Source of the DNA: an uncultured Gammaproteobacteria bacterium
GTDB lineage: Bacteria; Patescibacteriota; Microgenomatia; UBA8517; UBA10165
NCBI GenBank assembly: GCA_964472675.1
Contig: CAYYLO010000001.1
Location: 21,704-85,703 of the forward strand
Reading direction: 5' to 3'
DNA length: 64,000 nt
Shown: piece after piece, positions 1 through 64,000 of the stretch
Numbering within the stretch: position 1 is the first letter of the stretch
Layout of the letters: each line of letters opens with the position of its first letter
Notes under the pieces: model-generated
Told to the model about the DNA's origin: nothing
What the model saw: only the letters and a program-made list of their open reading frames with translations
Databases searched by the model: none
Position numbers and translations under genes: made by a program

Positions 1-814
1 TGAGTGGTCTGGAGCTTTGGATGCGCTGCGCGTTTCTGACTTTGGAGTTATTTTAAAAATAAAATATCTCCTCATTTTTAATACTGTAGTTAGATACCTT
101 ACTTGGCTTGAGGGAATACTTCTTAAAAGAGCTGATATTGTTATAACAAATTATAAGTCAACAGAAGAGATAATTAAGAAACAATTTGGGATCAATCATT
201 CTAGATTTAAGAGAGCAGCTTTTACAGTTGGAGTTTATGCAAGAAATGCTGCAAAAGAAGAAAAAAACAACCTGAAACTTCCCAAAAAATATATGCTTTT
301 TTTCTCAAGACACGATCCTAGAAAAGGAGTTAATTTTATGCTTCATGCAATGAAAATATTAGAAGATCAAGGATTCAAGGTTCCACTGCTTATTGGGGGA
401 ACCGGAGATGTGTTTGAAGCAAACAAAAGACTTGCTGAAAAATTAGAACTTAAACATGTTGAGTTTTTAGGATTCGTTGCTGACACAAAACCTTTACTTA
501 AAAATACGAGTGCCTTTGTTTTTCCAACTATGGAGGAAGGGGCCGGAGCTCTTACTATCAACGAAGCGATGTCTCTTGGAGCACCAATTGTTTCAACGGC
601 TTGTGACGGGATTGTTGAAGATATTGATAATGAGAAGTCTGGGCTACTTGTTCCTATGGGAGATGCTGTAGCTTTAGCTAAGGGAATGAGTAGGTTAATA
701 GGAAATCCAACGTTCGCAAAAACTCTTGGAAAAAACGCAAAAGTCGAATATCAAAAAAGATTTAATTTTGAGAGAATGGAGAGAGATATTAAAAATATTC
801 TTACGAGAACTTAA
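1..814 (+). CDS. GT4-family glycosyltransferase, 5'-truncated by window edge (C-terminal Glycos_transf_1 domain)
   Basis: Frame is open to the window start (track begins at a TTG at 17). C-terminal motifs FPTMEEGAGALTINEAMSLGAPIVST and LLVPMGD are typical of GT4 retaining glycosyltransferases. Confidence 0.8.
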   Translation, partial: EWSGALDALRVSDFGVILKIKYLLIFNTVVRYLTWLEGILLKRADIVITNYKSTEEIIKKQFGINHSRFKRAAFTVGVYARNAAKEEKNNLKLPKKYMLFFSRHDPRKGVNFMLHAMKILEDQGFKVPLLIGGTGDVFEANKRLAEKLELKHVEFLGFVADTKPLLKNTSAFVFPTMEEGAGALTINEAMSLGAPIVSTACDGIVEDIDNEKSGLLVPMGDAVALAKGMSRLIGNPTFAKTLGKNAKVEYQKRFNFERMERDIKNILTRT

Positions 815-1561
815 GTGAATACCTCTTACTCAACGTCGCACAGCCATATTCTTCAAAAGAAAGACCGCATGCGGGTAGCAGAACAGCTACTTGCAATCCT
901 CAGGGATAGATATACGCTCAGGGCATTGAAAAATTTAAATGTGCTAGATTATGGATGTTCGAGCGGGGTTATTACTAGATATCTATCTAGGTACTTTGCG
1001 AAAACAACAGGATATGATGTAGACAGAGAAGCCATAGAACAAGCAAAGCGGGACTGCAAGAAATCCAATCTCTCCTTTTACCTGGGACAGGGTATTCAAT
1101 TACCTTACGAAGATTCTACTTTTGATCTGGTAATTTGCAATCAGGTTTATTCATATCTTGATGACCCCCGCTTCATGATGAAGGAAATTCACCGCGTTCT
1201 GAAAAGTAACGGGTTTTGCCTTTTCACTGGAGATAACTTACTCAGACTTGTCGAACCTCTCTACGGAATACCCTTCATAAGATGGATACCTAGAAGTTGG
1301 ACTTCTTTAATATTAAAATTTATTGGACACAAAAATATATACCTTGGTAAATACAAAAGTTACTGGGGCATGAAAGAACTTTTCAAAGGATTTACTATTA
1401 ACGACTACACATTGAAGGTATTAAGAAACCCTAGGCAATTTAAATATTCTAAACTATATCGTTATGAGAGTTTTATACAAGCTGTTCCGTTCTTTTTCTT
1501 TGTAATACTAAAGCCGTTTTCCCCTAGCTTCATTTATATTCTTAAAAAAGATTCTAATTAG
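815..1561 (+). CDS. Class I SAM-dependent methyltransferase
   Basis: Motif I VLDYGCSSG and downstream DLVICNQV / RVLKSNGFCLF (Methyltransf_11-like). GTG start at 815 directly after the upstream stop; an alternative ATG (MRVAEQ) lies near 869. Confidence 0.75.
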   Translation: MNTSYSTSHSHILQKKDRMRVAEQLLAILRDRYTLRALKNLNVLDYGCSSGVITRYLSRYFAKTTGYDVDREAIEQAKRDCKKSNLSFYLGQGIQLPYEDSTFDLVICNQVYSYLDDPRFMMKEIHRVLKSNGFCLFTGDNLLRLVEPLYGIPFIRWIPRSWTSLILKFIGHKNIYLGKYKSYWGMKELFKGFTINDYTLKVLRNPRQFKYSKLYRYESFIQAVPFFFFVILKPFSPSFIYILKKDSN

Positions 1562-2480
1562 CTTGGTTTCTTTTTTGGATCGAGAGTGAGGTGAGTGCAA
1601 TCAGGAGTTCACTCGCAACAAGTGATAACCGAAAAATGATTGCAACAAGAACTCCAATATGAAGTGGTACAAATTTAGAAATTAACCCTGCCATAGAAAT
1701 CTCTTGGACACCTAGTCCGCCTGGTGCGAAGAGAGATATATAACCCAGTATCCAAGATGAAGCAAAGATTGCAACAAAACTTGGAATTAACTGAAATGAT
1801 AAGCTCTGGACTAAGTTGCTAATAAAAAATACTGTTAATCCTGCAAAGATGTATTGGAGAAAATACACTGCACAAATGATTGGGGTGTAGTTTTTGTTAA
1901 AAACAAAATCTGAAGTTTCAATGTTTCTTTTAAAGAGTCTATTGATGATTTGTGCGATCAAAGAGAGCAGGCCTTGGTTAAACAGTATTACCATGAGCAA
2001 AAACGGGGGGGCTGCTAGCAACACTAAACTTGCAAACTTGGGAAGATTTATTAAGTCGTTTCTTATGTACAACATAGTTCCAATCAACATAAGACCCGTA
2101 AATAGGTTAAATACGATCTCCAAAAGGACAGTTGCAGAGGACTGCATCACTGAGGAGTTTGTTTCCTTACTTGTTAGATAGGAGCGGCCAACGTACTGCC
2201 AAACAGATCCCGGAAGAAAGCGGCTAAGACTTGAAAAGATCCATATTCGTAAGTTTTGAAGGTAGGTCACTTTAAGCCCGGTAGATTTGGTAATTAGATG
2301 CCACGACAGAACATTGAGAAAGTGTATAGGTATTAACGCAAGAAGTACGAGCGAAACAGAAACGATATTTATTTTCCAATCCACAGCTTTAATTTCTTTG
2401 AGATTTGGGAAAAGCGTGGCAATAACAAAAATTGTTGTAGCTGCTACCACCAAGAAGTAGAGCAGGGACTTGAAACGCAT
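1554..2480 (-). CDS. Flippase-like / lysylphosphatidylglycerol-synthase TM-region family integral membrane protein
   Basis: About 8 predicted TM helices and the C-terminal PGGLGVQE motif characteristic of the UPF0104 / LPG_synthase_TM family, which is commonly co-encoded with GT2 enzymes. Confidence 0.5.
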   Translation of the reverse strand: MRFKSLLYFLVVAATTIFVIATLFPNLKEIKAVDWKINIVSVSLVLLALIPIHFLNVLSWHLITKSTGLKVTYLQNLRIWIFSSLSRFLPGSVWQYVGRSYLTSKETNSSVMQSSATVLLEIVFNLFTGLMLIGTMLYIRNDLINLPKFASLVLLAAPPFLLMVILFNQGLLSLIAQIINRLFKRNIETSDFVFNKNYTPIICAVYFLQYIFAGLTVFFISNLVQSLSFQLIPSFVAIFASSWILGYISLFAPGGLGVQEISMAGLISKFVPLHIGVLVAIIFRLSLVASELLIALTSLSIQKRNQAN

Positions 2481-2482
2481 CT

Positions 2483-3559
2483 TTATGAGAGATTGACTAG
2501 TGACTCTTCTTTTTCCTCGCCTGTTGTAATTTTGAAGGTTTTGGAGTTTACTCTAAGACTAATGCCTGCATTCTTTAGCTCTGCGTTAAGCATTATAGCA
2601 ACCAATTCCTCAAACTTTACTTTTGGTTTCCAGCCTAGTTTCCTCTCTGCTTTGCTTGCGTCACCGAGCAATATATCGACCTCTGCAGGTCTGTAATATT
2701 GCGGATCAATTCTAACATAAGACTTCCAATTTAGTCCCGCCAGTTCAAAGGCATACTCCACAAATTCACGTACCGTATGTGTTTCCCCTGTTGCTATAAC
2801 ATAATCTTCAGGTTCGTCTTGCTGAAGCATCGTCCACATCGCCTGTACGTACTCCTTTGCGAAGCCCCAATCTCTTTTAGCATCCAGATTTCCAAGGAAG
2901 AGTTTATCTTGTTTTTTTGCTAAAATATTTACTATGCCAGTAGTAATTTTTCTTGTGACAAAATTTTCCCCACGTCGCGGCGATTCATGGTTAAAAAGTA
3001 TTCCACTACAGGCAAAAATGCCATAAGCTTCGCGATAATTTACTGTCAGGTGGTGTGCCAACACCTTTGCTGCCCCATATGGGCTTCGTGGCATAAACGG
3101 AGTACTCTCGTTTTGAGGAGCAGGTGCCGAACCAAACATCTCACTGCTTGAGGCCTGATAGAATTTAGACTTTAGACCTAAATCTCTGATAGCTTCCAGT
3201 ATTCTCAGGGCGCCTAAACCCACTGTATTGACAGTATATTCTGGAATGTCAAAGCTAATTCTCACGTGACTTTGAGCAGCAAGGTTATAAACTTCATCAG
3301 GTTGTATTTTTTCGAGTAACTTATAGACACTATTTGTATCTGTTAGATCGCCGTAATCAAGATCAAAATTGGGGTTACGCACATGGGAATTAAGATAAAG
3401 GTGATTGATACGGGAAGTATTCATTGAGCTTGATCTTCTAACAATGCCATGTACGCGATAGCCTTTGCGTAGAAGCAGCTCAGAAAGATATGAACCATCT
3501 TGTCCTGTTATGCCTGTAATTAAAGCCGTCTTTTGTCTTGCTTCACCATTCTTTAACAT
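2483..3559 (-). CDS. gmd: GDP-mannose 4,6-dehydratase
   Basis: N-terminal [19 protein letters not shown]ossmann motif, YxxxK SDR-extended signature (SPYGAAK) and NHESPRRG; the whole 358 aa protein is colinear with Gmd. Confidence 0.93.
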
Positions 3560-4146
3560 TACAATAAGGATTGTATTTCGCTTACTTTATTTAATATAGA
3601 ATCAATCTTATTCTGAACATCTTTACTTGCTTCTAATCTCAAATACGGAAGAAAAACTTTTAAGTTTTCTAGCTGATTTTTTATATTGATTTCAGCATTA
3701 GCATTTATCATGCCTCTTGGGTTGCTTTCTTTTATCTTTTTTGCAGCTATAGACAAAGAATTCTCCATTTTGTTTAAGGTTTTTTGAAGAGCATCTTCCT
3801 TGTTCGCCTTATAAAGCTTTTCAGCTTCTACTACTCTTTTCGTTGCAAGTTGAACTTCGTAATCTGCTCTTTTTGAGCCTTTAAATATCAAAAACCCCCT
3901 AGCTCTCTCTTTTAGTTCTTTGACAAAATATAACTTATCGTCTGCAGTCCTACCTGCTACAACCGGCCAAAAAAGAGTATATGAATCAACTAATGTTGGT
4001 GTGGGTGTAGGTGTAGGGGACGGGAAAATAGTAGTCGGTGCTATCTTTTTATATGCTGTCTTAGCCAAAAGTGGCGATATGTTTGAAAAAGCAAGGATAA
4101 AAGAAATGAATGAAGCGCAAAGTAAGATTAATGTTTTCCCTCTCAT
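3559..4146 (-). CDS. Hypothetical secreted protein with a signal peptide and PTPTPTPT linker
   Basis: Probable start at internal ATG ([19 protein letters not shown] signal peptide; track ORF begins at a TTG at 4182). SPTPTPTPT low-complexity linker followed by a coiled-coil-rich C-terminus; no recognisable catalytic domain. Confidence 0.4.
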
Positions 4147-4178
4147 AATGAGAATCGTATAACAACAGAAAGATAAAC

Positions 4179-5297
4179 TCAAGAGCTAACTTTTAGAATT
4201 AACCTTTTACTTAAACTTAACGATTTTTCCCAAGAAAAATTATTGCTCCACTCAACGGCTCCTTTTGAAAGCATCTTATCCAGAGCTTGATTTGTCAATA
4301 TCTTAAATGTATTCTCCGCGAGCTCTTGGGGAAAGTTCTCCTTGCACAAAATACCACTTTGACCGTCTCTCACAGAATCTACAAGGCCGGCAGTTTTGTA
4401 GGCGACTACAGGCGTTCCCATCCTGTTAGCCTCAATATTAACAAGTCCCCATCCTTCTCGAACTGAAGGATTAATCAGGACATGGGAGCGAGCAAGAAAA
4501 TTAAATTTTTCCTTTTCGCTTACAAAACCAAAAAATTTTATGTTTTTTTCAACTTTTAAGGATGCAGCTAACATTTTTAAATATGCAACGTACTTCGGAG
4601 CTCCACTTCCTAATACCCAAAACCGGAATCTTCCCTTCCTATTTAATAGAGCAAAAGCCTTAATGGCATCCTCAATTCCCTTGTCGCGTGCCAGAGCTCC
4701 CAAAAAAGTAACAGTTTTTATTCTCTCCTTCTGTGGCAATTTTGTTGAGGCATTAATTATCACCCCGTGTGGAATTACTGTAATATTATTCGCAGGTATA
4801 CCCATCTTCACAAGATCATACTTAGCAGATCGGGAGCCAGTCATGAATGGTATTCGTTTATAAAACCAAAAAAACACAGGCTCTGTTAGGTAACCAAACC
4901 AACCCACAATCCAGTTAAAGGGTTTAGGGAGATGGTTAAGAAGCCAAACTTCTCTTGCCACTTCCTGTAAAACGGCAAGCTTTGGTACATGTATGTAAAG
5001 CGGAGTGAAGAACGGCAATCCGTGAAACTGGTCAACCACTAAGTTATATCTTGGGTGGTCACCGAATAAATACCAAAAGAAAGCCATGATTTGAACCCCC
5101 AGAAGCTGATAACCTTTCCTTACAATTTTTACACCATCTACATATTCTTCCTTTGAACTGCTGGAGAACGCTGAAGAAAACAGAGTTACATTATGCCCTG
5201 CTTGTATCCATCCCTTTATATGCTCGTGCATCACCTGCTCTGCCCCACCAGACATAGGATGTCTTGGATCACGCCATGATAGTACTAATATGTTCAT
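4179..5297 (-). CDS. GT4-family glycosyltransferase
   Basis: MNILVLSWRDPRHPMSGGAEQ N-terminus and C-terminal INPSVREGWGLVNIEANRMGTPVVAYKTAGLVDSV (the E-x7-E GT4 region). Confidence 0.85.
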   Translation of the reverse strand: MNILVLSWRDPRHPMSGGAEQVMHEHIKGWIQAGHNVTLFSSAFSSSSKEEYVDGVKIVRKGYQLLGVQIMAFFWYLFGDHPRYNLVVDQFHGLPFFTPLYIHVPKLAVLQEVAREVWLLNHLPKPFNWIVGWFGYLTEPVFFWFYKRIPFMTGSRSAKYDLVKMGIPANNITVIPHGVIINASTKLPQKERIKTVTFLGALARDKGIEDAIKAFALLNRKGRFRFWVLGSGAPKYVAYLKMLAASLKVEKNIKFFGFVSEKEKFNFLARSHVLINPSVREGWGLVNIEANRMGTPVVAYKTAGLVDSVRDGQSGILCKENFPQELAENTFKILTNQALDKMLSKGAVEWSNNFSWEKSLSLSKRLILKVSS

Positions 5298-5315
5298 ATC
5301 TCCAGGGAACTGACT

Positions 5316-6116
5316 TCAAGAGAGTGTTTTAGCCAGCAGAATCTTCAAATCAGGGTCTATTAACCATTTGCTTTTATTTTTATTATCGTAATAATGGAGT
5401 ATCTTCAGACGATAATATACTGCTAAAGTGTCCCACAGCATGTTAAAAACTACTCGTCTTGAAATTCCACTATTAGTGCTATCAAAAGTTACCTCAATAG
5501 GGGCCTCATAGATTCTTTTAAATCCCAGATAATTGGCAACTGCTAAAAGCTCTATATCCATAGCGTACCTCTTGACGAGAAGACGAGGAAGTATTACTTG
5601 CACTACATTTCGTTTAAAGAGCTTTATCCCACTTTGTGTATCTGTTAAGTGTAGGCCGAATAAAAGTTTCACAATCGCATGGTAACCAACACTCAGCAAG
5701 CGACGAATCAGTGGATAGTTAACACGCGAAGCTGAGTGTCGTTTTGAGCCTACTACTATGTCAGCGTTATACCATTCCATGTGAGCGATTAGCATCATTA
5801 TCCCCTTTGGGCTAATATCCATGCCCGCATCTAAAAACGAAACCAGCTCTCCTTTGGAATGAGCGAATCCGTATCTGACTGCATAACCTTTACCCCTGTT
5901 TGTGTCATAACCGATTACCTTTATTTTTCTTGATCCGGCTTTTTCCGCTTCTTTCCATGTATTGTCTAACTTGCCGTCAATAACACAAATAATTTCATAA
6001 TCGTAGTCTTTAAGCCCTTGGGAAAGCGTTCGGTCGATATTTTCTAAGTCCCTTTTAATTGTCTTTTCTTGCTTATAGGCCGGAACAATAATGGATAAAC
6101 GTTTTTCTATTCTCAT
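5316..6116 (-). CDS. GT2 polyprenyl-phosphate sugar synthase (Dpm1/GtrB-like)
   Basis: SIIVPAYKQE ... DGKLDNT ... TDTQSGIKLFKRNVV, typical of dolichyl/undecaprenyl-phosphate mannose or glucose synthases that supply GT-C enzymes. Confidence 0.85.
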   Translation of the reverse strand: MRIEKRLSIIVPAYKQEKTIKRDLENIDRTLSQGLKDYDYEIICVIDGKLDNTWKEAEKAGSRKIKVIGYDTNRGKGYAVRYGFAHSKGELVSFLDAGMDISPKGIMMLIAHMEWYNADIVVGSKRHSASRVNYPLIRRLLSVGYHAIVKLLFGLHLTDTQSGIKLFKRNVVQVILPRLLVKRYAMDIELLAVANYLGFKRIYEAPIEVTFDSTNSGISRRVVFNMLWDTLAVYYRLKILHYYDNKNKSKWLIDPDLKILLAKTLS

Positions 6117-7367
6117 TTATCGAGTTTTATCGTGATATGGAAAGTATATGGAAAGACTTACAACTAGTAAAGCTGCCACAATAATAGATACCTGAATAAC
6201 ATTAATAAGTGTTGTGTGGAATAGTAAAATAAGCACAATTTGCAAGCAAGCAGCACTAGCAAATAACCACACTATTCTGGTCTTGCCAATAGATAAGTAA
6301 AATTGGGTAAATAATATTGCTGCCCCCAAGAGTAGCATGTATAAGCCAAACCACCACAAAAGGTATGATTCCTGCAGATATTTGGGAGCTAACACCTGAG
6401 TAATCATTGACCCAAACACCACATATAGTAAAACTATTACGGAAGATAAACCCACAATAAAAAATAGACTTAAGTAAAAAATTTTGTGGTACTTTTCACC
6501 TCCAGCATGTTTCTTTGCAACCAAGGGGAACATCGCATGTGTTACAGGGGCTGCTGCAAACATAGCAATTGTGCCAAACTTTGCCAAAGCAGCATACGCC
6601 CCTGCTATCTCAGGAAGAAAAAAATGCTTAACAAGTAGTATGTCTGAAGAGTACATGGAAGTAACTGCAATACTTTGTACAAGAACTGGAATGGAATATT
6701 TAGCCAAAGGTTTTATGTCAGGCATAGGTTTTCTATTGCCGGATATTTTGTTTTTAAGAGAAAACCAAACGACCACAACGCCCGCTACAACAGCAATAAA
6801 CAGCGCTGCCATCGCTCCAAAGAGCTCGTACCCCAAGTAAATAAAGGTAAACGTTAGAACAATTTTTATCACTACTTCCACGATCATACTTACAGCAAGG
6901 TGAGCAAACTTAATAAATCCTTGCAAAAGAGCTCGTCCTGTATTTGAGATAAAAGCAACAAACACAACAGGTGCAAACAAATAAATTGCACGAGCTTGTG
7001 TTATTTGCAAAAACTCGGAGAGAAAAGGGGTCAGTACGAATATAAAAATAGCTGTTCCTCCTGCAATCCAGAAACTCCAAAAGAAAACCCACTTTGCCAG
7101 GTTATTAGCTGCTTTGTCGTCTTTTTCTGACGCTATAAATTTCACTATAGCTAATCCTAGAGATTGCTGAACAATTGCAAGCAAGCCAAATATAGAAATT
7201 ATGGCAGCCAGGTCACCATAATGAGATTTACTAAGAAGATTAATTGCTAAATAATGGTATATCAATTGCCCCACATTATGGATATTTGTTCCAATAAACA
7301 TGATTAGACTCCCCATGATAAAGGGATTTTTAAAAGAACTCCTGGTGCGGTCAATTATTTTTTTCAT
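6117..7367 (-). CDS. Wzx-like oligosaccharide flippase (MOP superfamily polysaccharide biosynthesis protein)
   Basis: About 12-14 TM helices and a Wzx-like N-terminus (KNPFIMGSLIMFIGTNIHNVGQLIYHYLAINLLSKSHYGDLAAI). Start placed at the ATG forming an ATGA overlap with the upstream stop (7364-7367); track ORF extends to 7442. Confidence 0.7.
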   Translation of the reverse strand: MKKIIDRTRSSFKNPFIMGSLIMFIGTNIHNVGQLIYHYLAINLLSKSHYGDLAAIISIFGLLAIVQQSLGLAIVKFIASEKDDKAANNLAKWVFFWSFWIAGGTAIFIFVLTPFLSEFLQITQARAIYLFAPVVFVAFISNTGRALLQGFIKFAHLAVSMIVEVVIKIVLTFTFIYLGYELFGAMAALFIAVVAGVVVVWFSLKNKISGNRKPMPDIKPLAKYSIPVLVQSIAVTSMYSSDILLVKHFFLPEIAGAYAALAKFGTIAMFAAAPVTHAMFPLVAKKHAGGEKYHKIFYLSLFFIVGLSSVIVLLYVVFGSMITQVLAPKYLQESYLLWWFGLYMLLLGAAILFTQFYLSIGKTRIVWLFASAACLQIVLILLFHTTLINVIQVSIIVAALLVVSLSIYFPYHDKTR

Positions 7368-8533
7368 CCTACCCAATAGCCTCGAACAAAAAGAGCTGTT
7401 TCTGTTGCCAAAATAACCACAAACATAAGTACTAGACCCCACCTATCACTCCTTTTGGGCTCAGCCAGCATTCTGCCGAATAAAATAAAAAGAGGGAACA
7501 AAACAATTATGTAGCGTGGCAAAGAGCTAAAACTACCTGTTATTGTAGCGAGAAAGAAGCCCAAAACACAGTAGATCAAATATGACAGTCTAAGTTTCTT
7601 TATAAACCCATACACAATCAATGCCAATGCACCTAGAGCAGATAGAAACTCAACCCATATTGTAATATAAATAGGACTGCTTTTATCTACAGTGACAATC
7701 ATCTTAATATATCTCCAAAAGACTTGTGGGAACAAAACAATTTTACCCAACTGCCTTTGCTCGCCATAAGGAGACAGTTCACTATAAAAAGTGAACGGGC
7801 TGCCTGTTGTTTTGTACAGGTAAAACATATATACAAAAAGTCCTGATAAGCTAAAAAATGCTACTGCTGTCGCCAGGAGTATTTTGGCATAAGAAAATCT
7901 TTGAGATCTAAACTGTAACCACCATTCAACCTGTAAAGCAGGCGCTAAAGCAACTCCAAAAACTCTAGTAGCTGAGGCCAATCCTCCCGCTAAACCACTG
8001 CATATCCATTTACCGTTCCTTGCCAATAGAAAACTAAACAGTGCTAAAAATAGAAAAAGCGACCCTGTGTATGTGGAAGCAAAAAAAAATGATGCAGGGA
8101 AAGAAACTAAAGAAACTAAAGACCACCAGGCAACTTTTTCAGAGTAATCAAGCCTTACCAACTTCCAAAGCAAAAAGAGGTCTGCTAAAAAAAATATATT
8201 CGAGACTAACAAACCCGCCCACGCGATTTTTTCAATTCCTCGTGGGGCAATAAAATGCAAAACCAGCGGAAAGAAAGGGAAAAAGGAGTGCTCTAACGCT
8301 TTATAGCCGTTTTGAGCAATTGAAATATAATGTTCCCCATCAAAATTGCTCCACCCCCAAAATAAAGGGTTATCTAAATAATTGTCAATGCTGCCGCCTA
8401 AAAAGTTTTTACTTGCTAGCGGTAAATAAATTACTCCTATAAGGGCAAACACAGTAATCCAAACCCGCCAGGCGAGAAAAAGAAGAAGGATGGAAACAGT
8501 ATTCTTACTTACCCAAGACTTTTTTATATACAT
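7364..8533 (-). CDS. GT-C fold integral membrane glycosyltransferase, PIG-V(GT76)/mannosyltransferase-like
   Basis: Multi-TM protein with first-loop motif FDGEHYISIAQNGY and FPFFPL, reminiscent of PIG-V-type mannosyltransferases; paralogous to the 61637..62839 protein (YDGPYYIVVAKTLY, YPLFPLL). Confidence 0.5.
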   Translation of the reverse strand: MYIKKSWVSKNTVSILLLFLAWRVWITVFALIGVIYLPLASKNFLGGSIDNYLDNPLFWGWSNFDGEHYISIAQNGYKALEHSFFPFFPLVLHFIAPRGIEKIAWAGLLVSNIFFLADLFLLWKLVRLDYSEKVAWWSLVSLVSFPASFFFASTYTGSLFLFLALFSFLLARNGKWICSGLAGGLASATRVFGVALAPALQVEWWLQFRSQRFSYAKILLATAVAFFSLSGLFVYMFYLYKTTGSPFTFYSELSPYGEQRQLGKIVLFPQVFWRYIKMIVTVDKSSPIYITIWVEFLSALGALALIVYGFIKKLRLSYLIYCVLGFFLATITGSFSSLPRYIIVLFPLFILFGRMLAEPKRSDRWGLVLMFVVILATETALFVRGYWVG

Positions 8534-9635
8534 TGATTGTGTCAGAAGCGGTTTTGCTCCAGGAAAACTCTCTTACTTTCTCAAAACCAGCTTGAATCAG
8601 TTCTTTTTTCAGATTAGTATCACTTATAACTTTTTCTAGACCTGCTGCCAACGCTTGCACATTTTTTGGATTCACAAATAGTGCTGCTCCCTCACCTATC
8701 TCAGTCAACGCCTGAGTTTCTCCTGCAACAACGGGAGTACCACAGGCCATCGCCTCCAATACCGGAAATCCAAAACCTTCGTAAAACGAGGGCTGGCAGT
8801 AAACCTCTGCTAAATTATAAATCTTTACCAAGTCTTCATCCGACACAAAGCCCAACATGTGCACCTTGTCTTCCATCTGAAATTCCCCAATCAACCGACG
8901 TATTTCTCTGGCCTCGTCGGTTTCACCTTCGAAGGCTTTACCCACCAGAACAAGATGAGTGGTGAGTGGTAAGTGGTGAGCAACTAGAGAAAATGCACGT
9001 ATAAGTCCTGGAATATTTTTGTTGTAATTGATATCTCCAACGTACAACGCAAAACGCTCCGGTAAACCGTAGCGTTTTATAATTTCCAATTTCCAATTTC
9101 GCGCCGCCGGCAAAGCCTTTGGCGACGCACGGCCAATTTCCAATTTTCGGAGCAGAGGATTGGGGGCAAAGTGCGTGACAAAAATTTTGCCTGCAGGAAT
9201 ATCCAAAAAGCGCACCACATCTTTTTTTGTAGTTTCGGTATTTACAATAACTGCATCCGCCTTTTGCAGCCTTTTCTTTTGACCAGAAAACCTTAATCTT
9301 CCGCGAACCCCTGCAGGAAAATGCTCGGGATAAATCAGAGGGTGAGTATCATGAACCGTAACTACTATTGGAACGTTATTCCTATCAGGCAATGTATTAA
9401 AGAAAAAATCAAAGTACGGATAGTGAATGATATCATGGTGATCTTTCTCCTCCACTAGTTCAACACCCTTTTGTTCTTTTAGCGCCCGCAATAGTTGAAT
9501 GGCGTAGCGGCCCATGCCGCGTACAGCATGACCTGGGATAGTGGGGTTCGAGTCGAGAAAGACTCGAACCAGTGGCGAGTGGTTAGTGGTTGGTGGTTGG
9601 TGTTGCTTTGTATTATCCATAAATGCAATTCCCAT
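8505..9635 (-). CDS. GT4-family glycosyltransferase
   Basis: GMGRYAIQLL (GT4 GIGRY-type N-terminus), LYVGDINYNKNIPGLIRAF, EGFGFPVLEAMACGTPVVAGETQALTEIG. The N-terminal ~40 aa is low-complexity and overlaps a hairpin plus heptamer repeats, so the true start is uncertain. Confidence 0.85.
   Translation of the reverse strand: MGIAFMDNTKQHQPPTTNHSPLVRVFLDSNPTIPGHAVRGMGRYAIQLLRALKEQKGVELVEEKDHHDIIHYPYFDFFFNTLPDRNNVPIVVTVHDTHPLIYPEHFPAGVRGRLRFSGQKKRLQKADAVIVNTETTKKDVVRFLDIPAGKIFVTHFAPNPLLRKLEIGRASPKALPAARNWKLEIIKRYGLPERFALYVGDINYNKNIPGLIRAFSLVAHHLPLTTHLVLVGKAFEGETDEAREIRRLIGEFQMEDKVHMLGFVSDEDLVKIYNLAEVYCQPSFYEGFGFPVLEAMACGTPVVAGETQALTEIGEGAALFVNPKNVQALAAGLEKVISDTNLKKELIQAGFEKVREFSWSKTASDTINVYKKVLGK
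9081..9147. repeat. Two copies of aatttccaattt(c/t) (complement of GGAAATTGGAAATT) flanking a 32-nt GC-rich segment inside the GT4 gene
   Basis: 9081-9100 aatttccaatttccaatttc; 9133-9147 ccaatttccaatttt; between them gcgccgccggcaaagcctttggcgacgcacgg. The protein reads RKLEIGRASPKALPAARNWKLEI. Confidence 0.7.
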
Positions 9636-9648
9636 CGCTCATCACCCT

Positions 9649-10539
9649 TCACTTATCACTAGTGATGTATCTCCAATATGCCCTAGGGAATCTCAAAGCA
9701 GAGAAAAGAGAGAAAATAATTCCCTGATATCCATCTAAAATTCCTTTGTGGCGAATCTGTGTTGTCAAAAACCAACTGGCAGGTTTAACCATCACATAAT
9801 CTACAAACGTAAGCACATCTTTTCCCAAATGTTCTTTCACCATTTGTGCTTTGATCAATTCTATATACCGATTGTTTCTTGAAAGATATCGAGCAAAAGT
9901 AGGGGAATCAACATGATATAGCGGACTTTGTAGCCAACCTACACGCCCGGCGACTTTCATCTGCTCATGAACATCTTTGGCCGGTAAATATGCTTTACCA
10001 TTTTTAATTAGCCTTATTACACCGTCGGGATACACCCCTCCGTATCGAAGGTACTTACCCAAGAAATAATTCAGGCGGGGCAAGAAATATGCAACATATT
10101 CCCCTTTATCAGTCCCTATCTGTCCATCCCTTTTCTCCAAAATTCTCTGGTGCCTTAAGAATAATTTTCTTTCCCGTAAATTCTCTTGATACTTCTCAGC
10201 CTTATCTGAACCCAAACCAATTACATGCTTGATTTCTTTGGCCAAATCCGGGCTGACACGCTCGTCTGCATCCATCTGCAAAATCCACTCACCGCCTGCT
10301 GCCTCAATTGCTTTTTGTTTATTGATATGAAAGTTGGGGTGGTTTTGCGTTTTTATAATTTTTGCTCCAAAACCTTCTGCAATCTCGCGGGTTCTGTCGG
10401 TTGAACTGCCATCCATTATCACAAATTCTCCCGCGATGTCTTTGCAAGACTCAAGACATGCGCCAATGTTTTCTTCCTCATTATATGTTGCCAAAACAAC
10501 TGACAGTTTTATCTTTTGCATATACCTAATTTGCGACAA
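9649..10539 (-). CDS. GT2-family glycosyltransferase
   Basis: KLSVVLATYNEEENI ... MDGSSTDRT ... QMDADE (DXD) with a C-terminal helical extension as in LPS-core GT2 enzymes. Confidence 0.85.
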   Translation of the reverse strand: MSQIRYMQKIKLSVVLATYNEEENIGACLESCKDIAGEFVIMDGSSTDRTREIAEGFGAKIIKTQNHPNFHINKQKAIEAAGGEWILQMDADERVSPDLAKEIKHVIGLGSDKAEKYQENLRERKLFLRHQRILEKRDGQIGTDKGEYVAYFLPRLNYFLGKYLRYGGVYPDGVIRLIKNGKAYLPAKDVHEQMKVAGRVGWLQSPLYHVDSPTFARYLSRNNRYIELIKAQMVKEHLGKDVLTFVDYVMVKPASWFLTTQIRHKGILDGYQGIIFSLFSALRFPRAYWRYITSDK

Positions 10540-12145
10540 CTTTGAAAGCTATACCCCCGCTTGGAAAGTATATCGTTTTTATTGTGTTAGTGCCGTCCGG
10601 CATTTCATTTGAACTTCCCGCAATTAAACCATTGGGGTATTTTGTTCGTGTCTGGTCCCATGGAGAAACCTCCTGAAAATAATACTTGTCAAAATGTTCA
10701 ACTGTCGAAAATCCGAATATGTCCCGGGGAGTTAACGTGTGTTCTTTTTGGAATTTTGCGGGAGGATATTTGGAATAAAAAAGGAAAAGTATATATGGCT
10801 GATCGTAACGGTTTGTAACGACAACATTTTGATATTTACCTTCATTTTGTTTTACAAAACTTACCAGTTCTTTTACCCCATACTGAGAAGAATAGTCGTA
10901 TGTTTTTGCCATATGCAGGTAATACTCATGGAGATATCGGGAAAAATCCCATAGCATAAATAGTACGATCGCAAACACCCCCAATTTCCCTAACTTTCCC
11001 CATTTCCCCAACACCCCGAAAACCTTTACCGCACCATATCCGCTAATTATCACCAACGGAACAATCATATTCTCCGCCCGCAAAGCATGTGGCGATTGAA
11101 AAGTTAAGGCCGCAGCAACCGGCGCAACTACTAGCCACAGGAGAACAGGCAGCCACCCTTTTGGACTTTTAAAAATTACCCCCATGCCTACAACGAGAAA
11201 GACCAGATCCAACAAATACATCTGACCGAATTCCGGTACTTTATTCCTTTGGATTTCGTCCCCGTTAACAAATAAGAAGTCTCCTGAGAAGTGTTTGCCG
11301 TAATTTTGAGCAAAGGCTAAGCCGTAATTCACGACTTTGTTGTGCAGCAACTTCCCGACTAAACTTTCAGTAACGCCGTGCTCCCCTCTTTGTTGATTCA
11401 CCTTATTGTACGGGCCAACGTCTGCAAACACCCCCACACCCGATGCCCTGGAAATTCCCGCTGGCCCAGCGAGGTCTTTGGCTAGTGGTACTAATAATAG
11501 TAGTCCTACTATTCCAACAGCCAACGAATTTCTCAATTTAGCTCTCCCTAGTAATTCCCTGCGGTAGTAAATAAGTAATCCGCAAACCAATAGAGGCACC
11601 ACAATTCGTGCCGCGTGATATGTATAAAGCGAAGCTACAAGCGCCAACACTGAAACCCAAAGATATTTAGAATTTCTAGTTCCTTTTACAAATGACCAAA
11701 CACCAAGAGTAATAAAGAATGTCGCCGCGTTTACTTCCCAACCGCCGCGCGAAAAGTGTATATGCCAAGGAGAGATGGCTAGCATCAAAGATACTAGAAC
11801 CCCCATTTTTTTGTCTCTGAACAATTCTAAACACAACAAATACACAACAAACACAGTTGCCACACCCAAAGCAGCACCTGGAATTCTCACCGCCCATTCA
11901 TTTAAACCAATAGTTGCCACAAATGGCGCAACGATATAAAAATAAAGTCCTGGTTTGTAATCGTTAAACGATTGAAAATGAATTGGCCAAAAGTTACCAT
12001 GCTCGTCTTTCCCTGTTTGCAACAAAGAATAAGCGTTATAACCAATGGCCGCTTCGTCAGCGTTTAACGCAGGCAAATTGTTCAGTTGATTGAAGCGCAA
12101 AAAAGTCGCCAGAATTATGATAAGAACTATTAAGTATTTACCCAT
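10526..12145 (-). CDS. PMT/GT39-family phospholipid-carrier-dependent glycosyltransferase (GT-C)
   Basis: Loop-1 motif LNADEAAIGYNAYSLLQTGKDEHGNFWPIHFQSFNDYKPGLYFY, about 11 TM helices and a C-terminal soluble domain. Start chosen at MGKYLIV, 1 nt after the upstream stop. Confidence 0.85.
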   Translation of the reverse strand: MGKYLIVLIIILATFLRFNQLNNLPALNADEAAIGYNAYSLLQTGKDEHGNFWPIHFQSFNDYKPGLYFYIVAPFVATIGLNEWAVRIPGAALGVATVFVVYLLCLELFRDKKMGVLVSLMLAISPWHIHFSRGGWEVNAATFFITLGVWSFVKGTRNSKYLWVSVLALVASLYTYHAARIVVPLLVCGLLIYYRRELLGRAKLRNSLAVGIVGLLLLVPLAKDLAGPAGISRASGVGVFADVGPYNKVNQQRGEHGVTESLVGKLLHNKVVNYGLAFAQNYGKHFSGDFLFVNGDEIQRNKVPEFGQMYLLDLVFLVVGMGVIFKSPKGWLPVLLWLVVAPVAAALTFQSPHALRAENMIVPLVIISGYGAVKVFGVLGKWGKLGKLGVFAIVLFMLWDFSRYLHEYYLHMAKTYDYSSQYGVKELVSFVKQNEGKYQNVVVTNRYDQPYILFLFYSKYPPAKFQKEHTLTPRDIFGFSTVEHFDKYYFQEVSPWDQTRTKYPNGLIAGSSNEMPDGTNTIKTIYFPSGGIAFKVVAN

Positions 12146-12146
12146 T

Positions 12147-13820
12147 TTACTTCCAGGAAAGTAGTTCAAAAGCCACACTGTCGTCCGGTCTAGTTATTTC
12201 CTTGTAAATTCCATCCGGTTGTTTTTGGGAAAGTTCGGCAAAAGGAGGATGTTCAGGATCAAAAACTATCAACGTGCCTTTATTGTGTAAGTCCCCTGCG
12301 GTGGCATCCCTAAAGGTAATATTATCTAGCCCGGAAACCAACCCTACATCACCAAATTGCCCTTCCTGGTAGGTTTTTTTGGAAACTTGCTGATATTTTG
12401 CTGGATCATATTTTTGGAAAAAGAGGAAGAAAATGTACGGCTGGTTATAACTTTGTTGAAAAACAATCTGCTTGTAATCATTTTGTTCTTTAGAAGTCTT
12501 CATAATTGTTTGTTTATACCCGTATTGCCAACCTTTAGCACTGCGCAAAGGATAATGTACCCAATATTGATCAAGAAAATACACGTAATTAATTGCGTAA
12601 ATAGCAAGGTAACAAAGCAGCAAGATTGCAAATTTGCGGCCACGAATTGCTTCAAATACAAATGCCACTCCGCATCCACTAAGTAAAGTTAGTGGAATGA
12701 CAAGATTCAGACTTCGCACACCTTGTATAGTATCTCGAGATAAAGCAGCAGGCAGCGGAGCCAGCAAAAGCCAGAGAAGTACAAACCACTTTGCATTTCT
12801 GTTTTGACTTCTTGCCAAATATAATAATCCTAAAATCAGCAACGGCAAGTCCGCCAATAACAAAACGCCAACGTCAGGCGCTCCGTGTCTAGCATTGGCC
12901 CAATCTCCTTCGAAGAACAAGAATCTTGCCGAGTAGTAATTCGTCCACCGGTACAAAACCCCTCGTAAATTGTTCAATGGCTCAGAATGGTAGAGGATAT
13001 ATTGCCAAGAATTTATACCAACTCCTTCCTGGTTTAAAATGCCAGCCACATATTCAACAGGCCTTCTATAGGAAAAAAAACTAAAGACTGCTAACCTTCC
13101 TGCTTGTCCTTGAAAAACGCTTAAGATTATTGGCAATACCAACACAAACCCCAGAATTAAAACTTGTGCTATCTGTTTTCTGGTAAATCTGCCAAGTCGT
13201 TTGCGATACGCCAACAAGAGAGCTGCCACAACCAACGCAGTACTCAATTTGGCCCCCTGATATGTCCAAAGAGTGAGTGCAAAGAAAATAACTGACAGGT
13301 AAATACTTCTGCCCCCGTCTTTAACAAACCGCAAAAATAAATAGATTCCTGCTAAAGTTAACGTCAAAGAAAGATTGGCTTCCCATGCACCTCTGGAAAA
13401 ATGAACATGCCAAGGAGATATTGCAAGCATCAAGCTTGCTAAAATTTTCAATTTTTCGTTCTTGAATAATTCGCCTACTGAACAATAAACAAGTCCTACA
13501 GCGGCAATACCTGCAATAGCACTGGGAAGTCGCACGGACCACTCTGCCAAGCCCAATATAGCTACGAATGGTACTGTTAGGTAGACATAAAGTCCCGGTT
13601 TCCAATCTCCGAATGACTTAAAAATCAGTGGCAGAAGTTCGCCATACTCATCTCTGCCTGTCTTCAAAATTGAATATGCGTTATACCCCAAAGCCGCCTC
13701 GTCACTGGTTAAATGTGGCGGATTAATATCCAGTTGCCAAAAACGCAACAAGGCAGCAACCAACAAGATTGTGACGAGTAACAGGTGATGAGTTATTGGT
13801 GTAACGAGTTTTCTAATCAT
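12147..13820 (-). CDS. PMT/GT39-family glycosyltransferase (GT-C)
   Basis: LTSDEAALGYNAYSILKTGRDEYGELLPLIFKSFGDWKPGLYVY. ATGA start/stop overlap with the upstream gene at 13817-13820. Confidence 0.85.
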   Translation of the reverse strand: MIRKLVTPITHHLLLVTILLVAALLRFWQLDINPPHLTSDEAALGYNAYSILKTGRDEYGELLPLIFKSFGDWKPGLYVYLTVPFVAILGLAEWSVRLPSAIAGIAAVGLVYCSVGELFKNEKLKILASLMLAISPWHVHFSRGAWEANLSLTLTLAGIYLFLRFVKDGGRSIYLSVIFFALTLWTYQGAKLSTALVVAALLLAYRKRLGRFTRKQIAQVLILGFVLVLPIILSVFQGQAGRLAVFSFFSYRRPVEYVAGILNQEGVGINSWQYILYHSEPLNNLRGVLYRWTNYYSARFLFFEGDWANARHGAPDVGVLLLADLPLLILGLLYLARSQNRNAKWFVLLWLLLAPLPAALSRDTIQGVRSLNLVIPLTLLSGCGVAFVFEAIRGRKFAILLLCYLAIYAINYVYFLDQYWVHYPLRSAKGWQYGYKQTIMKTSKEQNDYKQIVFQQSYNQPYIFFLFFQKYDPAKYQQVSKKTYQEGQFGDVGLVSGLDNITFRDATAGDLHNKGTLIVFDPEHPPFAELSQKQPDGIYKEITRPDDSVAFELLSWK

Positions 13821-16800
13821 TGCTTCTCAAGAATGATAAAAGCCGGATCTCCATTCAAGAAGCGGATAGTTTTCAGTTGCTTAAAATCGGGAGGAAAATT
13901 CCCTGGACTGGTGACGAGAAGAGTTTTACCATCTATCGGTATTTTTAGCCCACTCTCCACCCGCCACTCTCCACCCGCCACTTTTGGCATATCCCAATCG
14001 TTAACAAAATAGAACTTATCAAACCGGTCTATCCAAAACCAATCAGACTGGGCAAACCGCACAAGGTTGGTGTCTTTTTGGTAAGCGGCTGGATCCCAGG
14101 GCCAGTAGAAAAGCAAAAACTCATGCGGTTCGCCATATTTTTTAGTAATAATAAATCGGTCATATTCTCCATAACAAGCTTTTATGTAATCCGCGATATT
14201 TTGATATCCATATTGCCAAGACCAAGAGTAGTTTCTGCTGTAAACAAAGAAGTATTCATACATGTACTTACCCATATTGACAAATAACAATGTGGCGTAA
14301 GCTGTTAATGCGAATGCTTTCCACCTGCGGCTAATTTTTGTTGCTAGCCATATTACCCCAATTGCCGAAATAAGTTGAGGAATAGGCAACATAGAAGCAG
14401 AACGCAAAACTGCAAATTTTTCGTTAGTAATACTTGCAGGAATCGGTGCCAAGAGCAACCACAACAAAACTAACTGATACGCCTTCTCTTTTTTAGTCGC
14501 CCTCCATGCAACCAGTATCAGGCCAATGTAGAAAAAGGGTAAGTTAACCGGATAAAGGAGTCCCCAACCCGGAACGCTAAATTGATATTGCGTACCGCCT
14601 TTAAAAAATAAAAACTGCGGTGAAAAGTAATCCGCATAGTTTTTGGTAAACTTCTCAACAAAGTAAACAGGACGATTGTAGAAAAGACGAGCTAACCCTG
14701 GAGGTAATTTACTTTCCTCGCGCGCATTCACAATGCGGTTTATTGCACCCTGGTCAACCAAAAAAACCCAATTGGCACGTGCCCTTGCCTCAGAATTAGA
14801 CAAGATAAACGGAAGCGGCACAAAAAAAACAGCTAAAATGACAAGGGAAATGATCCCAAGTAAACGTTTGTGTTTGAAAAAATTAAAAAGTTCACGCCGG
14901 TAGATTATAAAAAGGGCAAGCAAAAAAAATGGAGTGAAGATTCTGGTTGTGTGGTAAGAAAAAAGAGTTAGCCCAAAAGCCAAAAACGAAAGCGGAAATT
15001 TGCCATTTACAAAAAGAGCAGCCGCTGTAGTTAAGAAAAACACCGATAAATTTGATTGTAAAACAAACCGCGAAGGGAAAAAGAGCCATGGGTCAATTGC
15101 CACAAAAAATGTGCCAAACAGACTTATGTCTTTCCTTTTAGTAACTCCAAAAAAAACAAAGTAGGATGAAATTATCGTTAAAGTTCCCAAGAGAACATGC
15201 GGCAAGCGGATGGCAAACGCATTAAGACCAAGAAACTTGATAAAAGGTATGGTCAAATAGAGGTTGAGAGGAAGGGGGTAGTCTCCATAGGCTCTAAAAT
15301 TTGTGATCGGAAAGAATTCCCCCCACTCGTCCTGGCCGGTTTTTAAAATAGAGTAAGCATTCCATCCATGACTTACTTCATCCCAGTTTAGACTTGGCGG
15401 TATTTGAGTAATCCCTGCAAACCTTAAAACAAACCCCAACAAGACAATAACTATTAATAACCAATATTTCTTATACACAGTTGAAGAGATCTTTGATCTT
15501 TTATGCCACATATTTTTCTTTACGAAAAACAATAATCCGATCGCTGCCGCAACACTAATAGCATTACCCCAAGTTCTTGCTGGAGTATCAGTAAATCTTA
15601 ATATTGCTTCTTTTTCACCGCTCAGAGCGGGAAGTTGTGCTGTTATTAATCCCAAATCTCCCGAAGGAACAACCGAGTACTCTTTTGATTCTGTAAACAA
15701 ATGCCAACCAGGAAAATAAACTATCGGAAACTGAACTGTGGCAGGTGAAGTAAGTGTTAACTTGTATTTTACCTCATTGCTCTTCTTTAAGACTTGTGCA
15801 CCAAAAAACCTGCCGTCTGCCGAAGGTTGCGAAGGAGCCGGACTTGCCGGAAGTTGGGAAGCTGTTGCAGGCCAATAATCTCCTAAAGATGACGCGGTCT
15901 GTTCTTCCCATTTTTTCCCTGCAAACTGGTCTTTATCTGTAATGTTGTACCACATATCCTCCTTAAAAAAAGAAAAGTTCACAAGGATCACGATGACAAT
16001 AGCAGTTGCACTAATCCACAGAGGAAATCGCCTGGAAACGAACACTATAGCTCCAGAAGCCAGCGCAAAACTGAAGGTTGCGATAGAAAGCCAACGCCAC
16101 GGAAATTGAAAATATGACGTAAATTTGAGGCTTTCCCAAATAGGTGTCGACTTATTGTGTGTTAGAAACAAAGCCAGCCAACCAATTAAAACTAACACCA
16201 AAATGTCTTTAAGTTTTTCTTTTTGGCGAGTTATTAACAGGCATACCAGTGCTATCAAAGGCAATACCCACTGCACTTGCCCCACAGATAAACTTAAATC
16301 ATCTTGAGGACCAAAAAGTGAAGCGCCATACCCCCAAAATCTTGAAATTAAAAGTTGGTTCAATGTGGCAAAATGTGCCCTAAAATCAAAATAACCAATG
16401 GTGATCGATTCCAAGTTTACATATTTGGACTCCGACACCACAGGTAGTAGATAAAATGCACTAAGTGCTAACGCCAAAACCCCTCCACCAACTAGCCAAG
16501 GAATCTTACTGTAGTTTTTCCTTTCCACAATTTTACATCCCAACCATACTCCCAAGAAAAGCCCAAACATTAGAAGCGACAGGTTGTGTGTCAGCAACAG
16601 CAGAGCAAGGCTGACACTAAACCACAAAAGACTTTTGATCTTGCCCCCATGAAGAAAGTTATAAGCAAAGAGCGCAATAAAAGGGAAAAGTGCAAAAGCA
16701 AAAGCTTCGGGCAAAGCTGCCCGAACCCAAACATCAAGAGCTCGATATGGCGCGTATACATAAACCATGCTGCTCACCAATGCCGCATATTTATACGAAG

Positions 16801-17173
16801 TTGAAGAGGAATTCTGATTCTTCTGATTTCCCCAAACCCTTAAAGAGAGCAAATACATACCTAAAGCAGATCCAATAATCGAGAGAATAAACACTACCTT
16901 GGTGGAATCAATAATTTGCATTCCCAGCAAGTGGAATACTTCGCCTACTGCGTAAGGTATTTGCGTGTAAAAGTTAAACAAAGGTTCACCATACCCAAAA
17001 CCAGCGTCGGGAGCCCAGCGACAAGGGATTTGGAAGTCCTTTATACAGCGATCAAACTCAAACAAACGGAATAAATGCGGGTCCTGCATGGAATATATCC
17101 CTGGCCGGAGCATCCTAAAAAAAGCGGGGATTGTGAGAACAACAACAAACAACAAAAAGAAATATTTTCTCAT
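13817..17173 (-). CDS. Fusion protein: N-terminal YfhO-like/PTPS-related GT-C module (about aa 1-554) plus C-terminal PMT/GT39 module (about aa 555-1118)
   Basis: N-half is colinear with the stand-alone 52578..54464 protein (DFQIPCRW...PLFNFY...; C-terminal FPGWHLF ~ FPGWKVF). C-half from MWHKRSK (ATG at 15511) carries LNWDEVSHGWNAYSILKTGQDEWGEFFPI and the full PMT architecture. One uninterrupted 3357-nt ORF. Confidence 0.8.
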   Translation of the reverse strand: MRKYFFLLFVVVLTIPAFFRMLRPGIYSMQDPHLFRLFEFDRCIKDFQIPCRWAPDAGFGYGEPLFNFYTQIPYAVGEVFHLLGMQIIDSTKVVFILSIIGSALGMYLLSLRVWGNQKNQNSSSTSYKYAALVSSMVYVYAPYRALDVWVRAALPEAFAFALFPFIALFAYNFLHGGKIKSLLWFSVSLALLLLTHNLSLLMFGLFLGVWLGCKIVERKNYSKIPWLVGGGVLALALSAFYLLPVVSESKYVNLESITIGYFDFRAHFATLNQLLISRFWGYGASLFGPQDDLSLSVGQVQWVLPLIALVCLLITRQKEKLKDILVLVLIGWLALFLTHNKSTPIWESLKFTSYFQFPWRWLSIATFSFALASGAIVFVSRRFPLWISATAIVIVILVNFSFFKEDMWYNITDKDQFAGKKWEEQTASSLGDYWPATASQLPASPAPSQPSADGRFFGAQVLKKSNEVKYKLTLTSPATVQFPIVYFPGWHLFTESKEYSVVPSGDLGLITAQLPALSGEKEAILRFTDTPARTWGNAISVAAAIGLLFFVKKNMWHKRSKISSTVYKKYWLLIVIVLLGFVLRFAGITQIPPSLNWDEVSHGWNAYSILKTGQDEWGEFFPITNFRAYGDYPLPLNLYLTIPFIKFLGLNAFAIRLPHVLLGTLTIISSYFVFFGVTKRKDISLFGTFFVAIDPWLFFPSRFVLQSNLSVFFLTTAAALFVNGKFPLSFLAFGLTLFSYHTTRIFTPFFLLALFIIYRRELFNFFKHKRLLGIISLVILAVFFVPLPFILSNSEARARANWVFLVDQGAINRIVNAREESKLPPGLARLFYNRPVYFVEKFTKNYADYFSPQFLFFKGGTQYQFSVPGWGLLYPVNLPFFYIGLILVAWRATKKEKAYQLVLLWLLLAPIPASITNEKFAVLRSASMLPIPQLISAIGVIWLATKISRRWKAFALTAYATLLFVNMGKYMYEYFFVYSRNYSWSWQYGYQNIADYIKACYGEYDRFIITKKYGEPHEFLLFYWPWDPAAYQKDTNLVRFAQSDWFWIDRFDKFYFVNDWDMPKVAGGEWRVESGLKIPIDGKTLLVTSPGNFPPDFKQLKTIRFLNGDPAFIILEKQ
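13937..13980. repeat. Tandem 14-mer (cactctccacccgc x2 plus a partial unit) within the PMT-module coding sequence
   Basis: ccactctccacccgccactctccacccgccact; encodes AGGEWRVESG. Confidence 0.6.
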
Positions 17174-18840
17174 TGTGTACTAACTAACCAAATAGCGTCC
17201 TGGCCATTGGGAAATTTGATCTTCTCGACAACATTTGCATTTGAAGAAAACTCGTTAGATTTTCCTATCAAAAGCGTATCTTTTTTGCCAAAAGCCTTAG
17301 AGTCAATACTTGTAAAATTATACTTACCCAAACTGTAATCTCCCAATTGGTCTACAAAGGAACGCCCCTCTGTTTTGTATCTCAGCCAATCTTGAGCTTG
17401 TTTTTGGTAATCTGCCGGATCCCATTTCTTGTAAAAGGCCATATAGATTTGCGGCTCTGATAAAGAGCGGCTAAAGACAACTTGGGAATATCTACTGTCA
17501 ATTGCTGAAGTTAGTTCAACGGCTTGTTTTCTACCATAAAGCATGGCCTGGGCCTGATCCCGCGGCGCGTGGTAATAATAGTCTTCCAAAAAGAATCCTA
17601 AACTCACCAACAATATAGCAATATAACTATATAGCAGTAATTTTTTTGATACTCGCCATTTCTGAGAAATTAAATCCAGCAAAACTAAGGCACCATACGC
17701 AGATAATATTTGTAAGGCCGGCATCATTACCGCCACTCGATTCCCCGCATACCCTGGGCCCTTTGTTAAAGCAGCGGGTATTGGCGCAATCAAAATCCAA
17801 ATTATTAACAATTTAAGGGGTCCCCTTGCCGAGCCTGCAAGGGGACCCCTTGCAAAGATCGACCACAATGAAACAAGTATAAAAGGCAGTTCAACCAGGT
17901 AAAGAACTCCTCTGCCGGGAATCATGCCGTAAGTCCACTCGCCTGCCCCTTGAGTAAACAAAAACTGGGGCGAAAAATAGGAGAGATATCTTTGAGAAAA
18001 TTCCTTAAACACATAAACTAGTTTGTTCGAGAAAATTCTTTCTATAACGTCTGGCACTCCGGCCAAAACTGCCTCATACCGCCTGTCGGCAAGGTTCGCC
18101 CAGTTGTCTGTAGGATTAAAAATTGCAATATCCGATCCGCGGCCTCCCGCCCCAGAAAAAAGCATCGTATAAGCGGCAACGGCAATAAAGACAGCCAACA
18201 CAGCAATAGCTATTCCATACTTCCTTCCCGCCTTAAAGTGCAATAGCAAAGTGCGGCGATCCCACAATAATAAAAGGATAATAAGTGGAGTAAATAATCT
18301 TGCAGAGTGGTAACTAAAGAGATTCAAGCCAAAAGCCAAGGCAGCTACTGCCATCCAACGGGGTTTTTCCAAACCTTTGTAAAACGCCCATACTCCAAGC
18401 GGCATAAAAAATGTCGTCAGGTTTGCCTCGAAAGCGCCGCGGGAAAGTGAAATGTGCCATGGCGATACAGCCAGCAGCCAAGCTGCTAAAATTTCCAATT
18501 TCGATCCGCCGAAGAGCCCTTTAACCATCAAATAAGTGGCGAGTATAGCTAGTGTTCCAAAAACAGCACTAGGGAGTCTCACAGCAAATTCATTAAGTCC
18601 AAATATTGCTACCGAGGGAATTGCTAGATAGGTATATAGCGGAAGTTTATAATCCCCAAAAGACTGCAAAGTTAGAGGAAGAAAGCTACCCCACTGATCT
18701 TTGCCGGTTTTCAAGATTGAGTACGCGTCATAACCAAAAGAGGCCTCATCAGGGGTAAAACCTGCAGGGTGGGAGACAAGGCCAATAAAACGCAAAACAA
18801 AAGCCATCAAAATTATTCCAACCAAGACCACACGGCGCAT
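17170..18840 (-). CDS. PMT/GT39-family glycosyltransferase (GT-C)
   Basis: FTPDEASFGYDAYSILKTGKDQWGSFLPLTLQSFGDYKLPLYTY. ATGA overlap with the downstream gene start at 17170-17173. Contains the palindromic in-frame insert ARGPLAGSARGPL. Confidence 0.85.
   Translation of the reverse strand: MRRVVLVGIILMAFVLRFIGLVSHPAGFTPDEASFGYDAYSILKTGKDQWGSFLPLTLQSFGDYKLPLYTYLAIPSVAIFGLNEFAVRLPSAVFGTLAILATYLMVKGLFGGSKLEILAAWLLAVSPWHISLSRGAFEANLTTFFMPLGVWAFYKGLEKPRWMAVAALAFGLNLFSYHSARLFTPLIILLLLWDRRTLLLHFKAGRKYGIAIAVLAVFIAVAAYTMLFSGAGGRGSDIAIFNPTDNWANLADRRYEAVLAGVPDVIERIFSNKLVYVFKEFSQRYLSYFSPQFLFTQGAGEWTYGMIPGRGVLYLVELPFILVSLWSIFARGPLAGSARGPLKLLIIWILIAPIPAALTKGPGYAGNRVAVMMPALQILSAYGALVLLDLISQKWRVSKKLLLYSYIAILLVSLGFFLEDYYYHAPRDQAQAMLYGRKQAVELTSAIDSRYSQVVFSRSLSEPQIYMAFYKKWDPADYQKQAQDWLRYKTEGRSFVDQLGDYSLGKYNFTSIDSKAFGKKDTLLIGKSNEFSSNANVVEKIKFPNGQDAIWLVSTQ
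17815..17851. repeat. Perfect 15-bp inverted repeat with 7-nt spacer inside a PMT coding sequence
   Basis: aaggggtccccttgc-cgagcct-gcaaggggacccctt; encodes ARGPLAGSARGPL, an ~10-aa insertion relative to the paralogs (e.g. KSPKGW in 10526..12145). Confidence 0.8.
18488..18503. repeat. Additional copy of the GGAAATTGGAAATT motif (complement strand) inside PMT gene 17170..18840
   Basis: aaaatttccaatttcg, encoding SKLEIL; the same 14-mer as at 9081, 9133 and 55974. Confidence 0.65.
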
Positions 18841-18843
18841 AAA

Positions 18844-20106
18844 TTAATTGTAGCCCTTTTTACGTTTAATCCCAAGCAATAGAACACTAAACACCAAGAG
18901 ATTTACAACAGCTATAAAATTAGGCAGCCATGAAACTTTGTAAATAATTTCCAGTGGTGCAAAAGACGCGGCATTGAACAAGTGATAAATATTCAAAAGA
19001 TTTGAAACAGATAAAACTGCAACAGCCAAAGTTGTCAGCGGAACCAGGCCGGATAGTAATGTGGCTATCGGGAAAAATGGATAAAGGTATCTTTCGTGAA
19101 TTCTGGTCATAAACAAGAATGTAACTAATGCAGACAGAGCCAGGCCATAGAGAACATTTCTGTTTGATAAATTGTGTTTCAACCACAAACATAATCCGCC
19201 TATTACAACTGAGGAAACCAAAAAGCCCAATAATCTTGCGCTTGTTGAAAAATAAATTGTGCTATCTAAAGTTTTACCATTATCAATCAACCACCAAAAG
19301 TTAAATGCGTTTGCACTCAAAGAGCCTATTTCGCCTGACAAGATTCTGTTCTTGTATAAGTTTAAAAACCATATCGGAAAATCAACCTGGGGATGAAACC
19401 AAATTGAAATAAAGATTGTGGTTAAAACCGCGGCTAAAATGCTTTTTAACCACTGGCTACGATTAAATTTTTTAGTCAGCGCAACTACAAGCAGTATGGG
19501 AATAAAAATTGCCAACGACCCTTTAAAGAGTAAAGAAAGTATAAATAAAAATGAGAAGACTGTTAATTGACTACTCAAAAGTGCCACTATTGCACTTAGT
19601 CCTAAAAGATTAACTATACTATCTGTCTGACCCCAAATACTTGAGTTAAACCACACAACGGGATTCAAAACCCAAAATGTAGACATTAACAGCGCAGTTT
19701 TTGGCTTCTTCAACCTAATGAAGTATTGATATAAAACAGTCGCTATTCCCAAATCTGCAAAAATACTTGGAAGTTTTATCAACAACTTAAGTCCGCGGTC
19801 TTCCCAAAACCAAACAAAGGCCGAAGGAAAAGCGGGGATATGGTTGTTAAACCACCAAGCGAGTCGCTCGACTGTATTCCATATAATTTGTAAGCCAGCA
19901 AAAAGCAAAATGGTTAAAGGAGGTTGGTTTGGGGCAGAGTATGGCCAATTTTTGAGGTCATAAAAACCACTTAGTCCATGAGAAACAGCAATTTGCCCCC
20001 ACGAAATGTTGTTGTTCAAATCGCCATGATACGCGCTAAAAACAAAATAAAGCCGGAGAATTAAGCCCGTTAAAAGCAGAAAATAGAATTTATGTAAAAA
20101 CTTCAC
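18844..20106 (-). CDS. Integral membrane GT-C-like protein (DUF2029/GT87-like), family uncertain
   Basis: 420 aa, about 11 TM helices, loop motifs YHGDLNNNISWG and SSIWGQTDSIVN. GTG start overlapping the upstream stop (GTGA). Confidence 0.4.
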   Translation of the reverse strand: MKFLHKFYFLLLTGLILRLYFVFSAYHGDLNNNISWGQIAVSHGLSGFYDLKNWPYSAPNQPPLTILLFAGLQIIWNTVERLAWWFNNHIPAFPSAFVWFWEDRGLKLLIKLPSIFADLGIATVLYQYFIRLKKPKTALLMSTFWVLNPVVWFNSSIWGQTDSIVNLLGLSAIVALLSSQLTVFSFLFILSLLFKGSLAIFIPILLVVALTKKFNRSQWLKSILAAVLTTIFISIWFHPQVDFPIWFLNLYKNRILSGEIGSLSANAFNFWWLIDNGKTLDSTIYFSTSARLLGFLVSSVVIGGLCLWLKHNLSNRNVLYGLALSALVTFLFMTRIHERYLYPFFPIATLLSGLVPLTTLAVAVLSVSNLLNIYHLFNAASFAPLEIIYKVSWLPNFIAVVNLLVFSVLLLGIKRKKGYN

Positions 20107-21839
20107 TTTGTATTTTTGGTTAACAGGAAGAAAGCCGGTTCGCCTGATGGATATGCGACCGCTTTAACCATTTTTAGATCTTTTGGTAAACGCTCCGGTT
20201 CTTGTATTAAATTCACATTTACTTCCTTGGCAGTGGCTACATACAAAGTTTTGTCCGGTAAAACCTGGCCTAATGTATAAAGGTCAACATTGGGGGAGCC
20301 AAAGTAATATTTATCCAGCTTAGAAATCGCGCCAAAATTAGGTAGAGTTTCCCGTGGTAAATCTAAACCCCCCGTACCTCTTGGCTGGTAGAGTTCATGG
20401 AATCTTTGGGGGGAAAATTGAGACCAGCCTAGGAAAAAGATCATTGCCGGTTCTCCAGCATTACTAACAATTACACGATCATAAGTATTACTTTCTTCTA
20501 CCGCTGACCCAACAGCATCTTCAAATCCTGCATGCCACCACCGTTCCGAATCCCATGGGTAATGGATCCAATATAGATGTTGGAAAAATACGAAACTTGC
20601 CAATAATGCCAACACATACGAACACACAAACAGGCTGCGCACACGAGCTGAGAGCGAATTAAATGTGCTCCACACGCCATATCCCACCAAAAAGATTAAA
20701 GGTGGAAGAAGAAGAAAGAGACGTGTGGCGTGATTCCCGCCGTCACGAGTCAAAGCCGCTGGGATTGGCGCCACAATGACCCAGAAGAACACAAAAATTT
20801 TTATCTTCCTGTCTACCTTGGAAAAAATGAAGTATGCAAACCCCAACACCAGGAAAATGGCTTCAAATTTGTAAAACTCGCCAATTCTATTTGGTGAGTG
20901 GCGAGGATTCGGATCACCTTGGATAAAAAGAAAATCTGTTGAAAACGCACGTAAATAATTCTGGCCTACAAAGGTGGCAAGCCATGTCGCCTTATTGTGG
21001 AACAACTTGTCAACTATAGTCGGAGCTATCCCTACTTGAGCTACAGGATTGCGCATTTTGGCATCCCTTAACCGTGCAAATCCAATTTCAGGAGACATTG
21101 TGGGATCTGAAAAGACGGAAATGTAGTTAAAACGCTGGGCGCCTCCACCAAAAACCGTACTAAAAGTAATCGGTGCGGCAACTATCGCAAAACACAAAGC
21201 GGCAATCGCAAGCTGTTTCCGCGGCAGTTTAAGAAGATCACGCCACCAAATCAAAATTAATGCACTCATGGTCAGAGGTAAAAAGAGTTTGGCTGTGCTA
21301 TATACCCAAGGAGTAAGCGCAAGCGATACGCCAGCCAAATAAAGCCATCTAGGATTTTTCAAACCACGCAGGAAGAAATAAATTCCTGAAACATAAAAGA
21401 AGAAGAGCTGAGTTACTTCAAAGCCCGCACGGGAATATTGTATGTGCCATGGAGAAATGGAAAGGAGGAAGGCAGCCAAAAGGGCAAACCCTTGCTTGCC
21501 GGTAATTTGCCGCACTAAAAGGTAAAATACCCACACCCCCAAAATCCCAAAAATTGCTGCAGGGAGTCTGACTCCCCAAGGCGAGACTCCAAAGATTGCC
21601 ACAGTTGGTACAGCAGAATATAAATATAGCGGTGTTCTCCATTCAGCCAAAGACTGAAAATGGATAGGTAAAAAGTTGCCGGAGTAATCACGGCCAGTTT
21701 TCAAGATAGAATAGGCATGATAACCCACATCCAGCTCATCTCCAAATAAAGAAACCGGCACGCGGTCAAGCTGCCACAGGCGCAATAAGCTAGCTATTGC
21801 TAAAATACCTGCCAATAACAACTTTGAATGTTTATGCAT
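20103..21839 (-). CDS. PMT/GT39-family glycosyltransferase (GT-C)
   Basis: LFGDELDVGYHAYSILKTGRDYSGNFLPIHFQSLAEWRTPLYLY plus the conserved IVAPIPAALT-type helix. Confidence 0.85.
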   Translation of the reverse strand: MHKHSKLLLAGILAIASLLRLWQLDRVPVSLFGDELDVGYHAYSILKTGRDYSGNFLPIHFQSLAEWRTPLYLYSAVPTVAIFGVSPWGVRLPAAIFGILGVWVFYLLVRQITGKQGFALLAAFLLSISPWHIQYSRAGFEVTQLFFFYVSGIYFFLRGLKNPRWLYLAGVSLALTPWVYSTAKLFLPLTMSALILIWWRDLLKLPRKQLAIAALCFAIVAAPITFSTVFGGGAQRFNYISVFSDPTMSPEIGFARLRDAKMRNPVAQVGIAPTIVDKLFHNKATWLATFVGQNYLRAFSTDFLFIQGDPNPRHSPNRIGEFYKFEAIFLVLGFAYFIFSKVDRKIKIFVFFWVIVAPIPAALTRDGGNHATRLFLLLPPLIFLVGYGVWSTFNSLSARVRSLFVCSYVLALLASFVFFQHLYWIHYPWDSERWWHAGFEDAVGSAVEESNTYDRVIVSNAGEPAMIFFLGWSQFSPQRFHELYQPRGTGGLDLPRETLPNFGAISKLDKYYFGSPNVDLYTLGQVLPDKTLYVATAKEVNVNLIQEPERLPKDLKMVKAVAYPSGEPAFFLLTKNTK

Positions 21840-21841
21840 AG

Positions 21842-23473
21842 TTACTCGATCGCAACAATCTTTGCCTGAATATCTCCTCTACTATTTTTAACTATTTCAA
21901 GAACTTTTGCACCTTTTTGGTTGTCGATATCTTTTTGAGGTAAATTTTCTTCACTTCCTACAAACAATGTGTTCTTTAAATTTCTATCGTTAGGCCAATA
22001 TATTTTTCTAAAAGTAAATTTGCCAAAATCAAATGACTTGCGCGGTTTCCCTATTTTTTGCAGATCTAACTCTTTTAAATAACGCCCGGGCGGATACTTC
22101 CCATAAAAAAGATAGAAAATATACGGCTGGCCATGTCCGGTTTCGATAATAACTTGTGAGTATTTGCTTTCATACTTCATCACAACAGGGACAGTCTCGC
22201 GAAACCCAGGCTGCCAATTGCCAGAATCACGGAGAGGCAAGTAGACATGTAGCGAATCGAACAAATAAAAGGCTGCTAATAATCCCCATATACCAAAGAT
22301 AAAAAAACCGAGCTTCTTAGTAATTTTAGAGTAAGCATTAATTATGACCACCACACCAACCCCTATAAGCATGGAAAAAACCGCAAAAAGCGCCATTGTT
22401 CTACCTGGCTGGAACCAATTCCAAGTCAGCATCGCCGGAACAGGAGCTACAATAACAATAAAGATTAGTTCTTTGTACTTTTGAATGTTTTTAAATAAAT
22501 AAGCTAGTCCTACAACCCAAGGAATAAATTCGAAGGAGTGAAAAATAGAATTGCCGGCCAAAATTGTCGCCGGCTCTTGCGGTTCTCTCAAAAAAAGATT
22601 TGGGGGAGAAAAGTAAGCAAGATACCTCCCGCCAACCTCCCCAAGGAAGTAAAAGAGTTTATTGTGTAAAAAAATACTCCAGATGCTATTTGCCGAATGT
22701 TGCTCAATTAAAGAATTCAAAAAGGGAGTTACAGGCCAAAATATAAAGATATTAGTAGAGCCCACTCGAGCTAAAGCCTCACCTTTTAGGGCAAGAAAAA
22801 GAAACGCGCTGGTAAATATGGCCAAAATGCATGCGGATAAGGATAGTGGCACCTTGGGATATTTGGTCAGGTCTTTCTTATGCTTAAAAAATAAACCGGC
22901 CAGAATTAATGGCACTAAAACTTTATTAGCGTTATATGTGTACATGGAAATCATAAAAGATAAAACGGCTACTATTAGCAAATATGGCTTGCTTTTGGAA
23001 TACAAAAAGAGCAACAAACCAAGAAGCAAAAAGAAGAGGGCTTCATTGGCGTCGTGGTAAACACGCGACAGGTGAACAGACCAGGGCTCGATAGCGAAAA
23101 CAAATGCTGAAACTAGAGCTATTGAATTCTTTTTAAAAATCTGCGAAGTCAGGGAAAATATCAAAAAAATGGAAAGTGTTCCCAATAAAGCAGAAGGCAA
23201 CCTAACACTTAGTTCATTGAGACCAAAGACCTTGATGTTGGGGATCATTAAGTAAAGAGGCAACGTTGATTTGTACTCATCAAAAGAACGCGTAAAAATA
23301 GGCAAAAATTTACCATACTCATCTCTGCCCAATTGAGAAATGGAATAAGCATTATATCCCCAAGCTGCCTCATCCCAATTTAAAGAGGCGGGAGACCTAG
23401 AAAGACCATATAACCTTAAAAATCCTCCTAGTAAAATGACCAGTGCCAAAAAGCTGTATTGAATTTTTCTCAT
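21842..23473 (-). CDS. PMT/GT39-family glycosyltransferase (GT-C)
   Basis: LNWDEAAWGYNAYSISQLGRDEYGKFLPIFTRSFDEYKSTLPLY; ATGA overlap with the upstream gene at 23470-23473. Confidence 0.85.
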   Translation of the reverse strand: MRKIQYSFLALVILLGGFLRLYGLSRSPASLNWDEAAWGYNAYSISQLGRDEYGKFLPIFTRSFDEYKSTLPLYLMIPNIKVFGLNELSVRLPSALLGTLSIFLIFSLTSQIFKKNSIALVSAFVFAIEPWSVHLSRVYHDANEALFFLLLGLLLFLYSKSKPYLLIVAVLSFMISMYTYNANKVLVPLILAGLFFKHKKDLTKYPKVPLSLSACILAIFTSAFLFLALKGEALARVGSTNIFIFWPVTPFLNSLIEQHSANSIWSIFLHNKLFYFLGEVGGRYLAYFSPPNLFLREPQEPATILAGNSIFHSFEFIPWVVGLAYLFKNIQKYKELIFIVIVAPVPAMLTWNWFQPGRTMALFAVFSMLIGVGVVVIINAYSKITKKLGFFIFGIWGLLAAFYLFDSLHVYLPLRDSGNWQPGFRETVPVVMKYESKYSQVIIETGHGQPYIFYLFYGKYPPGRYLKELDLQKIGKPRKSFDFGKFTFRKIYWPNDRNLKNTLFVGSEENLPQKDIDNQKGAKVLEIVKNSRGDIQAKIVAIE

Positions 23474-25137
23474 TGTAGAGTCGTTTTTACAAACCAGAGC
23501 TGGTCGCCTAAAAATTTATTTGCTTGACTGACTCCTAAAATCTTTTGAAATACCACCCCATCTGTAACATTTGAAACATCTTCAAATTTTTGATTTTCGC
23601 CCAAAAACTCGCCTCCCAGGCCTACCCAAACTTCGTCTTTGCCCCTAGGGGATTCAAAATATTTGAAAGATTTGAATTCTACACCCCCTACTTGATTAAT
23701 ACGTTGAATTCCTGAGGAAGAATTTGTACTTAGTGTCTTTCCCTCCCGAAACGCATTTGGATCTACCTTTTTATAATACAGGTAATAATAAGCGGGCTCT
23801 CCTAACCTGTCTGTAACTATAACTTTTTTTTCATTTATATCCTGGTTTGTAATCGTGTTCCATATTTGATATTGTCGAAAATCATTCTCTGGAAGCCATT
23901 TTTCTTGATGGTAATTTAGCAAATCATAAAAAGATGCGTAAGTAATAACAAGAAATAGTAATCCCAGACTTATCAAAGCGGGACGCAAAGAAAATCTTAT
24001 TTGCCATAGGTAAGTAAGCAGTATTGTATAACCCAAAGCAAGAAAAGGAAGGAGGTAGACATAGGTTTCTTTAGAAAAAATTACGACTGTGGAGAGAGCG
24101 CTTACTGCAAGCAATTTATGCTGCTTGGGCAGTCGTTTGCCAAGAACAATCATTGCCAGCAAAATGAATGGTACTTCCCAGAAAAAGAATCGTGGAAGAC
24201 TTTTGGGGTCAACTGCTTCTCTGGACAAAATTGTACCAGCCTGGAAAGAAGAGGTCAGTTTCTCGTAGTTGAAATTTTCTATCAATGATCGGGAAAGGGC
24301 ATTGGCTCCATAAAATACTTTATTGTGAGCAATGCGATTAAAATTGAATTTTTCAGTTATTAAAGGTGAACCGTAAAGCTGACCAAAAGATAACCTTTGA
24401 TCAATTAAATAAGTAAAGTTTTGTGGCTGAATTTCCCTATATACCGTGTTCCTCTTAAAAAAACTGATTAGTTGGGGACTGGCTAGAAGGAACACAACTA
24501 TCGCCATTAAAGAGACCACCAACACGGAAAGGCTAACCTTTTTCCCCTTTCGGATATAGGACTCTCCCACAAACAAACATGCCAGAAAGGGTATGGAAGA
24601 AAAGTCTGAAAGTACACCCAGAAAAGACAGGAAAACTGCAGAATACCACTTTTGCGTAAATAACATGTAACTTGCAAATAGGCTAAATGCTAGAGCTCCA
24701 GTTAACCCCAAGTTAAATAGGCTTAATTGAATAAAGAAAGGGGATAAAGAGAAAACTAAAGAGGCAATTGCTGCTTGTAACCTACTTTTAAGAATTAGCA
24801 GTGACGATAAGAAAACAGCATAAACAGCCAAACCCCCCAAGACAATGGTCGGGATTCTAACAGCTGCCGTATTTAATCCGAATAACCAAATTGTTGGTAT
24901 CCGTAGATAAACCCCCAAAGTAGACAAATAGTTATTGTCTCCCCGAAACAGTATTCCAGGCAAATTGCCATTAGTATCTCTCCCCGTGTGTATTATTGAA
25001 TATGCAGTGTAACTTTCTTTTGCCTCCGCAAAATTTATTGGAAAGTTCGTATGGATTCTAAAAGTTAAAAAAAGGGCAATTATTAACACCCATACTGACA
25101 ACAATTGTTTCCGCTGAGATTTAGAAGTATTGGCCAC
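23470..25137 (-). CDS. Divergent PMT/GT39-like membrane protein (DE motif degenerate: Asp replaced)
   Basis: Same architecture and length as its neighbours, but the loop-1 motif reads AEAKESYTAYSIIHTGRDTNGNLPGILF. When aligned to D-E-x-x-x-G-Y-N-A-Y-S, the catalytic Asp position is Ala. Confidence 0.65.
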   Translation of the reverse strand: MANTSKSQRKQLLSVWVLIIALFLTFRIHTNFPINFAEAKESYTAYSIIHTGRDTNGNLPGILFRGDNNYLSTLGVYLRIPTIWLFGLNTAAVRIPTIVLGGLAVYAVFLSSLLILKSRLQAAIASLVFSLSPFFIQLSLFNLGLTGALAFSLFASYMLFTQKWYSAVFLSFLGVLSDFSSIPFLACLFVGESYIRKGKKVSLSVLVVSLMAIVVFLLASPQLISFFKRNTVYREIQPQNFTYLIDQRLSFGQLYGSPLITEKFNFNRIAHNKVFYGANALSRSLIENFNYEKLTSSFQAGTILSREAVDPKSLPRFFFWEVPFILLAMIVLGKRLPKQHKLLAVSALSTVVIFSKETYVYLLPFLALGYTILLTYLWQIRFSLRPALISLGLLFLVITYASFYDLLNYHQEKWLPENDFRQYQIWNTITNQDINEKKVIVTDRLGEPAYYYLYYKKVDPNAFREGKTLSTNSSSGIQRINQVGGVEFKSFKYFESPRGKDEVWVGLGGEFLGENQKFEDVSNVTDGVVFQKILGVSQANKFLGDQLWFVKTTLQ

Positions 25138-25176
25138 TTGCTTTTTAAAACCAACTAACGTAGGTATGTTTGTCTC

Positions 25177-26589
25177 TTATGTCGCAAAAAACCACCTATC
25201 GTAATTGTAATATATAATTTCTTCAGCAGACAGCAATAAAACGAATAAGAATATTACCAGCATGCTGCCCTGGGTAAGTTTTTTGAGCCAAAAAAACTCT
25301 TTATAAATAGAAAGTAAAAAGCCTGCGATAATTATGATTATAAAAAGGCGAAAATCGCTTACATAAGCCTGAAATCCTTCAACCCCAATTAACCGGTGAA
25401 CAGTTGTACCAAAAGGGAGAAGGATCAGCCCGAAAAACAAGGGTAAATTTGCAGACTGGAAAAGTCTTTCAATTAACCTTCCCAAGCTAATTGCCAAAAA
25501 AGGAAGAAAGGGGAATTTATACCATCCGTACGACTCGCTTCCAAACAACAGAAAGACAACAAAGTACGAAAACACAGCTAAAGCAAGAACTGTCCCTCCT
25601 TTTTTTACTTTCCACTCCATGGTAATAACCCAAAATAAAGAAATCCATCCGGCAGTAAGCCAGCCATCACTTAAACTTCTAAATGTGGTTATTTTGAATG
25701 AGTTTACTGCCTGAAAAAATATCTCACTCCCTGCCCCGTAAAAGCGCGAGGTATTTAGTATTTGAACATCTACAAAAGTTTTCCAGCCAAAATAAGCCCC
25801 ATACAATAAGAAAATAGTTAAGGCAACGCCTGCCCCCAACAGGGTTACAAGACAAAGTTCTTTTCTATTTTGCTTACCAAAAACTACCCCCACGCTTAAG
25901 AGAAAGAACGCAATTGATACTGAAGATAATTTCATCAATAAAGCTAATCCGGCAAACGAACTTGCGACTATCCAGTAAGTTATCTTTCTTTTATCTAAAT
26001 AATAAATTGCCGCCAAGATGGAAGCGAGGAATAATGGAATAAATGCATTTTCTGCTAATGCAAGCCTTGAAGAAATAACCATGAAAGGAGAAACTGAATA
26101 AACCAATGATGCCACAATACCAACAGTGGGATTATATAGTTTGCGGCCCAACAAAAAGATTAATATTGTCGTCACTATACCAATCCTCAACATCGGTCTT
26201 CTAAGGATTGCTACTGACGCATCTTCAAAATTCCTGATGCCTTTTGTATACGCATATCCTCCCGTAATCAAACCAAATAGTGGCGGGTGGTCAAACCAAG
26301 GTTTATCTAGAGAAAACAAGGGCCTGTGGGGATCTTTATCAAAAAGCTGATCTACATTTATTTTCTCAAAATCATGCGCTTTATATGCTGGCAAACCAGA
26401 CCACCCTATTGGGACACTATCACGAAGCAGACTTATTCCAACCCAACCAAAACTATACTCATCGGACGTTTCCCCTGGATGGGGAACTGTCGCATAGGAA
26501 AAGTATCTTAAGTAATTTCCTAAATATACTATTGCTAAGAGTGCAAAGATAATAGGCAGTCCTAGAAGCTTTTTGTGGTATTTCTCCAT
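25177..26589 (-). CDS. GT-C membrane glycosyltransferase, ArnT/PMT-like
   Basis: PHPGETSDEYSFGWVGISLL after TM1 (DE motif) and a multi-TM core. Start placed at internal ATG (MEKYHKKLLGLPIIFALLAIV); the track ORF extends to 26784 with a non-hydrophobic leader. Confidence 0.55.
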   Translation of the reverse strand: MEKYHKKLLGLPIIFALLAIVYLGNYLRYFSYATVPHPGETSDEYSFGWVGISLLRDSVPIGWSGLPAYKAHDFEKINVDQLFDKDPHRPLFSLDKPWFDHPPLFGLITGGYAYTKGIRNFEDASVAILRRPMLRIGIVTTILIFLLGRKLYNPTVGIVASLVYSVSPFMVISSRLALAENAFIPLFLASILAAIYYLDKRKITYWIVASSFAGLALLMKLSSVSIAFFLLSVGVVFGKQNRKELCLVTLLGAGVALTIFLLYGAYFGWKTFVDVQILNTSRFYGAGSEIFFQAVNSFKITTFRSLSDGWLTAGWISLFWVITMEWKVKKGGTVLALAVFSYFVVFLLFGSESYGWYKFPFLPFLAISLGRLIERLFQSANLPLFFGLILLPFGTTVHRLIGVEGFQAYVSDFRLFIIIIIAGFLLSIYKEFFWLKKLTQGSMLVIFLFVLLLSAEEIIYYNYDRWFFAT

Positions 26590-27452
26590 TTTTGTCCTGA
26601 CCAAATAACGAAATTGATAAGATAATGCATCAACATTCCGTGATAGGTTTTGCTTGAAGGGATAAGACGCCGCCACTGGTTTTCTTGTGTTGCCAAATTC
26701 TTTCCGCTCACTCCATGGTAGTGAACTACCTCCGCCTCCGGTAAGTAGTAAACTTTCAAACCAGCTTTCTTCAGTGCACGACAATAATCCAAGTCTTCAA
26801 AATATATGAAGTATTTCTCATTTAGAAAACCCACTTTCCCAAGGGCTTGGGGAGTTATCAAAAATGCAGCCATAACAAGCGCTTCCACCGAAACCAAAGA
26901 TTCCACCGGCCCTCTTTTGGGAATGTATTTAGAGTAGATGCCCTTTTGACCCAACCAAAATTCTTTTACGGCTCCCCACAACGTGGGGAGACGAAAAGCG
27001 GAAGGTTGGGTTGTGCCGTCTGGATTTAGCAACTTTGGCCCTACAGCCCCGGCATCTGGACAAGCTTTGGCAAAATCCAACAACTTTTGGATGGCATCTT
27101 TTATAACTACCGTATCGGGATTAAGAAGAAGCACATACTCGCCTTTAGCTTCCCTGATCCCACGATTATAACCTCTTGCAAATCCTAAATTGCTTCCGTT
27201 TTGAATCCCAATAACCCTTTCTTTTTTGGGAACCTTAAAAGAGTCATCAGTTGAAGCGTTGTCTAAAAGAATAAGCTCTGAACATGGTTTGCAAAGATTT
27301 TTAGTGGTCCGCAATATCGAATCAACACATTTGGAGAAAATACCCCCAGTGTTGTAGTTTAGGATTATTATCGAAAGTTCAATGCTGGAATTGTGAGAAG
27401 ATTTCTTCATCTGTAACTTTAACCTCCTTTGCTTCACGAGTCCGTCGCACAA
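26562..27452 (-). CDS. GT2-family glycosyltransferase
   Basis: SIIILNYNTGG ... LLDNASTDDS ... LLNPDTVV (DXD). A likely true start MKKSSHN lies at 27410. Confidence 0.85.
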   Translation of the reverse strand: MCDGLVKQRRLKLQMKKSSHNSSIELSIIILNYNTGGIFSKCVDSILRTTKNLCKPCSELILLDNASTDDSFKVPKKERVIGIQNGSNLGFARGYNRGIREAKGEYVLLLNPDTVVIKDAIQKLLDFAKACPDAGAVGPKLLNPDGTTQPSAFRLPTLWGAVKEFWLGQKGIYSKYIPKRGPVESLVSVEALVMAAFLITPQALGKVGFLNEKYFIYFEDLDYCRALKKAGLKVYYLPEAEVVHYHGVSGKNLATQENQWRRLIPSSKTYHGMLMHYLINFVIWSGQKWRNTTKSF

Positions 27453-28251
27453 TAACTTGGGGCAATTTCGACAAAGCCCAAAGAACCGGCATTACATAGC
27501 CCAGGTGACGCAATCTCCACAATAATCCAGGGATGTGTTTGCTTACTATCCACCCTAAGTTTAAGTTCTTCCAACAAAACAAAAGTTGGTTTCTCTCTTT
27601 TATATAGTTTAGGTATCTTGTTGAGAAATACTTCCTGTTTATTGTTGATTCATGCTTGTGCGCGACTAGCGCTTCAGGCTCCCAAATCAGTTTCCATCCT
27701 CTTTTTAGCGCGCGATATGATAAGTCGACATCTTCCCAGTAAAACGGGTTTAGTAGAGCATCTAGCCCACCGAGATTAGCCCAAATAGATCGGCGGAAAG
27801 CGCCCGAACCTCCGCTGATCCAAAAGGTATTGTGAGGTTTATCCGACTCCGGTCCCATTTGGTGCCCTATGAAACCTTGCTCAATTTTTGGAATTGCATA
27901 TGAGTAACCCTTTTCTCTCAAAGAGACACCAAAAACTTGCCTGTCTTCAAAGTGCTTCAATACAAAGCACAAAATATTTTTTTCCGGAACGACATCAGAG
28001 TTGAGGAGAAAAACAATGTCGGCAGAAGTTGCGGCAACACCATCGTTAACGGTAGAAGAAAAACCCTGATTCTTTTTGTGTCGCACAATCTTTACAGTAG
28101 GAAAGTGCTCTGTCAAAAAAGCGGCACTACTATCCGTTGAAGCATCGTCCACAACAATAACCTCGTCAAATCCCACCCTCAGAACAGAGGGCAAATTTTT
28201 CTCAAGCAATTTCCTTCCCTGCCAATTAGGAATCACAACAGCCGTCGTCAT
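27379..28251 (-). CDS. GT2-family glycosyltransferase
   Basis: TTAVVIPNWQG ... VVDDASTDSS ... LLNSDVVP, canonical GT-A signature. Confidence 0.85.
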   Translation of the reverse strand: MTTAVVIPNWQGRKLLEKNLPSVLRVGFDEVIVVDDASTDSSAAFLTEHFPTVKIVRHKKNQGFSSTVNDGVAATSADIVFLLNSDVVPEKNILCFVLKHFEDRQVFGVSLREKGYSYAIPKIEQGFIGHQMGPESDKPHNTFWISGGSGAFRRSIWANLGGLDALLNPFYWEDVDLSYRALKRGWKLIWEPEALVAHKHESTINRKYFSTRYLNYIKERNQLLFCWKNLNLGWIVSKHIPGLLWRLRHLGYVMPVLWALSKLPQVIVRRTREAKEVKVTDEEIFSQFQH

Positions 28252-28258
28252 ATGAGTA

Positions 28259-28912
28259 TTATTCTTTAACCGCTTTAACTGCCTGCAACATACCCCACAT
28301 AAATTTCTTTACCTCCTTGATTTTGAAACCCCCTTTTTTAATGGTTGTAAGAATCTCTTCTGCCGATAAGTCCTGGACATGTGTTCCCTTCCATATCTTG
28401 CCAGGACCTAATAACCATATCTGCCAGCCTACTTTAAACAAAAAATTTTCGTTTGGCACCAGAACTACTGCATATCCGCCCTTTTTCAAAACCCTAAACA
28501 TCTCGCAAGCTGCTTTTTCCGGATCCTCAACGTGTTCCAGGGTTTCTAGGCAAAATACAGCATCAAAACTATTGTCTGGGAAAGGAAGTTCGTGTGCATC
28601 GGCCACTCTAAAAGAGACCACTTTGCTGCGCGCAAACCTTCTTTTAGCATAAGACACGGAACCTGGCAACACATCAATGCCAACTACTTTATCGGCTTTA
28701 GATTTCTCTATAATAACTTTAGTGAAAGTTCCGTCTGCCGAACCAATATCTAAAATCTTTCCTCCTAATGGCTCTATTATTTTACCAATCTCTTCAAATC
28801 TGCGTGTATGCCAAAACCGCTGGAAAATATTTTCTTTGATAGACCGCGCGTACCAATCGGCCGGAACTTTTGAGTGAAGTTCGGCAGCTCGATTCAAACT
28901 ACTGGAACTCAT
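28259..28912 (-). CDS. Class I SAM-dependent methyltransferase
   Basis: KILDIGSADGTFT (motif I), VVGIDVLPGS, DAVFCLETLEHV, RVLKKGGYAVV. Confidence 0.85.
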   Translation of the reverse strand: MSSSSLNRAAELHSKVPADWYARSIKENIFQRFWHTRRFEEIGKIIEPLGGKILDIGSADGTFTKVIIEKSKADKVVGIDVLPGSVSYAKRRFARSKVVSFRVADAHELPFPDNSFDAVFCLETLEHVEDPEKAACEMFRVLKKGGYAVVLVPNENFLFKVGWQIWLLGPGKIWKGTHVQDLSAEEILTTIKKGGFKIKEVKKFMWGMLQAVKAVKE

Positions 28913-30446
28913 TGATGTACCTTTCCGTTAATGTCCTTTTTTGAACAACTACTTGTCCAAAATGCTTTTCTTCCGCTATCGTTGATCTTGAATCTTCCTC
29001 ACCGATAGTTTCTTCGAAGTATCGCCCCGGTATTCCTTGGGCAGGTTCTAAAATCAGAAAAAAGGTTTTTGTTGGGTGTTTAATATAGTGAAGTGTTGCC
29101 AGCTGTCCAAACTGTTCTTGGCCGTGCCACCGGGGAACATAGCCATATTTGTTTTGCCCATACCACTGATATAAGTATGTCCACACAATATTTATCCACA
29201 AAGGACTTGTTACCGAGTTGATGCTAAACACCTTGTCTGGAGACGACATATACGTATAATCCATCGCCGGAAGCTGATTCGAAAGAGTCATTCCTTTTTG
29301 AATTGAAAAAATTGTTTGTCCTTTCCAATTCTCGGAAAATATCTTTAAAGTGTTGGCCCCTACTATTAATAGCAGTATGACAATGGCCAGAACCCCACTT
29401 CTGTTAAACAACTTCCACAAAAGTATTCCCACCGAAACTGCCATTCCAGCGCCAATCCCCACAGCCACAAACGGCGTGCTGGAACCGCCAAAAGGTACTG
29501 CAACAATGTGTGCAACTATATATGTTGATAAAAACAACTGCCAGGAAAAAACCTTTCGTTTTTTCTCCTTATACCAGTCAAAGATGACCACGACTAAAAT
29601 TCCAATTAAAATGTATTTGCCCCAACTTGGATGGTTTGGGAGAAACGAATTGCCGGTTACTATTCCCAGCTGTTCCCAAAAAATGCGGACAAAGTCATGT
29701 CCTGCTTTTGAACTTATGAGCCTATCTTCTCTAAAGAGCAGATTGGATATCCCCCCAATCGCAGGAAATCCATATTTTACCTCCGCGACAATCATGCTGG
29801 AAATACCAAAAATAAGACTTGCAAAGAATTTTAGAATGTCCTTAATTTTGACTTGACGGCGGGAAACCACAATCCACAAAACCACAGGCCAAATGTGATA
29901 GCCTAAAAAAATGTCCGACTGAATACTAAACCCCAATGCAAGTCCAGCCAAAAGCGCGCCCCACGATTTGTTTTCTTTTAACCAAAGCCAAACACCCAGG
30001 TAAATTGCAGGGACAAACCAAATCCCCATTGTTGGATTTGATAGCCATACCGCGTACTGCGACGCTTCAAATGAAACAGCGAACAATACTGCCGACATAA
30101 GGGCCGGGAAAACTTTTTTGGTAATAACCCAAGTCAAATAAAAAAGAATAAAGATCGCAGCGGCGTTAAAAAAAGCCAGCCAATAAGCGGCAATAAGCGG
30201 GCTTCCGTGTCCAATTAAATATGCCGGTGCAAGGAAGTAATAATACAAAACACCGTGACTTAAGCCGGGAGTTGACGCGGGAGGCCCCTGGATTTTCAAG
30301 TGACCGTTAAGAATTTGCTCTGCAGAATAAGCATCCCGCGCCTGGTCATATCCAAACGTTAACGCTTTTTGGGGAAGATATAAAACGCGCAAAAAATAAG
30401 CGGCGGCAAAAACCACCAAAAGCAGAGCAAGCACAGGTTTTTTCAT
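28899..30446 (-). CDS. ArnT/GT83-like (PMT_2) GT-C membrane glycosyltransferase
   Basis: TFGYDQARDAYSAEQIL loop motif (D-x-x-R-D as in ArnT DExRY) shared with the 56788 and 59300 paralogs, plus conserved IGP.TS..G...GP.YYYF. Start at MKKPVLALLLVVFAAAY with a GAGGAA RBS; track ORF extends to 30548. Confidence 0.65.
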   Translation of the reverse strand: MKKPVLALLLVVFAAAYFLRVLYLPQKALTFGYDQARDAYSAEQILNGHLKIQGPPASTPGLSHGVLYYYFLAPAYLIGHGSPLIAAYWLAFFNAAAIFILFYLTWVITKKVFPALMSAVLFAVSFEASQYAVWLSNPTMGIWFVPAIYLGVWLWLKENKSWGALLAGLALGFSIQSDIFLGYHIWPVVLWIVVSRRQVKIKDILKFFASLIFGISSMIVAEVKYGFPAIGGISNLLFREDRLISSKAGHDFVRIFWEQLGIVTGNSFLPNHPSWGKYILIGILVVVIFDWYKEKKRKVFSWQLFLSTYIVAHIVAVPFGGSSTPFVAVGIGAGMAVSVGILLWKLFNRSGVLAIVILLLIVGANTLKIFSENWKGQTIFSIQKGMTLSNQLPAMDYTYMSSPDKVFSINSVTSPLWINIVWTYLYQWYGQNKYGYVPRWHGQEQFGQLATLHYIKHPTKTFFLILEPAQGIPGRYFEETIGEEDSRSTIAEEKHFGQVVVQKRTLTERYINEFQ

Positions 30447-30469
30447 TAGTTCCTCAAGCCTAAGTATAT

Positions 30470-32977
30470 CTACTCCTTGGGTTGGTTGCCAAGGCAATTG
30501 ATACCCAACCATAAGACCAATATAAAAAAAGATGCTCCAGCTACCCACAGCCCAAGAAAGAAAGATTCCGGCTCATAGCTAAACTTCACTTCATGCGTTC
30601 CCTTGGGAACTTCTACTGCCCGGAAAGCGTAATTTGCCCGCAGTATCTTCTTTTCTGCGCCATCAACATATGCCTTCCATCCTGGGAAGAATGTATCAGA
30701 TATGAACAGTAGGCCATTTTGGCTGGTACTTACACCTAACTCACTTTCAGTTTCTTTATAATCCAGATAATTGACTTCGCTACTCCCTCCAGCCTGCATA
30801 TCAAAATCAGGTATTTTCTCTAAGATAATCCTTTTCTCCAGCGGAAAGTTTGGCGCAAGAATTTTATCCAATGTGCTTGTGCCTTGGTTTATTTCAAACT
30901 CATATACCATAAAAGCCCGAGGTAATGCGTTTTTGTTCTCTATAATTGCGACCGACTTATCTTCAAAAACAATCGGGAACTGTTTTGGGGAAAACTCTGC
31001 TGAGATTTTTCCAGTCGGATCCGGCTGATTTTTTGAATTTCTTTTAATAACCAAATCATACTTTACATTCACCAAATCTAAAACTCGCTCAGTTTCGTCG
31101 CCTATAGTTCCATATCTTCCAACGGGATCTGTTCCGCTTTTTTTGCTAGTTATAGCGGCAATGAATTGAGAAATACGCAAGGGATAAACAGCATCATACC
31201 CCTCAATCGTCTCAATTTTATACGGCATGCGCATGTTAATTGGAATGACTTTTGACCCAGTTGTACGGAAAGGTTTCTCCTGGCTTTGCAAATAATCCAA
31301 AACGGGAGTTGTAGGGAAAGCTATATTGCGGGGGGAAAACGGTGTAAATTTCCAACCGAAGCGGAAAAGATCAAGAATTGATAAAATCAACAAAACAGAA
31401 AACGTCGAGTTTCTAACCAATCCCCCTATCTTTTGTCTATTTCCAAACCACACTAAAACACAGGATGATATCAAAATCCCAGCCGGCCAAACAAGATTCC
31501 TTAAACCAACTTTGTATTTTTCAAATCCATGTTCCAGCGGACTGTAAACATTTGGGTTAACAGTACTTAAGTAGAGCATCACAATTGTAAACGCACCAAA
31601 CCCTGCAGTAACAAGGAAAGGGAACATGTAGACCTTTAACGCAAATACTCTTTCTCTCAAGAACTTCTCAGCCCCTATGCCCGCAAGTAAGCTCACACTT
31701 AAATTAAAAAGGACCAATGATCTGTGAGCCGATGCGGCGTTCAAACCAAACCAGCCGCTTTTCCAAAAGAATATTGACAGTGGCGTTGGAAAGGCAAGCA
31801 AAAGTGAAACAACCATTAACACAAAGCAATATTTTATTTCTTTGTGCTTTCTTAAAAAGAACAACGCGATTGTCATAAACACAAAAGAAATCGTCCCGAC
31901 AAACCCAGTGTTTGATGTATAATCCTGTGGTCCCCAATAATTCTGAGTCGAGTGATTGCCAAAATAATCCGGTGCAAAAAAAGTAATTACTTTTCGGAAG
32001 GGAAGAAAAGCCCATTCAAAAGGGTGCGGTTCAACCTCTCTTTGAGATAATTTCAATAGTTGGGCGCCCGGCAGAATTTGAAAAGCTGCAAGTCCTAACC
32101 CTAAAGCTCCATATATTCCCAACCCAATAATATTTTTATTGAAACGGAAAAGTGCGAACAGTCCTAAGGCAATACCAGTGTAAAAAACAACCTGTGGGTA
32201 ACCGGAAAGCACTTGAGTGGCAACACCCAAAGAAAAAAGTACTCCCACCCACCACCTTGGCTTTTTAACCCACATATCAACAAGCAGTAATAGAAGTGGA
32301 ATAAACGCCGCAGACAAAGTATGTCCGTTCCATTGCGACCAAATGAGATTAAATCCTGAAAAGGCATAAATTGTTCCTGCAAAAACCGATCCTAGTTTGG
32401 AAATTTTCCAACTTCTCAGCAAAAGGTAAGTGAAAAATGCCGCCAAAAAATGCTGTAGCATAATTTGGATGCTCCAGGCGGTCAAACGGTCGAATAGCCA
32501 GTAAACAAGGTTGGTAGGAGAGAATGGAGCAGACTGAAAATTGGCCAAAAGCGGAGTTCCCGCCAAGATGTAAGGGTTCCATAGCGGCCATTGTCCACTT
32601 TTGAGCATATCAATTGCCAGCATTTGCATTGGATAGATAAACGAAACGACGTCTGTAGTCATAGGATTTTTAACCGGAACACCGGTAGGATAACCCCACT
32701 TATAATCCAACCAAGGGTAATAAACACCAACTACAAAATCTGAAGGAAGTGGAATTTTACCCGAGAAAACCGGATAGAAGAACACACAAATAAAGAAGAT
32801 AATAACACCAACAGGCCAGTTGAAGCTCCAAATACTCAGAAGCTTCGTCCGAATTGTTTCGGCGGAAATCCGCCGAAGCTTCTGCGAAGGCGAACTAGCC
32901 CTGAAAAACTTTAAGAATATTTTTTTGGAATTCGGCGATCGAGAACTTTTTACTTGTTTTTTGCGCTTCTTTGGCAA
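30470..32977 (-). CDS. YfhO-family GT-C membrane glycosyltransferase
   Basis: 835 aa; N-terminal YPVFSGKIPLPSDFVVGVYYPWLDYKW...WPLWNPYILAGTPLLANFQSAPFSP and C-terminal FFPGWKAYVDG...GTHEVKFSYEP beta-sandwich typical of YfhO. The first ~45 codons overlap the upstream GT4 and a palindrome, so the true start is uncertain. Confidence 0.75.
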   Translation of the reverse strand: MPKKRKKQVKSSRSPNSKKIFLKFFRASSPSQKLRRISAETIRTKLLSIWSFNWPVGVIIFFICVFFYPVFSGKIPLPSDFVVGVYYPWLDYKWGYPTGVPVKNPMTTDVVSFIYPMQMLAIDMLKSGQWPLWNPYILAGTPLLANFQSAPFSPTNLVYWLFDRLTAWSIQIMLQHFLAAFFTYLLLRSWKISKLGSVFAGTIYAFSGFNLIWSQWNGHTLSAAFIPLLLLLVDMWVKKPRWWVGVLFSLGVATQVLSGYPQVVFYTGIALGLFALFRFNKNIIGLGIYGALGLGLAAFQILPGAQLLKLSQREVEPHPFEWAFLPFRKVITFFAPDYFGNHSTQNYWGPQDYTSNTGFVGTISFVFMTIALFFLRKHKEIKYCFVLMVVSLLLAFPTPLSIFFWKSGWFGLNAASAHRSLVLFNLSVSLLAGIGAEKFLRERVFALKVYMFPFLVTAGFGAFTIVMLYLSTVNPNVYSPLEHGFEKYKVGLRNLVWPAGILISSCVLVWFGNRQKIGGLVRNSTFSVLLILSILDLFRFGWKFTPFSPRNIAFPTTPVLDYLQSQEKPFRTTGSKVIPINMRMPYKIETIEGYDAVYPLRISQFIAAITSKKSGTDPVGRYGTIGDETERVLDLVNVKYDLVIKRNSKNQPDPTGKISAEFSPKQFPIVFEDKSVAIIENKNALPRAFMVYEFEINQGTSTLDKILAPNFPLEKRIILEKIPDFDMQAGGSSEVNYLDYKETESELGVSTSQNGLLFISDTFFPGWKAYVDGAEKKILRANYAFRAVEVPKGTHEVKFSYEPESFFLGLWVAGASFFILVLWLGINCLGNQPKE

Positions 32978-33944
32978 GTTTGATCCTCCTCCTTTCGTCT
33001 TTTATCAATTCCATTGTCAGTTTTTGCAAAGTCGCAGTTGTATCCCACAACAAACCATTTTTGTTGTTTTGAATAATTTCTTTATGCCCCCCCCGATCAG
33101 CCACAACTGGCACACATTGCGCACTCATTGCCTCAACTACACTCATCCCAAAATGCTCCACCTGTTGAGGGTCGCGCTGACTATCCACTCCAAGACCGGA
33201 AGCCGACCAAAAGATTTTGGCTTTACCATAAGCTTTCTGAACTTCATCCAAGGGCAGGTTCTCCAAAATATCGACAGGATACCCTTGAGCCATATTCTTC
33301 AAAGTCTGGACATATTCCCGACCTCCTATTTCACTTCCGCCTATCAACATTAATCGCCACCCTTTCAAGCCTTGCTCGCACATCTTGCAAAAGGCTTCTA
33401 TTAATATGTCCTGCCTTTTATGTTGTTGCAATTGTGAGTAGCGCCCCACATATAAAATAATATTTTCCTTTTTACGGGAAAGAAAAATATCCGTATTAAC
33501 AGGTGGATAAACAACTTGTGAGTTTACATTAAATTCCTGATCAATCACATTTTTTGTAAAGTTAGAGTTACAAACAAATTCATCAATCTTTGTCTTCTTT
33601 AATCTATTAACTAACGCCTTCCCGTTAACATCTTTAAATGGAGTTTGAAAATGAACTACGTTTTTTCCACCTAAAAGGAAAGGTACGCTACCATCAGAGA
33701 GCCAAAAAACCAGGTCGTAGCCCAGCCCGTGGTTAAGGGAGTTGACAAACGAAATGCCTGAAAAATTTATGCCCAGGCGCTCTGTCAGCCACTGGGAAAT
33801 TTTGGCGTCTTTCCACCACACATCAACCTTGTAACCTTTATCCGCCAAAATCCGAGCAGTTGTAAGCATATATCGCTCTCCGCCACCGGCAGTATCTAAG
33901 TAAGGATCGAAAATAAGTGCTCTCATATAAGTATTAAAAATCAA
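32895..33944 (-). CDS. GT4-family glycosyltransferase
   Basis: MRALIFDPYLDTAGGGERYMLTTARIL N-terminus and FGMSVVEAMSAQCVPVVADRGGHKEII C-terminal domain. Confidence 0.85.
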   Translation of the reverse strand: MIFNTYMRALIFDPYLDTAGGGERYMLTTARILADKGYKVDVWWKDAKISQWLTERLGINFSGISFVNSLNHGLGYDLVFWLSDGSVPFLLGGKNVVHFQTPFKDVNGKALVNRLKKTKIDEFVCNSNFTKNVIDQEFNVNSQVVYPPVNTDIFLSRKKENIILYVGRYSQLQQHKRQDILIEAFCKMCEQGLKGWRLMLIGGSEIGGREYVQTLKNMAQGYPVDILENLPLDEVQKAYGKAKIFWSASGLGVDSQRDPQQVEHFGMSVVEAMSAQCVPVVADRGGHKEIIQNNKNGLLWDTTATLQKLTMELIKDERRRIKLAKEAQKTSKKFSIAEFQKNILKVFQG

Positions 33945-33975
33945 ATATTAAATATCAAAAACACATATAAAAAAT

Positions 33976-34356
33976 TTAAATATTCCTTTTCCCTTTAAGC
34001 GTGAGAACACTAGAACCAAAGGTATTGGAAATTTCTGCAAGCTCTTTCAAAAACCAATTGGCTTCTTCAATATCGCATTTGCCTGCGTCTTTTAGGACAG
34101 AAAGCCACACCTTGCTTTCGTTAGCAGATTTAAGGCACCTCTCGAAGTAAACTATTAATTCCCGTTTGGAGCTTGAAGCCAACCCTTCAATATAATTGGA
34201 TAAGATGCTTGTTCCACTGCGAGTAAGCTGGTCAGCAATTATGCGACACACTACATCTTTCATATTAAGCGTGCCAAGGAACTTAATGAGCCTGAGGATA
34301 AATTTATACAATCTTTCTTTAAATTCTTTTTGTCTTTTTACTTTGTCTATTTGCAT
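33976..34356 (-). CDS. Four-helix-bundle protein (TIGR02436; 23S rRNA intervening-sequence protein family)
   Basis: SGTSILSNYIEGLASSSKRELIVYFERCLKSANESKVWLSVL matches the family hallmark ANESKYWL region. About 126 aa from the ATG immediately after the upstream stop; track ORF extends to 34404. Confidence 0.8.
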   Translation of the reverse strand: MQIDKVKRQKEFKERLYKFILRLIKFLGTLNMKDVVCRIIADQLTRSGTSILSNYIEGLASSSKRELIVYFERCLKSANESKVWLSVLKDAGKCDIEEANWFLKELAEISNTFGSSVLTLKGKRNI

Positions 34357-34357
34357 T

Positions 34358-35233
34358 TTAATTTTTGATATTTGAGTTTCTTTGAAGCTCATAGAGCTTC
34401 GCATAAGTTACAAACCTGCTCCACATTTGATAAACGCCATACAAAATCCCTTCCGTGCCATCCAAAATACCACCCATAACGACCAAACGGTACCACAACT
34501 CTTGTGACATGATTCTTGCAAATCTCCACCACGCCATTGGAGGGTGATTGGCCTTAAAAAGAAGTTTTGCCTCAAAAACTGAATACCTGTTTGTTTTTTC
34601 TATCATGTCCGAAAGAGAATCTTCTTTGTGGTGAATTAGCGCGTTTGTAAGTGTTCCTACTTCCCCATTAATAACCGGTTGTTCATGGAGCTCGCCTTCC
34701 CAGCAAACAAGCGCCTCTTTTTTCATCAGCCGCAAAACATAGTCCGGCCAAAACCCACCATGCTTTAACCACCTTCCAAACACGTGATTTTTGCGGGGTA
34801 TCTTATAAGCGTACAAGGAACTATCAAGTGCACGGGTGGCGGGAGCGGAGGGAGTCCCACCGAGTGACCGCAGGGAGCCTGCGACCGAGGACGTCGGGTG
34901 GGACGAGCTCCCGACAGGACCCGAAGCAGGTGGTTTGACAGAACCTACAATATACTGAATTTCTTTAGCTAACTCTTGGGTCACTTCCTCGTCATAATCA
35001 ATATAAAACAACCAGTCGCCCTGAGCATGTTTTGCCGCTTCGCCGCGCCATACTGCAAAGTTGTTTCCTTTGCTGTTAACAATTTTTGCCCCGTATGTTT
35101 TGGCGATTTTTATTGTGTCGTCCATTGAGCCGGTATCTAAAATCACTATTTCGTCGGCTAGCTTTTTAACAGAGTCTAAACACTGTTCTATTTTGCTTTG
35201 GGCATTTTTGGTAATAACAAGAACGGATAACAT
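34358..35233 (-). CDS. GT2-family glycosyltransferase carrying an in-frame GC-rich low-complexity insertion
   Basis: MLSVLVITKNAQ...ILDTGSMDDT...IDYDEE GT-A core; paralog of 36156..37115 (shared SVKKLADEI). Contains a ~38-aa Ser/Gly/Pro-rich insert (PASGPVGSSSHPTSSVAGSLRSLGGTPSAPA) absent from the paralog. Confidence 0.8.
   Translation of the reverse strand: MLSVLVITKNAQSKIEQCLDSVKKLADEIVILDTGSMDDTIKIAKTYGAKIVNSKGNNFAVWRGEAAKHAQGDWLFYIDYDEEVTQELAKEIQYIVGSVKPPASGPVGSSSHPTSSVAGSLRSLGGTPSAPATRALDSSLYAYKIPRKNHVFGRWLKHGGFWPDYVLRLMKKEALVCWEGELHEQPVINGEVGTLTNALIHHKEDSLSDMIEKTNRYSVFEAKLLFKANHPPMAWWRFARIMSQELWYRLVVMGGILDGTEGILYGVYQMWSRFVTYAKLYELQRNSNIKN
34831..34933. repeat. GC-rich (~70% GC) imperfect-palindromic element, copy A, inserted in-frame in a GT2 gene
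   Basis: About 80% identical to 53829-53952. Arms gggagtcccac (34850-34860) and gtgggacgagctccc (34898-34912) are inverted complements; it encodes the extra peptide that is absent from the paralog. Confidence 0.75.
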
Positions 35234-35236
35234 TTT

Positions 35237-36145
35237 TTACTTTGAAAAACTCCCCTTCCCAAAATTTGCTTTGTAGAAATCAAACACACCTCGTCTTTGC
35301 CATTTTCGCCCTGATACCATAAGCTTGACGCTCTCCCGTATCAAAGCAATCTTAGAGCGGGGAGGGGCATATCTTAAACCAAAGAGTAATCTGTTTCTCG
35401 TGATGTAGTAATCGTTTAAGTCACTCCCTATCCCTGAGCTTTGGGAAACTTTATGCCAAAGAAATGCATTAGGCACTAAGATAACTGCCCACCCGGCTTT
35501 CCTGGCTCTTACAGAAAAGTCCGCATCCTCTAAATATAGAAAATATTTCTCATCAAAATATCCAACTTTTTCAAACACTTCGCGCCTGATAAACATGCAG
35601 GCGCCTGTCGCAAAGTCAATTTGGGTAACATTTTGATACTGGCCGATATCGACATCGTCAACTCCGTAATTTGAGCCCATCACATTTTTCCAGTCCATAA
35701 TTCCTCCTGCGTACCAGATAACTTTCCCAAGTTCGTTTTCTTTATACCAGTCTTTGTGGTACTCAAAACCTTTCGAAAAATAAATTTTTGGAGATAAAAT
35801 TCCAGCTTTTTTGTTCTTCTCCGCCGCGTCCACCAGATCAACTATTAAATTTTCTTCGACAACTGTGTCATTATTTAAAATTAAAACAAAATCTGCGCCA
35901 CCTTGAACTGCATACTTTGCGCCAACATTGTTGCCTCCTGCAAATCCTAAGTTTTCTCTGTTCTCTAAAAGAACAATTCCTTTTTGTTTTTTGAGTTGTT
36001 TTACTGAATCATCTGTAGAATTGTTATCAACAACTATAGTCTGCAGGTTGCAATCGGCAGACTGCAAACTTTTAACACTTTTCAAGCATTCAAGCGTATC
36101 TTTAATTCTGTTCCAATTAAGGATTACTATAGATACTTGGTACAT
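35237..36145 (-). CDS. GT2-family glycosyltransferase (rhamnosyltransferase-like)
   Basis: VSIVILNWNRIKDTLECL ... VVDNNSTDDS ... ILNNDTVV ... YLEDADFSVR. Confidence 0.85.
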   Translation of the reverse strand: MYQVSIVILNWNRIKDTLECLKSVKSLQSADCNLQTIVVDNNSTDDSVKQLKKQKGIVLLENRENLGFAGGNNVGAKYAVQGGADFVLILNNDTVVEENLIVDLVDAAEKNKKAGILSPKIYFSKGFEYHKDWYKENELGKVIWYAGGIMDWKNVMGSNYGVDDVDIGQYQNVTQIDFATGACMFIRREVFEKVGYFDEKYFLYLEDADFSVRARKAGWAVILVPNAFLWHKVSQSSGIGSDLNDYYITRNRLLFGLRYAPPRSKIALIRESVKLMVSGRKWQRRGVFDFYKANFGKGSFSK

Positions 36146-36155
36146 TGCGTGTATG

Positions 36156-37115
36156 TCATCGCGAGCCGGAAGAGCAGCGATCTCTCAAGATAAGCTTTCT
36201 TAGAAACCTTTGTGACAAGCCATATTTTCGGATCCCAGACTGCTGCATCCAATAATCCATCTCATATTCAGCCTTTGCAAAAGCTTGATCAAGTTCAGTT
36301 TTTCCTAAGCCCTCGTTTTTAAATCCCTGCACCTCCCAGACTTTAATAACTACAACCATTTCAGAAAGAGCCTGCAAAAGCGCTAAAGCTAACCCGTGTA
36401 CTCCATCTTTGTACCCTTCACCCGCGAAGAAGCGACTCAAAAACTCCCCCATGGGTTTTTGTATTAAATCAATCCAGGAAAATTTGTACCCTTTTTTTGC
36501 CAAATCTTTTGCCTGAACTTCTGTATAGCGAAGCATACGTGTTAAATAATCAGAAACGCCACTGTAGTTGTAATGGATTATTGCCAGCTTTTCCTCGGGC
36601 GGGATATCTGCTCCCTCTCCTTCTGTTTGTGGAACTGAATGAATTGTGTCCAACCAGACGACTGCACCCTTTTTGAAAAACCTTATATTGTAGTCCGGCC
36701 ACCAGCGGGAATGCTGAAGCCATTTGTCAAAAACGATATTTTTCCGTGGCAACCTGTAAAAATCAGCGAGGTCTCGCCTTAGAGGCATCTCCCTAAGTTC
36801 CCGGGAAAGAGCTAAGGGAACCTCTTCGTCGGCATCTAAGATTAAAATCCAGTCACCGGTAGCCTTACTAATAGCAAAGTTGCGCGCGGGTTCAACGTAT
36901 CCAGTGGGTTTGTGTGTGTAAACTTTAGCCCCCGTCTTCTTGGCAATCTCACGTGTTTTATCCGTCGATTCCATGTCGACAACAATAATTTCGTCGGCTA
37001 GCTTTTTAACAGAGTTTAATGTTCGAGGTAAATTCTTCTCTTCGTTTAAAGTGTTGATAACAACGGAAATCTTTGCCACGCTTAAATTGTACACGAACTG
37101 CGAGAGCCGTGTCAT
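36156..37115 (-). CDS. GT2-family glycosyltransferase
   Basis: ISVVINTLNEEKNL ... VVDMESTDKT ... ILDADEE; paralog of 34358..35233 without the insert. Confidence 0.85.
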   Translation of the reverse strand: MTRLSQFVYNLSVAKISVVINTLNEEKNLPRTLNSVKKLADEIIVVDMESTDKTREIAKKTGAKVYTHKPTGYVEPARNFAISKATGDWILILDADEEVPLALSRELREMPLRRDLADFYRLPRKNIVFDKWLQHSRWWPDYNIRFFKKGAVVWLDTIHSVPQTEGEGADIPPEEKLAIIHYNYSGVSDYLTRMLRYTEVQAKDLAKKGYKFSWIDLIQKPMGEFLSRFFAGEGYKDGVHGLALALLQALSEMVVVIKVWEVQGFKNEGLGKTELDQAFAKAEYEMDYWMQQSGIRKYGLSQRFLRKLILRDRCSSGSR

Positions 37116-37135
37116 CCTGAGCGTTCAGAATGACG

Positions 37136-38842
37136 CTAGTCTACCTTGTACACGTCTACCACTTTATTCTCAAAAATATGTGAAATGCCCAGTTGTGTCT
37201 CTCCCAATTTCGCCCGCTGGGGCTTGACCCAGTAAATATACTTTATATTGTTGTCTCGCAAAAACTGATATGCCTGCCTTTGATTTAGCGCTCTTAGCCA
37301 GTCTTCTACGCTTTTGCGGCGCGTTTTCCAATCGTAATCAGTAATATTTAAGTTAACTTCATCTTCCAAAAAAACAGGTTTATTAGAATAAGCAGAAACG
37401 TAAGCTGTTGACTCATAGAGATACAACGGTCGGGGTGGATTGCTAACCGCCTGATCTGCAGCATACTGGTCAAAAGGATAAGTAAGTACTACCCCTAATG
37501 GTTGAACAGCCAAAAAATTTAAAGCCTGCACTTCTTCACCAGAAAGCTTGGCCGGCGGACGCGAGGGAAGATAATTTTGCAAAGTTGCATAAACCGTAGG
37601 TAAGGTAAATAACAAAATAACGCTTGCCAAAATTACGTTTTTGGTATGCACGTACACAGTCATTCTGTCAAACCATTCTGCTATGGTAATTCCTGAGAAA
37701 ATGCTCATGGCAAAAATTGTGTAGTAAAAAAATTGAATAGTATTCCATGGCGTACCTTTCTGCAAAAATAACATCGGCAGGATAGTGCCAAAAACAGCTA
37801 TTACCCACACGAATAATCCGATTGGCTCTTGCTTTTTTAAAATCTTCCATGTTTGAAAGTGCCCTATTGCCCGAATACCTAAGTTGCCAAACCAAAAAAT
37901 CAAAAATGCAACTGTGTATGCGAGAATTAATTTCCACCAAACTTGGCCTGATTTATAATTCATAATCGCTTCAAAAAAGCGCGGCCAGTTGACGCGGTCG
38001 GAAACTGCCATCATCGTTTCTAAAAACCAGAAGGGTTGGAAAACAACTAAGGAGGTGGAATTACGATTTAGAGGAATAAAAAGCGCAAGAAACAGGGCAA
38101 GAGACAGTGCCCATAAAATTAATACACGAAAACTTCGTACTTTAGTCAAATAAAGTACCCCCACGATAAATAGTGCACCCAAAGACAACACTCCAGCATA
38201 GACTTTTATTTGTCCCACCAATCCAAATAGCAACGTAGCAATTAACAAGTTAGCAAGCGAGGGTTTGCGGAGATACCTGCTGAGCACTATTGCACCTGCC
38301 AATAATAATACAAGTGATAATGCAAATGGAGGATTGATTAAAGTTGAAACTGACTGTTGCGCCCAAAACATTGACTCATTACCAACCGTGTCATACCTGA
38401 CTAAAGAAACGATCGGCCCCCAGCTTCCCCCAAAGTAAACTAAAAAAGTCGACCACCAGGCGGCTACTTTAGAGTTAGTCCACTCATTGACAAATTTATA
38501 TGTTAGCCACCCGATAAAAAACGCCAAAATCGGCGGCAGGATCTGAAAGTAAAGGAGCGATACCGGAAGAAAAGTAATTTTGTGCAAAGCTGCCAACATT
38601 AGGTCAAAACCGATGTGGTAATTTTTCAACTGCTCTCCGGCAAACACAGGCATCTCCAAAGAACCGCCAGCCAGGCTGTTAGCCAAAGCAATGTGCCAAA
38701 TTCCATCATGTCCGTTTGGGCCCCAAAAGCCTAAGCCAAATGCATACATCCAACCGCTTTTGACCATTGTTATACTCCAAGTCAAAGTCCCCATTAGTAA
38801 TAGTATAAATAAAGGTTTGTTTTTCACTTTTTCACTCTCCAA
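37136..38842 (-). CDS. Integral membrane protein with a C-terminal soluble domain (GT-C-like topology), function unknown
   Basis: About 12 TM helices, loop motif FWGPNGHDGIWHIALANSL. The C-terminal ~150-aa domain is homologous to the C-terminal domain of the adjacent 38824..40887 protein. Confidence 0.4.
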   Translation of the reverse strand: MESEKVKNKPLFILLLMGTLTWSITMVKSGWMYAFGLGFWGPNGHDGIWHIALANSLAGGSLEMPVFAGEQLKNYHIGFDLMLAALHKITFLPVSLLYFQILPPILAFFIGWLTYKFVNEWTNSKVAAWWSTFLVYFGGSWGPIVSLVRYDTVGNESMFWAQQSVSTLINPPFALSLVLLLAGAIVLSRYLRKPSLANLLIATLLFGLVGQIKVYAGVLSLGALFIVGVLYLTKVRSFRVLILWALSLALFLALFIPLNRNSTSLVVFQPFWFLETMMAVSDRVNWPRFFEAIMNYKSGQVWWKLILAYTVAFLIFWFGNLGIRAIGHFQTWKILKKQEPIGLFVWVIAVFGTILPMLFLQKGTPWNTIQFFYYTIFAMSIFSGITIAEWFDRMTVYVHTKNVILASVILLFTLPTVYATLQNYLPSRPPAKLSGEEVQALNFLAVQPLGVVLTYPFDQYAADQAVSNPPRPLYLYESTAYVSAYSNKPVFLEDEVNLNITDYDWKTRRKSVEDWLRALNQRQAYQFLRDNNIKYIYWVKPQRAKLGETQLGISHIFENKVVDVYKVD

Positions 38843-40860
38843 ATCTCAGCATTAGCATCGTCATAAATTTTCTCAACATTAAAATCTCCTGGTGAAAAGG
38901 GTAGTTTCTCTGAGTAATAAGGATATTTGACCAAATAGACATATCTCACGTTTTGTTTGGAAAATTCTCGTTTCCCAACCTTTAAATCTTTCGCTTCAAA
39001 AACTGAAGAGTTGTAGACGAGAGGATGTTTGCCCCATTTTTGAACATAAGAACGGTTATTTGAGAATACAGCAGGTTTTAGAGAAGTAATATAGACGCAT
39101 TGCAGACACTCATGGTCATAAACAAGAACCTTGCCAGGAGGCTGTAAGGCAAGTTTAGACAAAGCATAAATCTCATTTTGGCTTATCCAATAATCCTGGG
39201 AATAACTTTTTTGCCACCGTTGTCCATATGTAAAACTTCCAGCCAGACCTGCAACAATCACCGCTAACAAAAGTATTCTTATCTTCAAAAATCGAATACA
39301 CAAAACAACCAACACTATAAAAGTAATACCCCACAACAAGAGTGCTAGTTTAATTTTCTTTTGATCCAAGAAGTGCCACGCCTCAGAAGTAAGTGCACGT
39401 AGAGTTTCACCTTTTGCGGATGTAATAATGTTAACACTCGGCTGAACTGCTACCCCACCGGATCTTTGAATATTAACTAATGGACTTTTCGTCAAGTAAC
39501 TTGGAATATCTATACTTGGTGAAAAAGAAAACTTGTCCGGCAAAAAAACTAATTCTCTGTCTTTTGCAAATGAAATTGCCAATCTCTCATTTTCCTGTTT
39601 AATTGCTTTTATACCTCCCCACTTTAAATCCCAAACAGTCTGGGGATCGGTTGAATGGTCAATAACCGAAGGGATATAAATTGTTAAATCCTTGTTGGTA
39701 TTAGGCAAAGAAAAATATGGTTCCTGAAAATCAGGTTGGTAAATTCTTAAGTCTACAATTTCTGTTTTTTGGGAAGTCGCATCGTAGCGTATTCCCGCCC
39801 GGTAATTGGGAGAGTTATACCAGATAAGTTTCTCATTTGTACCCAAAAGATCATCAGTCTTTATTACCTGCACGGGAGAAACGCCAGGGAATTGCTTTCT
39901 GTACCAGGAAGAAAAATCTTTCATATTGGTAATTGTGTCATCTCCCTCATCTGCCAATTTGCGCACCAACCCCATCTGCTTTGCAAACTCACTAGTTTCC
40001 GAATAGGACTCTGCCGGAAAATCTCCTTCCAACCCCAAAGTAATTTGGCCAAACTGGTTGTCGTGCTGACCAGCAAATAAACGCACTAACCTTTCAAAAT
40101 AATCAAAATTCTGGCCCATCAAGGGGTAGTCCTGAGTACTATATTTACTGTCTTTATAACCGTTCAAAGGATCTCTTGGCGCCCATTCCAATTCCACAAC
40201 ATCAAGTTTTGAGTCATTTGTTGCCGCAGGAATTCCTGTGTGATTTTTGCTTGGGTAAAAGGGCGAAGACCAATACTCGCCCCACACTTCATATCCGTCT
40301 GTAGACAGTTGATCCGCAAGCCCCAAATGCGCAGTTATCCCATACTTTTCTTTTATATATGAAAGAGAATAGGCATCTACCCACCATCCCCCGACTGATG
40401 TTGGATAATAGCCAAAATCAGACTTAAATTTTTCAAATACAGCATCTATTAATTTGACGCGATCGGCAGGAACGTAGCCTGACAAAAACACAGAATTTGC
40501 AAAATGCCAAAAACCTGAGTTATTGTAGGCAATCTTTGACGCTAGGGCAAAAGCAGGAGTAACTTCAAGAAAAATACCCTTCTCCTGCTTGATATCCATC
40601 TCTTTGGCAACTGCTACAGCCTTCGGATTATCCAAAACGTCAAATGTAAAAAGCCATGTAGCAGGAAGTTTATTTTGTTTAATAATTTTGTATTGGGCTT
40701 TTATACTTTCAGCTGAATCAACAGTGTATTTGGAAATACGGACCGGATTAACTAAGGTGATGAATTGATTGCTGGCTGCATTTACACCAGAATCACTTGT
40801 TAAAAAGAAGAAGCCAGATAAAAAAGCCAGAATAAAATGTTTACCTTTTAAGAATTGCAT
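38824..40860 (-). CDS. Signal-peptide protein with a large extracytoplasmic domain, single TM anchor and C-terminal domain; function unknown
   Basis: Start at MQFLKGKHFILAFLSGFFFLTSDSGVNAAS (signal peptide), ~500-aa ectodomain, TM helix LALLLWGITFIVLVVLCI, and a C-terminal domain (NVRYVYLVKY...) shared with 37136..38842. Track ORF extends to 40887. Confidence 0.4.
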   Translation of the reverse strand: MQFLKGKHFILAFLSGFFFLTSDSGVNAASNQFITLVNPVRISKYTVDSAESIKAQYKIIKQNKLPATWLFTFDVLDNPKAVAVAKEMDIKQEKGIFLEVTPAFALASKIAYNNSGFWHFANSVFLSGYVPADRVKLIDAVFEKFKSDFGYYPTSVGGWWVDAYSLSYIKEKYGITAHLGLADQLSTDGYEVWGEYWSSPFYPSKNHTGIPAATNDSKLDVVELEWAPRDPLNGYKDSKYSTQDYPLMGQNFDYFERLVRLFAGQHDNQFGQITLGLEGDFPAESYSETSEFAKQMGLVRKLADEGDDTITNMKDFSSWYRKQFPGVSPVQVIKTDDLLGTNEKLIWYNSPNYRAGIRYDATSQKTEIVDLRIYQPDFQEPYFSLPNTNKDLTIYIPSVIDHSTDPQTVWDLKWGGIKAIKQENERLAISFAKDRELVFLPDKFSFSPSIDIPSYLTKSPLVNIQRSGGVAVQPSVNIITSAKGETLRALTSEAWHFLDQKKIKLALLLWGITFIVLVVLCIRFLKIRILLLAVIVAGLAGSFTYGQRWQKSYSQDYWISQNEIYALSKLALQPPGKVLVYDHECLQCVYITSLKPAVFSNNRSYVQKWGKHPLVYNSSVFEAKDLKVGKREFSKQNVRYVYLVKYPYYSEKLPFSPGDFNVEKIYDDANAEIWRVKK

Positions 40861-42328
40861 TGAAGACTTTCCTTGTGTCTTGAGCAAGCGAGGGACCGAC
40901 TAAAGAAAAGATTAATAGCGCGTAAATCGCAATTCCTGAAGGTACCAATATTAAAACTCCAAGCATATTGTGGGGAACAATCAACGTAGCCAGGCGGACA
41001 AAAATGCCCATGATCATGGCCGCCAGCATCGGCTTTGCGACAGAGTAAAAAAAGTTAAAATGGACTGCCCGATACCCTAGCCATATGGCAACGATTGACA
41101 CCGCTTCCACTAAAAGATAGCCTAAGGCCGCGCCGTTAAAACCAAATCTTGCTCCAAAAAAAGGAACCAAAAGCCAGGTTAAAACTACCCAGGCAATCAT
41201 TAACTTAAAAGTAGTTCTTATTCTACCGGTTGCATTTAACATATTGGTTAAAGGAGTTGCAATAGCGGCAAAGGCCGCATGTGCACCAAAAAGACCCAGG
41301 GCTAAGATTGCCGGCTGCCACTGTTTATATCTTTCAATAATCTGCAAAAGTATTGGCGCTACTAAAGCCAGACCGACAATTGATGGAAAGACCAGAAGAG
41401 AAATAAAGAATATAGACCGCGAAAGTGCGCTTTCCAGCTCTTGCCTGTTGTCCTGCAAACGCGCGTAAGCCGGGAAAGTAACTTTTATCACCTGATCCAT
41501 AAAAAACCGCAAAGGCGCCTCTCCCCACTTTTTTGCCCACAACAGAAGTCCGATTCCGGCAGGTCCTAACAACCCACCCAGGAAAATTGTCAATCCGTCA
41601 TCTTTGACAACTGCCAAAAAAGTATTCAGCTGATATGGGATGCCAAACTTGAAAAGCCCCCGCAAAGATTTGACCGAAAAACTAAATCCGGGAACCCAAG
41701 GCTGTAAGATATACATAGTGATAAGTCCCACGAGGCTCTGCGCTAAAACCGAATAGGCCAAACTTAGAATCCCAAACCCACGCAGAGCAAGAATAATTGT
41801 TAAGCCGTTAAAAACTACAGCTTCTAAGATTTGAGGAATAATAAGCCGCGTAAACTCCAATTTCCGCTCAAGTAAAACAGAAGGAATAGTTTTTAGCGAA
41901 GACAGGAAGAAGGCGATATAAAAAGACCACAATAAATAAACTCCGGGGCCGGTTATTTTTTGCCAGGAAGACAAAAAAGGCGTCGCGGTCAAGCCAATAA
42001 TAACCAAAGAAATTACCAGGAGTTGTTGAACTAAAAAGGTGGTCTTTAACTCCTCGGAAGTTACACTCCCTTTCTTTTGAATCAAGGCTGCAGCCAAACC
42101 GATATCTGAAAAGTAACTCAAAAACCCGCGTATGGCGAGTACGATATAGTAAACACCAAACACTTCTTTAGCAAAGAGCGCGGAGAAAAAAGCTAGAGAA
42201 ACTAAATTTATGCCCTGAAGAATAAAGTTCCGGCTGGTCAAAGCCAAAACTCCAGAAATCGCCCTCTTTTTTACAATGGCGAGGGTCAACCCCTCATCAA
42301 CCACTTCAACCGTTTCAATATTAGTCAC
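40841..42328 (-). CDS. Wzx-like oligosaccharide flippase (polysaccharide biosynthesis protein, MOP superfamily)
   Basis: N-terminal KRAISGVLALTSRNFILQGINLVSLAFFSALFAKEVFGVYYIVLAIRGFLSYFSDIGLAAALIQ, typical of Wzx/RfbX; 12-14 TM helices. Confidence 0.8.
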   Translation of the reverse strand: MTNIETVEVVDEGLTLAIVKKRAISGVLALTSRNFILQGINLVSLAFFSALFAKEVFGVYYIVLAIRGFLSYFSDIGLAAALIQKKGSVTSEELKTTFLVQQLLVISLVIIGLTATPFLSSWQKITGPGVYLLWSFYIAFFLSSLKTIPSVLLERKLEFTRLIIPQILEAVVFNGLTIILALRGFGILSLAYSVLAQSLVGLITMYILQPWVPGFSFSVKSLRGLFKFGIPYQLNTFLAVVKDDGLTIFLGGLLGPAGIGLLLWAKKWGEAPLRFFMDQVIKVTFPAYARLQDNRQELESALSRSIFFISLLVFPSIVGLALVAPILLQIIERYKQWQPAILALGLFGAHAAFAAIATPLTNMLNATGRIRTTFKLMIAWVVLTWLLVPFFGARFGFNGAALGYLLVEAVSIVAIWLGYRAVHFNFFYSVAKPMLAAMIMGIFVRLATLIVPHNMLGVLILVPSGIAIYALLIFSLVGPSLAQDTRKVFNAILKR

Positions 42329-42343
42329 ATTAAAGATTGTATC

Positions 42344-43111
42344 GTGTACAATGTTTTTGTGCCAGCTCGAACTTCAATTTTCCTTCTCATCCTCTTAACA
42401 AATCTTTGGGTGTGGAGACTGCTTGATATATCACTAGTGGTTTTTACATTGACAGTTGTGTCTTGTTCAGTTTTTTTGCTTGCCAATACCCCAAACAAAA
42501 AGACATTATTTGTAATTTGTTTTTCTCTACTGCTTTTGGCTCAGTGGAAAACCACCAAAAGAGTTGAACTTACAAGACTCACAAACGATGAGCAAAGAAT
42601 TCAACAAACAAGAATGATTGATGAATATCCGCCTGTGCACTTTACTTTTTTGGGCAAAACAGTTTGGCTTCCAATTCCCCATTGGTTTGAAGAAAGGAAA
42701 GAGTCAATCGCTTTTTTTAAAATTCAAAAAAACTTAGGAGAGGTTTTAGATTTTAATTTATATTTCTTCGCAAATCATCCCCGCGAAAGAGTAGGCGTTG
42801 CAGAATTTGAAAAACTCCCCTACCTCTTTATACCGCTTTTCCTTCTTGGACTAACAATAGGTCTAAAGAAGACAAGTCCGCTCTGTCTGTTGAGCTTTCT
42901 GGCGCCAATCGCCCTAATATCTCTGGTCGGACAAGACAATCCAATGGGTCCCTTTTCTCTTCTGCCGTTTTTTCTCGCAACAATAACCGTAGGTGCAGAA
43001 AATTCCTTGGAAAAAGTAAAAAAGAAAAAGCACGCAAAAGTTATCGTTATTATTTTTTTGATAGCACTTTTTATGAACGTTATCCAACAATATGCGTATA
43101 CTAAATTTTAA
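42344..43111 (+). CDS. Hypothetical membrane protein (GTG start; start uncertain)
   Basis: ORF with several hydrophobic helices and no recognisable domain. Lies only 15 nt from the divergent flippase start, so the real start may be downstream (first in-frame ATG near 42620). Confidence 0.3.
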   Translation: MYNVFVPARTSIFLLILLTNLWVWRLLDISLVVFTLTVVSCSVFLLANTPNKKTLFVICFSLLLLAQWKTTKRVELTRLTNDEQRIQQTRMIDEYPPVHFTFLGKTVWLPIPHWFEERKESIAFFKIQKNLGEVLDFNLYFFANHPRERVGVAEFEKLPYLFIPLFLLGLTIGLKKTSPLCLLSFLAPIALISLVGQDNPMGPFSLLPFFLATITVGAENSLEKVKKKKHAKVIVIIFLIALFMNVIQQYAYTKF

Positions 43112-44765
43112 AGTCTTCCAAATCTTTGCCTTGATTTTTATTACCTTGTTGGGATGTTACTTATACTCCTACAAGCTGGGAGAGATCCCCTCGGGCTTCT
43201 ACATAGACGAGGCTGTGACCGGGTACAACGCCTATTCAATCCTACAAACCGGCAAAGATGAATACGGGAAAGCCTTCCCTTGGGCAATGAGATTTTTTGG
43301 GTCATACTCACCCCCTTTGTATACCTATCTAACTGCCGCTTCTGTAAAGTTTTTTGGCCTAACCATTACTGCCGTTCGCCTGCCATCTGTGATCTTAGGT
43401 GTGGCATCAATCTTTATTATCTTTATCTTTCTCAAAAACATTCCATTGATCAAATCTCCACTCACACCGTTGTTGGGAGCTTTTTTGTTTACACTCTCTC
43501 CTTGGAACCTTTTTTATGCAAGAACTGGATATGAAGTTTATCTGGGATTTTTTTTATTCTCTTTGGGAATACTATTTTTATGGCTGGGCTTTCAAAAGAA
43601 GAGTTTCCTAAATCTTGGTCTTGTTATTTTATCTTTTTCAACCTATGGCGCTCATACAGAAAGATTCCTGATACCGTTATTTATAGTTATCTTCTGCTTT
43701 ATCTTTAGAAAAATTAGTCTTTGGGGACTGCTGCTGGCCTTAATTGTGCAAATACCCAATATCTTACTTTTTCGAACCTCTGCTTTCTTTACCAAGGGTT
43801 CACTTTTTTATAGTTCGTTGGTTGTCGAACAGGCAAAAAAGATGTCTTTGTTCCCGCTTATTTCAATTCCACTGGCTTTTGTGAGGGAATTTTTATCCCA
43901 GGCTTTTGTTTACCTTTCACCTCGATCATTATTTTTTACACCAGACCCGGATCCTCAGCGCTCTATGCCCGAGCTTTCAACTTTTTATTTTTGGCTGGCA
44001 CCCCTTTATGTACTGGGTTTGTGTGTTCTTTGGAAAAATAAACAAAAAATATTTTCGAAATTTATCAGTGTATTAGTAATCAATATTTTATTGCTGGTTG
44101 CCTTAACAGCAGATCCTTTCTCCACCCAAAGGGCACTTCCTTTGCTATTGCCAATCATTCTAATTATTTGCCTCGGACTCGACAGTGTTTTAAACAAAGC
44201 AAGAGTTGTTGTTTGGGTACCTGCTTTTATATTGTTGACTTGCGTTTCTTTACTTTTTCTTTGGAGATCGTACTTTGTTTTCCTGCCAACAGAACGGGCC
44301 AAAGTTTGGGGCTATGGCTTCCACGAGCTAGCACAGGAAATACAAAAAAGGCCGGACAAACATTTTGTTATAGACCAAACAAGGACCAAGCCGGCCTACA
44401 TTGAGTTGGCGTTTTTTATGAAATATCCTCCCGAAAAATTCCAGGCCGAAACGGAAAGAGGAATAAAGGACAGGTATTATACTGATTTGTCCTTTAACCC
44501 GCATTACAAATTTGCCAATATAGAAACAAGAAACCTAAAATGGGAAGAGGATATTTACCAAGATGAGATAGTTGTCGGGGACGAGCTGACGGTTTCCCAG
44601 GAGCAAGCCAGCGAACACTTCTTAACAAAAGTTTTTGAAATTAAAGACCCTGTAAGCAATATAATTTTTGTCGGCTGGCAAACCAACCCATCAAAAAAAT
44701 GCCGCCAATCTCCTTCTGTTAAGTGTTCGTACTTATTCCCCACTTCGGAGGATAAAAGTATTTAA
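43092..44765 (+). CDS. PMT/GT39-family glycosyltransferase (GT-C)
   Basis: SGFYIDEAVTGYNAYSILQTGKDEYGKAFPWAMRFFGSYSPPLYTY; same architecture as the minus-strand array but encoded on the plus strand. Confidence 0.85.
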   Translation: MRILNFKVFQIFALIFITLLGCYLYSYKLGEIPSGFYIDEAVTGYNAYSILQTGKDEYGKAFPWAMRFFGSYSPPLYTYLTAASVKFFGLTITAVRLPSVILGVASIFIIFIFLKNIPLIKSPLTPLLGAFLFTLSPWNLFYARTGYEVYLGFFLFSLGILFLWLGFQKKSFLNLGLVILSFSTYGAHTERFLIPLFIVIFCFIFRKISLWGLLLALIVQIPNILLFRTSAFFTKGSLFYSSLVVEQAKKMSLFPLISIPLAFVREFLSQAFVYLSPRSLFFTPDPDPQRSMPELSTFYFWLAPLYVLGLCVLWKNKQKIFSKFISVLVINILLLVALTADPFSTQRALPLLLPIILIICLGLDSVLNKARVVVWVPAFILLTCVSLLFLWRSYFVFLPTERAKVWGYGFHELAQEIQKRPDKHFVIDQTRTKPAYIELAFFMKYPPEKFQAETERGIKDRYYTDLSFNPHYKFANIETRNLKWEEDIYQDEIVVGDELTVSQEQASEHFLTKVFEIKDPVSNIIFVGWQTNPSKKCRQSPSVKCSYLFPTSEDKSI

Positions 44766-45105
44766 TTTCTACCTTACCCGGTTTGTATTGTGCTTTTATC
44801 TTCACTCTGTTGCTTTTTAACTCCGGAAAACGAACCCGGGAATATTTATCCAGCTCACAAAACATACCCTGACAATCTATCTCATGCATTTTTCTCCCCC
44901 ATAAACTTTTGAACTTAATACCCAAACGCTCAAACTCTTTATCTTGGTTCTCAATCATAAAGTCACCAATCAGTGGAAGACTATGCAGTCGCTCAAACAA
45001 ACCTTTCAGGGTTGGTGCACTTATCAACTTCTGTGCCACACCATCGGTAACAAAAACTTTCCTTAATAACGCCAATGAGTACTTTTCGGTATTAAAGTTT
45101 GCCAA
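44719..45105 (-). CDS. Hypothetical protein
   Basis: 128-aa ORF convergent with the PMT gene end; no recognisable motifs, and the coding status is uncertain. Confidence 0.25.
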   Translation of the reverse strand: MANFNTEKYSLALLRKVFVTDGVAQKLISAPTLKGLFERLHSLPLIGDFMIENQDKEFERLGIKFKSLWGRKMHEIDCQGMFCELDKYSRVRFPELKSNRVKIKAQYKPGKVEIKYFYPPKWGISTNT

Positions 45106-45548
45106 AGAAAATCTCCTGCCTCTCCGCCGCCAATTTCCAATATGTATCGTAGACTTCTTCCCTTACCTTCATACTAAGTTAGAGTACCACACATAAGAAT
45201 CAGCCTCTCAATAGAGTAAAATTACGAAGTTACTTTTATGCCTACAACACACAGGGCGGAGCATGCATGCATTTTTATGATGGATAAAAATTATCAACAA
45301 GAAAATGGGCAAGATTTGGGACATTTGCAACAAAAAATACTTCACTCGAAGCAATCCGCTTGAACTATCCACTTAAGGAAGTGCGAACTTCGCACGTCTC
45401 ATTAAGCGAACTGCTGTAAGTGAAGTATCCGGTCCTGCCCCTACCCAAACGTATGCTTGGAACGCGCGCCGGACGGCGACAATTCGGAAACGGAATCTTT
45501 GTGTTTATATTATACCTCACATAGCAACATGTCACAATATACCAACAC
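45106..45548. promoter_or_regulatory. Long (~440 nt) non-coding region upstream of the AbrB-like/R-M module
   Basis: No convincing ORF (the minus-strand 45365..45799 ORF lacks any motif). Contains hairpin gtgcgaacttcgcac and -10-like TATATTATAC / TACAAT-like hexamers near 45500-45545. Confidence 0.3.
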
Positions 45549-45752
45549 ATGTTTGATGTAGAATTACGTAATCCCATGGCAAACAGAAAATCTTCCGAGC
45601 GCAATGTCCGAAAACTCACCAAAGTCGGCAAAACCAGCTTTTCCATTACTCTCCCCATCGAACTCATCCGCAAACTCGGCTGGAAAAATAAACAGAAGGT
45701 TTCCGTCTCCGAAAAGCGCAAGAGGCTTGTGGTTAGAGATTGGGAAAAGTAG
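45549..45752 (+). CDS. AbrB/MazE/SpoVT-type swapped-hairpin DNA-binding protein (possible R-M regulator or antitoxin)
   Basis: VRKLTKVGKTSFSITLPIELIRKLGWKNKQKVSVS..KRLVV matches the AbrB/MazE looped-hinge pattern (kvgkkgqvtIPkeiReklglkeGdkv). Co-directional with and immediately upstream of the methyltransferase/endonuclease pair. Confidence 0.5.
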   Translation: MFDVELRNPMANRKSSERNVRKLTKVGKTSFSITLPIELIRKLGWKNKQKVSVSEKRKRLVVRDWEK

Positions 45753-45859
45753 AATTCGCTCACATTAATATCTACTGGCAATCTCCTAAAGCCTTTCAAT
45801 AGTCACCATTTTAAAGAAATCATCGAGTGAAAATTTCCTGATATAATCAGTAAGGACAC

Positions 45860-46654
45860 ATGAATTACCCTGATGACTTCATTAATAAAATTGTTTGCGG
45901 GGACGTGTTGGAGGTTATGGCTGAAATGCCAAACGAGTGTATAGATTTAGTTATCACTTCACCACCTTATAACCTAAAAAATTCTACAGGTAATGGGATG
46001 AAGGATGGTCGTGGCGGAAAGTGGTCAAAAGCAGCACTTATAAGCGGGTATACGGATCACGGAGACAACATGCCGCACAAAGAGTATGTTGGGTGGCAAA
46101 GAAAGTGTTTAGCAGAAATGATGCGTGTCGTAAAAGAGGATGGTGCAATTTTCTATAATCACAAATGGAGAGTGCAAAACGGTTTACTACAAGATAGGCA
46201 CGATATTGTTGAAAGTTTTCCAGTTAGACAAATCATCATATGGAAACGAAAAGGGGGAATAAATTTTAACAAGGGTTACTTCTTGCCTACTTATGAAGTA
46301 ATTTATTTAATAGCAAAACCTAAGTTCAAGCTATCACCCAAGGCAAATGCATTCGGAGATGTGTGGGAACTCACACAAGAAATGAAAAATGCCCATCCCG
46401 CCCCATTTCCGGTTTCTCTTATTAACAGGATTGTTTCTTCCACTAACGCACAGATTATTCTTGATCCATTCATGGGGTCTGGGACTACAGGAGTTGCGGC
46501 TAAAGCTTTAGGTAGAAACTATATAGGAATTGAGATTTCGCCCCAATACTGTAAAATGGCTCGAGACAGAATAGAAGGAGCAAACCCACAAAAAGAATTA
46601 AGACTTAGTAAGCAAATAGAACTTTTTGATAACACAAATGCAGATTTACACTAA
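45860..46654 (+). CDS. Beta-class DNA methyltransferase (N4-cytosine/N6-adenine; SPPY motif suggests m4C)
   Basis: IDLVITSPPYNL (motif IV) preceding DPFMGSGTTGVAAKALGRNYIGIEI (motif I), the beta-class order; N6_N4_Mtase-like. Confidence 0.85.
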   Translation: MNYPDDFINKIVCGDVLEVMAEMPNECIDLVITSPPYNLKNSTGNGMKDGRGGKWSKAALISGYTDHGDNMPHKEYVGWQRKCLAEMMRVVKEDGAIFYNHKWRVQNGLLQDRHDIVESFPVRQIIIWKRKGGINFNKGYFLPTYEVIYLIAKPKFKLSPKANAFGDVWELTQEMKNAHPAPFPVSLINRIVSSTNAQIILDPFMGSGTTGVAAKALGRNYIGIEISPQYCKMARDRIEGANPQKELRLSKQIELFDNTNADLH

Positions 46655-47426
46655 GTCATCTCTAATACAAAAACTGAAGGACATTAGAGATATGGGCTGG
46701 ATAAAATCTAAACGGCCGGGAAACGCCGGAGCAGTTGGTAACACTCTTGAGGATCTCCTTGGAATAAAAGAGAACAACCTACCTATTCCTAACGCAGCTG
46801 AATGGGAACTAAAAGCTCAGCGAAAGAATACAACCTCACTTACTACACTTTTCCACATGGAGCCCTCACCCCAAGGAGCAAATATCGTTTCCTCTGTACT
46901 ATTGCCCCATTACGGCTGGGCCCATAAAGAAGCAGGAACTAGACATAAAGCAGAAGAGAAGAGGTTTAGTTTGACAACCAACGCAGTGACATCTACAGAT
47001 CGCGGATTTAGAGTTGTTGTAAATAGGGAAAAGAAGAAGGTGGAAATTTCATTTGATCTAAGTGCAACAAATATTACAAAACACAGAGACTGGTTGGCTG
47101 AAGTTGAGAAAAACATTGGACTAGGTCAGCTTAACCCGCAACCTTATTGGGGTTTTACAGACCTTATGTATAAAGCCGGGACAAAACTGAAAAATTCTTT
47201 TTATGTGTTAGCTAATAACAAGTGGGAAGGTGATAATGAATATTTTTTCTTTGAAGAAGTCAGCATCCTTACAGAATTTGACTTTGAAGATTTTCTAAAA
47301 TGTATCGAAAAAGGTTTTATATTAGTAGACTTTGATGCACGGAGTGGTCACAATCATGGAACTAAATTTAGAATAAGACAAAACCATTGGCCTGACTTAT
47401 ATAAATCTTGCACCAAAGTTATCTAA
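46638..47426 (+). CDS. Type II restriction endonuclease, MvaI/BcnI-like (PD-(D/E)XK)
   Basis: N-terminal GWIKSKRPGNAGAVGNTLEDLLGI ... AEWELKAQRKNTTSLTTLFHMEPSP resembles the MvaI/BcnI family ELK catalytic region. About 260 aa, and overlaps the methyltransferase 3' end, which is typical R-M operon organisation. MvaI/BcnI partner MTases are m4C enzymes, consistent with the SPPY MTase upstream. Confidence 0.5.
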   Translation: MQIYTKSSLIQKLKDIRDMGWIKSKRPGNAGAVGNTLEDLLGIKENNLPIPNAAEWELKAQRKNTTSLTTLFHMEPSPQGANIVSSVLLPHYGWAHKEAGTRHKAEEKRFSLTTNAVTSTDRGFRVVVNREKKKVEISFDLSATNITKHRDWLAEVEKNIGLGQLNPQPYWGFTDLMYKAGTKLKNSFYVLANNKWEGDNEYFFFEEVSILTEFDFEDFLKCIEKGFILVDFDARSGHNHGTKFRIRQNHWPDLYKSCTKVI

Positions 47427-47612
47427 AAGTCGAAACAGATCCTTCCTGGCGGGAGAAGCTGACCTAAGAGACAACGATAAAAAAGATTTATTGCCGGTAC
47501 GGCATTGCCCCATCGAAGAATGATCCGGTTTTTGGTTCTCTTGCTCTTTTTCGCGGAGCTTGTGGAATCTGCAAAGAGAACTGAAAAATACCTGGGTTTT
47601 GTAGAAGTAATT

Positions 47613-48878
47613 TTAATTTACTACGAGAGAGAGGTTAGGCAAAGAATCTTCGGCTGGAATTTGCCGGATAGTTGAATTTTTAGAAGCAGTTTCTTGCAGC
47701 ATATCGAAAAATATTTCAAACTGTTTTTCGGAAGTGAATGTTTCGGCCACTGTTTTTAAACCATTTTTAATAAACCTCTTACTTAACGATTCGTCATTTA
47801 TAACCCTCTCTATCTTCTGGGCAAGCAAACTTGCGTCATTTGGTGGGACAAGATACCCGTTATATGAATCGCTAATAATCTCCGGAATTCCCCCGACGTT
47901 TGTACCAATAACCGGCAACCCGCACGCCATTGATTCAATAAATACCTGTCCGAATGTCTCATTTTCAGAGGGGAGTACAAACAGATCCGCACCGTTATAG
48001 ACTTTACACATTTGCACCAACCGGAAGTTTCTTAACAAAACCTGATCTTCAATACTATGTAACTTAATGTATCCTGTCAGCATATCAAATGCTTGCGTGT
48101 ATTCTCTATTCAAACTCTCCGGGGGTTTGCCTACCGCGATTAGAAGTTTTAGGTAAGGATAGCGGAGAGCAATCTTGGAAAAAGCTTCAATCAAATTAAT
48201 AACCCCCTTTTTTTGCAGCACATTGCGCGTGCCATGGATAATTCTTGTGGCGGTAAGGATAAGTTTGGTTTCTGAGGGAAGGTTGAGCTCTTTTTTCAGT
48301 TGACTTCTGCTCTGCGTATCTTGGTAAAACTCCTTGGGGTTGATTCCCAAGTAGTTAATTGATAACAAATCGATACCAGCTCCTTTTTGAAAACAGTCAC
48401 CGGCAACGCTTTTGCTCACACAACTTATTCTTTCCCACATCAGTTGGTTGATAAGTTCTACCTGAAGGTCTGTGACAGCAAAAGAATGGAGGCGGGCAAC
48501 TAAGGGAATTTTGTGTAATCCGGCAACCATATTCAGCAAGATACAGTACGCGGCGGGAAGACCGACATGGAAGTTCTCTGCGCAAATAATGTCAATTTTA
48601 TGTTTATTAATAACCTCTGCTACAACAGCAGCAAATTGGTGTGCTCTTTCTGAAATTGCTTTCTGGTCATCTAAACCGTATCTATACAAACTCTTTTCGT
48701 GATAAATAATGACGGATCCCTGGTGCTCAGTTCGGTTCTCTCCTTGCGAAGTTGGCATAAGAATTACTGTCTTCGGAGAAGACGCATGTTTGCAATAATT
48801 GACAAGGTTTACAAGATAACGTTCAACACCGCCAACACTTTCTAATGGCGAATTTTGTGCGATAAAGAGAATATTCAT
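47613..48878 (-). CDS. GT4-family glycosyltransferase
   Basis: MNILFIAQNSPLESVGGVERY N-terminus and LFVLPSENETFGQVFIESMACGLPVIGTNVGGIPEII C-terminal GT4 signature. Confidence 0.85.
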   Translation of the reverse strand: MNILFIAQNSPLESVGGVERYLVNLVNYCKHASSPKTVILMPTSQGENRTEHQGSVIIYHEKSLYRYGLDDQKAISERAHQFAAVVAEVINKHKIDIICAENFHVGLPAAYCILLNMVAGLHKIPLVARLHSFAVTDLQVELINQLMWERISCVSKSVAGDCFQKGAGIDLLSINYLGINPKEFYQDTQSRSQLKKELNLPSETKLILTATRIIHGTRNVLQKKGVINLIEAFSKIALRYPYLKLLIAVGKPPESLNREYTQAFDMLTGYIKLHSIEDQVLLRNFRLVQMCKVYNGADLFVLPSENETFGQVFIESMACGLPVIGTNVGGIPEIISDSYNGYLVPPNDASLLAQKIERVINDESLSKRFIKNGLKTVAETFTSEKQFEIFFDMLQETASKNSTIRQIPAEDSLPNLSLVVN

Positions 48879-49083
48879 TTTTTTAAAGGCAGGTCACGAA
48901 GCGGAAAGTATCTTGCGAATAGGTATTAATCAGTTAGAAAGAGGAGCTTTGAAAAAGAGAAATAATTATTTGGAATCTACCTGCCTATATTATAGACGCT
49001 CGGACATCAAAGGGCAAGGCAATTATAGAGCTGACGAATACACCCCTCTCGCAAAAAACCAGAAGAGAAGCAGACGATAAATA
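48879..49083. promoter_or_regulatory. Divergent intergenic region between GT4 (minus) and the Cas4-like nuclease (plus); likely a bidirectional promoter
   Basis: 205-nt AT-rich non-coding spacer with TTGCGA...TATTAAT-like and TATATTATAGA elements; no ORF. Confidence 0.3.
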
Positions 49084-49962
49084 GTGTACTATGGAATTAT
49101 GGTGCATTTTCCAAAAAATAACCAAACTATTTGGGTTTCGCATTCTTCGATCTCTGATTTTTTGAAGTGTCCGCGGTCATATTACCTTCGCAACGTTTTA
49201 AAAAGCAAAGCTACCAACCGCAAGATGACAATAATGACTCCACCTCTTGCTTTAGGACAGGCCGTTCACGACACTCTAGAATCTTTGTCACTTCTTCCCA
49301 AAGACGAAAGATTCAAAACGCCCCTGATGGATAAATTTGAGGATGCATGGGGAAAAGTTACCGGCAAAAAAGGCGGATTTAAAAATGCCGCCGAAGAAGA
49401 GGAATACAAAGAACGGGGCAGAAAGATGATTTTGAGAGTTTTGGAAAGCCCGGGAATTCTTCTTAATAAAGCCGTCCGCATTAAGCCCCGAAGCGAAAAA
49501 GATCGTCTTTCAAATTTCGATCTTCCTTATTACAAAATCTCCGAAGAAGACAACATCACACTTTGTGGCAAAATTGACTGGCTTGAATATTTGGAAGAGG
49601 AAAACACAGTTCACATTGTCGACTTCAAAACAGGTAAAAATGAAGAGGATCAGGCATCACTTCAGTTGCCTATTTATTATCTTCTGGCAAAAAATTGCCA
49701 AAGCTTTAATATCTCGCGCGCAAGCTACTGGTACATAGACCGGGAAAGCAAACCAAAACAAGTTTCACTCCCGAGCGAAAAAGAGGCAAAAGAGAAAGTT
49801 TTAGAGATTGCTCACAGAATTAAACTTGCACGGCAACTTCAACTTTTTAAATGTGCCAGAAACGGCTGCTTTTCCTGCCTTCCCTACGAGGCAGTTTTGC
49901 GAGGCAGCGGAGAATGTGTGGGTGTCAGTCAAACAAATCAGGATATATACATTTTACTCTAG
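49084..49962 (+). CDS. PD-(D/E)XK nuclease-superfamily protein with a Cas4/AddB-like 4-Cys Fe-S cluster
   Basis: N-terminal Cys (FLKCPRSYY) plus a C-terminal CARNGCFSC cluster as in Cas4/AddB/Dna2 nuclease domains; RecB-motif IVDFKTGK (D-x-K). Confidence 0.65.
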   Translation: MYYGIMVHFPKNNQTIWVSHSSISDFLKCPRSYYLRNVLKSKATNRKMTIMTPPLALGQAVHDTLESLSLLPKDERFKTPLMDKFEDAWGKVTGKKGGFKNAAEEEEYKERGRKMILRVLESPGILLNKAVRIKPRSEKDRLSNFDLPYYKISEEDNITLCGKIDWLEYLEEENTVHIVDFKTGKNEEDQASLQLPIYYLLAKNCQSFNISRASYWYIDRESKPKQVSLPSEKEAKEKVLEIAHRIKLARQLQLFKCARNGCFSCLPYEAVLRGSGECVGVSQTNQDIYILL

Positions 49963-51315
49963 CAAGCCGCGAACAAGGCTAGACAAAGGTGCAAACGCAA
50001 AGGGCACAATCATTTCGTCTTCGGAAAGACCACCGTGAACGCCAAGTTGGCGGTAAGGAACTTCGGGTAAAAATTCATACCAGATGTGATACCCCTGTTT
50101 GGGAATAACCAAAACTGTCCCTACACGTTTGAGAAATCTTTGACGTGGCTTGTTAATGCCAAAAAGTCCTTTATCTATAGCTTCCTGAATTGTAAAAACT
50201 TCGGCGTGTTTTGATAATTCTCCCCGCAGAAAATCCACAACTGCCTCAACCTGTTCAGGGCGGATAAATAAAAATACATCATGCGGGCTACCTGTTGGCA
50301 AGATACGCTGTCCTCTTTTATTCTCCTGAAAATTTTCCTCCAATATTTGGTATTTGTTCAAATTAATAATGTCCTCTCCCCTAATGCTGACCTGTCCATG
50401 ATCTGCCGTAATTAAAAAAAGCGTATCATTTATCTTAGTTTTTTCTAACCTGCCAAGAAACATCTGCATTAAGGAAGATATGTATTCTAAAGAAGTTAAA
50501 TGATCTTGACTATCCGGACCAAAAGCATGGGCTGCTGAGTCAACACCAGCCCAATACAAAAGGTAATAACCTGGGGCGGTGTTGATATTTAAAAGTCCGG
50601 CAACTTTTTCTATAAAGTCTTCTCCTGATAAACAGGGAATTGTTTCCGATCCAAAATGTACCGTTGTTGAATAAACACTTTCACTATACAAAGCGTTAGT
50701 AAATGTGTAGGAAACAATTCCGTATTCTTTCAATTTGCTATAAATAGTTGGCCCCTCATACAACATCTCATGCGAGCCCCCAAAGTTTACCAGCTCATCA
50801 ATATTACTCATTTCTGGAGTTTTAAAAGGAAGGGTCTCTATTATTTGGTCGAATTCTTCGAAGTAAACATTCCATTCGGGAAGCCCGTGTTCCTGTGGGG
50901 TTAGCCCTGTGTGTATTGTTGTTAATGCAGCAGGCGTAGTTGAAGGGAAAACAGAAGTTATCGGGAAAACATCGCCTTTTTTCGATAACAGATCAAAAAA
51001 TTTAAATCTTTGCTGGTATTTGGCGAAGTGGTGAAAAGACAAACCATCAATAACCAATAAAATTACCCTGTTGTATTTTCTACCTTTGACAATCTCGAAA
51101 GGGAATGTTGCTCTTCCCTCGTTAACACCAAAAATCTGTAAAATAGTGGGGACAATTTCGGCAATACTATACTTGCCGTAATAGGGAGCCAATAGTTTAC
51201 CTTTAAGCCTTTCTCTTTTTATGTGATCTAAGAGTTCATAGTGAACCCTATCTCTGGGCAAACGAAAAACATCTTTGAATGCATTTTCCAATTTCCCCAA
51301 CATGTTGCCTGCCAT
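49954..51315 (-). CDS. Alkaline-phosphatase-superfamily nucleotide pyrophosphatase/phosphodiesterase (NPP/ENPP-like)
   Basis: ILLVIDGLSFHHF, SVFPSTTPAALTTIHTGLTPQEHG, ITADHGQ and GVHGG are the metal-ligand motifs of type I phosphodiesterase/NPP (Phosphodiest family). Confidence 0.8.
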   Translation of the reverse strand: MAGNMLGKLENAFKDVFRLPRDRVHYELLDHIKRERLKGKLLAPYYGKYSIAEIVPTILQIFGVNEGRATFPFEIVKGRKYNRVILLVIDGLSFHHFAKYQQRFKFFDLLSKKGDVFPITSVFPSTTPAALTTIHTGLTPQEHGLPEWNVYFEEFDQIIETLPFKTPEMSNIDELVNFGGSHEMLYEGPTIYSKLKEYGIVSYTFTNALYSESVYSTTVHFGSETIPCLSGEDFIEKVAGLLNINTAPGYYLLYWAGVDSAAHAFGPDSQDHLTSLEYISSLMQMFLGRLEKTKINDTLFLITADHGQVSIRGEDIINLNKYQILEENFQENKRGQRILPTGSPHDVFLFIRPEQVEAVVDFLRGELSKHAEVFTIQEAIDKGLFGINKPRQRFLKRVGTVLVIPKQGYHIWYEFLPEVPYRQLGVHGGLSEDEMIVPFAFAPLSSLVRGLLE

Positions 51316-51319
51316 GCCC

Positions 51320-52447
51320 TTACCTGATAAGATGCCTAAATTGTCTGTATACGTACTTCAAGCGGTTTAGTTGCACAAAATCCACAAACTGATCTATGGC
51401 GCCAAGATGATACTTAAGACGCATTATGGGAGCCGTAGCTTTTCTTTTTTTTATATACTGCTCGTAGATTTTCGTATAGACTGCATACCCATGAGGCAGA
51501 CTAAAAGGCCTAACTGAAAAATTTTTAATCCTTGTTTGTATAGGTTTTGTAACCTTGAGTTCGTTGTGTTTTTTAGCTATTATTTCGTAAGCTTTTACCA
51601 GATACTTCTCTCTTTGCTGCCAACTATCCAAATGGACAGTTTTCAAAAAAAGCGGCTTTAGAGATTTGAAAGACTCAAGCCTTGAGAACATTGAGCCAAA
51701 CCATTTGGGATAAGGAATATATTTTTTTTCTATTAAAAAACAAAGCTCTATAAGGTCTTCAACTATTTGCGTAGCTATAATATTTGACCCCAATTCGTCT
51801 CCAACTTCACCAGTTCTAAACATAAACGCTTCCCTGTCACCAATTTTTCCCCATTGCCGGAAATAAATATAAATCCAAACCCGATCCGGATAGTAAGAAA
51901 ACTTTTTCCGCACCCTTTCAATGCCAATCCCGTCATAGTAAATTTCGCCACTTGTTATTTCAAGAAGTGCCTGTTGGGGGAACGTAAGCCAATCACGAAA
52001 AGATGGTTTTTCGTATGGATTAAAATCAAGATAATGCTGGAAAAATGACTTAGCGGTCCAAAAGGAAAAAAGGTGGTTGACTTCGCCTCGAGTCTTGTAT
52101 GCAGGTATATGCTTTAAGTAGCCAGGCTGTTCTTTCGAAAAATTAGTAGAAAAACCGCGGAAAGTTAGGGGGAGCTTTTGGCGAAGCATCTTGTCCACCT
52201 TATCTTTATAACGGTCAAAATCTTTCTCTTTAAAAAATATATGAAGGCGAGGTCCCCAATCGTGGTCTGTTGACCGGACCGTATCAAGCCCTAACACGTC
52301 TGAACCATGCCCCACCAGCCCCGCAGAGTAGGAAAGGTGGGGAAATTCCCGCTTGATTAAAGGACCAACTACTTCCTCATAAAAGAGCCTGTTTAGCCTC
52401 AAGCCGAGAATGAAAGAAGGTTTTTCCAAAACACCGTTCTTAGGCAC
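51320..52447 (-). CDS. Nucleotidyltransferase-domain protein with a DUF4037-like C-terminal domain
   Basis: GLVGHGSDVLGLDTVRSTDHD fits the Pol-beta-type NTase GS...D.D motif, followed by a ~250-aa helical domain. The DUF4037 assignment is from memory of the domain architecture. Confidence 0.45.
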   Translation of the reverse strand: MPKNGVLEKPSFILGLRLNRLFYEEVVGPLIKREFPHLSYSAGLVGHGSDVLGLDTVRSTDHDWGPRLHIFFKEKDFDRYKDKVDKMLRQKLPLTFRGFSTNFSKEQPGYLKHIPAYKTRGEVNHLFSFWTAKSFFQHYLDFNPYEKPSFRDWLTFPQQALLEITSGEIYYDGIGIERVRKKFSYYPDRVWIYIYFRQWGKIGDREAFMFRTGEVGDELGSNIIATQIVEDLIELCFLIEKKYIPYPKWFGSMFSRLESFKSLKPLFLKTVHLDSWQQREKYLVKAYEIIAKKHNELKVTKPIQTRIKNFSVRPFSLPHGYAVYTKIYEQYIKKRKATAPIMRLKYHLGAIDQFVDFVQLNRLKYVYRQFRHLIR

Positions 52448-52577
52448 TTAACAAATGTAACCATTACCTTGAAGATGTGTATAAGCTTTAGGTAAGAAAA
52501 AGAAGGCAACTTAATTACCTCTTGTCTTGTTCTTGCTTTTCTCCTACACTCATTATTACTCCAGCCGTTTAGTCTAT

Positions 52578-54464
52578 TCACATGAAGCGGGTCTTGATAG
52601 TTTTACTAGTTTCTTTTGTTCTTGTTTTGCTAGGACTTTTCGTGGCACGGAAAGGCACAAACGTCACAAGAATTGGGGTAGCAGCAAGCCCTACCCAAGA
52701 AATAAGCGAAATTACATTGCCTACGGTTCTAGCCTCTGTGTTATAAAGACGAGCTGCAACTTCGTGTTCTCCCTTAGACAAGTCAACATGCATCCGCCCC
52801 CACTCGTCCTGGTTTAACAACACAGAGACTTCCTTGCCATCCACAAAAACTTTCCAGCCTGGGAACTTGAAAATGTTTATGCGCACAACGCCATTATCCT
52901 CATCTTGAGCTACTTTGAATTTTGCCCAGTTGGAGCCTTGAGAAGCATCACTAATTTGCCCCTTACCTGAAACTGCCTCGGCAACAGTTTTTTGCGGCGC
53001 TTTGGGAGCAGCTGAAGCATCTTTTGGCAAATAATCGTATATTCCGGCAGTTTGTTGCAAATCCCAGGCAGCACCTGAGAATTTTTCCTGGTCAGTTAAG
53101 GGGCCCATTTTTTCAGGTTTAAAAAACTGCCAGTTCCAACCAATAACCACCGCAATCAAGACAAAAACTACCCACTTGGCTATTTTGGGATACGTCTTGG
53201 TCAATAAAACTGTACTTGTCCCAGCCACAACAGAGAAGGAAAGCACGGCCAAAGTCAGGAAACGCCAGGGAAACTGTACAAAAAGCAGGGGAGGTATTTG
53301 TTGCCAGATAAACGTCGACTTAACATGAGCCATAAAAGTCGCAAACCAACCCGACAAAAAGAAAAACATGGTCACCAGGACCAGTTCATTGTTGATTTTC
53401 CGACGCTTCAGCAACTTCCATCCCAAAAATAAAACTACGACAATTGCCAATATCCAATGAATTTGCCCGACGGGGAAAGCCATCTTGTCATCTGCGTCTG
53501 CCCAGGCGGAGGGGCCATATCCCCAAAAGCGGCTGGTTAAAAGCTGGCGAATATTGGCAAAATGGGCAACATACTCGTAGTAACCTTGTGTTAAAGTCTC
53601 TACATGTACAAGTTTCTGTTCCAAAAAAACCGGCAAAGTAAAAAATGCGCTCAGCCCAAAAGCCCAGGCACCGCTTATTGCCAAATTGGGGACAGACCTC
53701 CAAGCTTTGTATTTTAATATCCAAATTAAAAGCCAGGCTAAAAAGAGGGGAGTGAAAATTAAAACCATAAGATTGTGCGACGTAAGCAACGCGAACCAGG
53801 CTAAGGCCAGAACCAAAAGCCATCTTGACGGGTGGCGTGGGCGGAGGGAGTCCCACTGAGCCCCCGCAGTCTCGCCAAAGGCGGACGAGGAGGTCGAGTG
53901 GGACGAGCCCGCGACAGGACCCGTCATCCCCGTGGCAGGACCCGAAGCAGGCATAGAACTCTTTATTAATCTGTAACCAGACCACAAAATTAGCGGGAAC
54001 CAAACTAGCGACCAGGCCTCATTCATCGCCCCACGCACATAAATATCAACAGAATGATACGGTGCCCAAATATAAAAAGCGGCAGACAAAAGACCGCCAA
54101 GACGCCCAAAGAATTCACGGGCAAAAATATACATGGTTACACCGCTTATTAAGAAAGACAGAAGAAACGTCAGCTTTACAGTCGTTACAAATGAAAATTG
54201 AAAAAGCCTGAATACCTCCCCCACTAAATAGGGGAGAGGCGGATAAAAATTAAAAAGAGGAAAACCGTAACCGTACCCCATATATTGCGTCCAACGGCAG
54301 GGAATTTGAAAGTCAGCAAAACACTTCTCCATCGCCAGTTGCCTCATCATCTGGAGATCATCATGCATTAAAAAATAGCCGGGGCGCAGAAGCCACCAGC
54401 CAGCCAAAAGTCCAAGCCCAAGCACAAGATAAAAATAAGGATCACTACGGCGCAGAAGGTTCAT
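52578..54464 (-). CDS. YfhO-like/PTPS-related GT-C membrane protein carrying an in-frame GC-rich insertion
   Basis: Colinear with the N-half of the 13817..17173 fusion protein (FADFQIPCRW, PLFNFYPPLPY) and with the YfhO C-terminal beta-sandwich (FKFPGWKVFVDG...GEHEVAARLY). Contains a ~45-aa SGPT-rich insert (MPASGPATGMTGPVAGSSHSTSSSAFGETAGAQWDSLRPRHPSRW). Confidence 0.65.
   Translation of the reverse strand: MNLLRRSDPYFYLVLGLGLLAGWWLLRPGYFLMHDDLQMMRQLAMEKCFADFQIPCRWTQYMGYGYGFPLFNFYPPLPYLVGEVFRLFQFSFVTTVKLTFLLSFLISGVTMYIFAREFFGRLGGLLSAAFYIWAPYHSVDIYVRGAMNEAWSLVWFPLILWSGYRLIKSSMPASGPATGMTGPVAGSSHSTSSSAFGETAGAQWDSLRPRHPSRWLLVLALAWFALLTSHNLMVLIFTPLFLAWLLIWILKYKAWRSVPNLAISGAWAFGLSAFFTLPVFLEQKLVHVETLTQGYYEYVAHFANIRQLLTSRFWGYGPSAWADADDKMAFPVGQIHWILAIVVVLFLGWKLLKRRKINNELVLVTMFFFLSGWFATFMAHVKSTFIWQQIPPLLFVQFPWRFLTLAVLSFSVVAGTSTVLLTKTYPKIAKWVVFVLIAVVIGWNWQFFKPEKMGPLTDQEKFSGAAWDLQQTAGIYDYLPKDASAAPKAPQKTVAEAVSGKGQISDASQGSNWAKFKVAQDEDNGVVRINIFKFPGWKVFVDGKEVSVLLNQDEWGRMHVDLSKGEHEVAARLYNTEARTVGNVISLISWVGLAATPILVTFVPFRATKSPSKTRTKETSKTIKTRFM
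53829..53952. repeat. GC-rich imperfect-palindromic element, copy B, inserted in-frame in a YfhO-like GT-C gene
   Basis: Arms gggagtcccac (53846-53856) and gtgggacgagccc (53898-53910); same orientation as copy A; the peptide it encodes is absent from the paralogous module in 13817..17173. Confidence 0.75.
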
Positions 54465-55993
54465 TCTATCAATTCTAACAGCAAGAGAGACTCCTGTGTA
54501 CCATTGGCTCTCTTGGCTTTCGGATAGGAATTAACGAGTTTTAAGCCAACTTCTTCTGGATGTTCAATTTTAAAGCGAGTCGAGTTCACCACTAAAAAAA
54601 CCCTATCACCTGCAACTTTAGCATCAACCAAAGACTTGTCCACTCCAGTTATGGTTATTCCCACACCCTTAACTACGATTCCCGGGATATCAGACAGGTA
54701 AATTTGCAAACCGTCAGGCAAGGTTCCAAAAAATCCCTCCGTTCCGACCAAAACCTTTTGATTTGGATTTTGCGCTTTTTGCGCTTTTACATATTGGGCA
54801 ATTTCGCGAATACCCTTTCCGGCAGTCCACTCCTCCAAATATCCGGCTCGTTCTTCCCGTGGAAGGGGCGCCTGGGCAGGATTAGTAAGTATTTTGTAAT
54901 TTACAAATAAAGACGGTAAGACAATAAAGGCACCGCCCAAAGCCAGGAGATTTTTATTTTTGACTCTTCCTAGCGCATATGCTGCCAATATCAAAATCGG
55001 AGGCAGGGTAAAAAGTATGTAGCGTGCCGTAAAAACCCTGGCAAAGGCCGCCTCAATTACCAGAGGCCCAATACTCCACCCCAATAGCAATAAAAGCTGG
55101 CGCCAATCCTTTTTTAAGGCCAGCACTGCCCCCAAAATGGCAATCAAAAGTACAGTTATCGGCAGCATTTTGGAAAACCAGTCAAAGAGATCATAAAAGT
55201 GCGGGATTGCTGGGTCCAGTGGATGCCGCAAAACTTCTGAAAAACTATAGACATAATCTTTGTTTCGCAAAGCCAGCATGTGGAAACTGGGGCCTAAGCG
55301 CAGAATATTGTACATCCCCAAAGCAATAACCCACGACACCAGCCACAGTGCTCCCAATTTTCCCAACTTCCCCCACTTGCCCTTTCCCCTGAATTCCCCT
55401 AATAGCAGAGTAGAAGGCAGGAGGAGCAGGAAAAATACCCCCGGGGATTTAGTCAGATATGCAAAACCCAAAGCAAAACCGGTTAACATCGCCCAATCAA
55501 GCCTTAACTCCTGCACTGTGAGTACTCCAAAATAGAGGCTCCACACCCCAAAGCAAGCCAATAAGCTATCAACCAACGCCATTCTGTCAAAAAAAACTGT
55601 AAAAGGCGATACAGCATAGATTAGCGCAGCCAAAATTGCCGTCTTTTTGTTCTTGAAGAGCCTTAAAGTGACAAAAAAAATTCCCGTCAAGGTTCCCAAT
55701 CCTGCCAGGACAGACAATGTTCTTCCAGCAACCAAAGGATCGCTTATCACCTTTAAAAAAGGAATGGTTAGCCACATAAACAGCGGCTGCTTGCCGTCCT
55801 CCAAGGGCAGAAAACGCAAAGTTGAAACAGCTCTCATAACTTGAGCCCAACGGATATAAATCGCCTCATCGGCAAAAATAGGAATGGAGAAAATGTTGTA
55901 TGTGCGAAGCAATATTGCCAGGAGTAGTACAACCATTCCCCAAAGTATTACCGCTCGCCACTTTGTATCCTCTGAAAATTGGAAATTGGACAT
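54461..55993 (-). CDS. ArnT/GT83-like (PMT_2) GT-C membrane glycosyltransferase
   Basis: IFADEAIYIRWAQVM loop motif as in ArnT. Start set at internal ATG (MSNFQF, 55993) to avoid a 59-nt overlap with the upstream GT2; the track ORF extends to 56068. The start is embedded in the GAAATTG heptamer array. Confidence 0.7.
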   Translation of the reverse strand: MSNFQFSEDTKWRAVILWGMVVLLLAILLRTYNIFSIPIFADEAIYIRWAQVMRAVSTLRFLPLEDGKQPLFMWLTIPFLKVISDPLVAGRTLSVLAGLGTLTGIFFVTLRLFKNKKTAILAALIYAVSPFTVFFDRMALVDSLLACFGVWSLYFGVLTVQELRLDWAMLTGFALGFAYLTKSPGVFFLLLLPSTLLLGEFRGKGKWGKLGKLGALWLVSWVIALGMYNILRLGPSFHMLALRNKDYVYSFSEVLRHPLDPAIPHFYDLFDWFSKMLPITVLLIAILGAVLALKKDWRQLLLLLGWSIGPLVIEAAFARVFTARYILFTLPPILILAAYALGRVKNKNLLALGGAFIVLPSLFVNYKILTNPAQAPLPREERAGYLEEWTAGKGIREIAQYVKAQKAQNPNQKVLVGTEGFFGTLPDGLQIYLSDIPGIVVKGVGITITGVDKSLVDAKVAGDRVFLVVNSTRFKIEHPEEVGLKLVNSYPKAKRANGTQESLLLLELIE

Positions 55994-56010
55994 TGGAAAT
56001 TGGAAATTTT
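55974..56010. repeat. GAAATTG heptamer tandem array (5 units) at the GT2/ArnT-like gene junction
   Basis: gaaaattg gaaattg gacattg gaaattg gaaattt read directly from the sequence; it spans the probable ArnT-like start codon. Confidence 0.8.
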
Positions 56011-56795
56011 TATTTGTATTTCCCCTGGAGCGCATACCAGCGAATCCGAAGCATGTCGCGCAACCCATCGATGGAATCTTTAATAATATTTACTCGAGTT
56101 GTGCCAGGGTGATGCCATTCCACAGGCATTTCCTTTATTTTATAACCAAGCTTGCGGGCAACAAACAAAATCTCCAGGTCAAATCCTGCTTTAACTGCTG
56201 CACCGGAAATTACCCCACCCTTGCCAAAAATTTTCAAACGGGAGAAAATGTCACGCGCCGCCTCTTGTTTGAAAGCCTTAAATCCTGTTTGTGTATCCTT
56301 GAAAGGCAATCTCAAAATCATAGTTCTTAAAATAACAAATCCATAAGCAGTGATCTTGCGGATAAAAGGCATTCCTGCTCTGCCATGCCTTGATCCGATC
56401 ACCACATCATATCCCTGCTCGAAATGTGGCAAAAACTTTTCTACCTGATTTATTGGAGTTGCCTGATCTGTATCTGTAAAGAGAATAATCGCGCCGCCTG
56501 CTTTACCTACACCCGTAGTTACAGTTGCCGCCTTCCCCTGGTGCGGGTTCCTAATAAGCCTCACCCTTTCGTCCTGCTTTTCGAACTTTTCCAGAAGTGT
56601 AGCAGTGTTATCTGCCGATCCGTCGTCTACAAATATTATCTCCCAGGTGTATTTTTGCTTTTTGAGATATGAAATTAAACTTTCGGGAGCGCCTCTTTTT
56701 ATATTGACTTCCTCGTTATATGCCGGCACTACCACTGACAAAAATGGTGTATTTTTATACGCAGTTGAAGAGAAATTCTGATTTGTTTTACTCAT
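56010..56795 (-). CDS. GT2 polyprenyl-phosphate sugar synthase (Dpm1/GtrB-like)
   Basis: LSVVVPAYNEEVNI ... FVDDGSADNT ... FTDTDQA ... KDTQTGFKAFKQEAARDIF. Confidence 0.85.
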   Translation of the reverse strand: MSKTNQNFSSTAYKNTPFLSVVVPAYNEEVNIKRGAPESLISYLKKQKYTWEIIFVDDGSADNTATLLEKFEKQDERVRLIRNPHQGKAATVTTGVGKAGGAIILFTDTDQATPINQVEKFLPHFEQGYDVVIGSRHGRAGMPFIRKITAYGFVILRTMILRLPFKDTQTGFKAFKQEAARDIFSRLKIFGKGGVISGAAVKAGFDLEILFVARKLGYKIKEMPVEWHHPGTTRVNIIKDSIDGLRDMLRIRWYALQGKYK

Positions 56796-58311
56796 TGATC
56801 CTTTGTCTTCGTTCCACAGTTATCCCTCCAAACCGGGCACTTTTTTCAACCTTGCCAATCCCTTCTTGACGCGCAAGCCATGCATCCAGCCTCTCGGGAT
56901 GTGGAGGGTCAACCTCATATAGAGTATACAGAAGTTTTTCCCTTTGTTCGACAGGAGCGCAAGATTTTACAGCGCCTCCATACCATGTAAACAGATATTT
57001 GTAAGCATGTGGAATCACAGGCGGCACGTACTCGTCGTCGTTAAACTTTCGGCAACCCCCCATATCCTGATAAATCCAATCCAACGCTTGTTTTTGATTG
57101 CCGAAAGCGATAGTGTTCGGCCCATCAACGTTGTTATTAATATAATTTTTTGTAATTGGTAAATTATCGTTCAGAAAAAAATAGATAAAAAGGACTAAAA
57201 CAAGTTTTCCCCACCATGCCCGGGCAGCCAAGCCAAAAACAGAAGCCATAACTAAAACAAAAACAAAGTAGTAACCGGTAAAATAGTAGTCATACACGTT
57301 TCCCTGATTGCCCTGGAAAAATACCATTCCGGCAAGAGGAGATACAAAAACAAGTAAAACTGCCGGAAAGTACCTATTTTTAAAAAGGCGTCTTGCAACT
57401 ATTAAAAATCCAGCTCCCAGGATAAGCGCTGTTTTGTACCTGTATTGCCCTGTGACCGGAAAAAGTTTTGAGCCGAATATGTCCAGATAAAACTTCCCTC
57501 TTGCGCTTACAATATCCCAAAAGGAAAGCTTAAAACTTTGGTCTCCGATTAAAAATTTACCAATAGCCACCCGTAATATTCCTTCGTGTTTAATATCAAA
57601 CCAGATTTGTGGGACAAACGTGACAAAGAGCGCTGCTAAGCTTAACCCAAACACAAACAGCGATGGTAAAGTTTTTCGCTGCCACACGGCAAAAATTAAA
57701 GTTGCCGGGAACAAAAACACTTCTGTCGCACTGCCAAATTGCATAGCCATTCCCAATAAAAACCCAATAGGAATCCAGGCCCATATCCTTTTCTGAATTA
57801 CTAAAAACATGGAATACAGTAAAAGCATGCTTACTAGAAACATGGGCGTAGGATTGGAAAGCCATCGGGCGGCAACTACAAAGAAGAAGGAAAAAGCTCC
57901 AATGATCAAAGCAGTAAACGCTCCGGTTTTACCACTTATTTGGTATGTTAAGTGGAACAATACAAAAAGCGCCAGCACTGTTGTTAGAGCCAAAAACACG
58001 GCGGGCCAAACAGGATCTCCTCTACCCAACCAATAAAAAGGCGTAATCAGCCAATAGTACCAGGGTCCTCTGAAAATCCCCTCAATGCCTGTGGTCGGGC
58101 CAATTAAGAATAGCTTGCCGCGGTGCAGGAAATCCCAAACAACTTGAGCATCTCTGCCCTGATCAAAATAAAAACCCAAAATTTTATCCGTTCTCCAAAC
58201 CCGCACATATGCCGCCAGGATTAAAATCACAAAGAGCACATAATAAGTCATGCGTCCAGGCATTCTTTCCAAAGCCAACTCTTTTTGTAAATTCTTCCAA
58301 ATTTTCTTCAC
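56788..58311 (-). CDS. ArnT/GT83-like GT-C membrane glycosyltransferase
   Basis: GFYFDQGRDAQVVWDFL...LIGPTTGIEGIFRGPWYYWL, paralogous to the 28899 and 59300 proteins. Confidence 0.6.
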   Translation of the reverse strand: MKKIWKNLQKELALERMPGRMTYYVLFVILILAAYVRVWRTDKILGFYFDQGRDAQVVWDFLHRGKLFLIGPTTGIEGIFRGPWYYWLITPFYWLGRGDPVWPAVFLALTTVLALFVLFHLTYQISGKTGAFTALIIGAFSFFFVVAARWLSNPTPMFLVSMLLLYSMFLVIQKRIWAWIPIGFLLGMAMQFGSATEVFLFPATLIFAVWQRKTLPSLFVFGLSLAALFVTFVPQIWFDIKHEGILRVAIGKFLIGDQSFKLSFWDIVSARGKFYLDIFGSKLFPVTGQYRYKTALILGAGFLIVARRLFKNRYFPAVLLVFVSPLAGMVFFQGNQGNVYDYYFTGYYFVFVLVMASVFGLAARAWWGKLVLVLFIYFFLNDNLPITKNYINNNVDGPNTIAFGNQKQALDWIYQDMGGCRKFNDDEYVPPVIPHAYKYLFTWYGGAVKSCAPVEQREKLLYTLYEVDPPHPERLDAWLARQEGIGKVEKSARFGGITVERRQRINE

Positions 58312-59303
58312 AGATTTTTTAAATATTCTTTAACCCGACCGATAATTTCATTGACCTTTTCCTCAAAGATGCCAGAAAATTTAGTTGCGAAACCAGCTGC
58401 AGCAACGTGCCCTCCTCCGCCAAACATGGAAGCAATTTTGGCAACATCAATTTCTGTGCGGCTTCTCAAACTTCCCGTTATCATTCCCTTTTCTTCCTCT
58501 CTTAATATTAACGCGAAATCTACTCCATCAATATTTTTAGCAATATCAGATCCGCCAACGGCAAATTCTGTTCCGCCCAAACTCTCTATTTCGGGCAAAG
58601 ACGTGGCCGCCCAAACGAAGTTATATTTCCCTGAAGTTTCTTGTCTTAACTTTCGAACAACTTCCGCCTGATATTGCACTTCTTTAAGAGGTGTCCGGCT
58701 GTAAAGGTTAAAATTAACTACATCTAAATCCGCACCAGATTTAATTAACTGACTTGCCGCGTCCAAAGTATTTTCAGACGTTACCCACCGGAAAGTCCCC
58801 GTATCGGCGGCTATTGCAGTTAAAAGATCAGTCGCGATTTTAGAATTGACAGATGCACCCCAATCCTGAAATAACCTGCAAAGAATTTCCCCTGTGGAGC
58901 TCGCCTTATCGTCAACCAAATTTATCGAGCCGAATTTTGTATTTGTTTCGTGGTGGTCAATAACAACCACTTTTTGTATTGGAAGTTTCAAGTGTTCATG
59001 CCGTGTTACTCTTTTCTCTTCCGGACTATCCATTAAAACCAGCAAATCAAACTGTTCAAAGTCTGCTTCGCGCGGATCTTTGTTGATAACACTATCAAAC
59101 TGGTGTAAAAAGTTTAAATTTATAGGAGCAGTATCCGCTGCCCAAACTTCAACGGTTTTCCCCAAACTCTTAAGATAAGAAGACAATGCAAGATTTGAGC
59201 CAACGCTATCTCCATCCGGATTAATATGCAAAGCTAAAAATATTTTTGATGAACCTTCCAGCGCTTCCTTAATAGTTGCGGATTCAGAGTAGTTTGCAGT
59301 CAT
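58308..59303 (-). CDS. nrnA: DHH-family phosphoesterase (NrnA-like bifunctional oligoribonuclease/pAp phosphatase)
   Basis: LHINPDGDSVGS (DHH motif I/II), VVIDHHETN (DHH), and C-terminal DHHA1 GGGGHVAAAGF. Confidence 0.8.
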   Translation of the reverse strand: MTANYSESATIKEALEGSSKIFLALHINPDGDSVGSNLALSSYLKSLGKTVEVWAADTAPINLNFLHQFDSVINKDPREADFEQFDLLVLMDSPEEKRVTRHEHLKLPIQKVVVIDHHETNTKFGSINLVDDKASSTGEILCRLFQDWGASVNSKIATDLLTAIAADTGTFRWVTSENTLDAASQLIKSGADLDVVNFNLYSRTPLKEVQYQAEVVRKLRQETSGKYNFVWAATSLPEIESLGGTEFAVGGSDIAKNIDGVDFALILREEEKGMITGSLRSRTEIDVAKIASMFGGGGHVAAAGFATKFSGIFEEKVNEIIGRVKEYLKNL

Positions 59304-60844
59304 GGATTGGAATGGGCAAGTTTATAGATTTTAACACCCTGTACTTCCCAGGAATCGACAATTTTACTCATCCCAAAATGGGCAATTTGGGAACTGGCGT
59401 CTGTCGTTGGACTGCAATCCTGCTTTTCGCATATTACAAACAACTGGTCGGTTACAGTTTCTGTTACGCGTTGCGGATCTGCTTCCTTAGCGGGGGATCT
59501 CCAAAGGTCAAAAAAGTAAAGATATCCTTCGTTGTAATTTCTTTCGGCAATAAGACCAATATTAAATGGCTTTCCCCCGCTTTCCTGAAGTATCTTTCGA
59601 TCAATATTTTCTGTCCTTTTCAACTGGTTTTGCCCAGAATGCTTTAGGGGAGTGTTTGTCAGGTTAAAGAGTGTCAACCCGACAATTCCCGCCAACACCA
59701 ACTGTCTTCCCCACCTTCTCTGGTTCCACACCCTCTCCGCCAAGCCTCCTATCAGTAGAAACGGTGCAGGAAATAAAAAACCAAAATAGTGGTCATAAAC
59801 ATTTTGTTTCAAAGACCCCAAGCCTACAAGTCCAACCCCCAACCACAAAATTAAGATAAACATCGGTCTATCCAATTTGCGTTTCTGCCACCAGTAAAAA
59901 AATATTCCCCCTATTGCTCCTATTCCACCAATTGTTCCTATTACCTTATTCCCCCCACTTAATAAAGAAGTCACTATCTGTTTCCAAAGCGGCCAAAGAA
60001 GCGGAAGCGCCGACCACGGTTTTGCCGAAACGGTTTCCTGTCTGTGGGAAAAAAAGATAAACATAGAGGAGAGATTGTGCCAGCCGTGCTTTGAGTCAAA
60101 AATCACGAGTGGGCTCATAAGCAAAACGAAAAACGCTAAACCGAAAAGCGTATAAAGTAAAAATCGTTTGCCGTCCTGCGTACGCAGCCGTGTGTTCGCC
60201 GTTTGCCGTGCGCCCCACCACGACAATGTCCCAAGAATTAAAATTGCCGGCGCAAGCAGTAAGCCCAAATAGTGAGACTGGAGAACAAAAGCGTATGAAA
60301 TCCCTAAAACCACCAACCACCAGTACTGTTTACCTTTCCAAACTTTCCATATACTCCAAATTGACAGTAATGCAAAAAAGGGCATTATGTTTGGATTCCA
60401 TGAATGCTTAGAAAGACCCACAACTGCCGGAGATACGGCATAAAGCAGAGCCGCAGCAACAGCCCCAATTCTGCCAAACCACTCTCTTGCAACATACCAT
60501 ATAAATGCGACAGTAGCCGTGCCTAAAATTGCAACTGAAACTGCAGGCCCTACCGGTGAAAAACGAAAAAGCAACAGCCACGGGGATATAAAGTAATAAT
60601 AGAGGGGACCCAAATACATATCCCCAATCGAAGTTCTGGGCCCGATAAACATCAAATCAAACTGAGTTAAAAACCGGTAAACCACACGAACATCCCGCCC
60701 CTCATCGCCTAAAAAAGGAAGGTACTGGTCAATTTTCCAAAGCCGGAAAAAGGCGCCCAAAAGAAGAATAACAATTAAAAAGGTGGCTTCGATTTTGTTC
60801 TTCGCCACCCACGTTCGCAATTTGTCAAATTTATCATTTGTCAT
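59300..60844 (-). CDS. ArnT/GT83-like GT-C membrane glycosyltransferase
   Basis: LPFLGDEGRDVRVVYRFL...IGPRTSIGDMYLGPLYYYF. Start set at the ATG forming an ATGA overlap with the upstream GT2 stop (60841-60844); the track ORF extends to 60898. Confidence 0.7.
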   Translation of the reverse strand: MTNDKFDKLRTWVAKNKIEATFLIVILLLGAFFRLWKIDQYLPFLGDEGRDVRVVYRFLTQFDLMFIGPRTSIGDMYLGPLYYYFISPWLLLFRFSPVGPAVSVAILGTATVAFIWYVAREWFGRIGAVAAALLYAVSPAVVGLSKHSWNPNIMPFFALLSIWSIWKVWKGKQYWWLVVLGISYAFVLQSHYLGLLLAPAILILGTLSWWGARQTANTRLRTQDGKRFLLYTLFGLAFFVLLMSPLVIFDSKHGWHNLSSMFIFFSHRQETVSAKPWSALPLLWPLWKQIVTSLLSGGNKVIGTIGGIGAIGGIFFYWWQKRKLDRPMFILILWLGVGLVGLGSLKQNVYDHYFGFLFPAPFLLIGGLAERVWNQRRWGRQLVLAGIVGLTLFNLTNTPLKHSGQNQLKRTENIDRKILQESGGKPFNIGLIAERNYNEGYLYFFDLWRSPAKEADPQRVTETVTDQLFVICEKQDCSPTTDASSQIAHFGMSKIVDSWEVQGVKIYKLAHSNP

Positions 60845-61590
60845 TGGGCATTTGTCATTTTGATTTTTCGCCATGGGCGTACCCACCACATCCTCCACAA
60901 CCCTTTAAGGTCTCCCCAGGCCGTTTTGGCAACTTTTACCGTTGAAGCCGGATCATCCCGCCAAACTATAGGTATCTCACAAATTTTGTAGCCCGACTTT
61001 TCGGCCAAAATTAGAAGTTCAGAATCAAAAAACCAGGCTTTATCAAGGATGTGCGGCAATAGTTTCTGTGCAGCTTCGCGCCTTATGCCTTTAAAGCCGC
61101 ATTGAGCATCATGAAAACTTGTCCAAAAGAATGTCTTTATTAAAATGTTGTAGCCTCTAGACATAACCTCACGAAGAAGCGTTCTCCCATAAACTTGAGC
61201 TCCCCTTTTTAACCTTGAGCCAATTGCAACATCAGCACCACCTTCAAACAATGACTTAACCAGATGGGGAAGAAAGTTTAAGTCAGAAGAAAGGTCAACA
61301 TCCATATAGACAGATACGCCCTCCTTGCTTTTAAGCCACATTTCTTTTAATGCGTTTCCCCTCCCAGGCCTGGGAATCAGCACATATTCAAGTCTTTTAT
61401 ATTTTTTAGCCAAAGCTTTAGAAACTTCTCCTGTCCGGTCTTTAGAAGGGCCATTGTCTAATATGTAGAGCCGCCAATCATAAGATTGGAAATTATCCTG
61501 CAGGTATTTATATAAAACAGGTATGGTTCGGGGAATATCTTTCTCTTCGTTATAAACAGGAACAGAAACACCAAGCGTGGGAGCACTCAT
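60841..61590 (-). CDS. GT2 polyprenyl-phosphate sugar synthase (Dpm1/GtrB-like)
   Basis: VSVPVYNEEKDI ... ILDNGPSKDRT ... MDVDLSSD ... HDAQCGFKGIRREAAQKLL. Confidence 0.85.
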   Translation of the reverse strand: MSAPTLGVSVPVYNEEKDIPRTIPVLYKYLQDNFQSYDWRLYILDNGPSKDRTGEVSKALAKKYKRLEYVLIPRPGRGNALKEMWLKSKEGVSVYMDVDLSSDLNFLPHLVKSLFEGGADVAIGSRLKRGAQVYGRTLLREVMSRGYNILIKTFFWTSFHDAQCGFKGIRREAAQKLLPHILDKAWFFDSELLILAEKSGYKICEIPIVWRDDPASTVKVAKTAWGDLKGLWRMWWVRPWRKIKMTNAQ

Positions 61591-61636
61591 AACTTTACAT
61601 TAAAGATAATATCACAAATTAAGGCAAATCATCCAC

Positions 61637-62839
61637 ATGTCTTGCCCGATTCAAGATAGTTGGTATATCATAACTAAGGTGCAAAACTTGAAAGCTCTCT
61701 TAACACTGGCTGTAGCCTCTTTGGCAACAACATTACTTCTCTGGCTGCCTTTTATCTTGCGCTTGCCTCAAATTTGGGGCATACCACTAAGACAGGATGG
61801 TATGGCAGCTGTCGTTGCCAATTATGACGGTCCTTATTATATTGTGGTTGCCAAAACTCTATACAATCCCCAAGCTATTGAAAATAACTTTTCTTTCCCC
61901 TTATCACCAATTTATTATTCGGCCCACTACCCGCTTTTCCCCCTCCTGATAAGAGCTTTAGCTTTGATTCCTGGGGCAAATTACCCCTATGCGATGATTA
62001 CGGTCACATTAATTACTACAATTTTATCTGCCTGGGTGTTTTATTTATTGCTTAATCAGCTGGGGTTAAAAAGGAGCAGCTTGTGGCTTTCGCTGCTTTT
62101 CCTTATGTTACCAGCACGTTTTTTGGTCACCCGGTCTATTGGCTCACCTGAGCCTCTATTTATACTCTTAATTCTTTCCTCAATTCTCTTTTTTGAAAAG
62201 AAAAACTACTGGCTTGCAGGAATATTCGGTGCGCTTGCCCAGCTCACAAAACCCCCCGCAATTCTGCTTTTTATTGGTTACATTTTAGCTGTCACCATTC
62301 CCTACTGGTCAGAACTTGCCCAGTCAAGCATCGCCAATTGGCTTAAGAAAATTCCCTGGAGAACATATCCTTTGATTTTAATCCCTTTAACTTTAGTCGG
62401 CTTGTGGACTTTTTACGGATACACTTATGGAAGCTTTTTGGCTTATTTTCAATCAGGCGACAACATTCATTTGCAATTCCCACCTTTTCAAATTTTTAAC
62501 CCTGCCCAAGCCTGGGTGGGAACTTTCTGGCTTGAAGAAATTATTTGGATTTACGCCATTGGCGCAATGGGAGTAGTTTATTTGGCTAAACAAAAGCAAA
62601 CAACTTTAACGTCCTTTGCCGCAGTTTTCTTTTTGGCAACGCTATTTGTCTCCCACAGGGACCTGGCACGCTATAGCTTACCTTTGGTGCCCATGATTTT
62701 CGTTGGTTTTAACAAAATACTAACAAGCCGTGAGTTCCGTTGGGTTATGGTAATTTTGATAATCCCCATTTATTTGTTTGCTATTGCCTTTATAACCAAT
62801 AACGTTACCCCTATTTCTGACTGGACCCCTTTACTTTAA
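61637..62839 (+). CDS. GT-C fold integral membrane glycosyltransferase, PIG-V-like (paralog of 7364..8533)
   Basis: ANYDGPYYIVVAKTLY and YPLFPLL loop motifs; the 400-aa multi-TM protein is colinear with 7364..8533. Confidence 0.5.
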   Translation: MSCPIQDSWYIITKVQNLKALLTLAVASLATTLLLWLPFILRLPQIWGIPLRQDGMAAVVANYDGPYYIVVAKTLYNPQAIENNFSFPLSPIYYSAHYPLFPLLIRALALIPGANYPYAMITVTLITTILSAWVFYLLLNQLGLKRSSLWLSLLFLMLPARFLVTRSIGSPEPLFILLILSSILFFEKKNYWLAGIFGALAQLTKPPAILLFIGYILAVTIPYWSELAQSSIANWLKKIPWRTYPLILIPLTLVGLWTFYGYTYGSFLAYFQSGDNIHLQFPPFQIFNPAQAWVGTFWLEEIIWIYAIGAMGVVYLAKQKQTTLTSFAAVFFLATLFVSHRDLARYSLPLVPMIFVGFNKILTSREFRWVMVILIIPIYLFAIAFITNNVTPISDWTPLL

Positions 62840-62949
62840 ACTCCTGTCGCGTGAATATCTTTTGCTTTCTCACAACTTAAAGCTTAATATATCCCAGAGC
62901 CATTTGAAGCTCGCTCGCACCATTAATTTACACAAAGGAGGTCTTGCGC

Positions 62950-63666
62950 ATGGCAAACAGACAAGTCAGGATAGCGGTGGCACTGGATGTGCCATCGCTT
63001 TTGAGCGCCCACCGACTCGTGGCTGAACTCAAGCCACATGTCGACTACTTCAAGGTAGGTCTGCAACTGCTCCACTCAGAAGGAACTCCGAGCGTCCTGC
63101 GTGTTCTACAAGGAGAAGGTGCCCGACTGATGGTGGACTGGAAGCTGCATGACATTCCGGAAACTGTCAAGCTCGCAGCCGAAGCCATCAGACAGTACAA
63201 CGTCGCCTACTTCAACTTGCACGCAACCACCGGACGCGCATCCATTTCTGCCGCCATCACCGCACGGGGTGGAAGCAAGGTCATGGGCGTTACCGTCCTG
63301 ACTTCGCTGGACGATGCGGAATGCACAGAGATCTTCGGGGCAGCAGCAGACATCAAGGTCCCGCAGTTTGCGCGTACTTTCGTGTCGCTCGGCGGCCACG
63401 CCATCATCTGCTCCGCCAAAGAGGCACAGCTTCTGCGCAGCATGCGCGAGCTTGACTCCGCGGAACTCTGGACTCCCGGAATCCGACCCGTCTGGGCTGC
63501 AGCCGGAGACCAGAAGCGAGTGCTCTCGCCCGCCGATGCAGTCCGCGCTGGAGCAGACGTCTTGATCATCGGTCGCCCGATTACTCAACCGCCAGGCGAG
63601 ATCGGAAGCCCCGTCGAGGTCACAAAGCGCATCCGCGCTGAGATCGAGGAAGCGCTAGCCGCTTAG
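62950..63666 (+). CDS. pyrF: Orotidine-5'-phosphate decarboxylase
   Basis: IAVALDVPS and the catalytic VDWKLHDIPETV (DxKxxDIP) motif; strong AAAGGAGG SD 8 nt upstream of ATG 62950 (track shows a TTG at 62944). GC about 60%, versus ~39% for the rest of the window. Confidence 0.85.
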   Translation: MANRQVRIAVALDVPSLLSAHRLVAELKPHVDYFKVGLQLLHSEGTPSVLRVLQGEGARLMVDWKLHDIPETVKLAAEAIRQYNVAYFNLHATTGRASISAAITARGGSKVMGVTVLTSLDDAECTEIFGAAADIKVPQFARTFVSLGGHAIICSAKEAQLLRSMRELDSAELWTPGIRPVWAAAGDQKRVLSPADAVRAGADVLIIGRPITQPPGEIGSPVEVTKRIRAEIEEALAA

Positions 63667-63678
63667 GGAGGAAGTGTC

Positions 63679-64000
63679 ATGGTTATTGCGGCAACAGACA
63701 GATGCTTGCCAGAGAAGGCAGTACTTTTACACCTGAGACAAGCTGGCGCAGTCCTGACAGACGATCACTTCGTCTACACGTCAGGAAGGCACGGCAGCGC
63801 CTACGTCAACAAGGACGCTGTATATCCTGATGCGGGACTTGCCAACGGCCTCTGTATCGACATCGCTCGCCACTTCCAAGATGCAGAAGTGCAAACAGTG
63901 GTGGGAACCGAGCACGGCGGCATCATCCTGCAATTCGCCACTACCTGGAACTTGCGGATGCAGACTGGTCGCCAGATCAGCGGTGTATACGCAGAAAACG
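63679..64000 (+). CDS. pyrE: Orotate phosphoribosyltransferase-like (type I PRTase), 3'-truncated by window end
   Basis: HFVYTSGRHGSAYVNKD parallels PyrE's FTLKSGRKSPYFFN hood region. GGAGGA SD precedes the ATG; GC-rich like pyrF; runs off the window. Confidence 0.55.
   Translation, partial: MVIAATDRCLPEKAVLLHLRQAGAVLTDDHFVYTSGRHGSAYVNKDAVYPDAGLANGLCIDIARHFQDAEVQTVVGTEHGGIILQFATTWNLRMQTGRQISGVYAEN

What the first reader, a model, noticed from the sequence alone, without database searches (positions are those of the whole stretch)
55974..56010. Dispersed GGAAATTGGAAATT heptamer-array repeat occurring in both coding orientations
The 14-mer (heptamer GAAATTG x2, up to x5) occurs at 9081-9100, 9133-9147 and 18488-18503 (complement), and at 55974-56010 (direct). 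About 0.0005 such 14-mer matches would be expected by chance in 64 kb. In different hosts it is translated as KLEI(G), NWKLEI or NFQFPMSNFQF, i.e. in both orientations relative to the gene. So conservation is at the DNA level, not the protein level. Related G-rich variants (gggaaagttagggaaattgggg at 10975-11005, ggggaagttgggaaaattggga at 55345-55375) encode WGKLGKLG in two PMT/ArnT paralogs at non-homologous positions. Candidate roles: a REP/MITE-like selfish repeat, a protein-binding site array, or slippage-prone tracts. One copy straddles a start codon.
Basis: seen in the sequence. Interest (0 to 1): 0.55.

Follow-up and report, generated by a model that had tools for sequence, protein, structure and literature searches.

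The report
Seven-base tandem repeats inside bacterial genes
The flagged sequence is a real seven-base tandem repeat (GGAAATT) that has no stop codon in any reading frame, so it can grow and shrink inside and between the genes of a tiny uncultured bacterium; it belongs to a repeat class known in other bacteria, here in an unusual, translated form.

Summary
(GGAAATT)n-derived words are the only 13- and 14-mers found at three or more separate places in the window.

The copies are heptanucleotide tandem arrays, not a REP or MITE element. The window comes from a Patescibacteria (CPR) glycosyltransferase cluster; the closest relatives are named Blackburnbacteria.
- 55974-56008: five units lie antisense to the genes and span a GT2/PMT gene junction. 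The PMT start codon sits in a variant unit (AATGTCC).
- 9081-9148: a five-unit array in the interdomain linker of a GT4 gene, split by a 33-nt GC-rich palindrome.
- 18490-18502: a 1.9-unit proto-array in a PMT gene.

The unit is stop-free in all six frames (GNWKLEI / NFQFPIS). Close relatives differ by exactly 7, 14 or 21 nt at these arrays.

The same arrays occur in frame in LeuRS, IleRS, TopA, GatA, GT2 and GT4 genes across many CPR lineages. Period 7 dominates the long tandem repeats in the loci examined, which fits the published over-representation of heptameric repeats in bacteria.

Best explanation: replication slippage filtered by selection.

Three features remain unexplained: sharp 3' array ends, adjacent hairpins, and in-frame palindromes inserted at one fixed position in the unit (ATTG^GAAATT). 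They leave open an enzyme-driven process.

The parts
55974..56008 (+). Five-unit heptamer array (+ strand: GAAAATT GGAAATT GGACATT GGAAATT GGAAATT). On the gene (-) strand it reads AATTTCC AATTTCC AATGTCC AATTTCC AATTTTC. It fills the 16-nt spacer after the GT2 stop codon (TAA 56012-56010), supplies the PMT start codon (ATG 55993-55991), and codes the first residues, MSNFQFS.
   Evidence: Relatives L260 and L259 start the ortholog at the same ATG unit and differ by one unit (7 nt) and by 21 nt. The sequence is identical in two Logan assemblies.
9081..9100 (-). Downstream part of the GT4-linker array: GAAATT GGAAATT GGAAATT, coding (R)NWKLEI.
9101..9133 (-). A 33-nt, 76% GC palindromic in-frame insert (GCCGTGCGTCGCCAAAGGCTTTGCCGGCGGCGC, coding GRASPKALPAA) that splits the array between ATTG and GAAATT.
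   Evidence: Removing it restores a perfect array (24/24 matches) equal to the uninterrupted array of ortholog L257. It folds at -17 kcal/mol.
9134..9148 (-). Upstream part of the same array: GAAAATT GGAAATT G, coding (R)KLEI.
9051..9078 (-). Hairpin with an 8-bp stem (AAAACGCT / AGCGTTTT) and a 12-nt loop, starting 2 nt 3' of the array. It lies in the codons for IKRYGLPERF.
   Evidence: The stem is perfect, with compensatory synonymous changes, in L254 and L256, and absent in most other orthologs.
18490..18502 (-). Proto-array of 1.9 units (GAAATTGGAAATT, coding KLEI) in PMT_2 gene 17170-18840, followed by a 6-bp hairpin, AGCAGCttgGCTGCT.
   Evidence: The homologous spot in L064 carries exactly three more units (+21 nt, KLEIGNW).
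51283..51296 (-). Weak two-unit tract (GGGAAATTGGAAAAT) at codons 6-11 of the phosphodiesterase gene. Membership in the family is uncertain.
60829..60860 (-). Another heptamer array with a different unit ((GACAAAT)n on the gene strand), at the second GT2/PMT junction. It shows that the phenomenon does not depend on the unit.
   Evidence: There is a 14-nt indel against L260 at this spot.

Best explanation
These are heptanucleotide simple-sequence repeats (microsatellite-like arrays of the unit GGAAATT).

They arise and change length by slipped-strand mispairing during replication. They start from chance proto-repeats such as AAATTGGAAATT, which codes K-L-E-I.

None of the seven cyclic triplets of GGAAATT, on either strand, is a stop codon. 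The array can therefore be read through in any frame and orientation, as cyclic GNWKLEI or NFQFPIS.

In a gene-dense CPR genome, arrays survive where length changes are tolerated: interdomain linkers, variable loops and gene junctions. Inside ORFs only changes of three units (21 nt, 7 codons) are kept. Outside ORFs single units come and go.

The consequences are variable peptide linkers and a variable 5' end, start codon included, of one PMT glycosyltransferase gene.

Shown here: the arrays, their statistical excess, unit-sized differences between relatives, six-frame openness, their placement, and their wide distribution. Inferred: slippage as the mechanism, and near-neutrality of the arrays.
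For: 1. Statistical excess in the window.

2. Unit-sized indels.
- The junction array has 5 units in the window and 4 in L260 (a 7-nt gap). L259 has 5 units but 21 nt fewer after the ATG.
- In 11.3 kb aligned at 80.5% identity to L260 there are only 17 indels. The 7-nt one at 56008 and the 14-nt one at 60825 fall in the two junction arrays.

3. Expansion in place. PMT paralogs all carry AAAWTGRRRRTT at one spot. The L064 ortholog has exactly +21 nt (three units) there.

4. Array states at the GT4 linker among orthologs:
- uninterrupted, in L257;
- decayed, in L064 and L179;
- a different unit, (AGATACA)4, in L177.

5. Period 7 is general.
- In 457 kb of loci chosen by a protein, not by a repeat, long perfect tandem repeats number 18 for period 7, all with different units. 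Periods 6, 8 and 9 give 3, 2 and 1.
- The window has about 10 period-7 arrays with various units.

6. GGAAATT is not unique.
- 17-mers of GGAATTT, GAGAATT and GGGAATT arrays give 43, more than 120, and 18 hits in viral contigs, against 49 for GGAAATT.
- After masking the selected arrays, GGAAATT is not a leading unit in 350 kb of CPR loci.

7. Literature. Heptameric SSRs are over-represented in many bacteria, with a polymerase-slippage explanation; GGGAATC occurs in Xanthomonas and GGGGA(T/C)T in Nostoc (PMC4692102).

8. Tolerated sites. 39 of 56 arrays in CPR loci lie in open frames of at least 200 aa. Hosts include LeuRS, IleRS, TopA, GatA, GT2 and GT4. The PMT loop that holds the 18490 copy varies in length from 28 to 85 residues among 150 family representatives.
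Against: - The same unit recurs in unrelated genes and in many CPR lineages, in both orientations. One case is an antisense array (FSIFNFQFSI, P0251) at the very PMT loop where L064 has a sense array. Slippage from a local proto-repeat cannot explain that case.
- Arrays are polar. The 3' end is sharp and the 5' end fuzzy.
- Perfect hairpins abut the 3' end: MFE <= -12 kcal/mol at 14.4% of sites, against 4.1% of controls and 1.6% upstream.
- In-frame palindromes sit at the same position of the unit in at least four independent arrays.
- The closest GT4 orthologs (P0002, P0003; 70-72% identity) have a decayed tract, while a 51% ortholog has a perfect one. This needs repeated re-homogenisation.
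- No length variation was seen among three Logan assemblies.
Confidence: 0.62

Rival explanations
1. The arrays are made or used by an enzyme-driven, sequence-specific process. Candidates are a very small mobile element, a templated-insertion system, or a nick-and-repair system. In this view units are added at one end, next to a hairpin, and GC-rich palindromes are integrated at a fixed site in the unit (ATTG^GAAATT).
For: - Palindromic in-frame inserts of 33, 21, 54 and 30 nt sit at the identical intra-unit position in the window, L087, L170 (an IleRS gene) and L256. Removing them restores the array at 24/24, 24/24, 22/24 and 19/24 matches. L254 and L255 share the same left boundary.
- Hairpins are enriched only on the 3' side: 18 sites downstream against 2 upstream, p = 4e-4; Fisher test against controls, p = 2e-5.
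- The 3' boundary is sharp: 80 of 127 arrays end on ...GGAAATT.
- Arrays occur in both orientations at the same protein loop in homologs.
- At least 51 of the 120 genome hits are labelled as CPR lineages.
Against: - No associated gene was found.
- The palindromes are unique sequences with no other copies in the window or in relatives.
- There are no terminal inverted repeats and no recognisable target duplication.
- Other heptamer units form arrays as often or more often.
- Flanking hairpins are not enriched for heptamer arrays of other units.
- Expansion in place from a proto-repeat is seen directly.
- The boundary statistics are partly shaped by the search pattern used.
Confidence: 0.17
2. 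The junction array is a contingency (phase-variation) switch. Gain or loss of one or two units downstream of the ATG would frameshift this PMT/ArnT-type glycosyltransferase on or off. Changes upstream of the ATG would alter translational coupling to the GT2 gene. Either would diversify surface glycans.
For: - The unit length is not a multiple of 3.
- Two units lie between the ATG and the first conserved residues, and two lie in the 16-nt spacer.
- Unit number and the position of the ATG-bearing unit differ among relatives that are 89-90% identical.
- A second GT2/PMT junction carries another heptamer array, with a 14-nt indel against L260.
- From general knowledge: the cluster holds many paralogous surface glycosyltransferases, as contingency loci of pathogens often do.
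Against: - All alleles seen are in frame.
- Three independent assemblies are identical.
- The arrays are short (2-5 units).
- Most arrays in CPR lie in housekeeping genes, where switching off would be lethal.
Confidence: 0.12
3. The repeat reflects selection for a peptide motif (KLEIGNWKLEI or the like) that the proteins need.
For: GT4 orthologs down to about 50% identity keep F.KLxxGxWxLEIxKRY at the linker. PMT paralogs keep K-L-x-I-L at the 18490 spot.
Against: - The same DNA is read in other frames and on the other strand in unrelated proteins.
- Part of the 55974-56008 array is not coding.
- The DNA is perfectly periodic at synonymous positions too.
- One ortholog has a different heptamer, (AGATACA)4, at the same site.
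- Lengths change by whole units.
Confidence: 0.05
4. Chance, or a by-product of base composition and codon usage.
For: K, L, E, I and N codons are common in AT-rich genomes. The 12-mer at 45130-45141 looks like such a chance match.
Against: See the shuffle tests and the look-elsewhere census, and the arrays of 3-5 perfect units in many genomes.
Confidence: 0.02

Closest known systems
Heptameric simple sequence repeats of bacteria: the STRR repeats of heterocystous cyanobacteria, GGGGA(T/C)T in Nostoc/Anabaena, and GGGAATC in Xanthomonas (PMC4692102, which cites Mrazek 2007 and the Calothrix heptanucleotides)
   Same: - Head-to-tail 7-nt units with many dispersed loci per genome.
- Length and sequence variation between close relatives.
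- Occasional inverted pairs able to form stems.
- A similar unit shape, GGRRAYY.
- Period 7 favoured over neighbouring periods.
   Different: - Those repeats are described as mainly intergenic and G-rich, with G-quadruplex potential.
- Here the unit is AT-rich with only GG runs, the host is Patescibacteria, and most arrays are inside ORFs and translated in frame.
- This is possible because the unit is stop-free in six frames.
Phase-variable contingency loci (SSRs in 5' coding regions or promoters, e.g. Haemophilus influenzae; PMC2651432 was listed but not read)
   Same: A repeat whose unit is not a multiple of 3 sits at the start of a surface glycosyltransferase gene. Its copy number differs between relatives.
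   Different: - The arrays are short.
- No within-population variation was seen.
- No out-of-frame alleles were seen.
- Most sister arrays lie in essential genes.
Rickettsia palindromic elements (in-frame selfish DNA in protein-coding genes; from my own knowledge)
   Same: Repetitive DNA is tolerated inside ORFs because it keeps the frame and lands in permissive protein regions.
   Different: RPEs are dispersed palindromic elements of about 100-150 bp with a family consensus. Here the arrays are tandem 7-mers, and the palindromic inserts are short (15-54 nt) and unique in sequence.
Small dispersed repeats (SDR, 21-27 nt) of Nostoc punctiforme (Elhai et al. 2008; from my own knowledge, the paper was not held)
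   Same: Very short sequences are found inserted in genes and within other repeats, some able to form hairpins.
   Different: SDRs are multi-copy families of fixed sequence. The palindromes seen here are single-copy, and the arrays vary in length.
GC clusters of yeast mitochondrial DNA (from my own knowledge)
   Same: GC-rich palindromes of 20-50 nt are inserted into AT-rich DNA, coding regions included.
   Different: Those form sequence families with known target preferences. No family was found here, and the host and genetic system are unrelated.

Membership tests
Heptanucleotide SSR / STRR-type repeats | Head-to-tail tandem copies of a 7-nt unit | tested here: met
   TRF reports period 7 with 4.7 and 2.9 copies. 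The sequence was read directly.
Heptanucleotide SSR / STRR-type repeats | Several dispersed loci in one genome | tested here: met
   There are 3-4 GGAAATT loci in the 64 kb, plus about 8 heptamer arrays with other units.
Heptanucleotide SSR / STRR-type repeats | Copy number differs between close relatives by whole units | tested here: met
   Differences of 7, 14 and 21 nt lie at the arrays.
Heptanucleotide SSR / STRR-type repeats | Mainly intergenic location (as described for Nostoc and Xanthomonas) | tested here: not met
   Most copies here and in other CPR genomes lie inside ORFs. Only part of 55974-56008 is intergenic.
G-quadruplex-forming heptamers (GGGNATC type) | Runs of at least 3 G in each unit | tested here: not met
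   The unit GGAAATT has only GG.
REP / BIME elements | An imperfect palindrome of 20-40 nt as the repeated unit, located outside genes | tested here: not met
   The arrays are direct repeats, not palindromic, and mostly intragenic. The adjacent palindromes are not repeated elsewhere.
REP / BIME elements | An associated RAYT (REP-associated tyrosine transposase) gene | not tested
   Only 64 kb of the genome is available. No transposase was noticed among the ORFs scanned.
MITE | Terminal inverted repeats, a target-site duplication, and a fixed length of roughly 100-400 bp | tested here: not met
   Array length is 13-40 nt and variable, with no terminal inverted repeats.
Phase-variable contingency locus | An SSR with a unit that is not a multiple of 3, in the 5' coding region or promoter | tested here: met
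   The 7-nt unit lies around and after the ATG of the PMT gene.
Phase-variable contingency locus | Length heterogeneity within a population that switches the frame | tested here: inconclusive
   Assemblies from three runs are identical. Reads could not be examined.
Known RNA families (Rfam 15) | A match at gathering score | tested here: not met
   There is no match at any array. The only hit in the window is DUF3800-IX at 45427-45497.

The most novel reading that the evidence does not exclude
(GGAAATT)n tracts in Patescibacteria may not be passive microsatellites. They could be the substrate of an undescribed site-specific process acting inside essential genes.

In this reading, arrays grow at a sharp 3' end next to hairpins. 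GC-rich palindromes are integrated, always in frame, at one fixed position of the unit (ATTG^GAAATT) in independent lineages. The result would be a very small insertion system, or a nick-and-repair system, that remodels protein loops.
Probability: 0.15. Interest if true: 0.75.

Novelty: new member of a known kind. Interest (0 to 1): 0.4.

Why it matters
Heptameric repeats are known to be oddly common in bacteria but have barely been studied, and mostly as intergenic DNA. This case shows three things:
- In the small, gene-dense genomes of CPR bacteria, such arrays live inside genes, including aminoacyl-tRNA synthetase and topoisomerase genes.
- They are translated in either orientation.
- They change by whole units between relatives.

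That makes them a steady source of length variation in protein loops and at gene starts. It is also a practical warning for annotation: start codons, N-terminal extensions and 'low-complexity' peptides in CPR proteins may be repeat-derived.

The fixed-position palindromic inserts and the one-sided hairpins are cheap to test genome-wide. If confirmed, they would point to a new mutational mechanism.

Tried and rejected
- Source genome: not found. The window is not among the loci from the genome scan, and exact-protein look-ups returned only short Logan contigs.
- The metagenome scan with the GT4 alignment returned mostly distant homologs, at 40% identity or less. Only a few were informative.
It shows only that long translated arrays are rare.
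- Elhai 2008 (small dispersed repeats) is not held. No paper contains the repeat or its peptide as a string.
- Rfam: nothing at the arrays. The promoter/terminator scan of the junction was no better than shuffles.
- Hairpins next to heptamer arrays of other units are not enriched. The hairpin association is therefore not general.
- 8-bp hairpins in the window as a whole are not in excess: 16 against about 19 in shuffles.
- The GC-rich palindromes have no second copies in the window or in relatives. A multi-copy palindromic element is therefore rejected.
- The idea that GGAAATT is uniquely favoured is rejected on present data.
- A link between arrays and four-helix-bundle (23S IVS-type) genes in non-CPR genomes could not be shown. 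The ORFs next to those arrays are short or broken.
- The 3' hairpin in the GT4 gene is perfect in only 3 of 15 orthologs, too few for a covariation claim.
Full report
**1.

The exact 14-mer GGAAATTGGAAATT occurs at 9081-9094 (-) and 55995-56008 (+). Allowing one mismatch gives 9 overlapping matches at five places, against 0.14 expected from dinucleotide shuffles.

The finding was made after the fact, so I counted every repeated word in the window. The only 13-mers present at three or more separate loci, and the only such 14-mer, all derive from (GGAAATT)n. A periodic scan gives two loci with at least 18/21 matches to three units, against 0.07 expected. TRF calls 55976-56008 (period 7, 4.7 copies) and 9081-9100 (period 7, 2.9 copies).

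**2. Setting**

The window is a tightly packed, mostly minus-strand cluster of glycosyltransferase genes. It holds at least 15 PMT_2/ArnT-like paralogs plus GT2 and GT4 genes. The closest proteins are named Candidatus Blackburnbacteria, Levybacteria or Microgenomates. This places the organism in Patescibacteria (CPR).

**3. Anatomy of the copies**

*(a) 55974-56008.* On the gene strand this reads AATTTCC AATTTCC AATGTCC AATTTCC AATTTTC.
- The upstream GT2 gene stops at TAA 56012-56010.
- The first two units fill the 16-nt spacer.
- The variant unit AATGTCC supplies the PMT start codon (ATG 55993-55991).
- The last two units code SNFQFS.
- Orthologs P0121 (MSNFQFPADEKWR) and P0122 (MSKKWR) start at this same ATG.

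*(b) 9081-9148.* This lies in the GT4 gene, between its two Rossmann-type domains (Pfam domain limits).
- The sequence is GAAAATTGGAAATTG, then a 33-nt insert, then GAAATTGGAAATTGGAAATT, coding RKLEI-GRASPKALPAA-RNWKLEI.
- The insert is 76% GC and palindromic.
- Removing it leaves a perfect five-unit array, equal to the uninterrupted array of ortholog L257.

*(c) 18490-18502.* GAAATTGGAAATT codes KLEI in a PMT gene.

*(d) Other matches.* 51283-51296 is a weak two-unit tract. 45130-45141 looks like chance.

*(e) The 'G-rich variants'.* These have periods of 8-9 and code GKL repeats. I do not count them as members.

**4. Why both orientations are tolerated**

The seven cyclic triplets of GGAAATT are GGA, GAA, AAA, AAT, ATT, TTG and TGG. 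Those of its complement are AAT, ATT, TTT, TTC, TCC, CCA and CAA. None is a stop codon.

Any frame of the sense strand therefore reads a rotation of GNWKLEI. Any frame of the antisense strand reads a rotation of NFQFPIS. Three units (21 nt) add exactly seven codons. This follows directly from the sequence and matches every translation seen.

**5. Relatives show unit-sized change**

- *Junction array.* The window has 5 units. L260 (89% protein identity) has 4, a clean 7-nt gap. L259 (90%) has 5 units with the ATG unit last and 21 nt fewer after the ATG.
- *Indels overall.* Over 11.3 kb aligned to L260 at 80.5% identity there are only 17 indels. The 7-nt one at 56008 and the 14-nt one at 60825 fall in the two heptamer arrays at the two GT2/PMT junctions.
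- *PMT site.* The paralogs all carry AAAWTGRRRRTT. The L064 ortholog of ORF 10526-12178 has exactly 21 nt more (KLEIGNW). This is an expansion in place from a proto-repeat.
- *Assemblies.* Three Logan assemblies of the same population are identical to the window. No variation within the population was seen.

**6. The GT4 linker site across orthologs**

The array-derived peptide is kept down to about 50% identity (consensus F.KLxxGxWxLEIxKRYxLPERF). At the DNA level the states are:
- uninterrupted GAAAATT(GGAAATT)3 in L257;
- decayed tracts in L064 and L179;
- GC-rich inserts of 33, 15 and 30 nt in the window, L254/L255 and L256;
- a different heptamer, (AGATACA)4, in L177.

GT4 genes of other CPR lineages (L107, L061, L128) carry the array antisense at the same linker. 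The site is thus a permissive spot where heptamer arrays of either orientation, and even of different units, accumulate.

**7. Wider distribution**

At least 51 are labelled as CPR lineages, over 20 named groups in all. By my own rough estimate, CPR make up only a few percent of the bases searched.

Most hits are arrays of 3-5 units. In CPR loci, 39 of 56 arrays lie in open frames of at least 200 aa, 29 antisense and 10 sense. Hosts include LeuRS, an IleRS-type synthetase, TopA, GatA, GT2 and GT4. By eye, against E. coli TopA and T. thermophilus LeuRS sequences recalled from memory (not aligned with a tool), the arrays in TopA and LeuRS seem to occupy variable loops with little net change in length.

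Outside CPR the arrays are mostly long, mixed-unit and intergenic, like the cyanobacterial repeats.

**8. Period 7 is general and GGAAATT is not unique**

- In 457 kb of loci chosen by a protein query, long perfect tandem repeats number 18 for period 7, all with different units. Periods 6, 8 and 9 give 3, 2 and 1.
- The window itself has about ten period-7 arrays with various units.
- In viral contigs, the equivalent 17-mers of GGAATTT, GAGAATT and GGGAATT give 43, more than 120, and 18 hits, against 49 for GGAAATT.
- After masking the selected arrays, GGAAATT is not a leading unit in 350 kb of CPR sequence.

This agrees with the literature. [quoted passage not shown] GGGAATC occurs in Xanthomonas and GGGGA(T/C)T in Nostoc, with length variation between relatives (PMC4692102). 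No paper in the library contains the present repeat or its peptides.

**9. Best explanation**

The copies are heptanucleotide SSRs produced by replication slippage and filtered by selection. Stop-free units survive in ORFs. Changes are kept in steps of 21 nt inside ORFs and 7 nt outside. Arrays are retained at linkers, variable loops and gene junctions.

The PMT loop holding the 18490 copy ranges from 28 to 85 residues among 150 family representatives, which fits a permissive site.

**10. What this does not explain**

- *(i)* Perfect hairpins abut the 3' end of (GGAAATT)n. MFE <= -12 kcal/mol occurs at 14.4% of 125 sites, against 4.1% of controls and 1.6% upstream (Fisher p = 2e-5; 18 against 2, p = 4e-4). 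The window shows this at 9051-9078 and, weakly, after 18490.
- *(ii)* Array ends are sharp on the 3' side and fuzzy on the 5' side. The search pattern biases this measure.
- *(iii)* In-frame palindromes of 33, 21, 54 and 30 nt sit at the same intra-unit position, ATTG^GAAATT, in the window, L087, L170 and L256. The array is restored when they are removed. L254/L255 share the left boundary. By chance, four events in one of seven phases has p of about 0.003.
- *(iv)* An antisense array (P0251) occupies the same PMT loop as a sense array.

Against a mobile element:
- the palindromes are single-copy;
- hairpins are not enriched next to other heptamer arrays;
- no associated gene was seen.

I give an enzyme-driven process about 0.15-0.17.

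**11. Phase variation**

Phase variation of the PMT gene is possible in principle, because 7-nt units lie after the ATG. Only in-frame alleles were seen. It cannot be tested without reads.

**12. Verdict**

This is a real feature and a new member of a known repeat class: heptameric SSRs, here AT-rich, six-frame open and translated, in Patescibacteria. It is not a REP or MITE element and not a binding-site array. Interest is moderate. The fixed-position palindromic inserts and the one-sided hairpins are the parts worth following up.

Noticed in passing
window 17815-17851: A perfect GC-rich palindrome with a 15-bp stem (AAGGGGTCCCCTTGC..GCAAGGGGACCCCTT; z = -6.1) lies inside PMT gene 17170-18840. 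It codes ARGPLAGSARGPL in a loop that is 5-8 residues longer than in the paralogs. The sequence is unique, with no other copy found.
   Followed up: partly
window 9545-9602: A hairpin with a 10-bp stem (GGTTCGAGTC gagaaa GACTCGAACC) is followed 7 nt later by another heptamer array, (AGTGGTT)3.6. Both lie in the stretch between the GT2 gene and the likely true start of the GT4 gene. The 22-residue N-terminal extension of ORF 8505-9635 is absent from all orthologs.
   Followed up: partly
window 60829-60860: A second GT2/PMT junction carries a different heptamer array, (GACAAAT)n on the gene strand, which holds an ATG in each unit. It differs from relative L260 by a 14-nt indel.
   Followed up: partly
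window 45427-45497 (-): This is the only Rfam hit in the window: DUF3800-IX RNA (41 bits, gathering score 36.8). It lies next to an ORF (44719-45105, probably starting near 45171) that matches the helical domain of 5-hmdU DNA kinase.
   Followed up: no
window 10500-26800, 37100-44800, 52500-60900: There are at least 15 tandem PMT_2/ArnT-like paralogs, including a fused double-length one (13817-17173), interleaved with GT2 and GT4 genes. This is an unusually large glycosylation cluster.
   Followed up: no
window 10975-11010 and 55345-55382: G-rich tracts with periods of 8-9 both code WGKLGKLG, in two PMT paralogs at different positions. Orthologs of the second keep GKxxWGKLGKL. Their relation to the heptamers is unclear.
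   Followed up: partly
L081 (Saccharibacteria LeuRS fragment): One LeuRS gene holds three separate heptamer-derived segments: ISNFQFPIS, ISNFQFSIS, and KIENWKL in the opposite orientation. The first abuts a perfect hairpin whose outer arm covers the conserved YLxY motif.
   Followed up: partly
L177, about 4500-4560 (GT4 homolog): A different heptamer array, (AGATACA)4, sits at exactly the GT4 linker position where the window has (GGAAATT)n.
   Followed up: no
L066, L078, L110, L122, L134, L158 (non-CPR MAGs): A conserved hairpin, AGCCGTTyACGGCT, followed by TGAA, precedes the GGAAATT array. Often an inverted array lies shortly downstream, so the pair can form a long stem. The ORFs next to these arrays are short or broken. 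One begins MKRVYELDVYRL, which resembles four-helix-bundle (23S IVS-type) proteins.
   Followed up: partly
L064 (CAYIKF010000001.1): The record is labelled 'uncultured Gammaproteobacteria' but is syntenic with window 4.6-11.8 kb at 65-70% nucleotide identity, so it is a CPR genome. Several other 'Gammaproteobacteria' records among the hits may be mislabelled in the same way.
   Followed up: partly
P0001 / L089: The database gives 105,837 nt as the longest contig carrying the window's GT4 protein. That is exactly the length of MFQZ01000008.1 (Magasanikbacteria), which holds 4 repeat hits. Yet its fetched part (L089) shares no sequence with the window. This coincidence is unexplained.
   Followed up: partly
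L089, L103 (Magasanikbacteria RIFOXYC2_FULL_42_28): Six 17-mer hits lie within a larger dispersed repeat of about 100 nt built from several heptamer types (TTTGACA, TTTGGAT, GGAAATT). It looks like a composite multi-copy element in that genome.
   Followed up: no

What the first reader, a model, noticed from the sequence alone, without database searches (positions are those of the whole stretch)
62880..64000. Abrupt GC jump (about 39% to 60%) at a pyrF-pyrE pair: horizontal transfer or chimeric contig
Everything up to 62.9 kb is AT-rich. From 62950 the two genes (OMP decarboxylase, OPRTase-like) are ~60% GC, with strong canonical SD sequences and different codon usage. CPR-type organisms, which the gene content here resembles, generally lack de novo pyrimidine synthesis. 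So either this is a notable metabolic acquisition from a high-GC donor, or the contig end is chimeric (metagenome mis-join).
Basis: partly seen in the sequence, partly recalled or inferred. Interest (0 to 1): 0.6.

Follow-up and report, generated by a model that had tools for sequence, protein, structure and literature searches.

The report
Foreign high-GC pyrF-pyrE gene island
The GC jump is real and is not an assembly error: a tiny groundwater-type bacterium (Candidatus Blackburnbacteria) carries a two-gene island taken from a GC-rich organism that should let it turn orotate into the RNA/DNA building block UMP. This is an ordinary though clean case of horizontal gene transfer.

Summary
Observation confirmed. 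GC steps from 0.41 to 0.58 at the pyrF ribosome-binding site and start codon (62,941-62,950). That is z=7.5 for GC, GC3 0.66 against 0.39, and z=15 for tetranucleotides.

It is not a mis-join. Four independent per-run assemblies cross the junction at 100% identity. The same pyrF-pyrE block sits at the same locus in two other Ca. Blackburnbacteria species, with low-GC host genes on both sides. The window is a slice of a 105.8-kb contig, not a contig end.

The island is about 1.45 kb. It has strong Shine-Dalgarno sites and, in the relatives, a terminator. No integrase, tRNA or att repeats were found.

PyrF has all catalytic motifs and dN/dS of about 0.2. The second gene is OPRTase-like but scores below NCBIfam's curated cut-off.

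Substitutions in the island run net GC to AT, while the flanks are balanced, so it is still ameliorating. The donor is unidentified: nothing outside the Blackburn-type clade exceeds 52% identity.

Among 81 loci with PyrF relatives, the 11 strongest GC outliers are CPR-labelled or CPR-like contigs.

Likely function is orotate + PRPP to OMP to UMP. Whether this is salvage or part of a full pathway is untested. Interest is modest.

The parts
61637..62839 (+). Last host-composition gene before the island: a 400-aa polytopic membrane protein with a sub-cut-off match to the AZOBR_p60025 surface-glycopolymer family. It marks the left flank.
   Evidence: GC about 0.40. NF046093 scores 55.6 bits (E=4.2e-15), below its curated cut-off of 150. 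Orthologues sit immediately upstream of pyrF in L005 and L085.
62840..62949 (+). Low-GC intergenic leader. A block from 62,860 to 62,921 is conserved in three species and contains TTGCTT-N17-TAATAT (62,862-62,890). This is a possible but weak promoter.
   Evidence: Three-species alignment, 86% mean column identity. The sigma-70 scan finds no site passing its threshold. No Rfam match. The fold is no better than shuffles, z=-0.21.
62934..62941 (+). Shine-Dalgarno AAAGGAGG, 8 nt before the pyrF ATG.
   Evidence: Read directly from the sequence. Conserved in L005 and L085. Strong SD motifs are rare among host ORFs in the window.
62950..63666 (+). pyrF, orotidine-5'-phosphate decarboxylase, 238 aa, GC 0.60.
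   Evidence: PF00215 E=1.8e-40. TIGR01740 131 bits against a cut-off of 92. Aligns end to end with the solved OMPDC 3tr2, E=3.9e-31, keeping D13, K35, D63-x-K65-x-x-D68, GDQKR and IGRPI. dN/dS 0.16-0.28 among three species.
63666..63671 (+). Shine-Dalgarno GGGAGG for the second gene. Its first G is the last base of the pyrF TAG stop codon (63,664-63,666).
   Evidence: Read directly from the sequence.
63679..64000 (+). 5' part (107 of 220 codons) of an OPRTase-like type I phosphoribosyltransferase gene (pyrE-like), cut by the window end. GC 0.55.
   Evidence: TIGR01367 E=1.3e-9 on the fragment. The full-length protein of the same organism, P0122 (220 aa), has an identical N-terminus and the PRPP motif VLIVDDILTTGSS. 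L001 continues the ORF 61 nt beyond the window.
63284..63804 (+). Tract of near-identity to the Rifle-aquifer species (L005). This is a recent recombination or gene-conversion patch inside the island.
   Evidence: A 156-nt exact match at 63,284-63,439, plus exact runs of 76, 76, 43 and 42 nt. dS is 0.063 for the 3' half of pyrF, against 0.8-2.7 in flanking genes and saturation in the 5' half. Identity profile.

Best explanation
The last 1.05 kb of the window is the left two-thirds of a roughly 1.45-kb, two-gene island (pyrF, then a pyrE-like gene). The island was acquired horizontally from a GC-rich organism by an ancestor of a group of Candidatus Blackburnbacteria species (Microgenomates, CPR). 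It is now fixed at one chromosomal site, between a surface-glycan gene cluster and a GT2/GtrA-trmD block.

Shown:
- The junction is genuine.
- The island is bracketed by host-composition DNA in sister species.
- It is a strong compositional, codon-usage and SD outlier.
- It is under purifying selection.
- It is losing GC, so it has not reached host equilibrium.
- It has been partly re-exchanged between sister species by homologous recombination.

Inferred: the genes are transcribed as one operon from the conserved AT-rich leader and end at the hairpin/T-run terminator seen in the relatives. The PyrE-like enzyme condenses orotate with PRPP to OMP, and PyrF decarboxylates OMP to UMP. This gives an organism of a group that usually cannot make nucleotides a route from orotate to all pyrimidine nucleotides. 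That orotate is taken up from a host or the environment is assumed, not shown.

The donor and the insertion mechanism are unknown. No integrase, tRNA or flanking repeats were found. Uptake of naked DNA followed by illegitimate recombination is my guess.
For: - Junction reproducibility: L001-L004, from four different sequencing runs, match window 61,973-64,000, 62,504-63,812, 53,867-63,490 and 60,647-63,487 at 100% with no gaps.
- Conserved position: L005 (MHBW01000005, Ca. Blackburnbacteria RIFCSPHIGHO2_01_FULL_43_15b) and L085 (GCA_016198465, in the interior of a 107-kb contig) have the order DHH, PMT_2, GT2, membrane protein, pyrF, pyrE, GT2/GtrA, trmD. GC is 0.55-0.64 only over about 1.4 kb and 0.36-0.48 on both sides. 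L089 shows pyrE at GC 0.58 with the same downstream genes.
- Foreignness: z=7.5 (GC), 5.6 (GC3), -5.7 (codon fit), 15 (tetranucleotides). SD motifs are present on both island genes against 4 of 48 host ORFs.
- pyrF need not be GC-rich. Across 81 loci, the excess of pyrF GC over its flanks has a median of +4.3 points. In low-GC Woesearchaeota and cyanobacteria it is 0 to +2. The window-type loci are +15 to +17.
- Non-equilibrium: polarised substitutions in the island are 141 GC-to-AT against 92 AT-to-GC. In the flanks they are 455 against 535. Fisher p=8e-5.
- Function: Pfam and TIGR thresholds are met and all catalytic motifs are present for PyrF. dN/dS is 0.16-0.28. The PyrE-like gene is adjacent to pyrF in 21 of the fetched loci from other organisms, across many phyla, and fused to it in L014 and P0211.
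Against: - No donor was found. Outside the Blackburn-type clade (100, 84, 80, 71 and 63% identity), the best PyrF match among 5.8 billion proteins is 52%. Deep nodes of the NJ tree have 26-40% bootstrap support.
- There are no mobility genes, tRNA or att-like repeats at the island ends, and no viral relatives.
- The PyrE-like protein scores 117-118 bits against TIGR01367, below the curated 150.25, so its substrate is inferred from context.
- The presence or absence of pyrB/C/D, PRPP synthetase and an orotate transporter in this genome was not testable here.
- Synonymous divergence in part of the island is lower than in the flanks. The simple picture of one ancient insertion followed by vertical descent is therefore incomplete.
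- The three-taxon parsimony used to polarise substitutions is crude at this divergence.
Confidence: 0.85

Rival explanations
1. Assembly chimera: the high-GC end was mis-joined to a CPR contig from another organism in the metagenome.
For: The composition break is abrupt and lies near the end of the window. The source is a metagenome-assembled genome.
Against: Four independent assemblies of different runs cross the junction at 100% identity. Two other species from other projects, about 80% identical in DNA, have the same junction and return to host GC and host genes after pyrE. The window end is not a contig end: the contig is 105,837 nt and PyrE is full-length in it.
Confidence: 0.01
2. Native, vertically inherited CPR genes whose GC content is kept high locally, either by selection on the proteins or mRNA or by GC-biased gene conversion at a recombination hot spot. 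No foreign origin is involved.
For: A recent recombination tract lies inside the island. pyrF is a few points more GC-rich than its surroundings in most genomes, median +4.3. No donor or mobility signature was found.
Against: - The excess here is +15 to +17 points, and GC3 is 0.66 against 0.39.
- pyrF exists at host-like low GC in other AT-rich genomes, for example L033 at 0.376 against 0.377 and L019 with GC3 of 0.22. The protein therefore does not impose high GC.
- The island is currently losing GC, 141 GC-to-AT against 92 AT-to-GC. This is the opposite of a process that drives GC upward.
- SD usage differs from the host's.
Confidence: 0.07
3. Functional rival, compatible with HGT: the pair is not an orotate-salvage module. 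It is a xenologous replacement of, or addition to, a complete de novo pyrimidine pathway whose other genes (pyrB, pyrC, pyrD, carAB) lie elsewhere in the genome.
For: Some CPR appear to have the whole pathway. L016 (Falkowbacteria) carries what read, from ORF order and translations, as pyrB-pyrC-pyrK-pyrD-pyrF-pyrE in one operon (not domain-scanned). A 2025 paper reports pyrimidine biosynthesis genes in two cultivated-consortium Patescibacteria (PMC12239599).
Against: In the window, L005, L085 and L089 (about 110 kb in total) no other pyr gene was seen (the window was only partly domain-scanned). In Paceibacterota, Zambryskiibacteria and Falkowbacteria the same two-gene unit is inserted alone among housekeeping genes. 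CPR surveys report incomplete nucleotide pathways as the rule (PMC7304191; PMC11974145).
Confidence: 0.3

Closest known systems
Bacterial pyrF-pyrE pair at the end of Firmicutes-type pyr operons (pyrD-pyrF-pyrE order, known to me from Bacillus subtilis; stated from my own knowledge)
   Same: Same gene order and tight spacing. PyrF is of the short bacterial type with D-x-K-x-x-D. The pyrF-pyrE adjacency is also seen here in Tepidanaerobacteraceae, Eubacteriales, Bacillota, Omnitrophota and Planctomycetia loci.
   Different: Here the pair stands alone, without pyrR/B/C/AA/AB/K/D upstream, inside a glycan-synthesis neighbourhood. No PyrR-type leader RNA was detected. Its composition is foreign to the host.
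Thermus-type orotate phosphoribosyltransferase (NCBIfam TIGR01367, pyrE_Therm)
   Same: It is the best-scoring family over the full length, positions 2-183 of 187. The PRPP-binding loop VLxVDDxLTTGxS is present.
   Different: The score is 117-118 bits, below the curated cut-off of 150.25. The closest solved OPRTase, 4paw, matches at only E=1.8e-11. It should be called OPRTase-like until assayed.
Compositionally atypical genomic islands from horizontal transfer, with later amelioration (Lawrence-Ochman framework; stated from my own knowledge)
   Same: A sharp GC, codon and oligonucleotide discontinuity limited to an operon-sized block, with a net GC-to-AT flux towards the host's composition.
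   Different: It is very small (two genes) and has no integrase, tRNA target or direct repeats. It is fixed across several species rather than strain-variable.
GC-elevated pyrF-pyrE cassettes in other CPR lineages (Paceibacterota L007, Zambryskiibacteria L009, Falkowbacteria L011 and L014, Nealsonbacteria L010)
   Same: The same two-gene unit (pyrF only in L010), 10-22 GC points above its host, inserted alone among unrelated housekeeping genes.
   Different: It is a different sequence lineage: about 50% amino-acid identity to the window's PyrF, forming a separate clade with 96% bootstrap support. This points to separate acquisitions, not one shared ancestral insertion.

Membership tests
Orotidine-5'-phosphate decarboxylase (PyrF; PF00215 / TIGR01740) | Score above the curated Pfam and TIGRFAM thresholds over the full domain | tested here: met
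   PF00215 139.6 bits against 27, residues 7-213. TIGR01740 131.4 bits against 92.3.
Orotidine-5'-phosphate decarboxylase (PyrF; PF00215 / TIGR01740) | Score above the stricter NCBIfam equivalog model NF001273 (PRK00230) | tested here: not met
   184.1 bits against a cut-off of 193. This is a near miss. The protein is a divergent member, consistent with no relative above 52% identity outside its own clade.
Orotidine-5'-phosphate decarboxylase (PyrF; PF00215 / TIGR01740) | Catalytic Asp / Lys / Asp-x-Lys-x-x-Asp array and the C-terminal phosphate-gripper (GDQKR, GRP) | tested here: met
   D13, K35, D63-W-K65-L-H-D68, GDQKRV and IIGRPI align with the same residues of the solved OMPDC 3tr2 (sequence).
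Orotidine-5'-phosphate decarboxylase (PyrF; PF00215 / TIGR01740) | Decarboxylation of OMP to UMP | not testable with these tools
   Needs an enzyme assay or complementation of a pyrF mutant.
Orotate phosphoribosyltransferase (PyrE; TIGR01367 / TIGR00336) | Score above the curated equivalog cut-off | tested here: not met
   Full-length orthologues score 117.2 and 118.1 bits against 150.25 (TIGR01367), and 63 and 60 bits against 106.8 (TIGR00336). The window fragment scores 38 bits.
Orotate phosphoribosyltransferase (PyrE; TIGR01367 / TIGR00336) | Type I PRTase fold with a PRPP-binding loop | tested here: met
   PF00156 is precomputed for P0121-P0126. The motif VLIVDDILTTGSS is present in P0122.
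Orotate phosphoribosyltransferase (PyrE; TIGR01367 / TIGR00336) | Genomic coupling to pyrF | tested here: met
   Adjacent to pyrF in 21 of the fetched loci from other organisms, across many phyla, plus two Logan contigs of the window itself. Fused to pyrF in L014 and in P0211, which has PF00156 + PF00215.
Orotate phosphoribosyltransferase (PyrE; TIGR01367 / TIGR00336) | Orotate specificity | not testable with these tools
   Adenine, xanthine and other PRTase models score far lower (at most 44 bits), but substrate needs an assay.
Horizontally acquired genomic island | Composition, codon and oligonucleotide usage deviate from the host beyond gene-to-gene variation | tested here: met
   z=7.5, 5.6, -5.7 and 15. 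The island is +15 to +17 GC points over its flanks, against a median of +4.3 in 81 loci.
Horizontally acquired genomic island | Gene phylogeny incongruent with organismal phylogeny, with an identifiable donor clade | tested here: inconclusive
   The nearest non-clade relatives are a mix of CPR, Gammaproteobacteria-, Binatia- and Rhodospirillaceae-labelled MAGs at 47-52% identity. Deep NJ nodes have 26-40% bootstrap support.
Horizontally acquired genomic island | Mobility hallmarks: integrase or transposase, tRNA target, flanking direct repeats | tested here: not met
   No tRNA in the window, L005, L085 or L089. Only short chance-level repeats occur at the ends. The neighbours are glycosyltransferases and trmD.
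Horizontally acquired genomic island | Ongoing amelioration towards host composition | tested here: met
   Island: 141 GC-to-AT against 92 AT-to-GC. Flanks: 455 against 535. Fisher p=8e-5. Caveat: three-taxon parsimony.
Metagenome assembly chimera | Junction not reproducible in independent assemblies or related genomes | tested here: not met
   The junction is reproduced in four independent assemblies and conserved in two further species.

The most novel reading that the evidence does not exclude
The pyrF-pyrE pair is a small, self-contained 'orotate to UMP' module that reaches CPR/Patescibacteria repeatedly from GC-rich donors. It appears in Microgenomates, several Parcubacteria classes and possibly Saccharibacteria, each time 10-22 GC points above its host and inserted at a different site. 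After arrival it keeps being exchanged between sister species. If so, orotate cross-feeding from hosts or neighbours would be a recurrent way for these reduced bacteria to cover their pyrimidine needs, selected for independently several times.
Probability: 0.3. Interest if true: 0.5.

Novelty: new member of a known kind. Interest (0 to 1): 0.3.

Why it matters
For the scan, it settles that this composition break is biology and not a mis-assembly, so the contig can be trusted.

For CPR biology, it is a clean and datable example of how a reduced, probably host-dependent bacterium patches one metabolic gap with a two-gene foreign operon. It gives a concrete, testable prediction: Blackburnbacteria and several Parcubacteria can grow on, or depend on, exogenous orotate. 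That could help in designing co-culture or enrichment media.

Beyond that it is a routine horizontal transfer of well-known enzymes.

Tried and rejected
- Regulatory RNA in the leader. I suspected a PyrR-type attenuator from the CCAGAG motif. Rfam at E up to 10 finds nothing relevant and the fold is no better than shuffles. Rejected.
- Sigma-70 promoter scan. No site passes. The conserved TTGCTT-N17-TAATAT is kept only as a weak candidate.
- Phage or mobile vector. A scan of IMG/VR gave one marginal 28-residue match. There are no integrase, tRNA or att repeats. Rejected as far as the data go.
- Donor identification. A genome scan, two protein searches and a bootstrapped NJ tree gave no relative above 52% identity outside the clade and no supported sister group.
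- Downstream flank in the window's own organism. A look-up of the exact full-length PyrE (P0122) found no contig on record. The right boundary is therefore shown only in sister species.
- Literature. Six searches found no paper describing pyrE/pyrF or orotate use in CPR, only general statements on missing or present nucleotide pathways.
- Structure prediction and the exhaustive representative search were not run, because the family assignment of PyrF is unambiguous by sequence.
- The third homologue search was not spent on PyrD or PyrB. A top-120 list cannot prove absence from one genome.
Full report
**1. The observation**

The window is uniformly AT-rich until its last kilobase. Every 1-kb bin from 1 to 63,000 has GC of 0.36-0.475, and the last bin has 0.587. 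At 200-nt resolution the rise starts in 62,800-62,999 and GC stays at 0.535-0.645 to the window end.

The step falls on the ribosome-binding site (AAAGGAGG, 62,934-62,941) and start codon (62,950) of the first of two + strand genes.

I compared the terminal 1,051 nt with all 1,050-nt windows of the first 62.9 kb (mean 0.408, sd 0.024, maximum 0.48). It is 7.5 sd out. GC3 of the first gene is 0.66, against 0.39 +/- 0.05 for 49 background ORFs. Its synonymous-codon fit to the host is 5.7 sd low, and the tetranucleotide distance is 15 sd out.

**2. The genes**

ORF 62,950-63,666 (238 aa) is orotidine-5'-phosphate decarboxylase:
- PF00215, E=1.8e-40.
- TIGR01740, 131 bits against a cut-off of 92.
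- It just misses the stricter NF001273 model, 184 against 193.
- It aligns end to end with the solved OMPDC 3tr2 and keeps D13, K35, D63-x-K65-x-x-D68, GDQKR and IGRPI.

ORF 63,679 onwards is cut by the window end after 107 codons. The full-length protein of the same organism (P0122, 220 aa, identical N-terminus) carries the PRPP loop VLIVDDILTTGSS.

Its best family is the Thermus-type OPRTase, TIGR01367. Full-length orthologues reach only 117-118 bits against a curated cut-off of 150.25. "OPRTase-like" is therefore the correct label.

Its coupling to pyrF is strong. It is adjacent in 21 of the fetched loci from other organisms, across many phyla. It is fused to pyrF in a Falkowbacteria contig and in protein P0211.

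**3. Not a chimera**

The exact PyrF protein, and the exact upstream 400-aa protein, are each encoded on independent per-run Logan assemblies (SRR12113420, SRR12113385, SRR12113424, SRR12113384). These four contigs match the window at 100% identity without gaps, and each crosses 62,850-62,950.

The identical PyrF and the full-length PyrE also belong to an NCBI contig of 105,837 nt. The window is therefore a slice of a longer contig, not a contig end.

**4. The host and the conserved site**

The best genomic relative is Candidatus Blackburnbacteria RIFCSPHIGHO2_01_FULL_43_15b (L005; PyrF 79% identical). A third species is GCA_016198465 (L085; 84%).

Both show the same gene order: DHH phosphoesterase, PMT_2, GT2, membrane protein, pyrF, pyrE, GT2/GtrA (minus strand), trmD. 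In both, GC is 0.55-0.64 only across about 1.4 kb and 0.36-0.48 on either side. In L085 the island lies in the interior of a 107-kb contig.

A fourth lineage (L089) has pyrE at GC 0.58 followed by the same downstream genes.

DNA identity between the three species is about 50-95% in the flanks and 57-100% in the island. The island is thus a fixed feature of a clade, not of one assembly.

**5. Anatomy of the island**

The 110-nt leader is host-like in GC. It contains a block conserved in all three species, including TTGCTT-N17-TAATAT. This fails the sigma-70 consensus scan, so it is only a candidate promoter.

No Rfam family matches and the leader does not fold better than shuffled sequence.

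Both genes have strong SD motifs. Only 4 of 48 host ORFs in the window show a 5-mer SD, with the caveat that host start codons were taken mechanically.

In L005 and L085, pyrE is followed by a conserved 18-bp-stem hairpin and a T-run.

No tRNA, integrase or flanking direct repeats are present. There are no viral relatives.

**6. Evidence for foreign origin**

Besides the composition statistics, three results argue against a native gene with locally raised GC.

First, pyrF does not have to be GC-rich. Across 81 loci carrying relatives, pyrF exceeds its flanks by a median of 4.3 points (IQR 3.1-6.5). In AT-rich Woesearchaeota and cyanobacteria the excess is 0-2 points. Here it is 15-17 points.

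Second, polarised substitutions among the three species run 141 GC-to-AT against 92 AT-to-GC in the island, but 455 against 535 in the flanks (Fisher p=8e-5). The island is still drifting towards the host's composition.

Third, SD usage differs from that of the host.

**7. The donor**

The donor remains unknown. Identities to the window's PyrF run 100, 84, 80, 71 and 63% within a Blackburn-type clade (100% bootstrap support). They then drop to 52% or less.

The next relatives are a mix of other CPR and MAGs labelled Gammaproteobacteria, Binatia and Rhodospirillaceae. The latter carry the same pyrF-pyrE pair at their own native high GC. The nodes joining these groups have only 26-40% bootstrap support.

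**8. A wider pattern**

The 11 largest GC excesses among the 81 loci (+10 to +22 points) are CPR-labelled or CPR-like contigs. They are the window itself (represented by its Logan contig L003), two Blackburnbacteria, three Falkowbacteria, Zambryskiibacteria, Paceibacterota, Nealsonbacteria, one unlabelled Logan contig (L086), and one contig labelled Gammaproteobacteria (L018) whose cassette is 88% identical in DNA to a Falkowbacteria one.

In the Parcubacteria, the two-gene unit is inserted alone among unrelated housekeeping genes. By my reading of the ORF translations, these are near adk/map, infB/rbfA, prfA and tig/smpB (not domain-scanned). It forms its own clade with 96% bootstrap support.

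pyrF-pyrE therefore seems to have entered CPR genomes several times. One Falkowbacteria contig instead appears to have a whole pyrB-C-K-D-F-E operon, so CPR are not uniformly without the pathway.

**9. After the acquisition**

pyrF is under purifying selection, with dN/dS of 0.16-0.28.

The island is a mosaic. Between the window and L005, the segment 63,284-63,804 is about 96% identical, with a 156-nt exact run and dS of 0.063. Flanking genes have dS of 0.8-2.7, and the 5' half of pyrF is saturated.

At least one recent homologous exchange between sister species has therefore overwritten part of the island.

**10. Mechanism**

Shown: two intact, selected genes, one of them an unambiguous OMP decarboxylase.

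Inferred: they form one operon. The PyrE-like enzyme makes OMP from orotate and PRPP, and PyrF makes UMP.

CPR bacteria commonly lack nucleotide synthesis (PMC7304191; PMC11974145). No other pyr gene was seen in about 110 kb of Blackburnbacteria sequence examined, of which the window was only partly domain-scanned. The pair is also transferred alone in other CPR. I therefore favour an orotate-salvage role, at about 0.5.

A xenologous replacement within a complete pathway, at about 0.3, cannot be excluded without the whole bins.

A link to the surrounding glycan locus, through UMP to UTP to UDP-sugars, is only a thought.

**11. Verdict**

This is a real, conserved, still-ameliorating horizontally acquired pyrF-pyrE island in Ca. 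Blackburnbacteria. The chimera reading is refuted.

It is a new example of a well-known kind of event, involving textbook enzymes, so interest is modest. The recurrent, CPR-specific compositional outlier status of this two-gene module is the part worth a follow-up.

Noticed in passing
window 10,526-60,898 (mostly - strand): The window is one large surface-glycan locus. It holds 13 paralogous 500-1,100-aa PMT_2/ArnT-type GT-C membrane glycosyltransferases, linked by all-vs-all BLAST. It also has GT1 and GT2 enzymes, two Polysacc_synt flippases, GDP-mannose 4,6-dehydratase, a YfhO-family protein and an LPG_synthase_TM protein. That is an unusual density of GT-C paralogues for a small genome.
   Followed up: partly
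window 63,284-63,804 versus L005 10,335-10,855: There is a 156-nt exact match and about 96% identity (dS 0.063) between two species whose flanking genes have dS of 0.8-2.7. The 5' half of pyrF (62,950-63,280) is only 57-66% identical and synonymously saturated. This is a recombination mosaic inside the island.
   Followed up: yes
L014 8,955-10,433 (Falkowbacteria LH_S3); protein P0211: pyrF and pyrE are fused into one 492-aa ORF, the reverse domain order to eukaryotic UMP synthase. A frame change near the 3' end of the pyrE part may be an assembly error or decay. P0211 (323 aa) also combines PF00156 and PF00215.
   Followed up: no
L016 5,488-11,677 (Falkowbacteria MFD04716): A CPR contig carries what read, from ORF order and translations, as a full pyrB-pyrC-pyrK-pyrD-pyrF-pyrE-like operon. 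It is itself 5-15 GC points above its flanks. This shows that some CPR probably have the de novo pathway, likely also acquired.
   Followed up: partly
L089 72-341 and L086 6,053-6,807: In a fourth Blackburn-type lineage a GIY-YIG endonuclease gene lies just upstream of pyrE. The matching pyrF sits at the end of another contig behind Lon and YkuD genes instead of the glycan cluster. The left flank of the island is therefore rearranged there, possibly around a mobile endonuclease gene.
   Followed up: no
window, 48 host ORF starts: Only 4 of 48 host ORFs have a 5-mer Shine-Dalgarno motif within 20 nt of the mechanically chosen start codon, while both island genes have one. Either this lineage uses SD-led initiation rarely, or many starts are mis-set.
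   Followed up: partly
L005 11,470-11,700: About 230 nt of GC-rich non-coding sequence lie downstream of the pyrE terminator in the Rifle species. It is absent from L085. It may be a remnant of a longer original insert.
   Followed up: no
L013 4,806-5,462; L017 11,489-12,933; L006 6,352-6,957: The high-GC MAG contigs that carry the native-composition pyrF-pyrE pair also carry one to two paralogous genes next to it. These encode roughly 220-aa secreted proteins with an HExxGHxxG metalloprotease-like motif. Their function and the true taxonomy of these MAGs are unclear.
   Followed up: no
window 45,860-47,426: An N6/N4 DNA methyltransferase gene (PF01555, E=2.9e-44) is followed by an overlapping 266-aa ORF of unknown family. 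It may be a restriction-modification pair embedded in the glycan locus.
   Followed up: no
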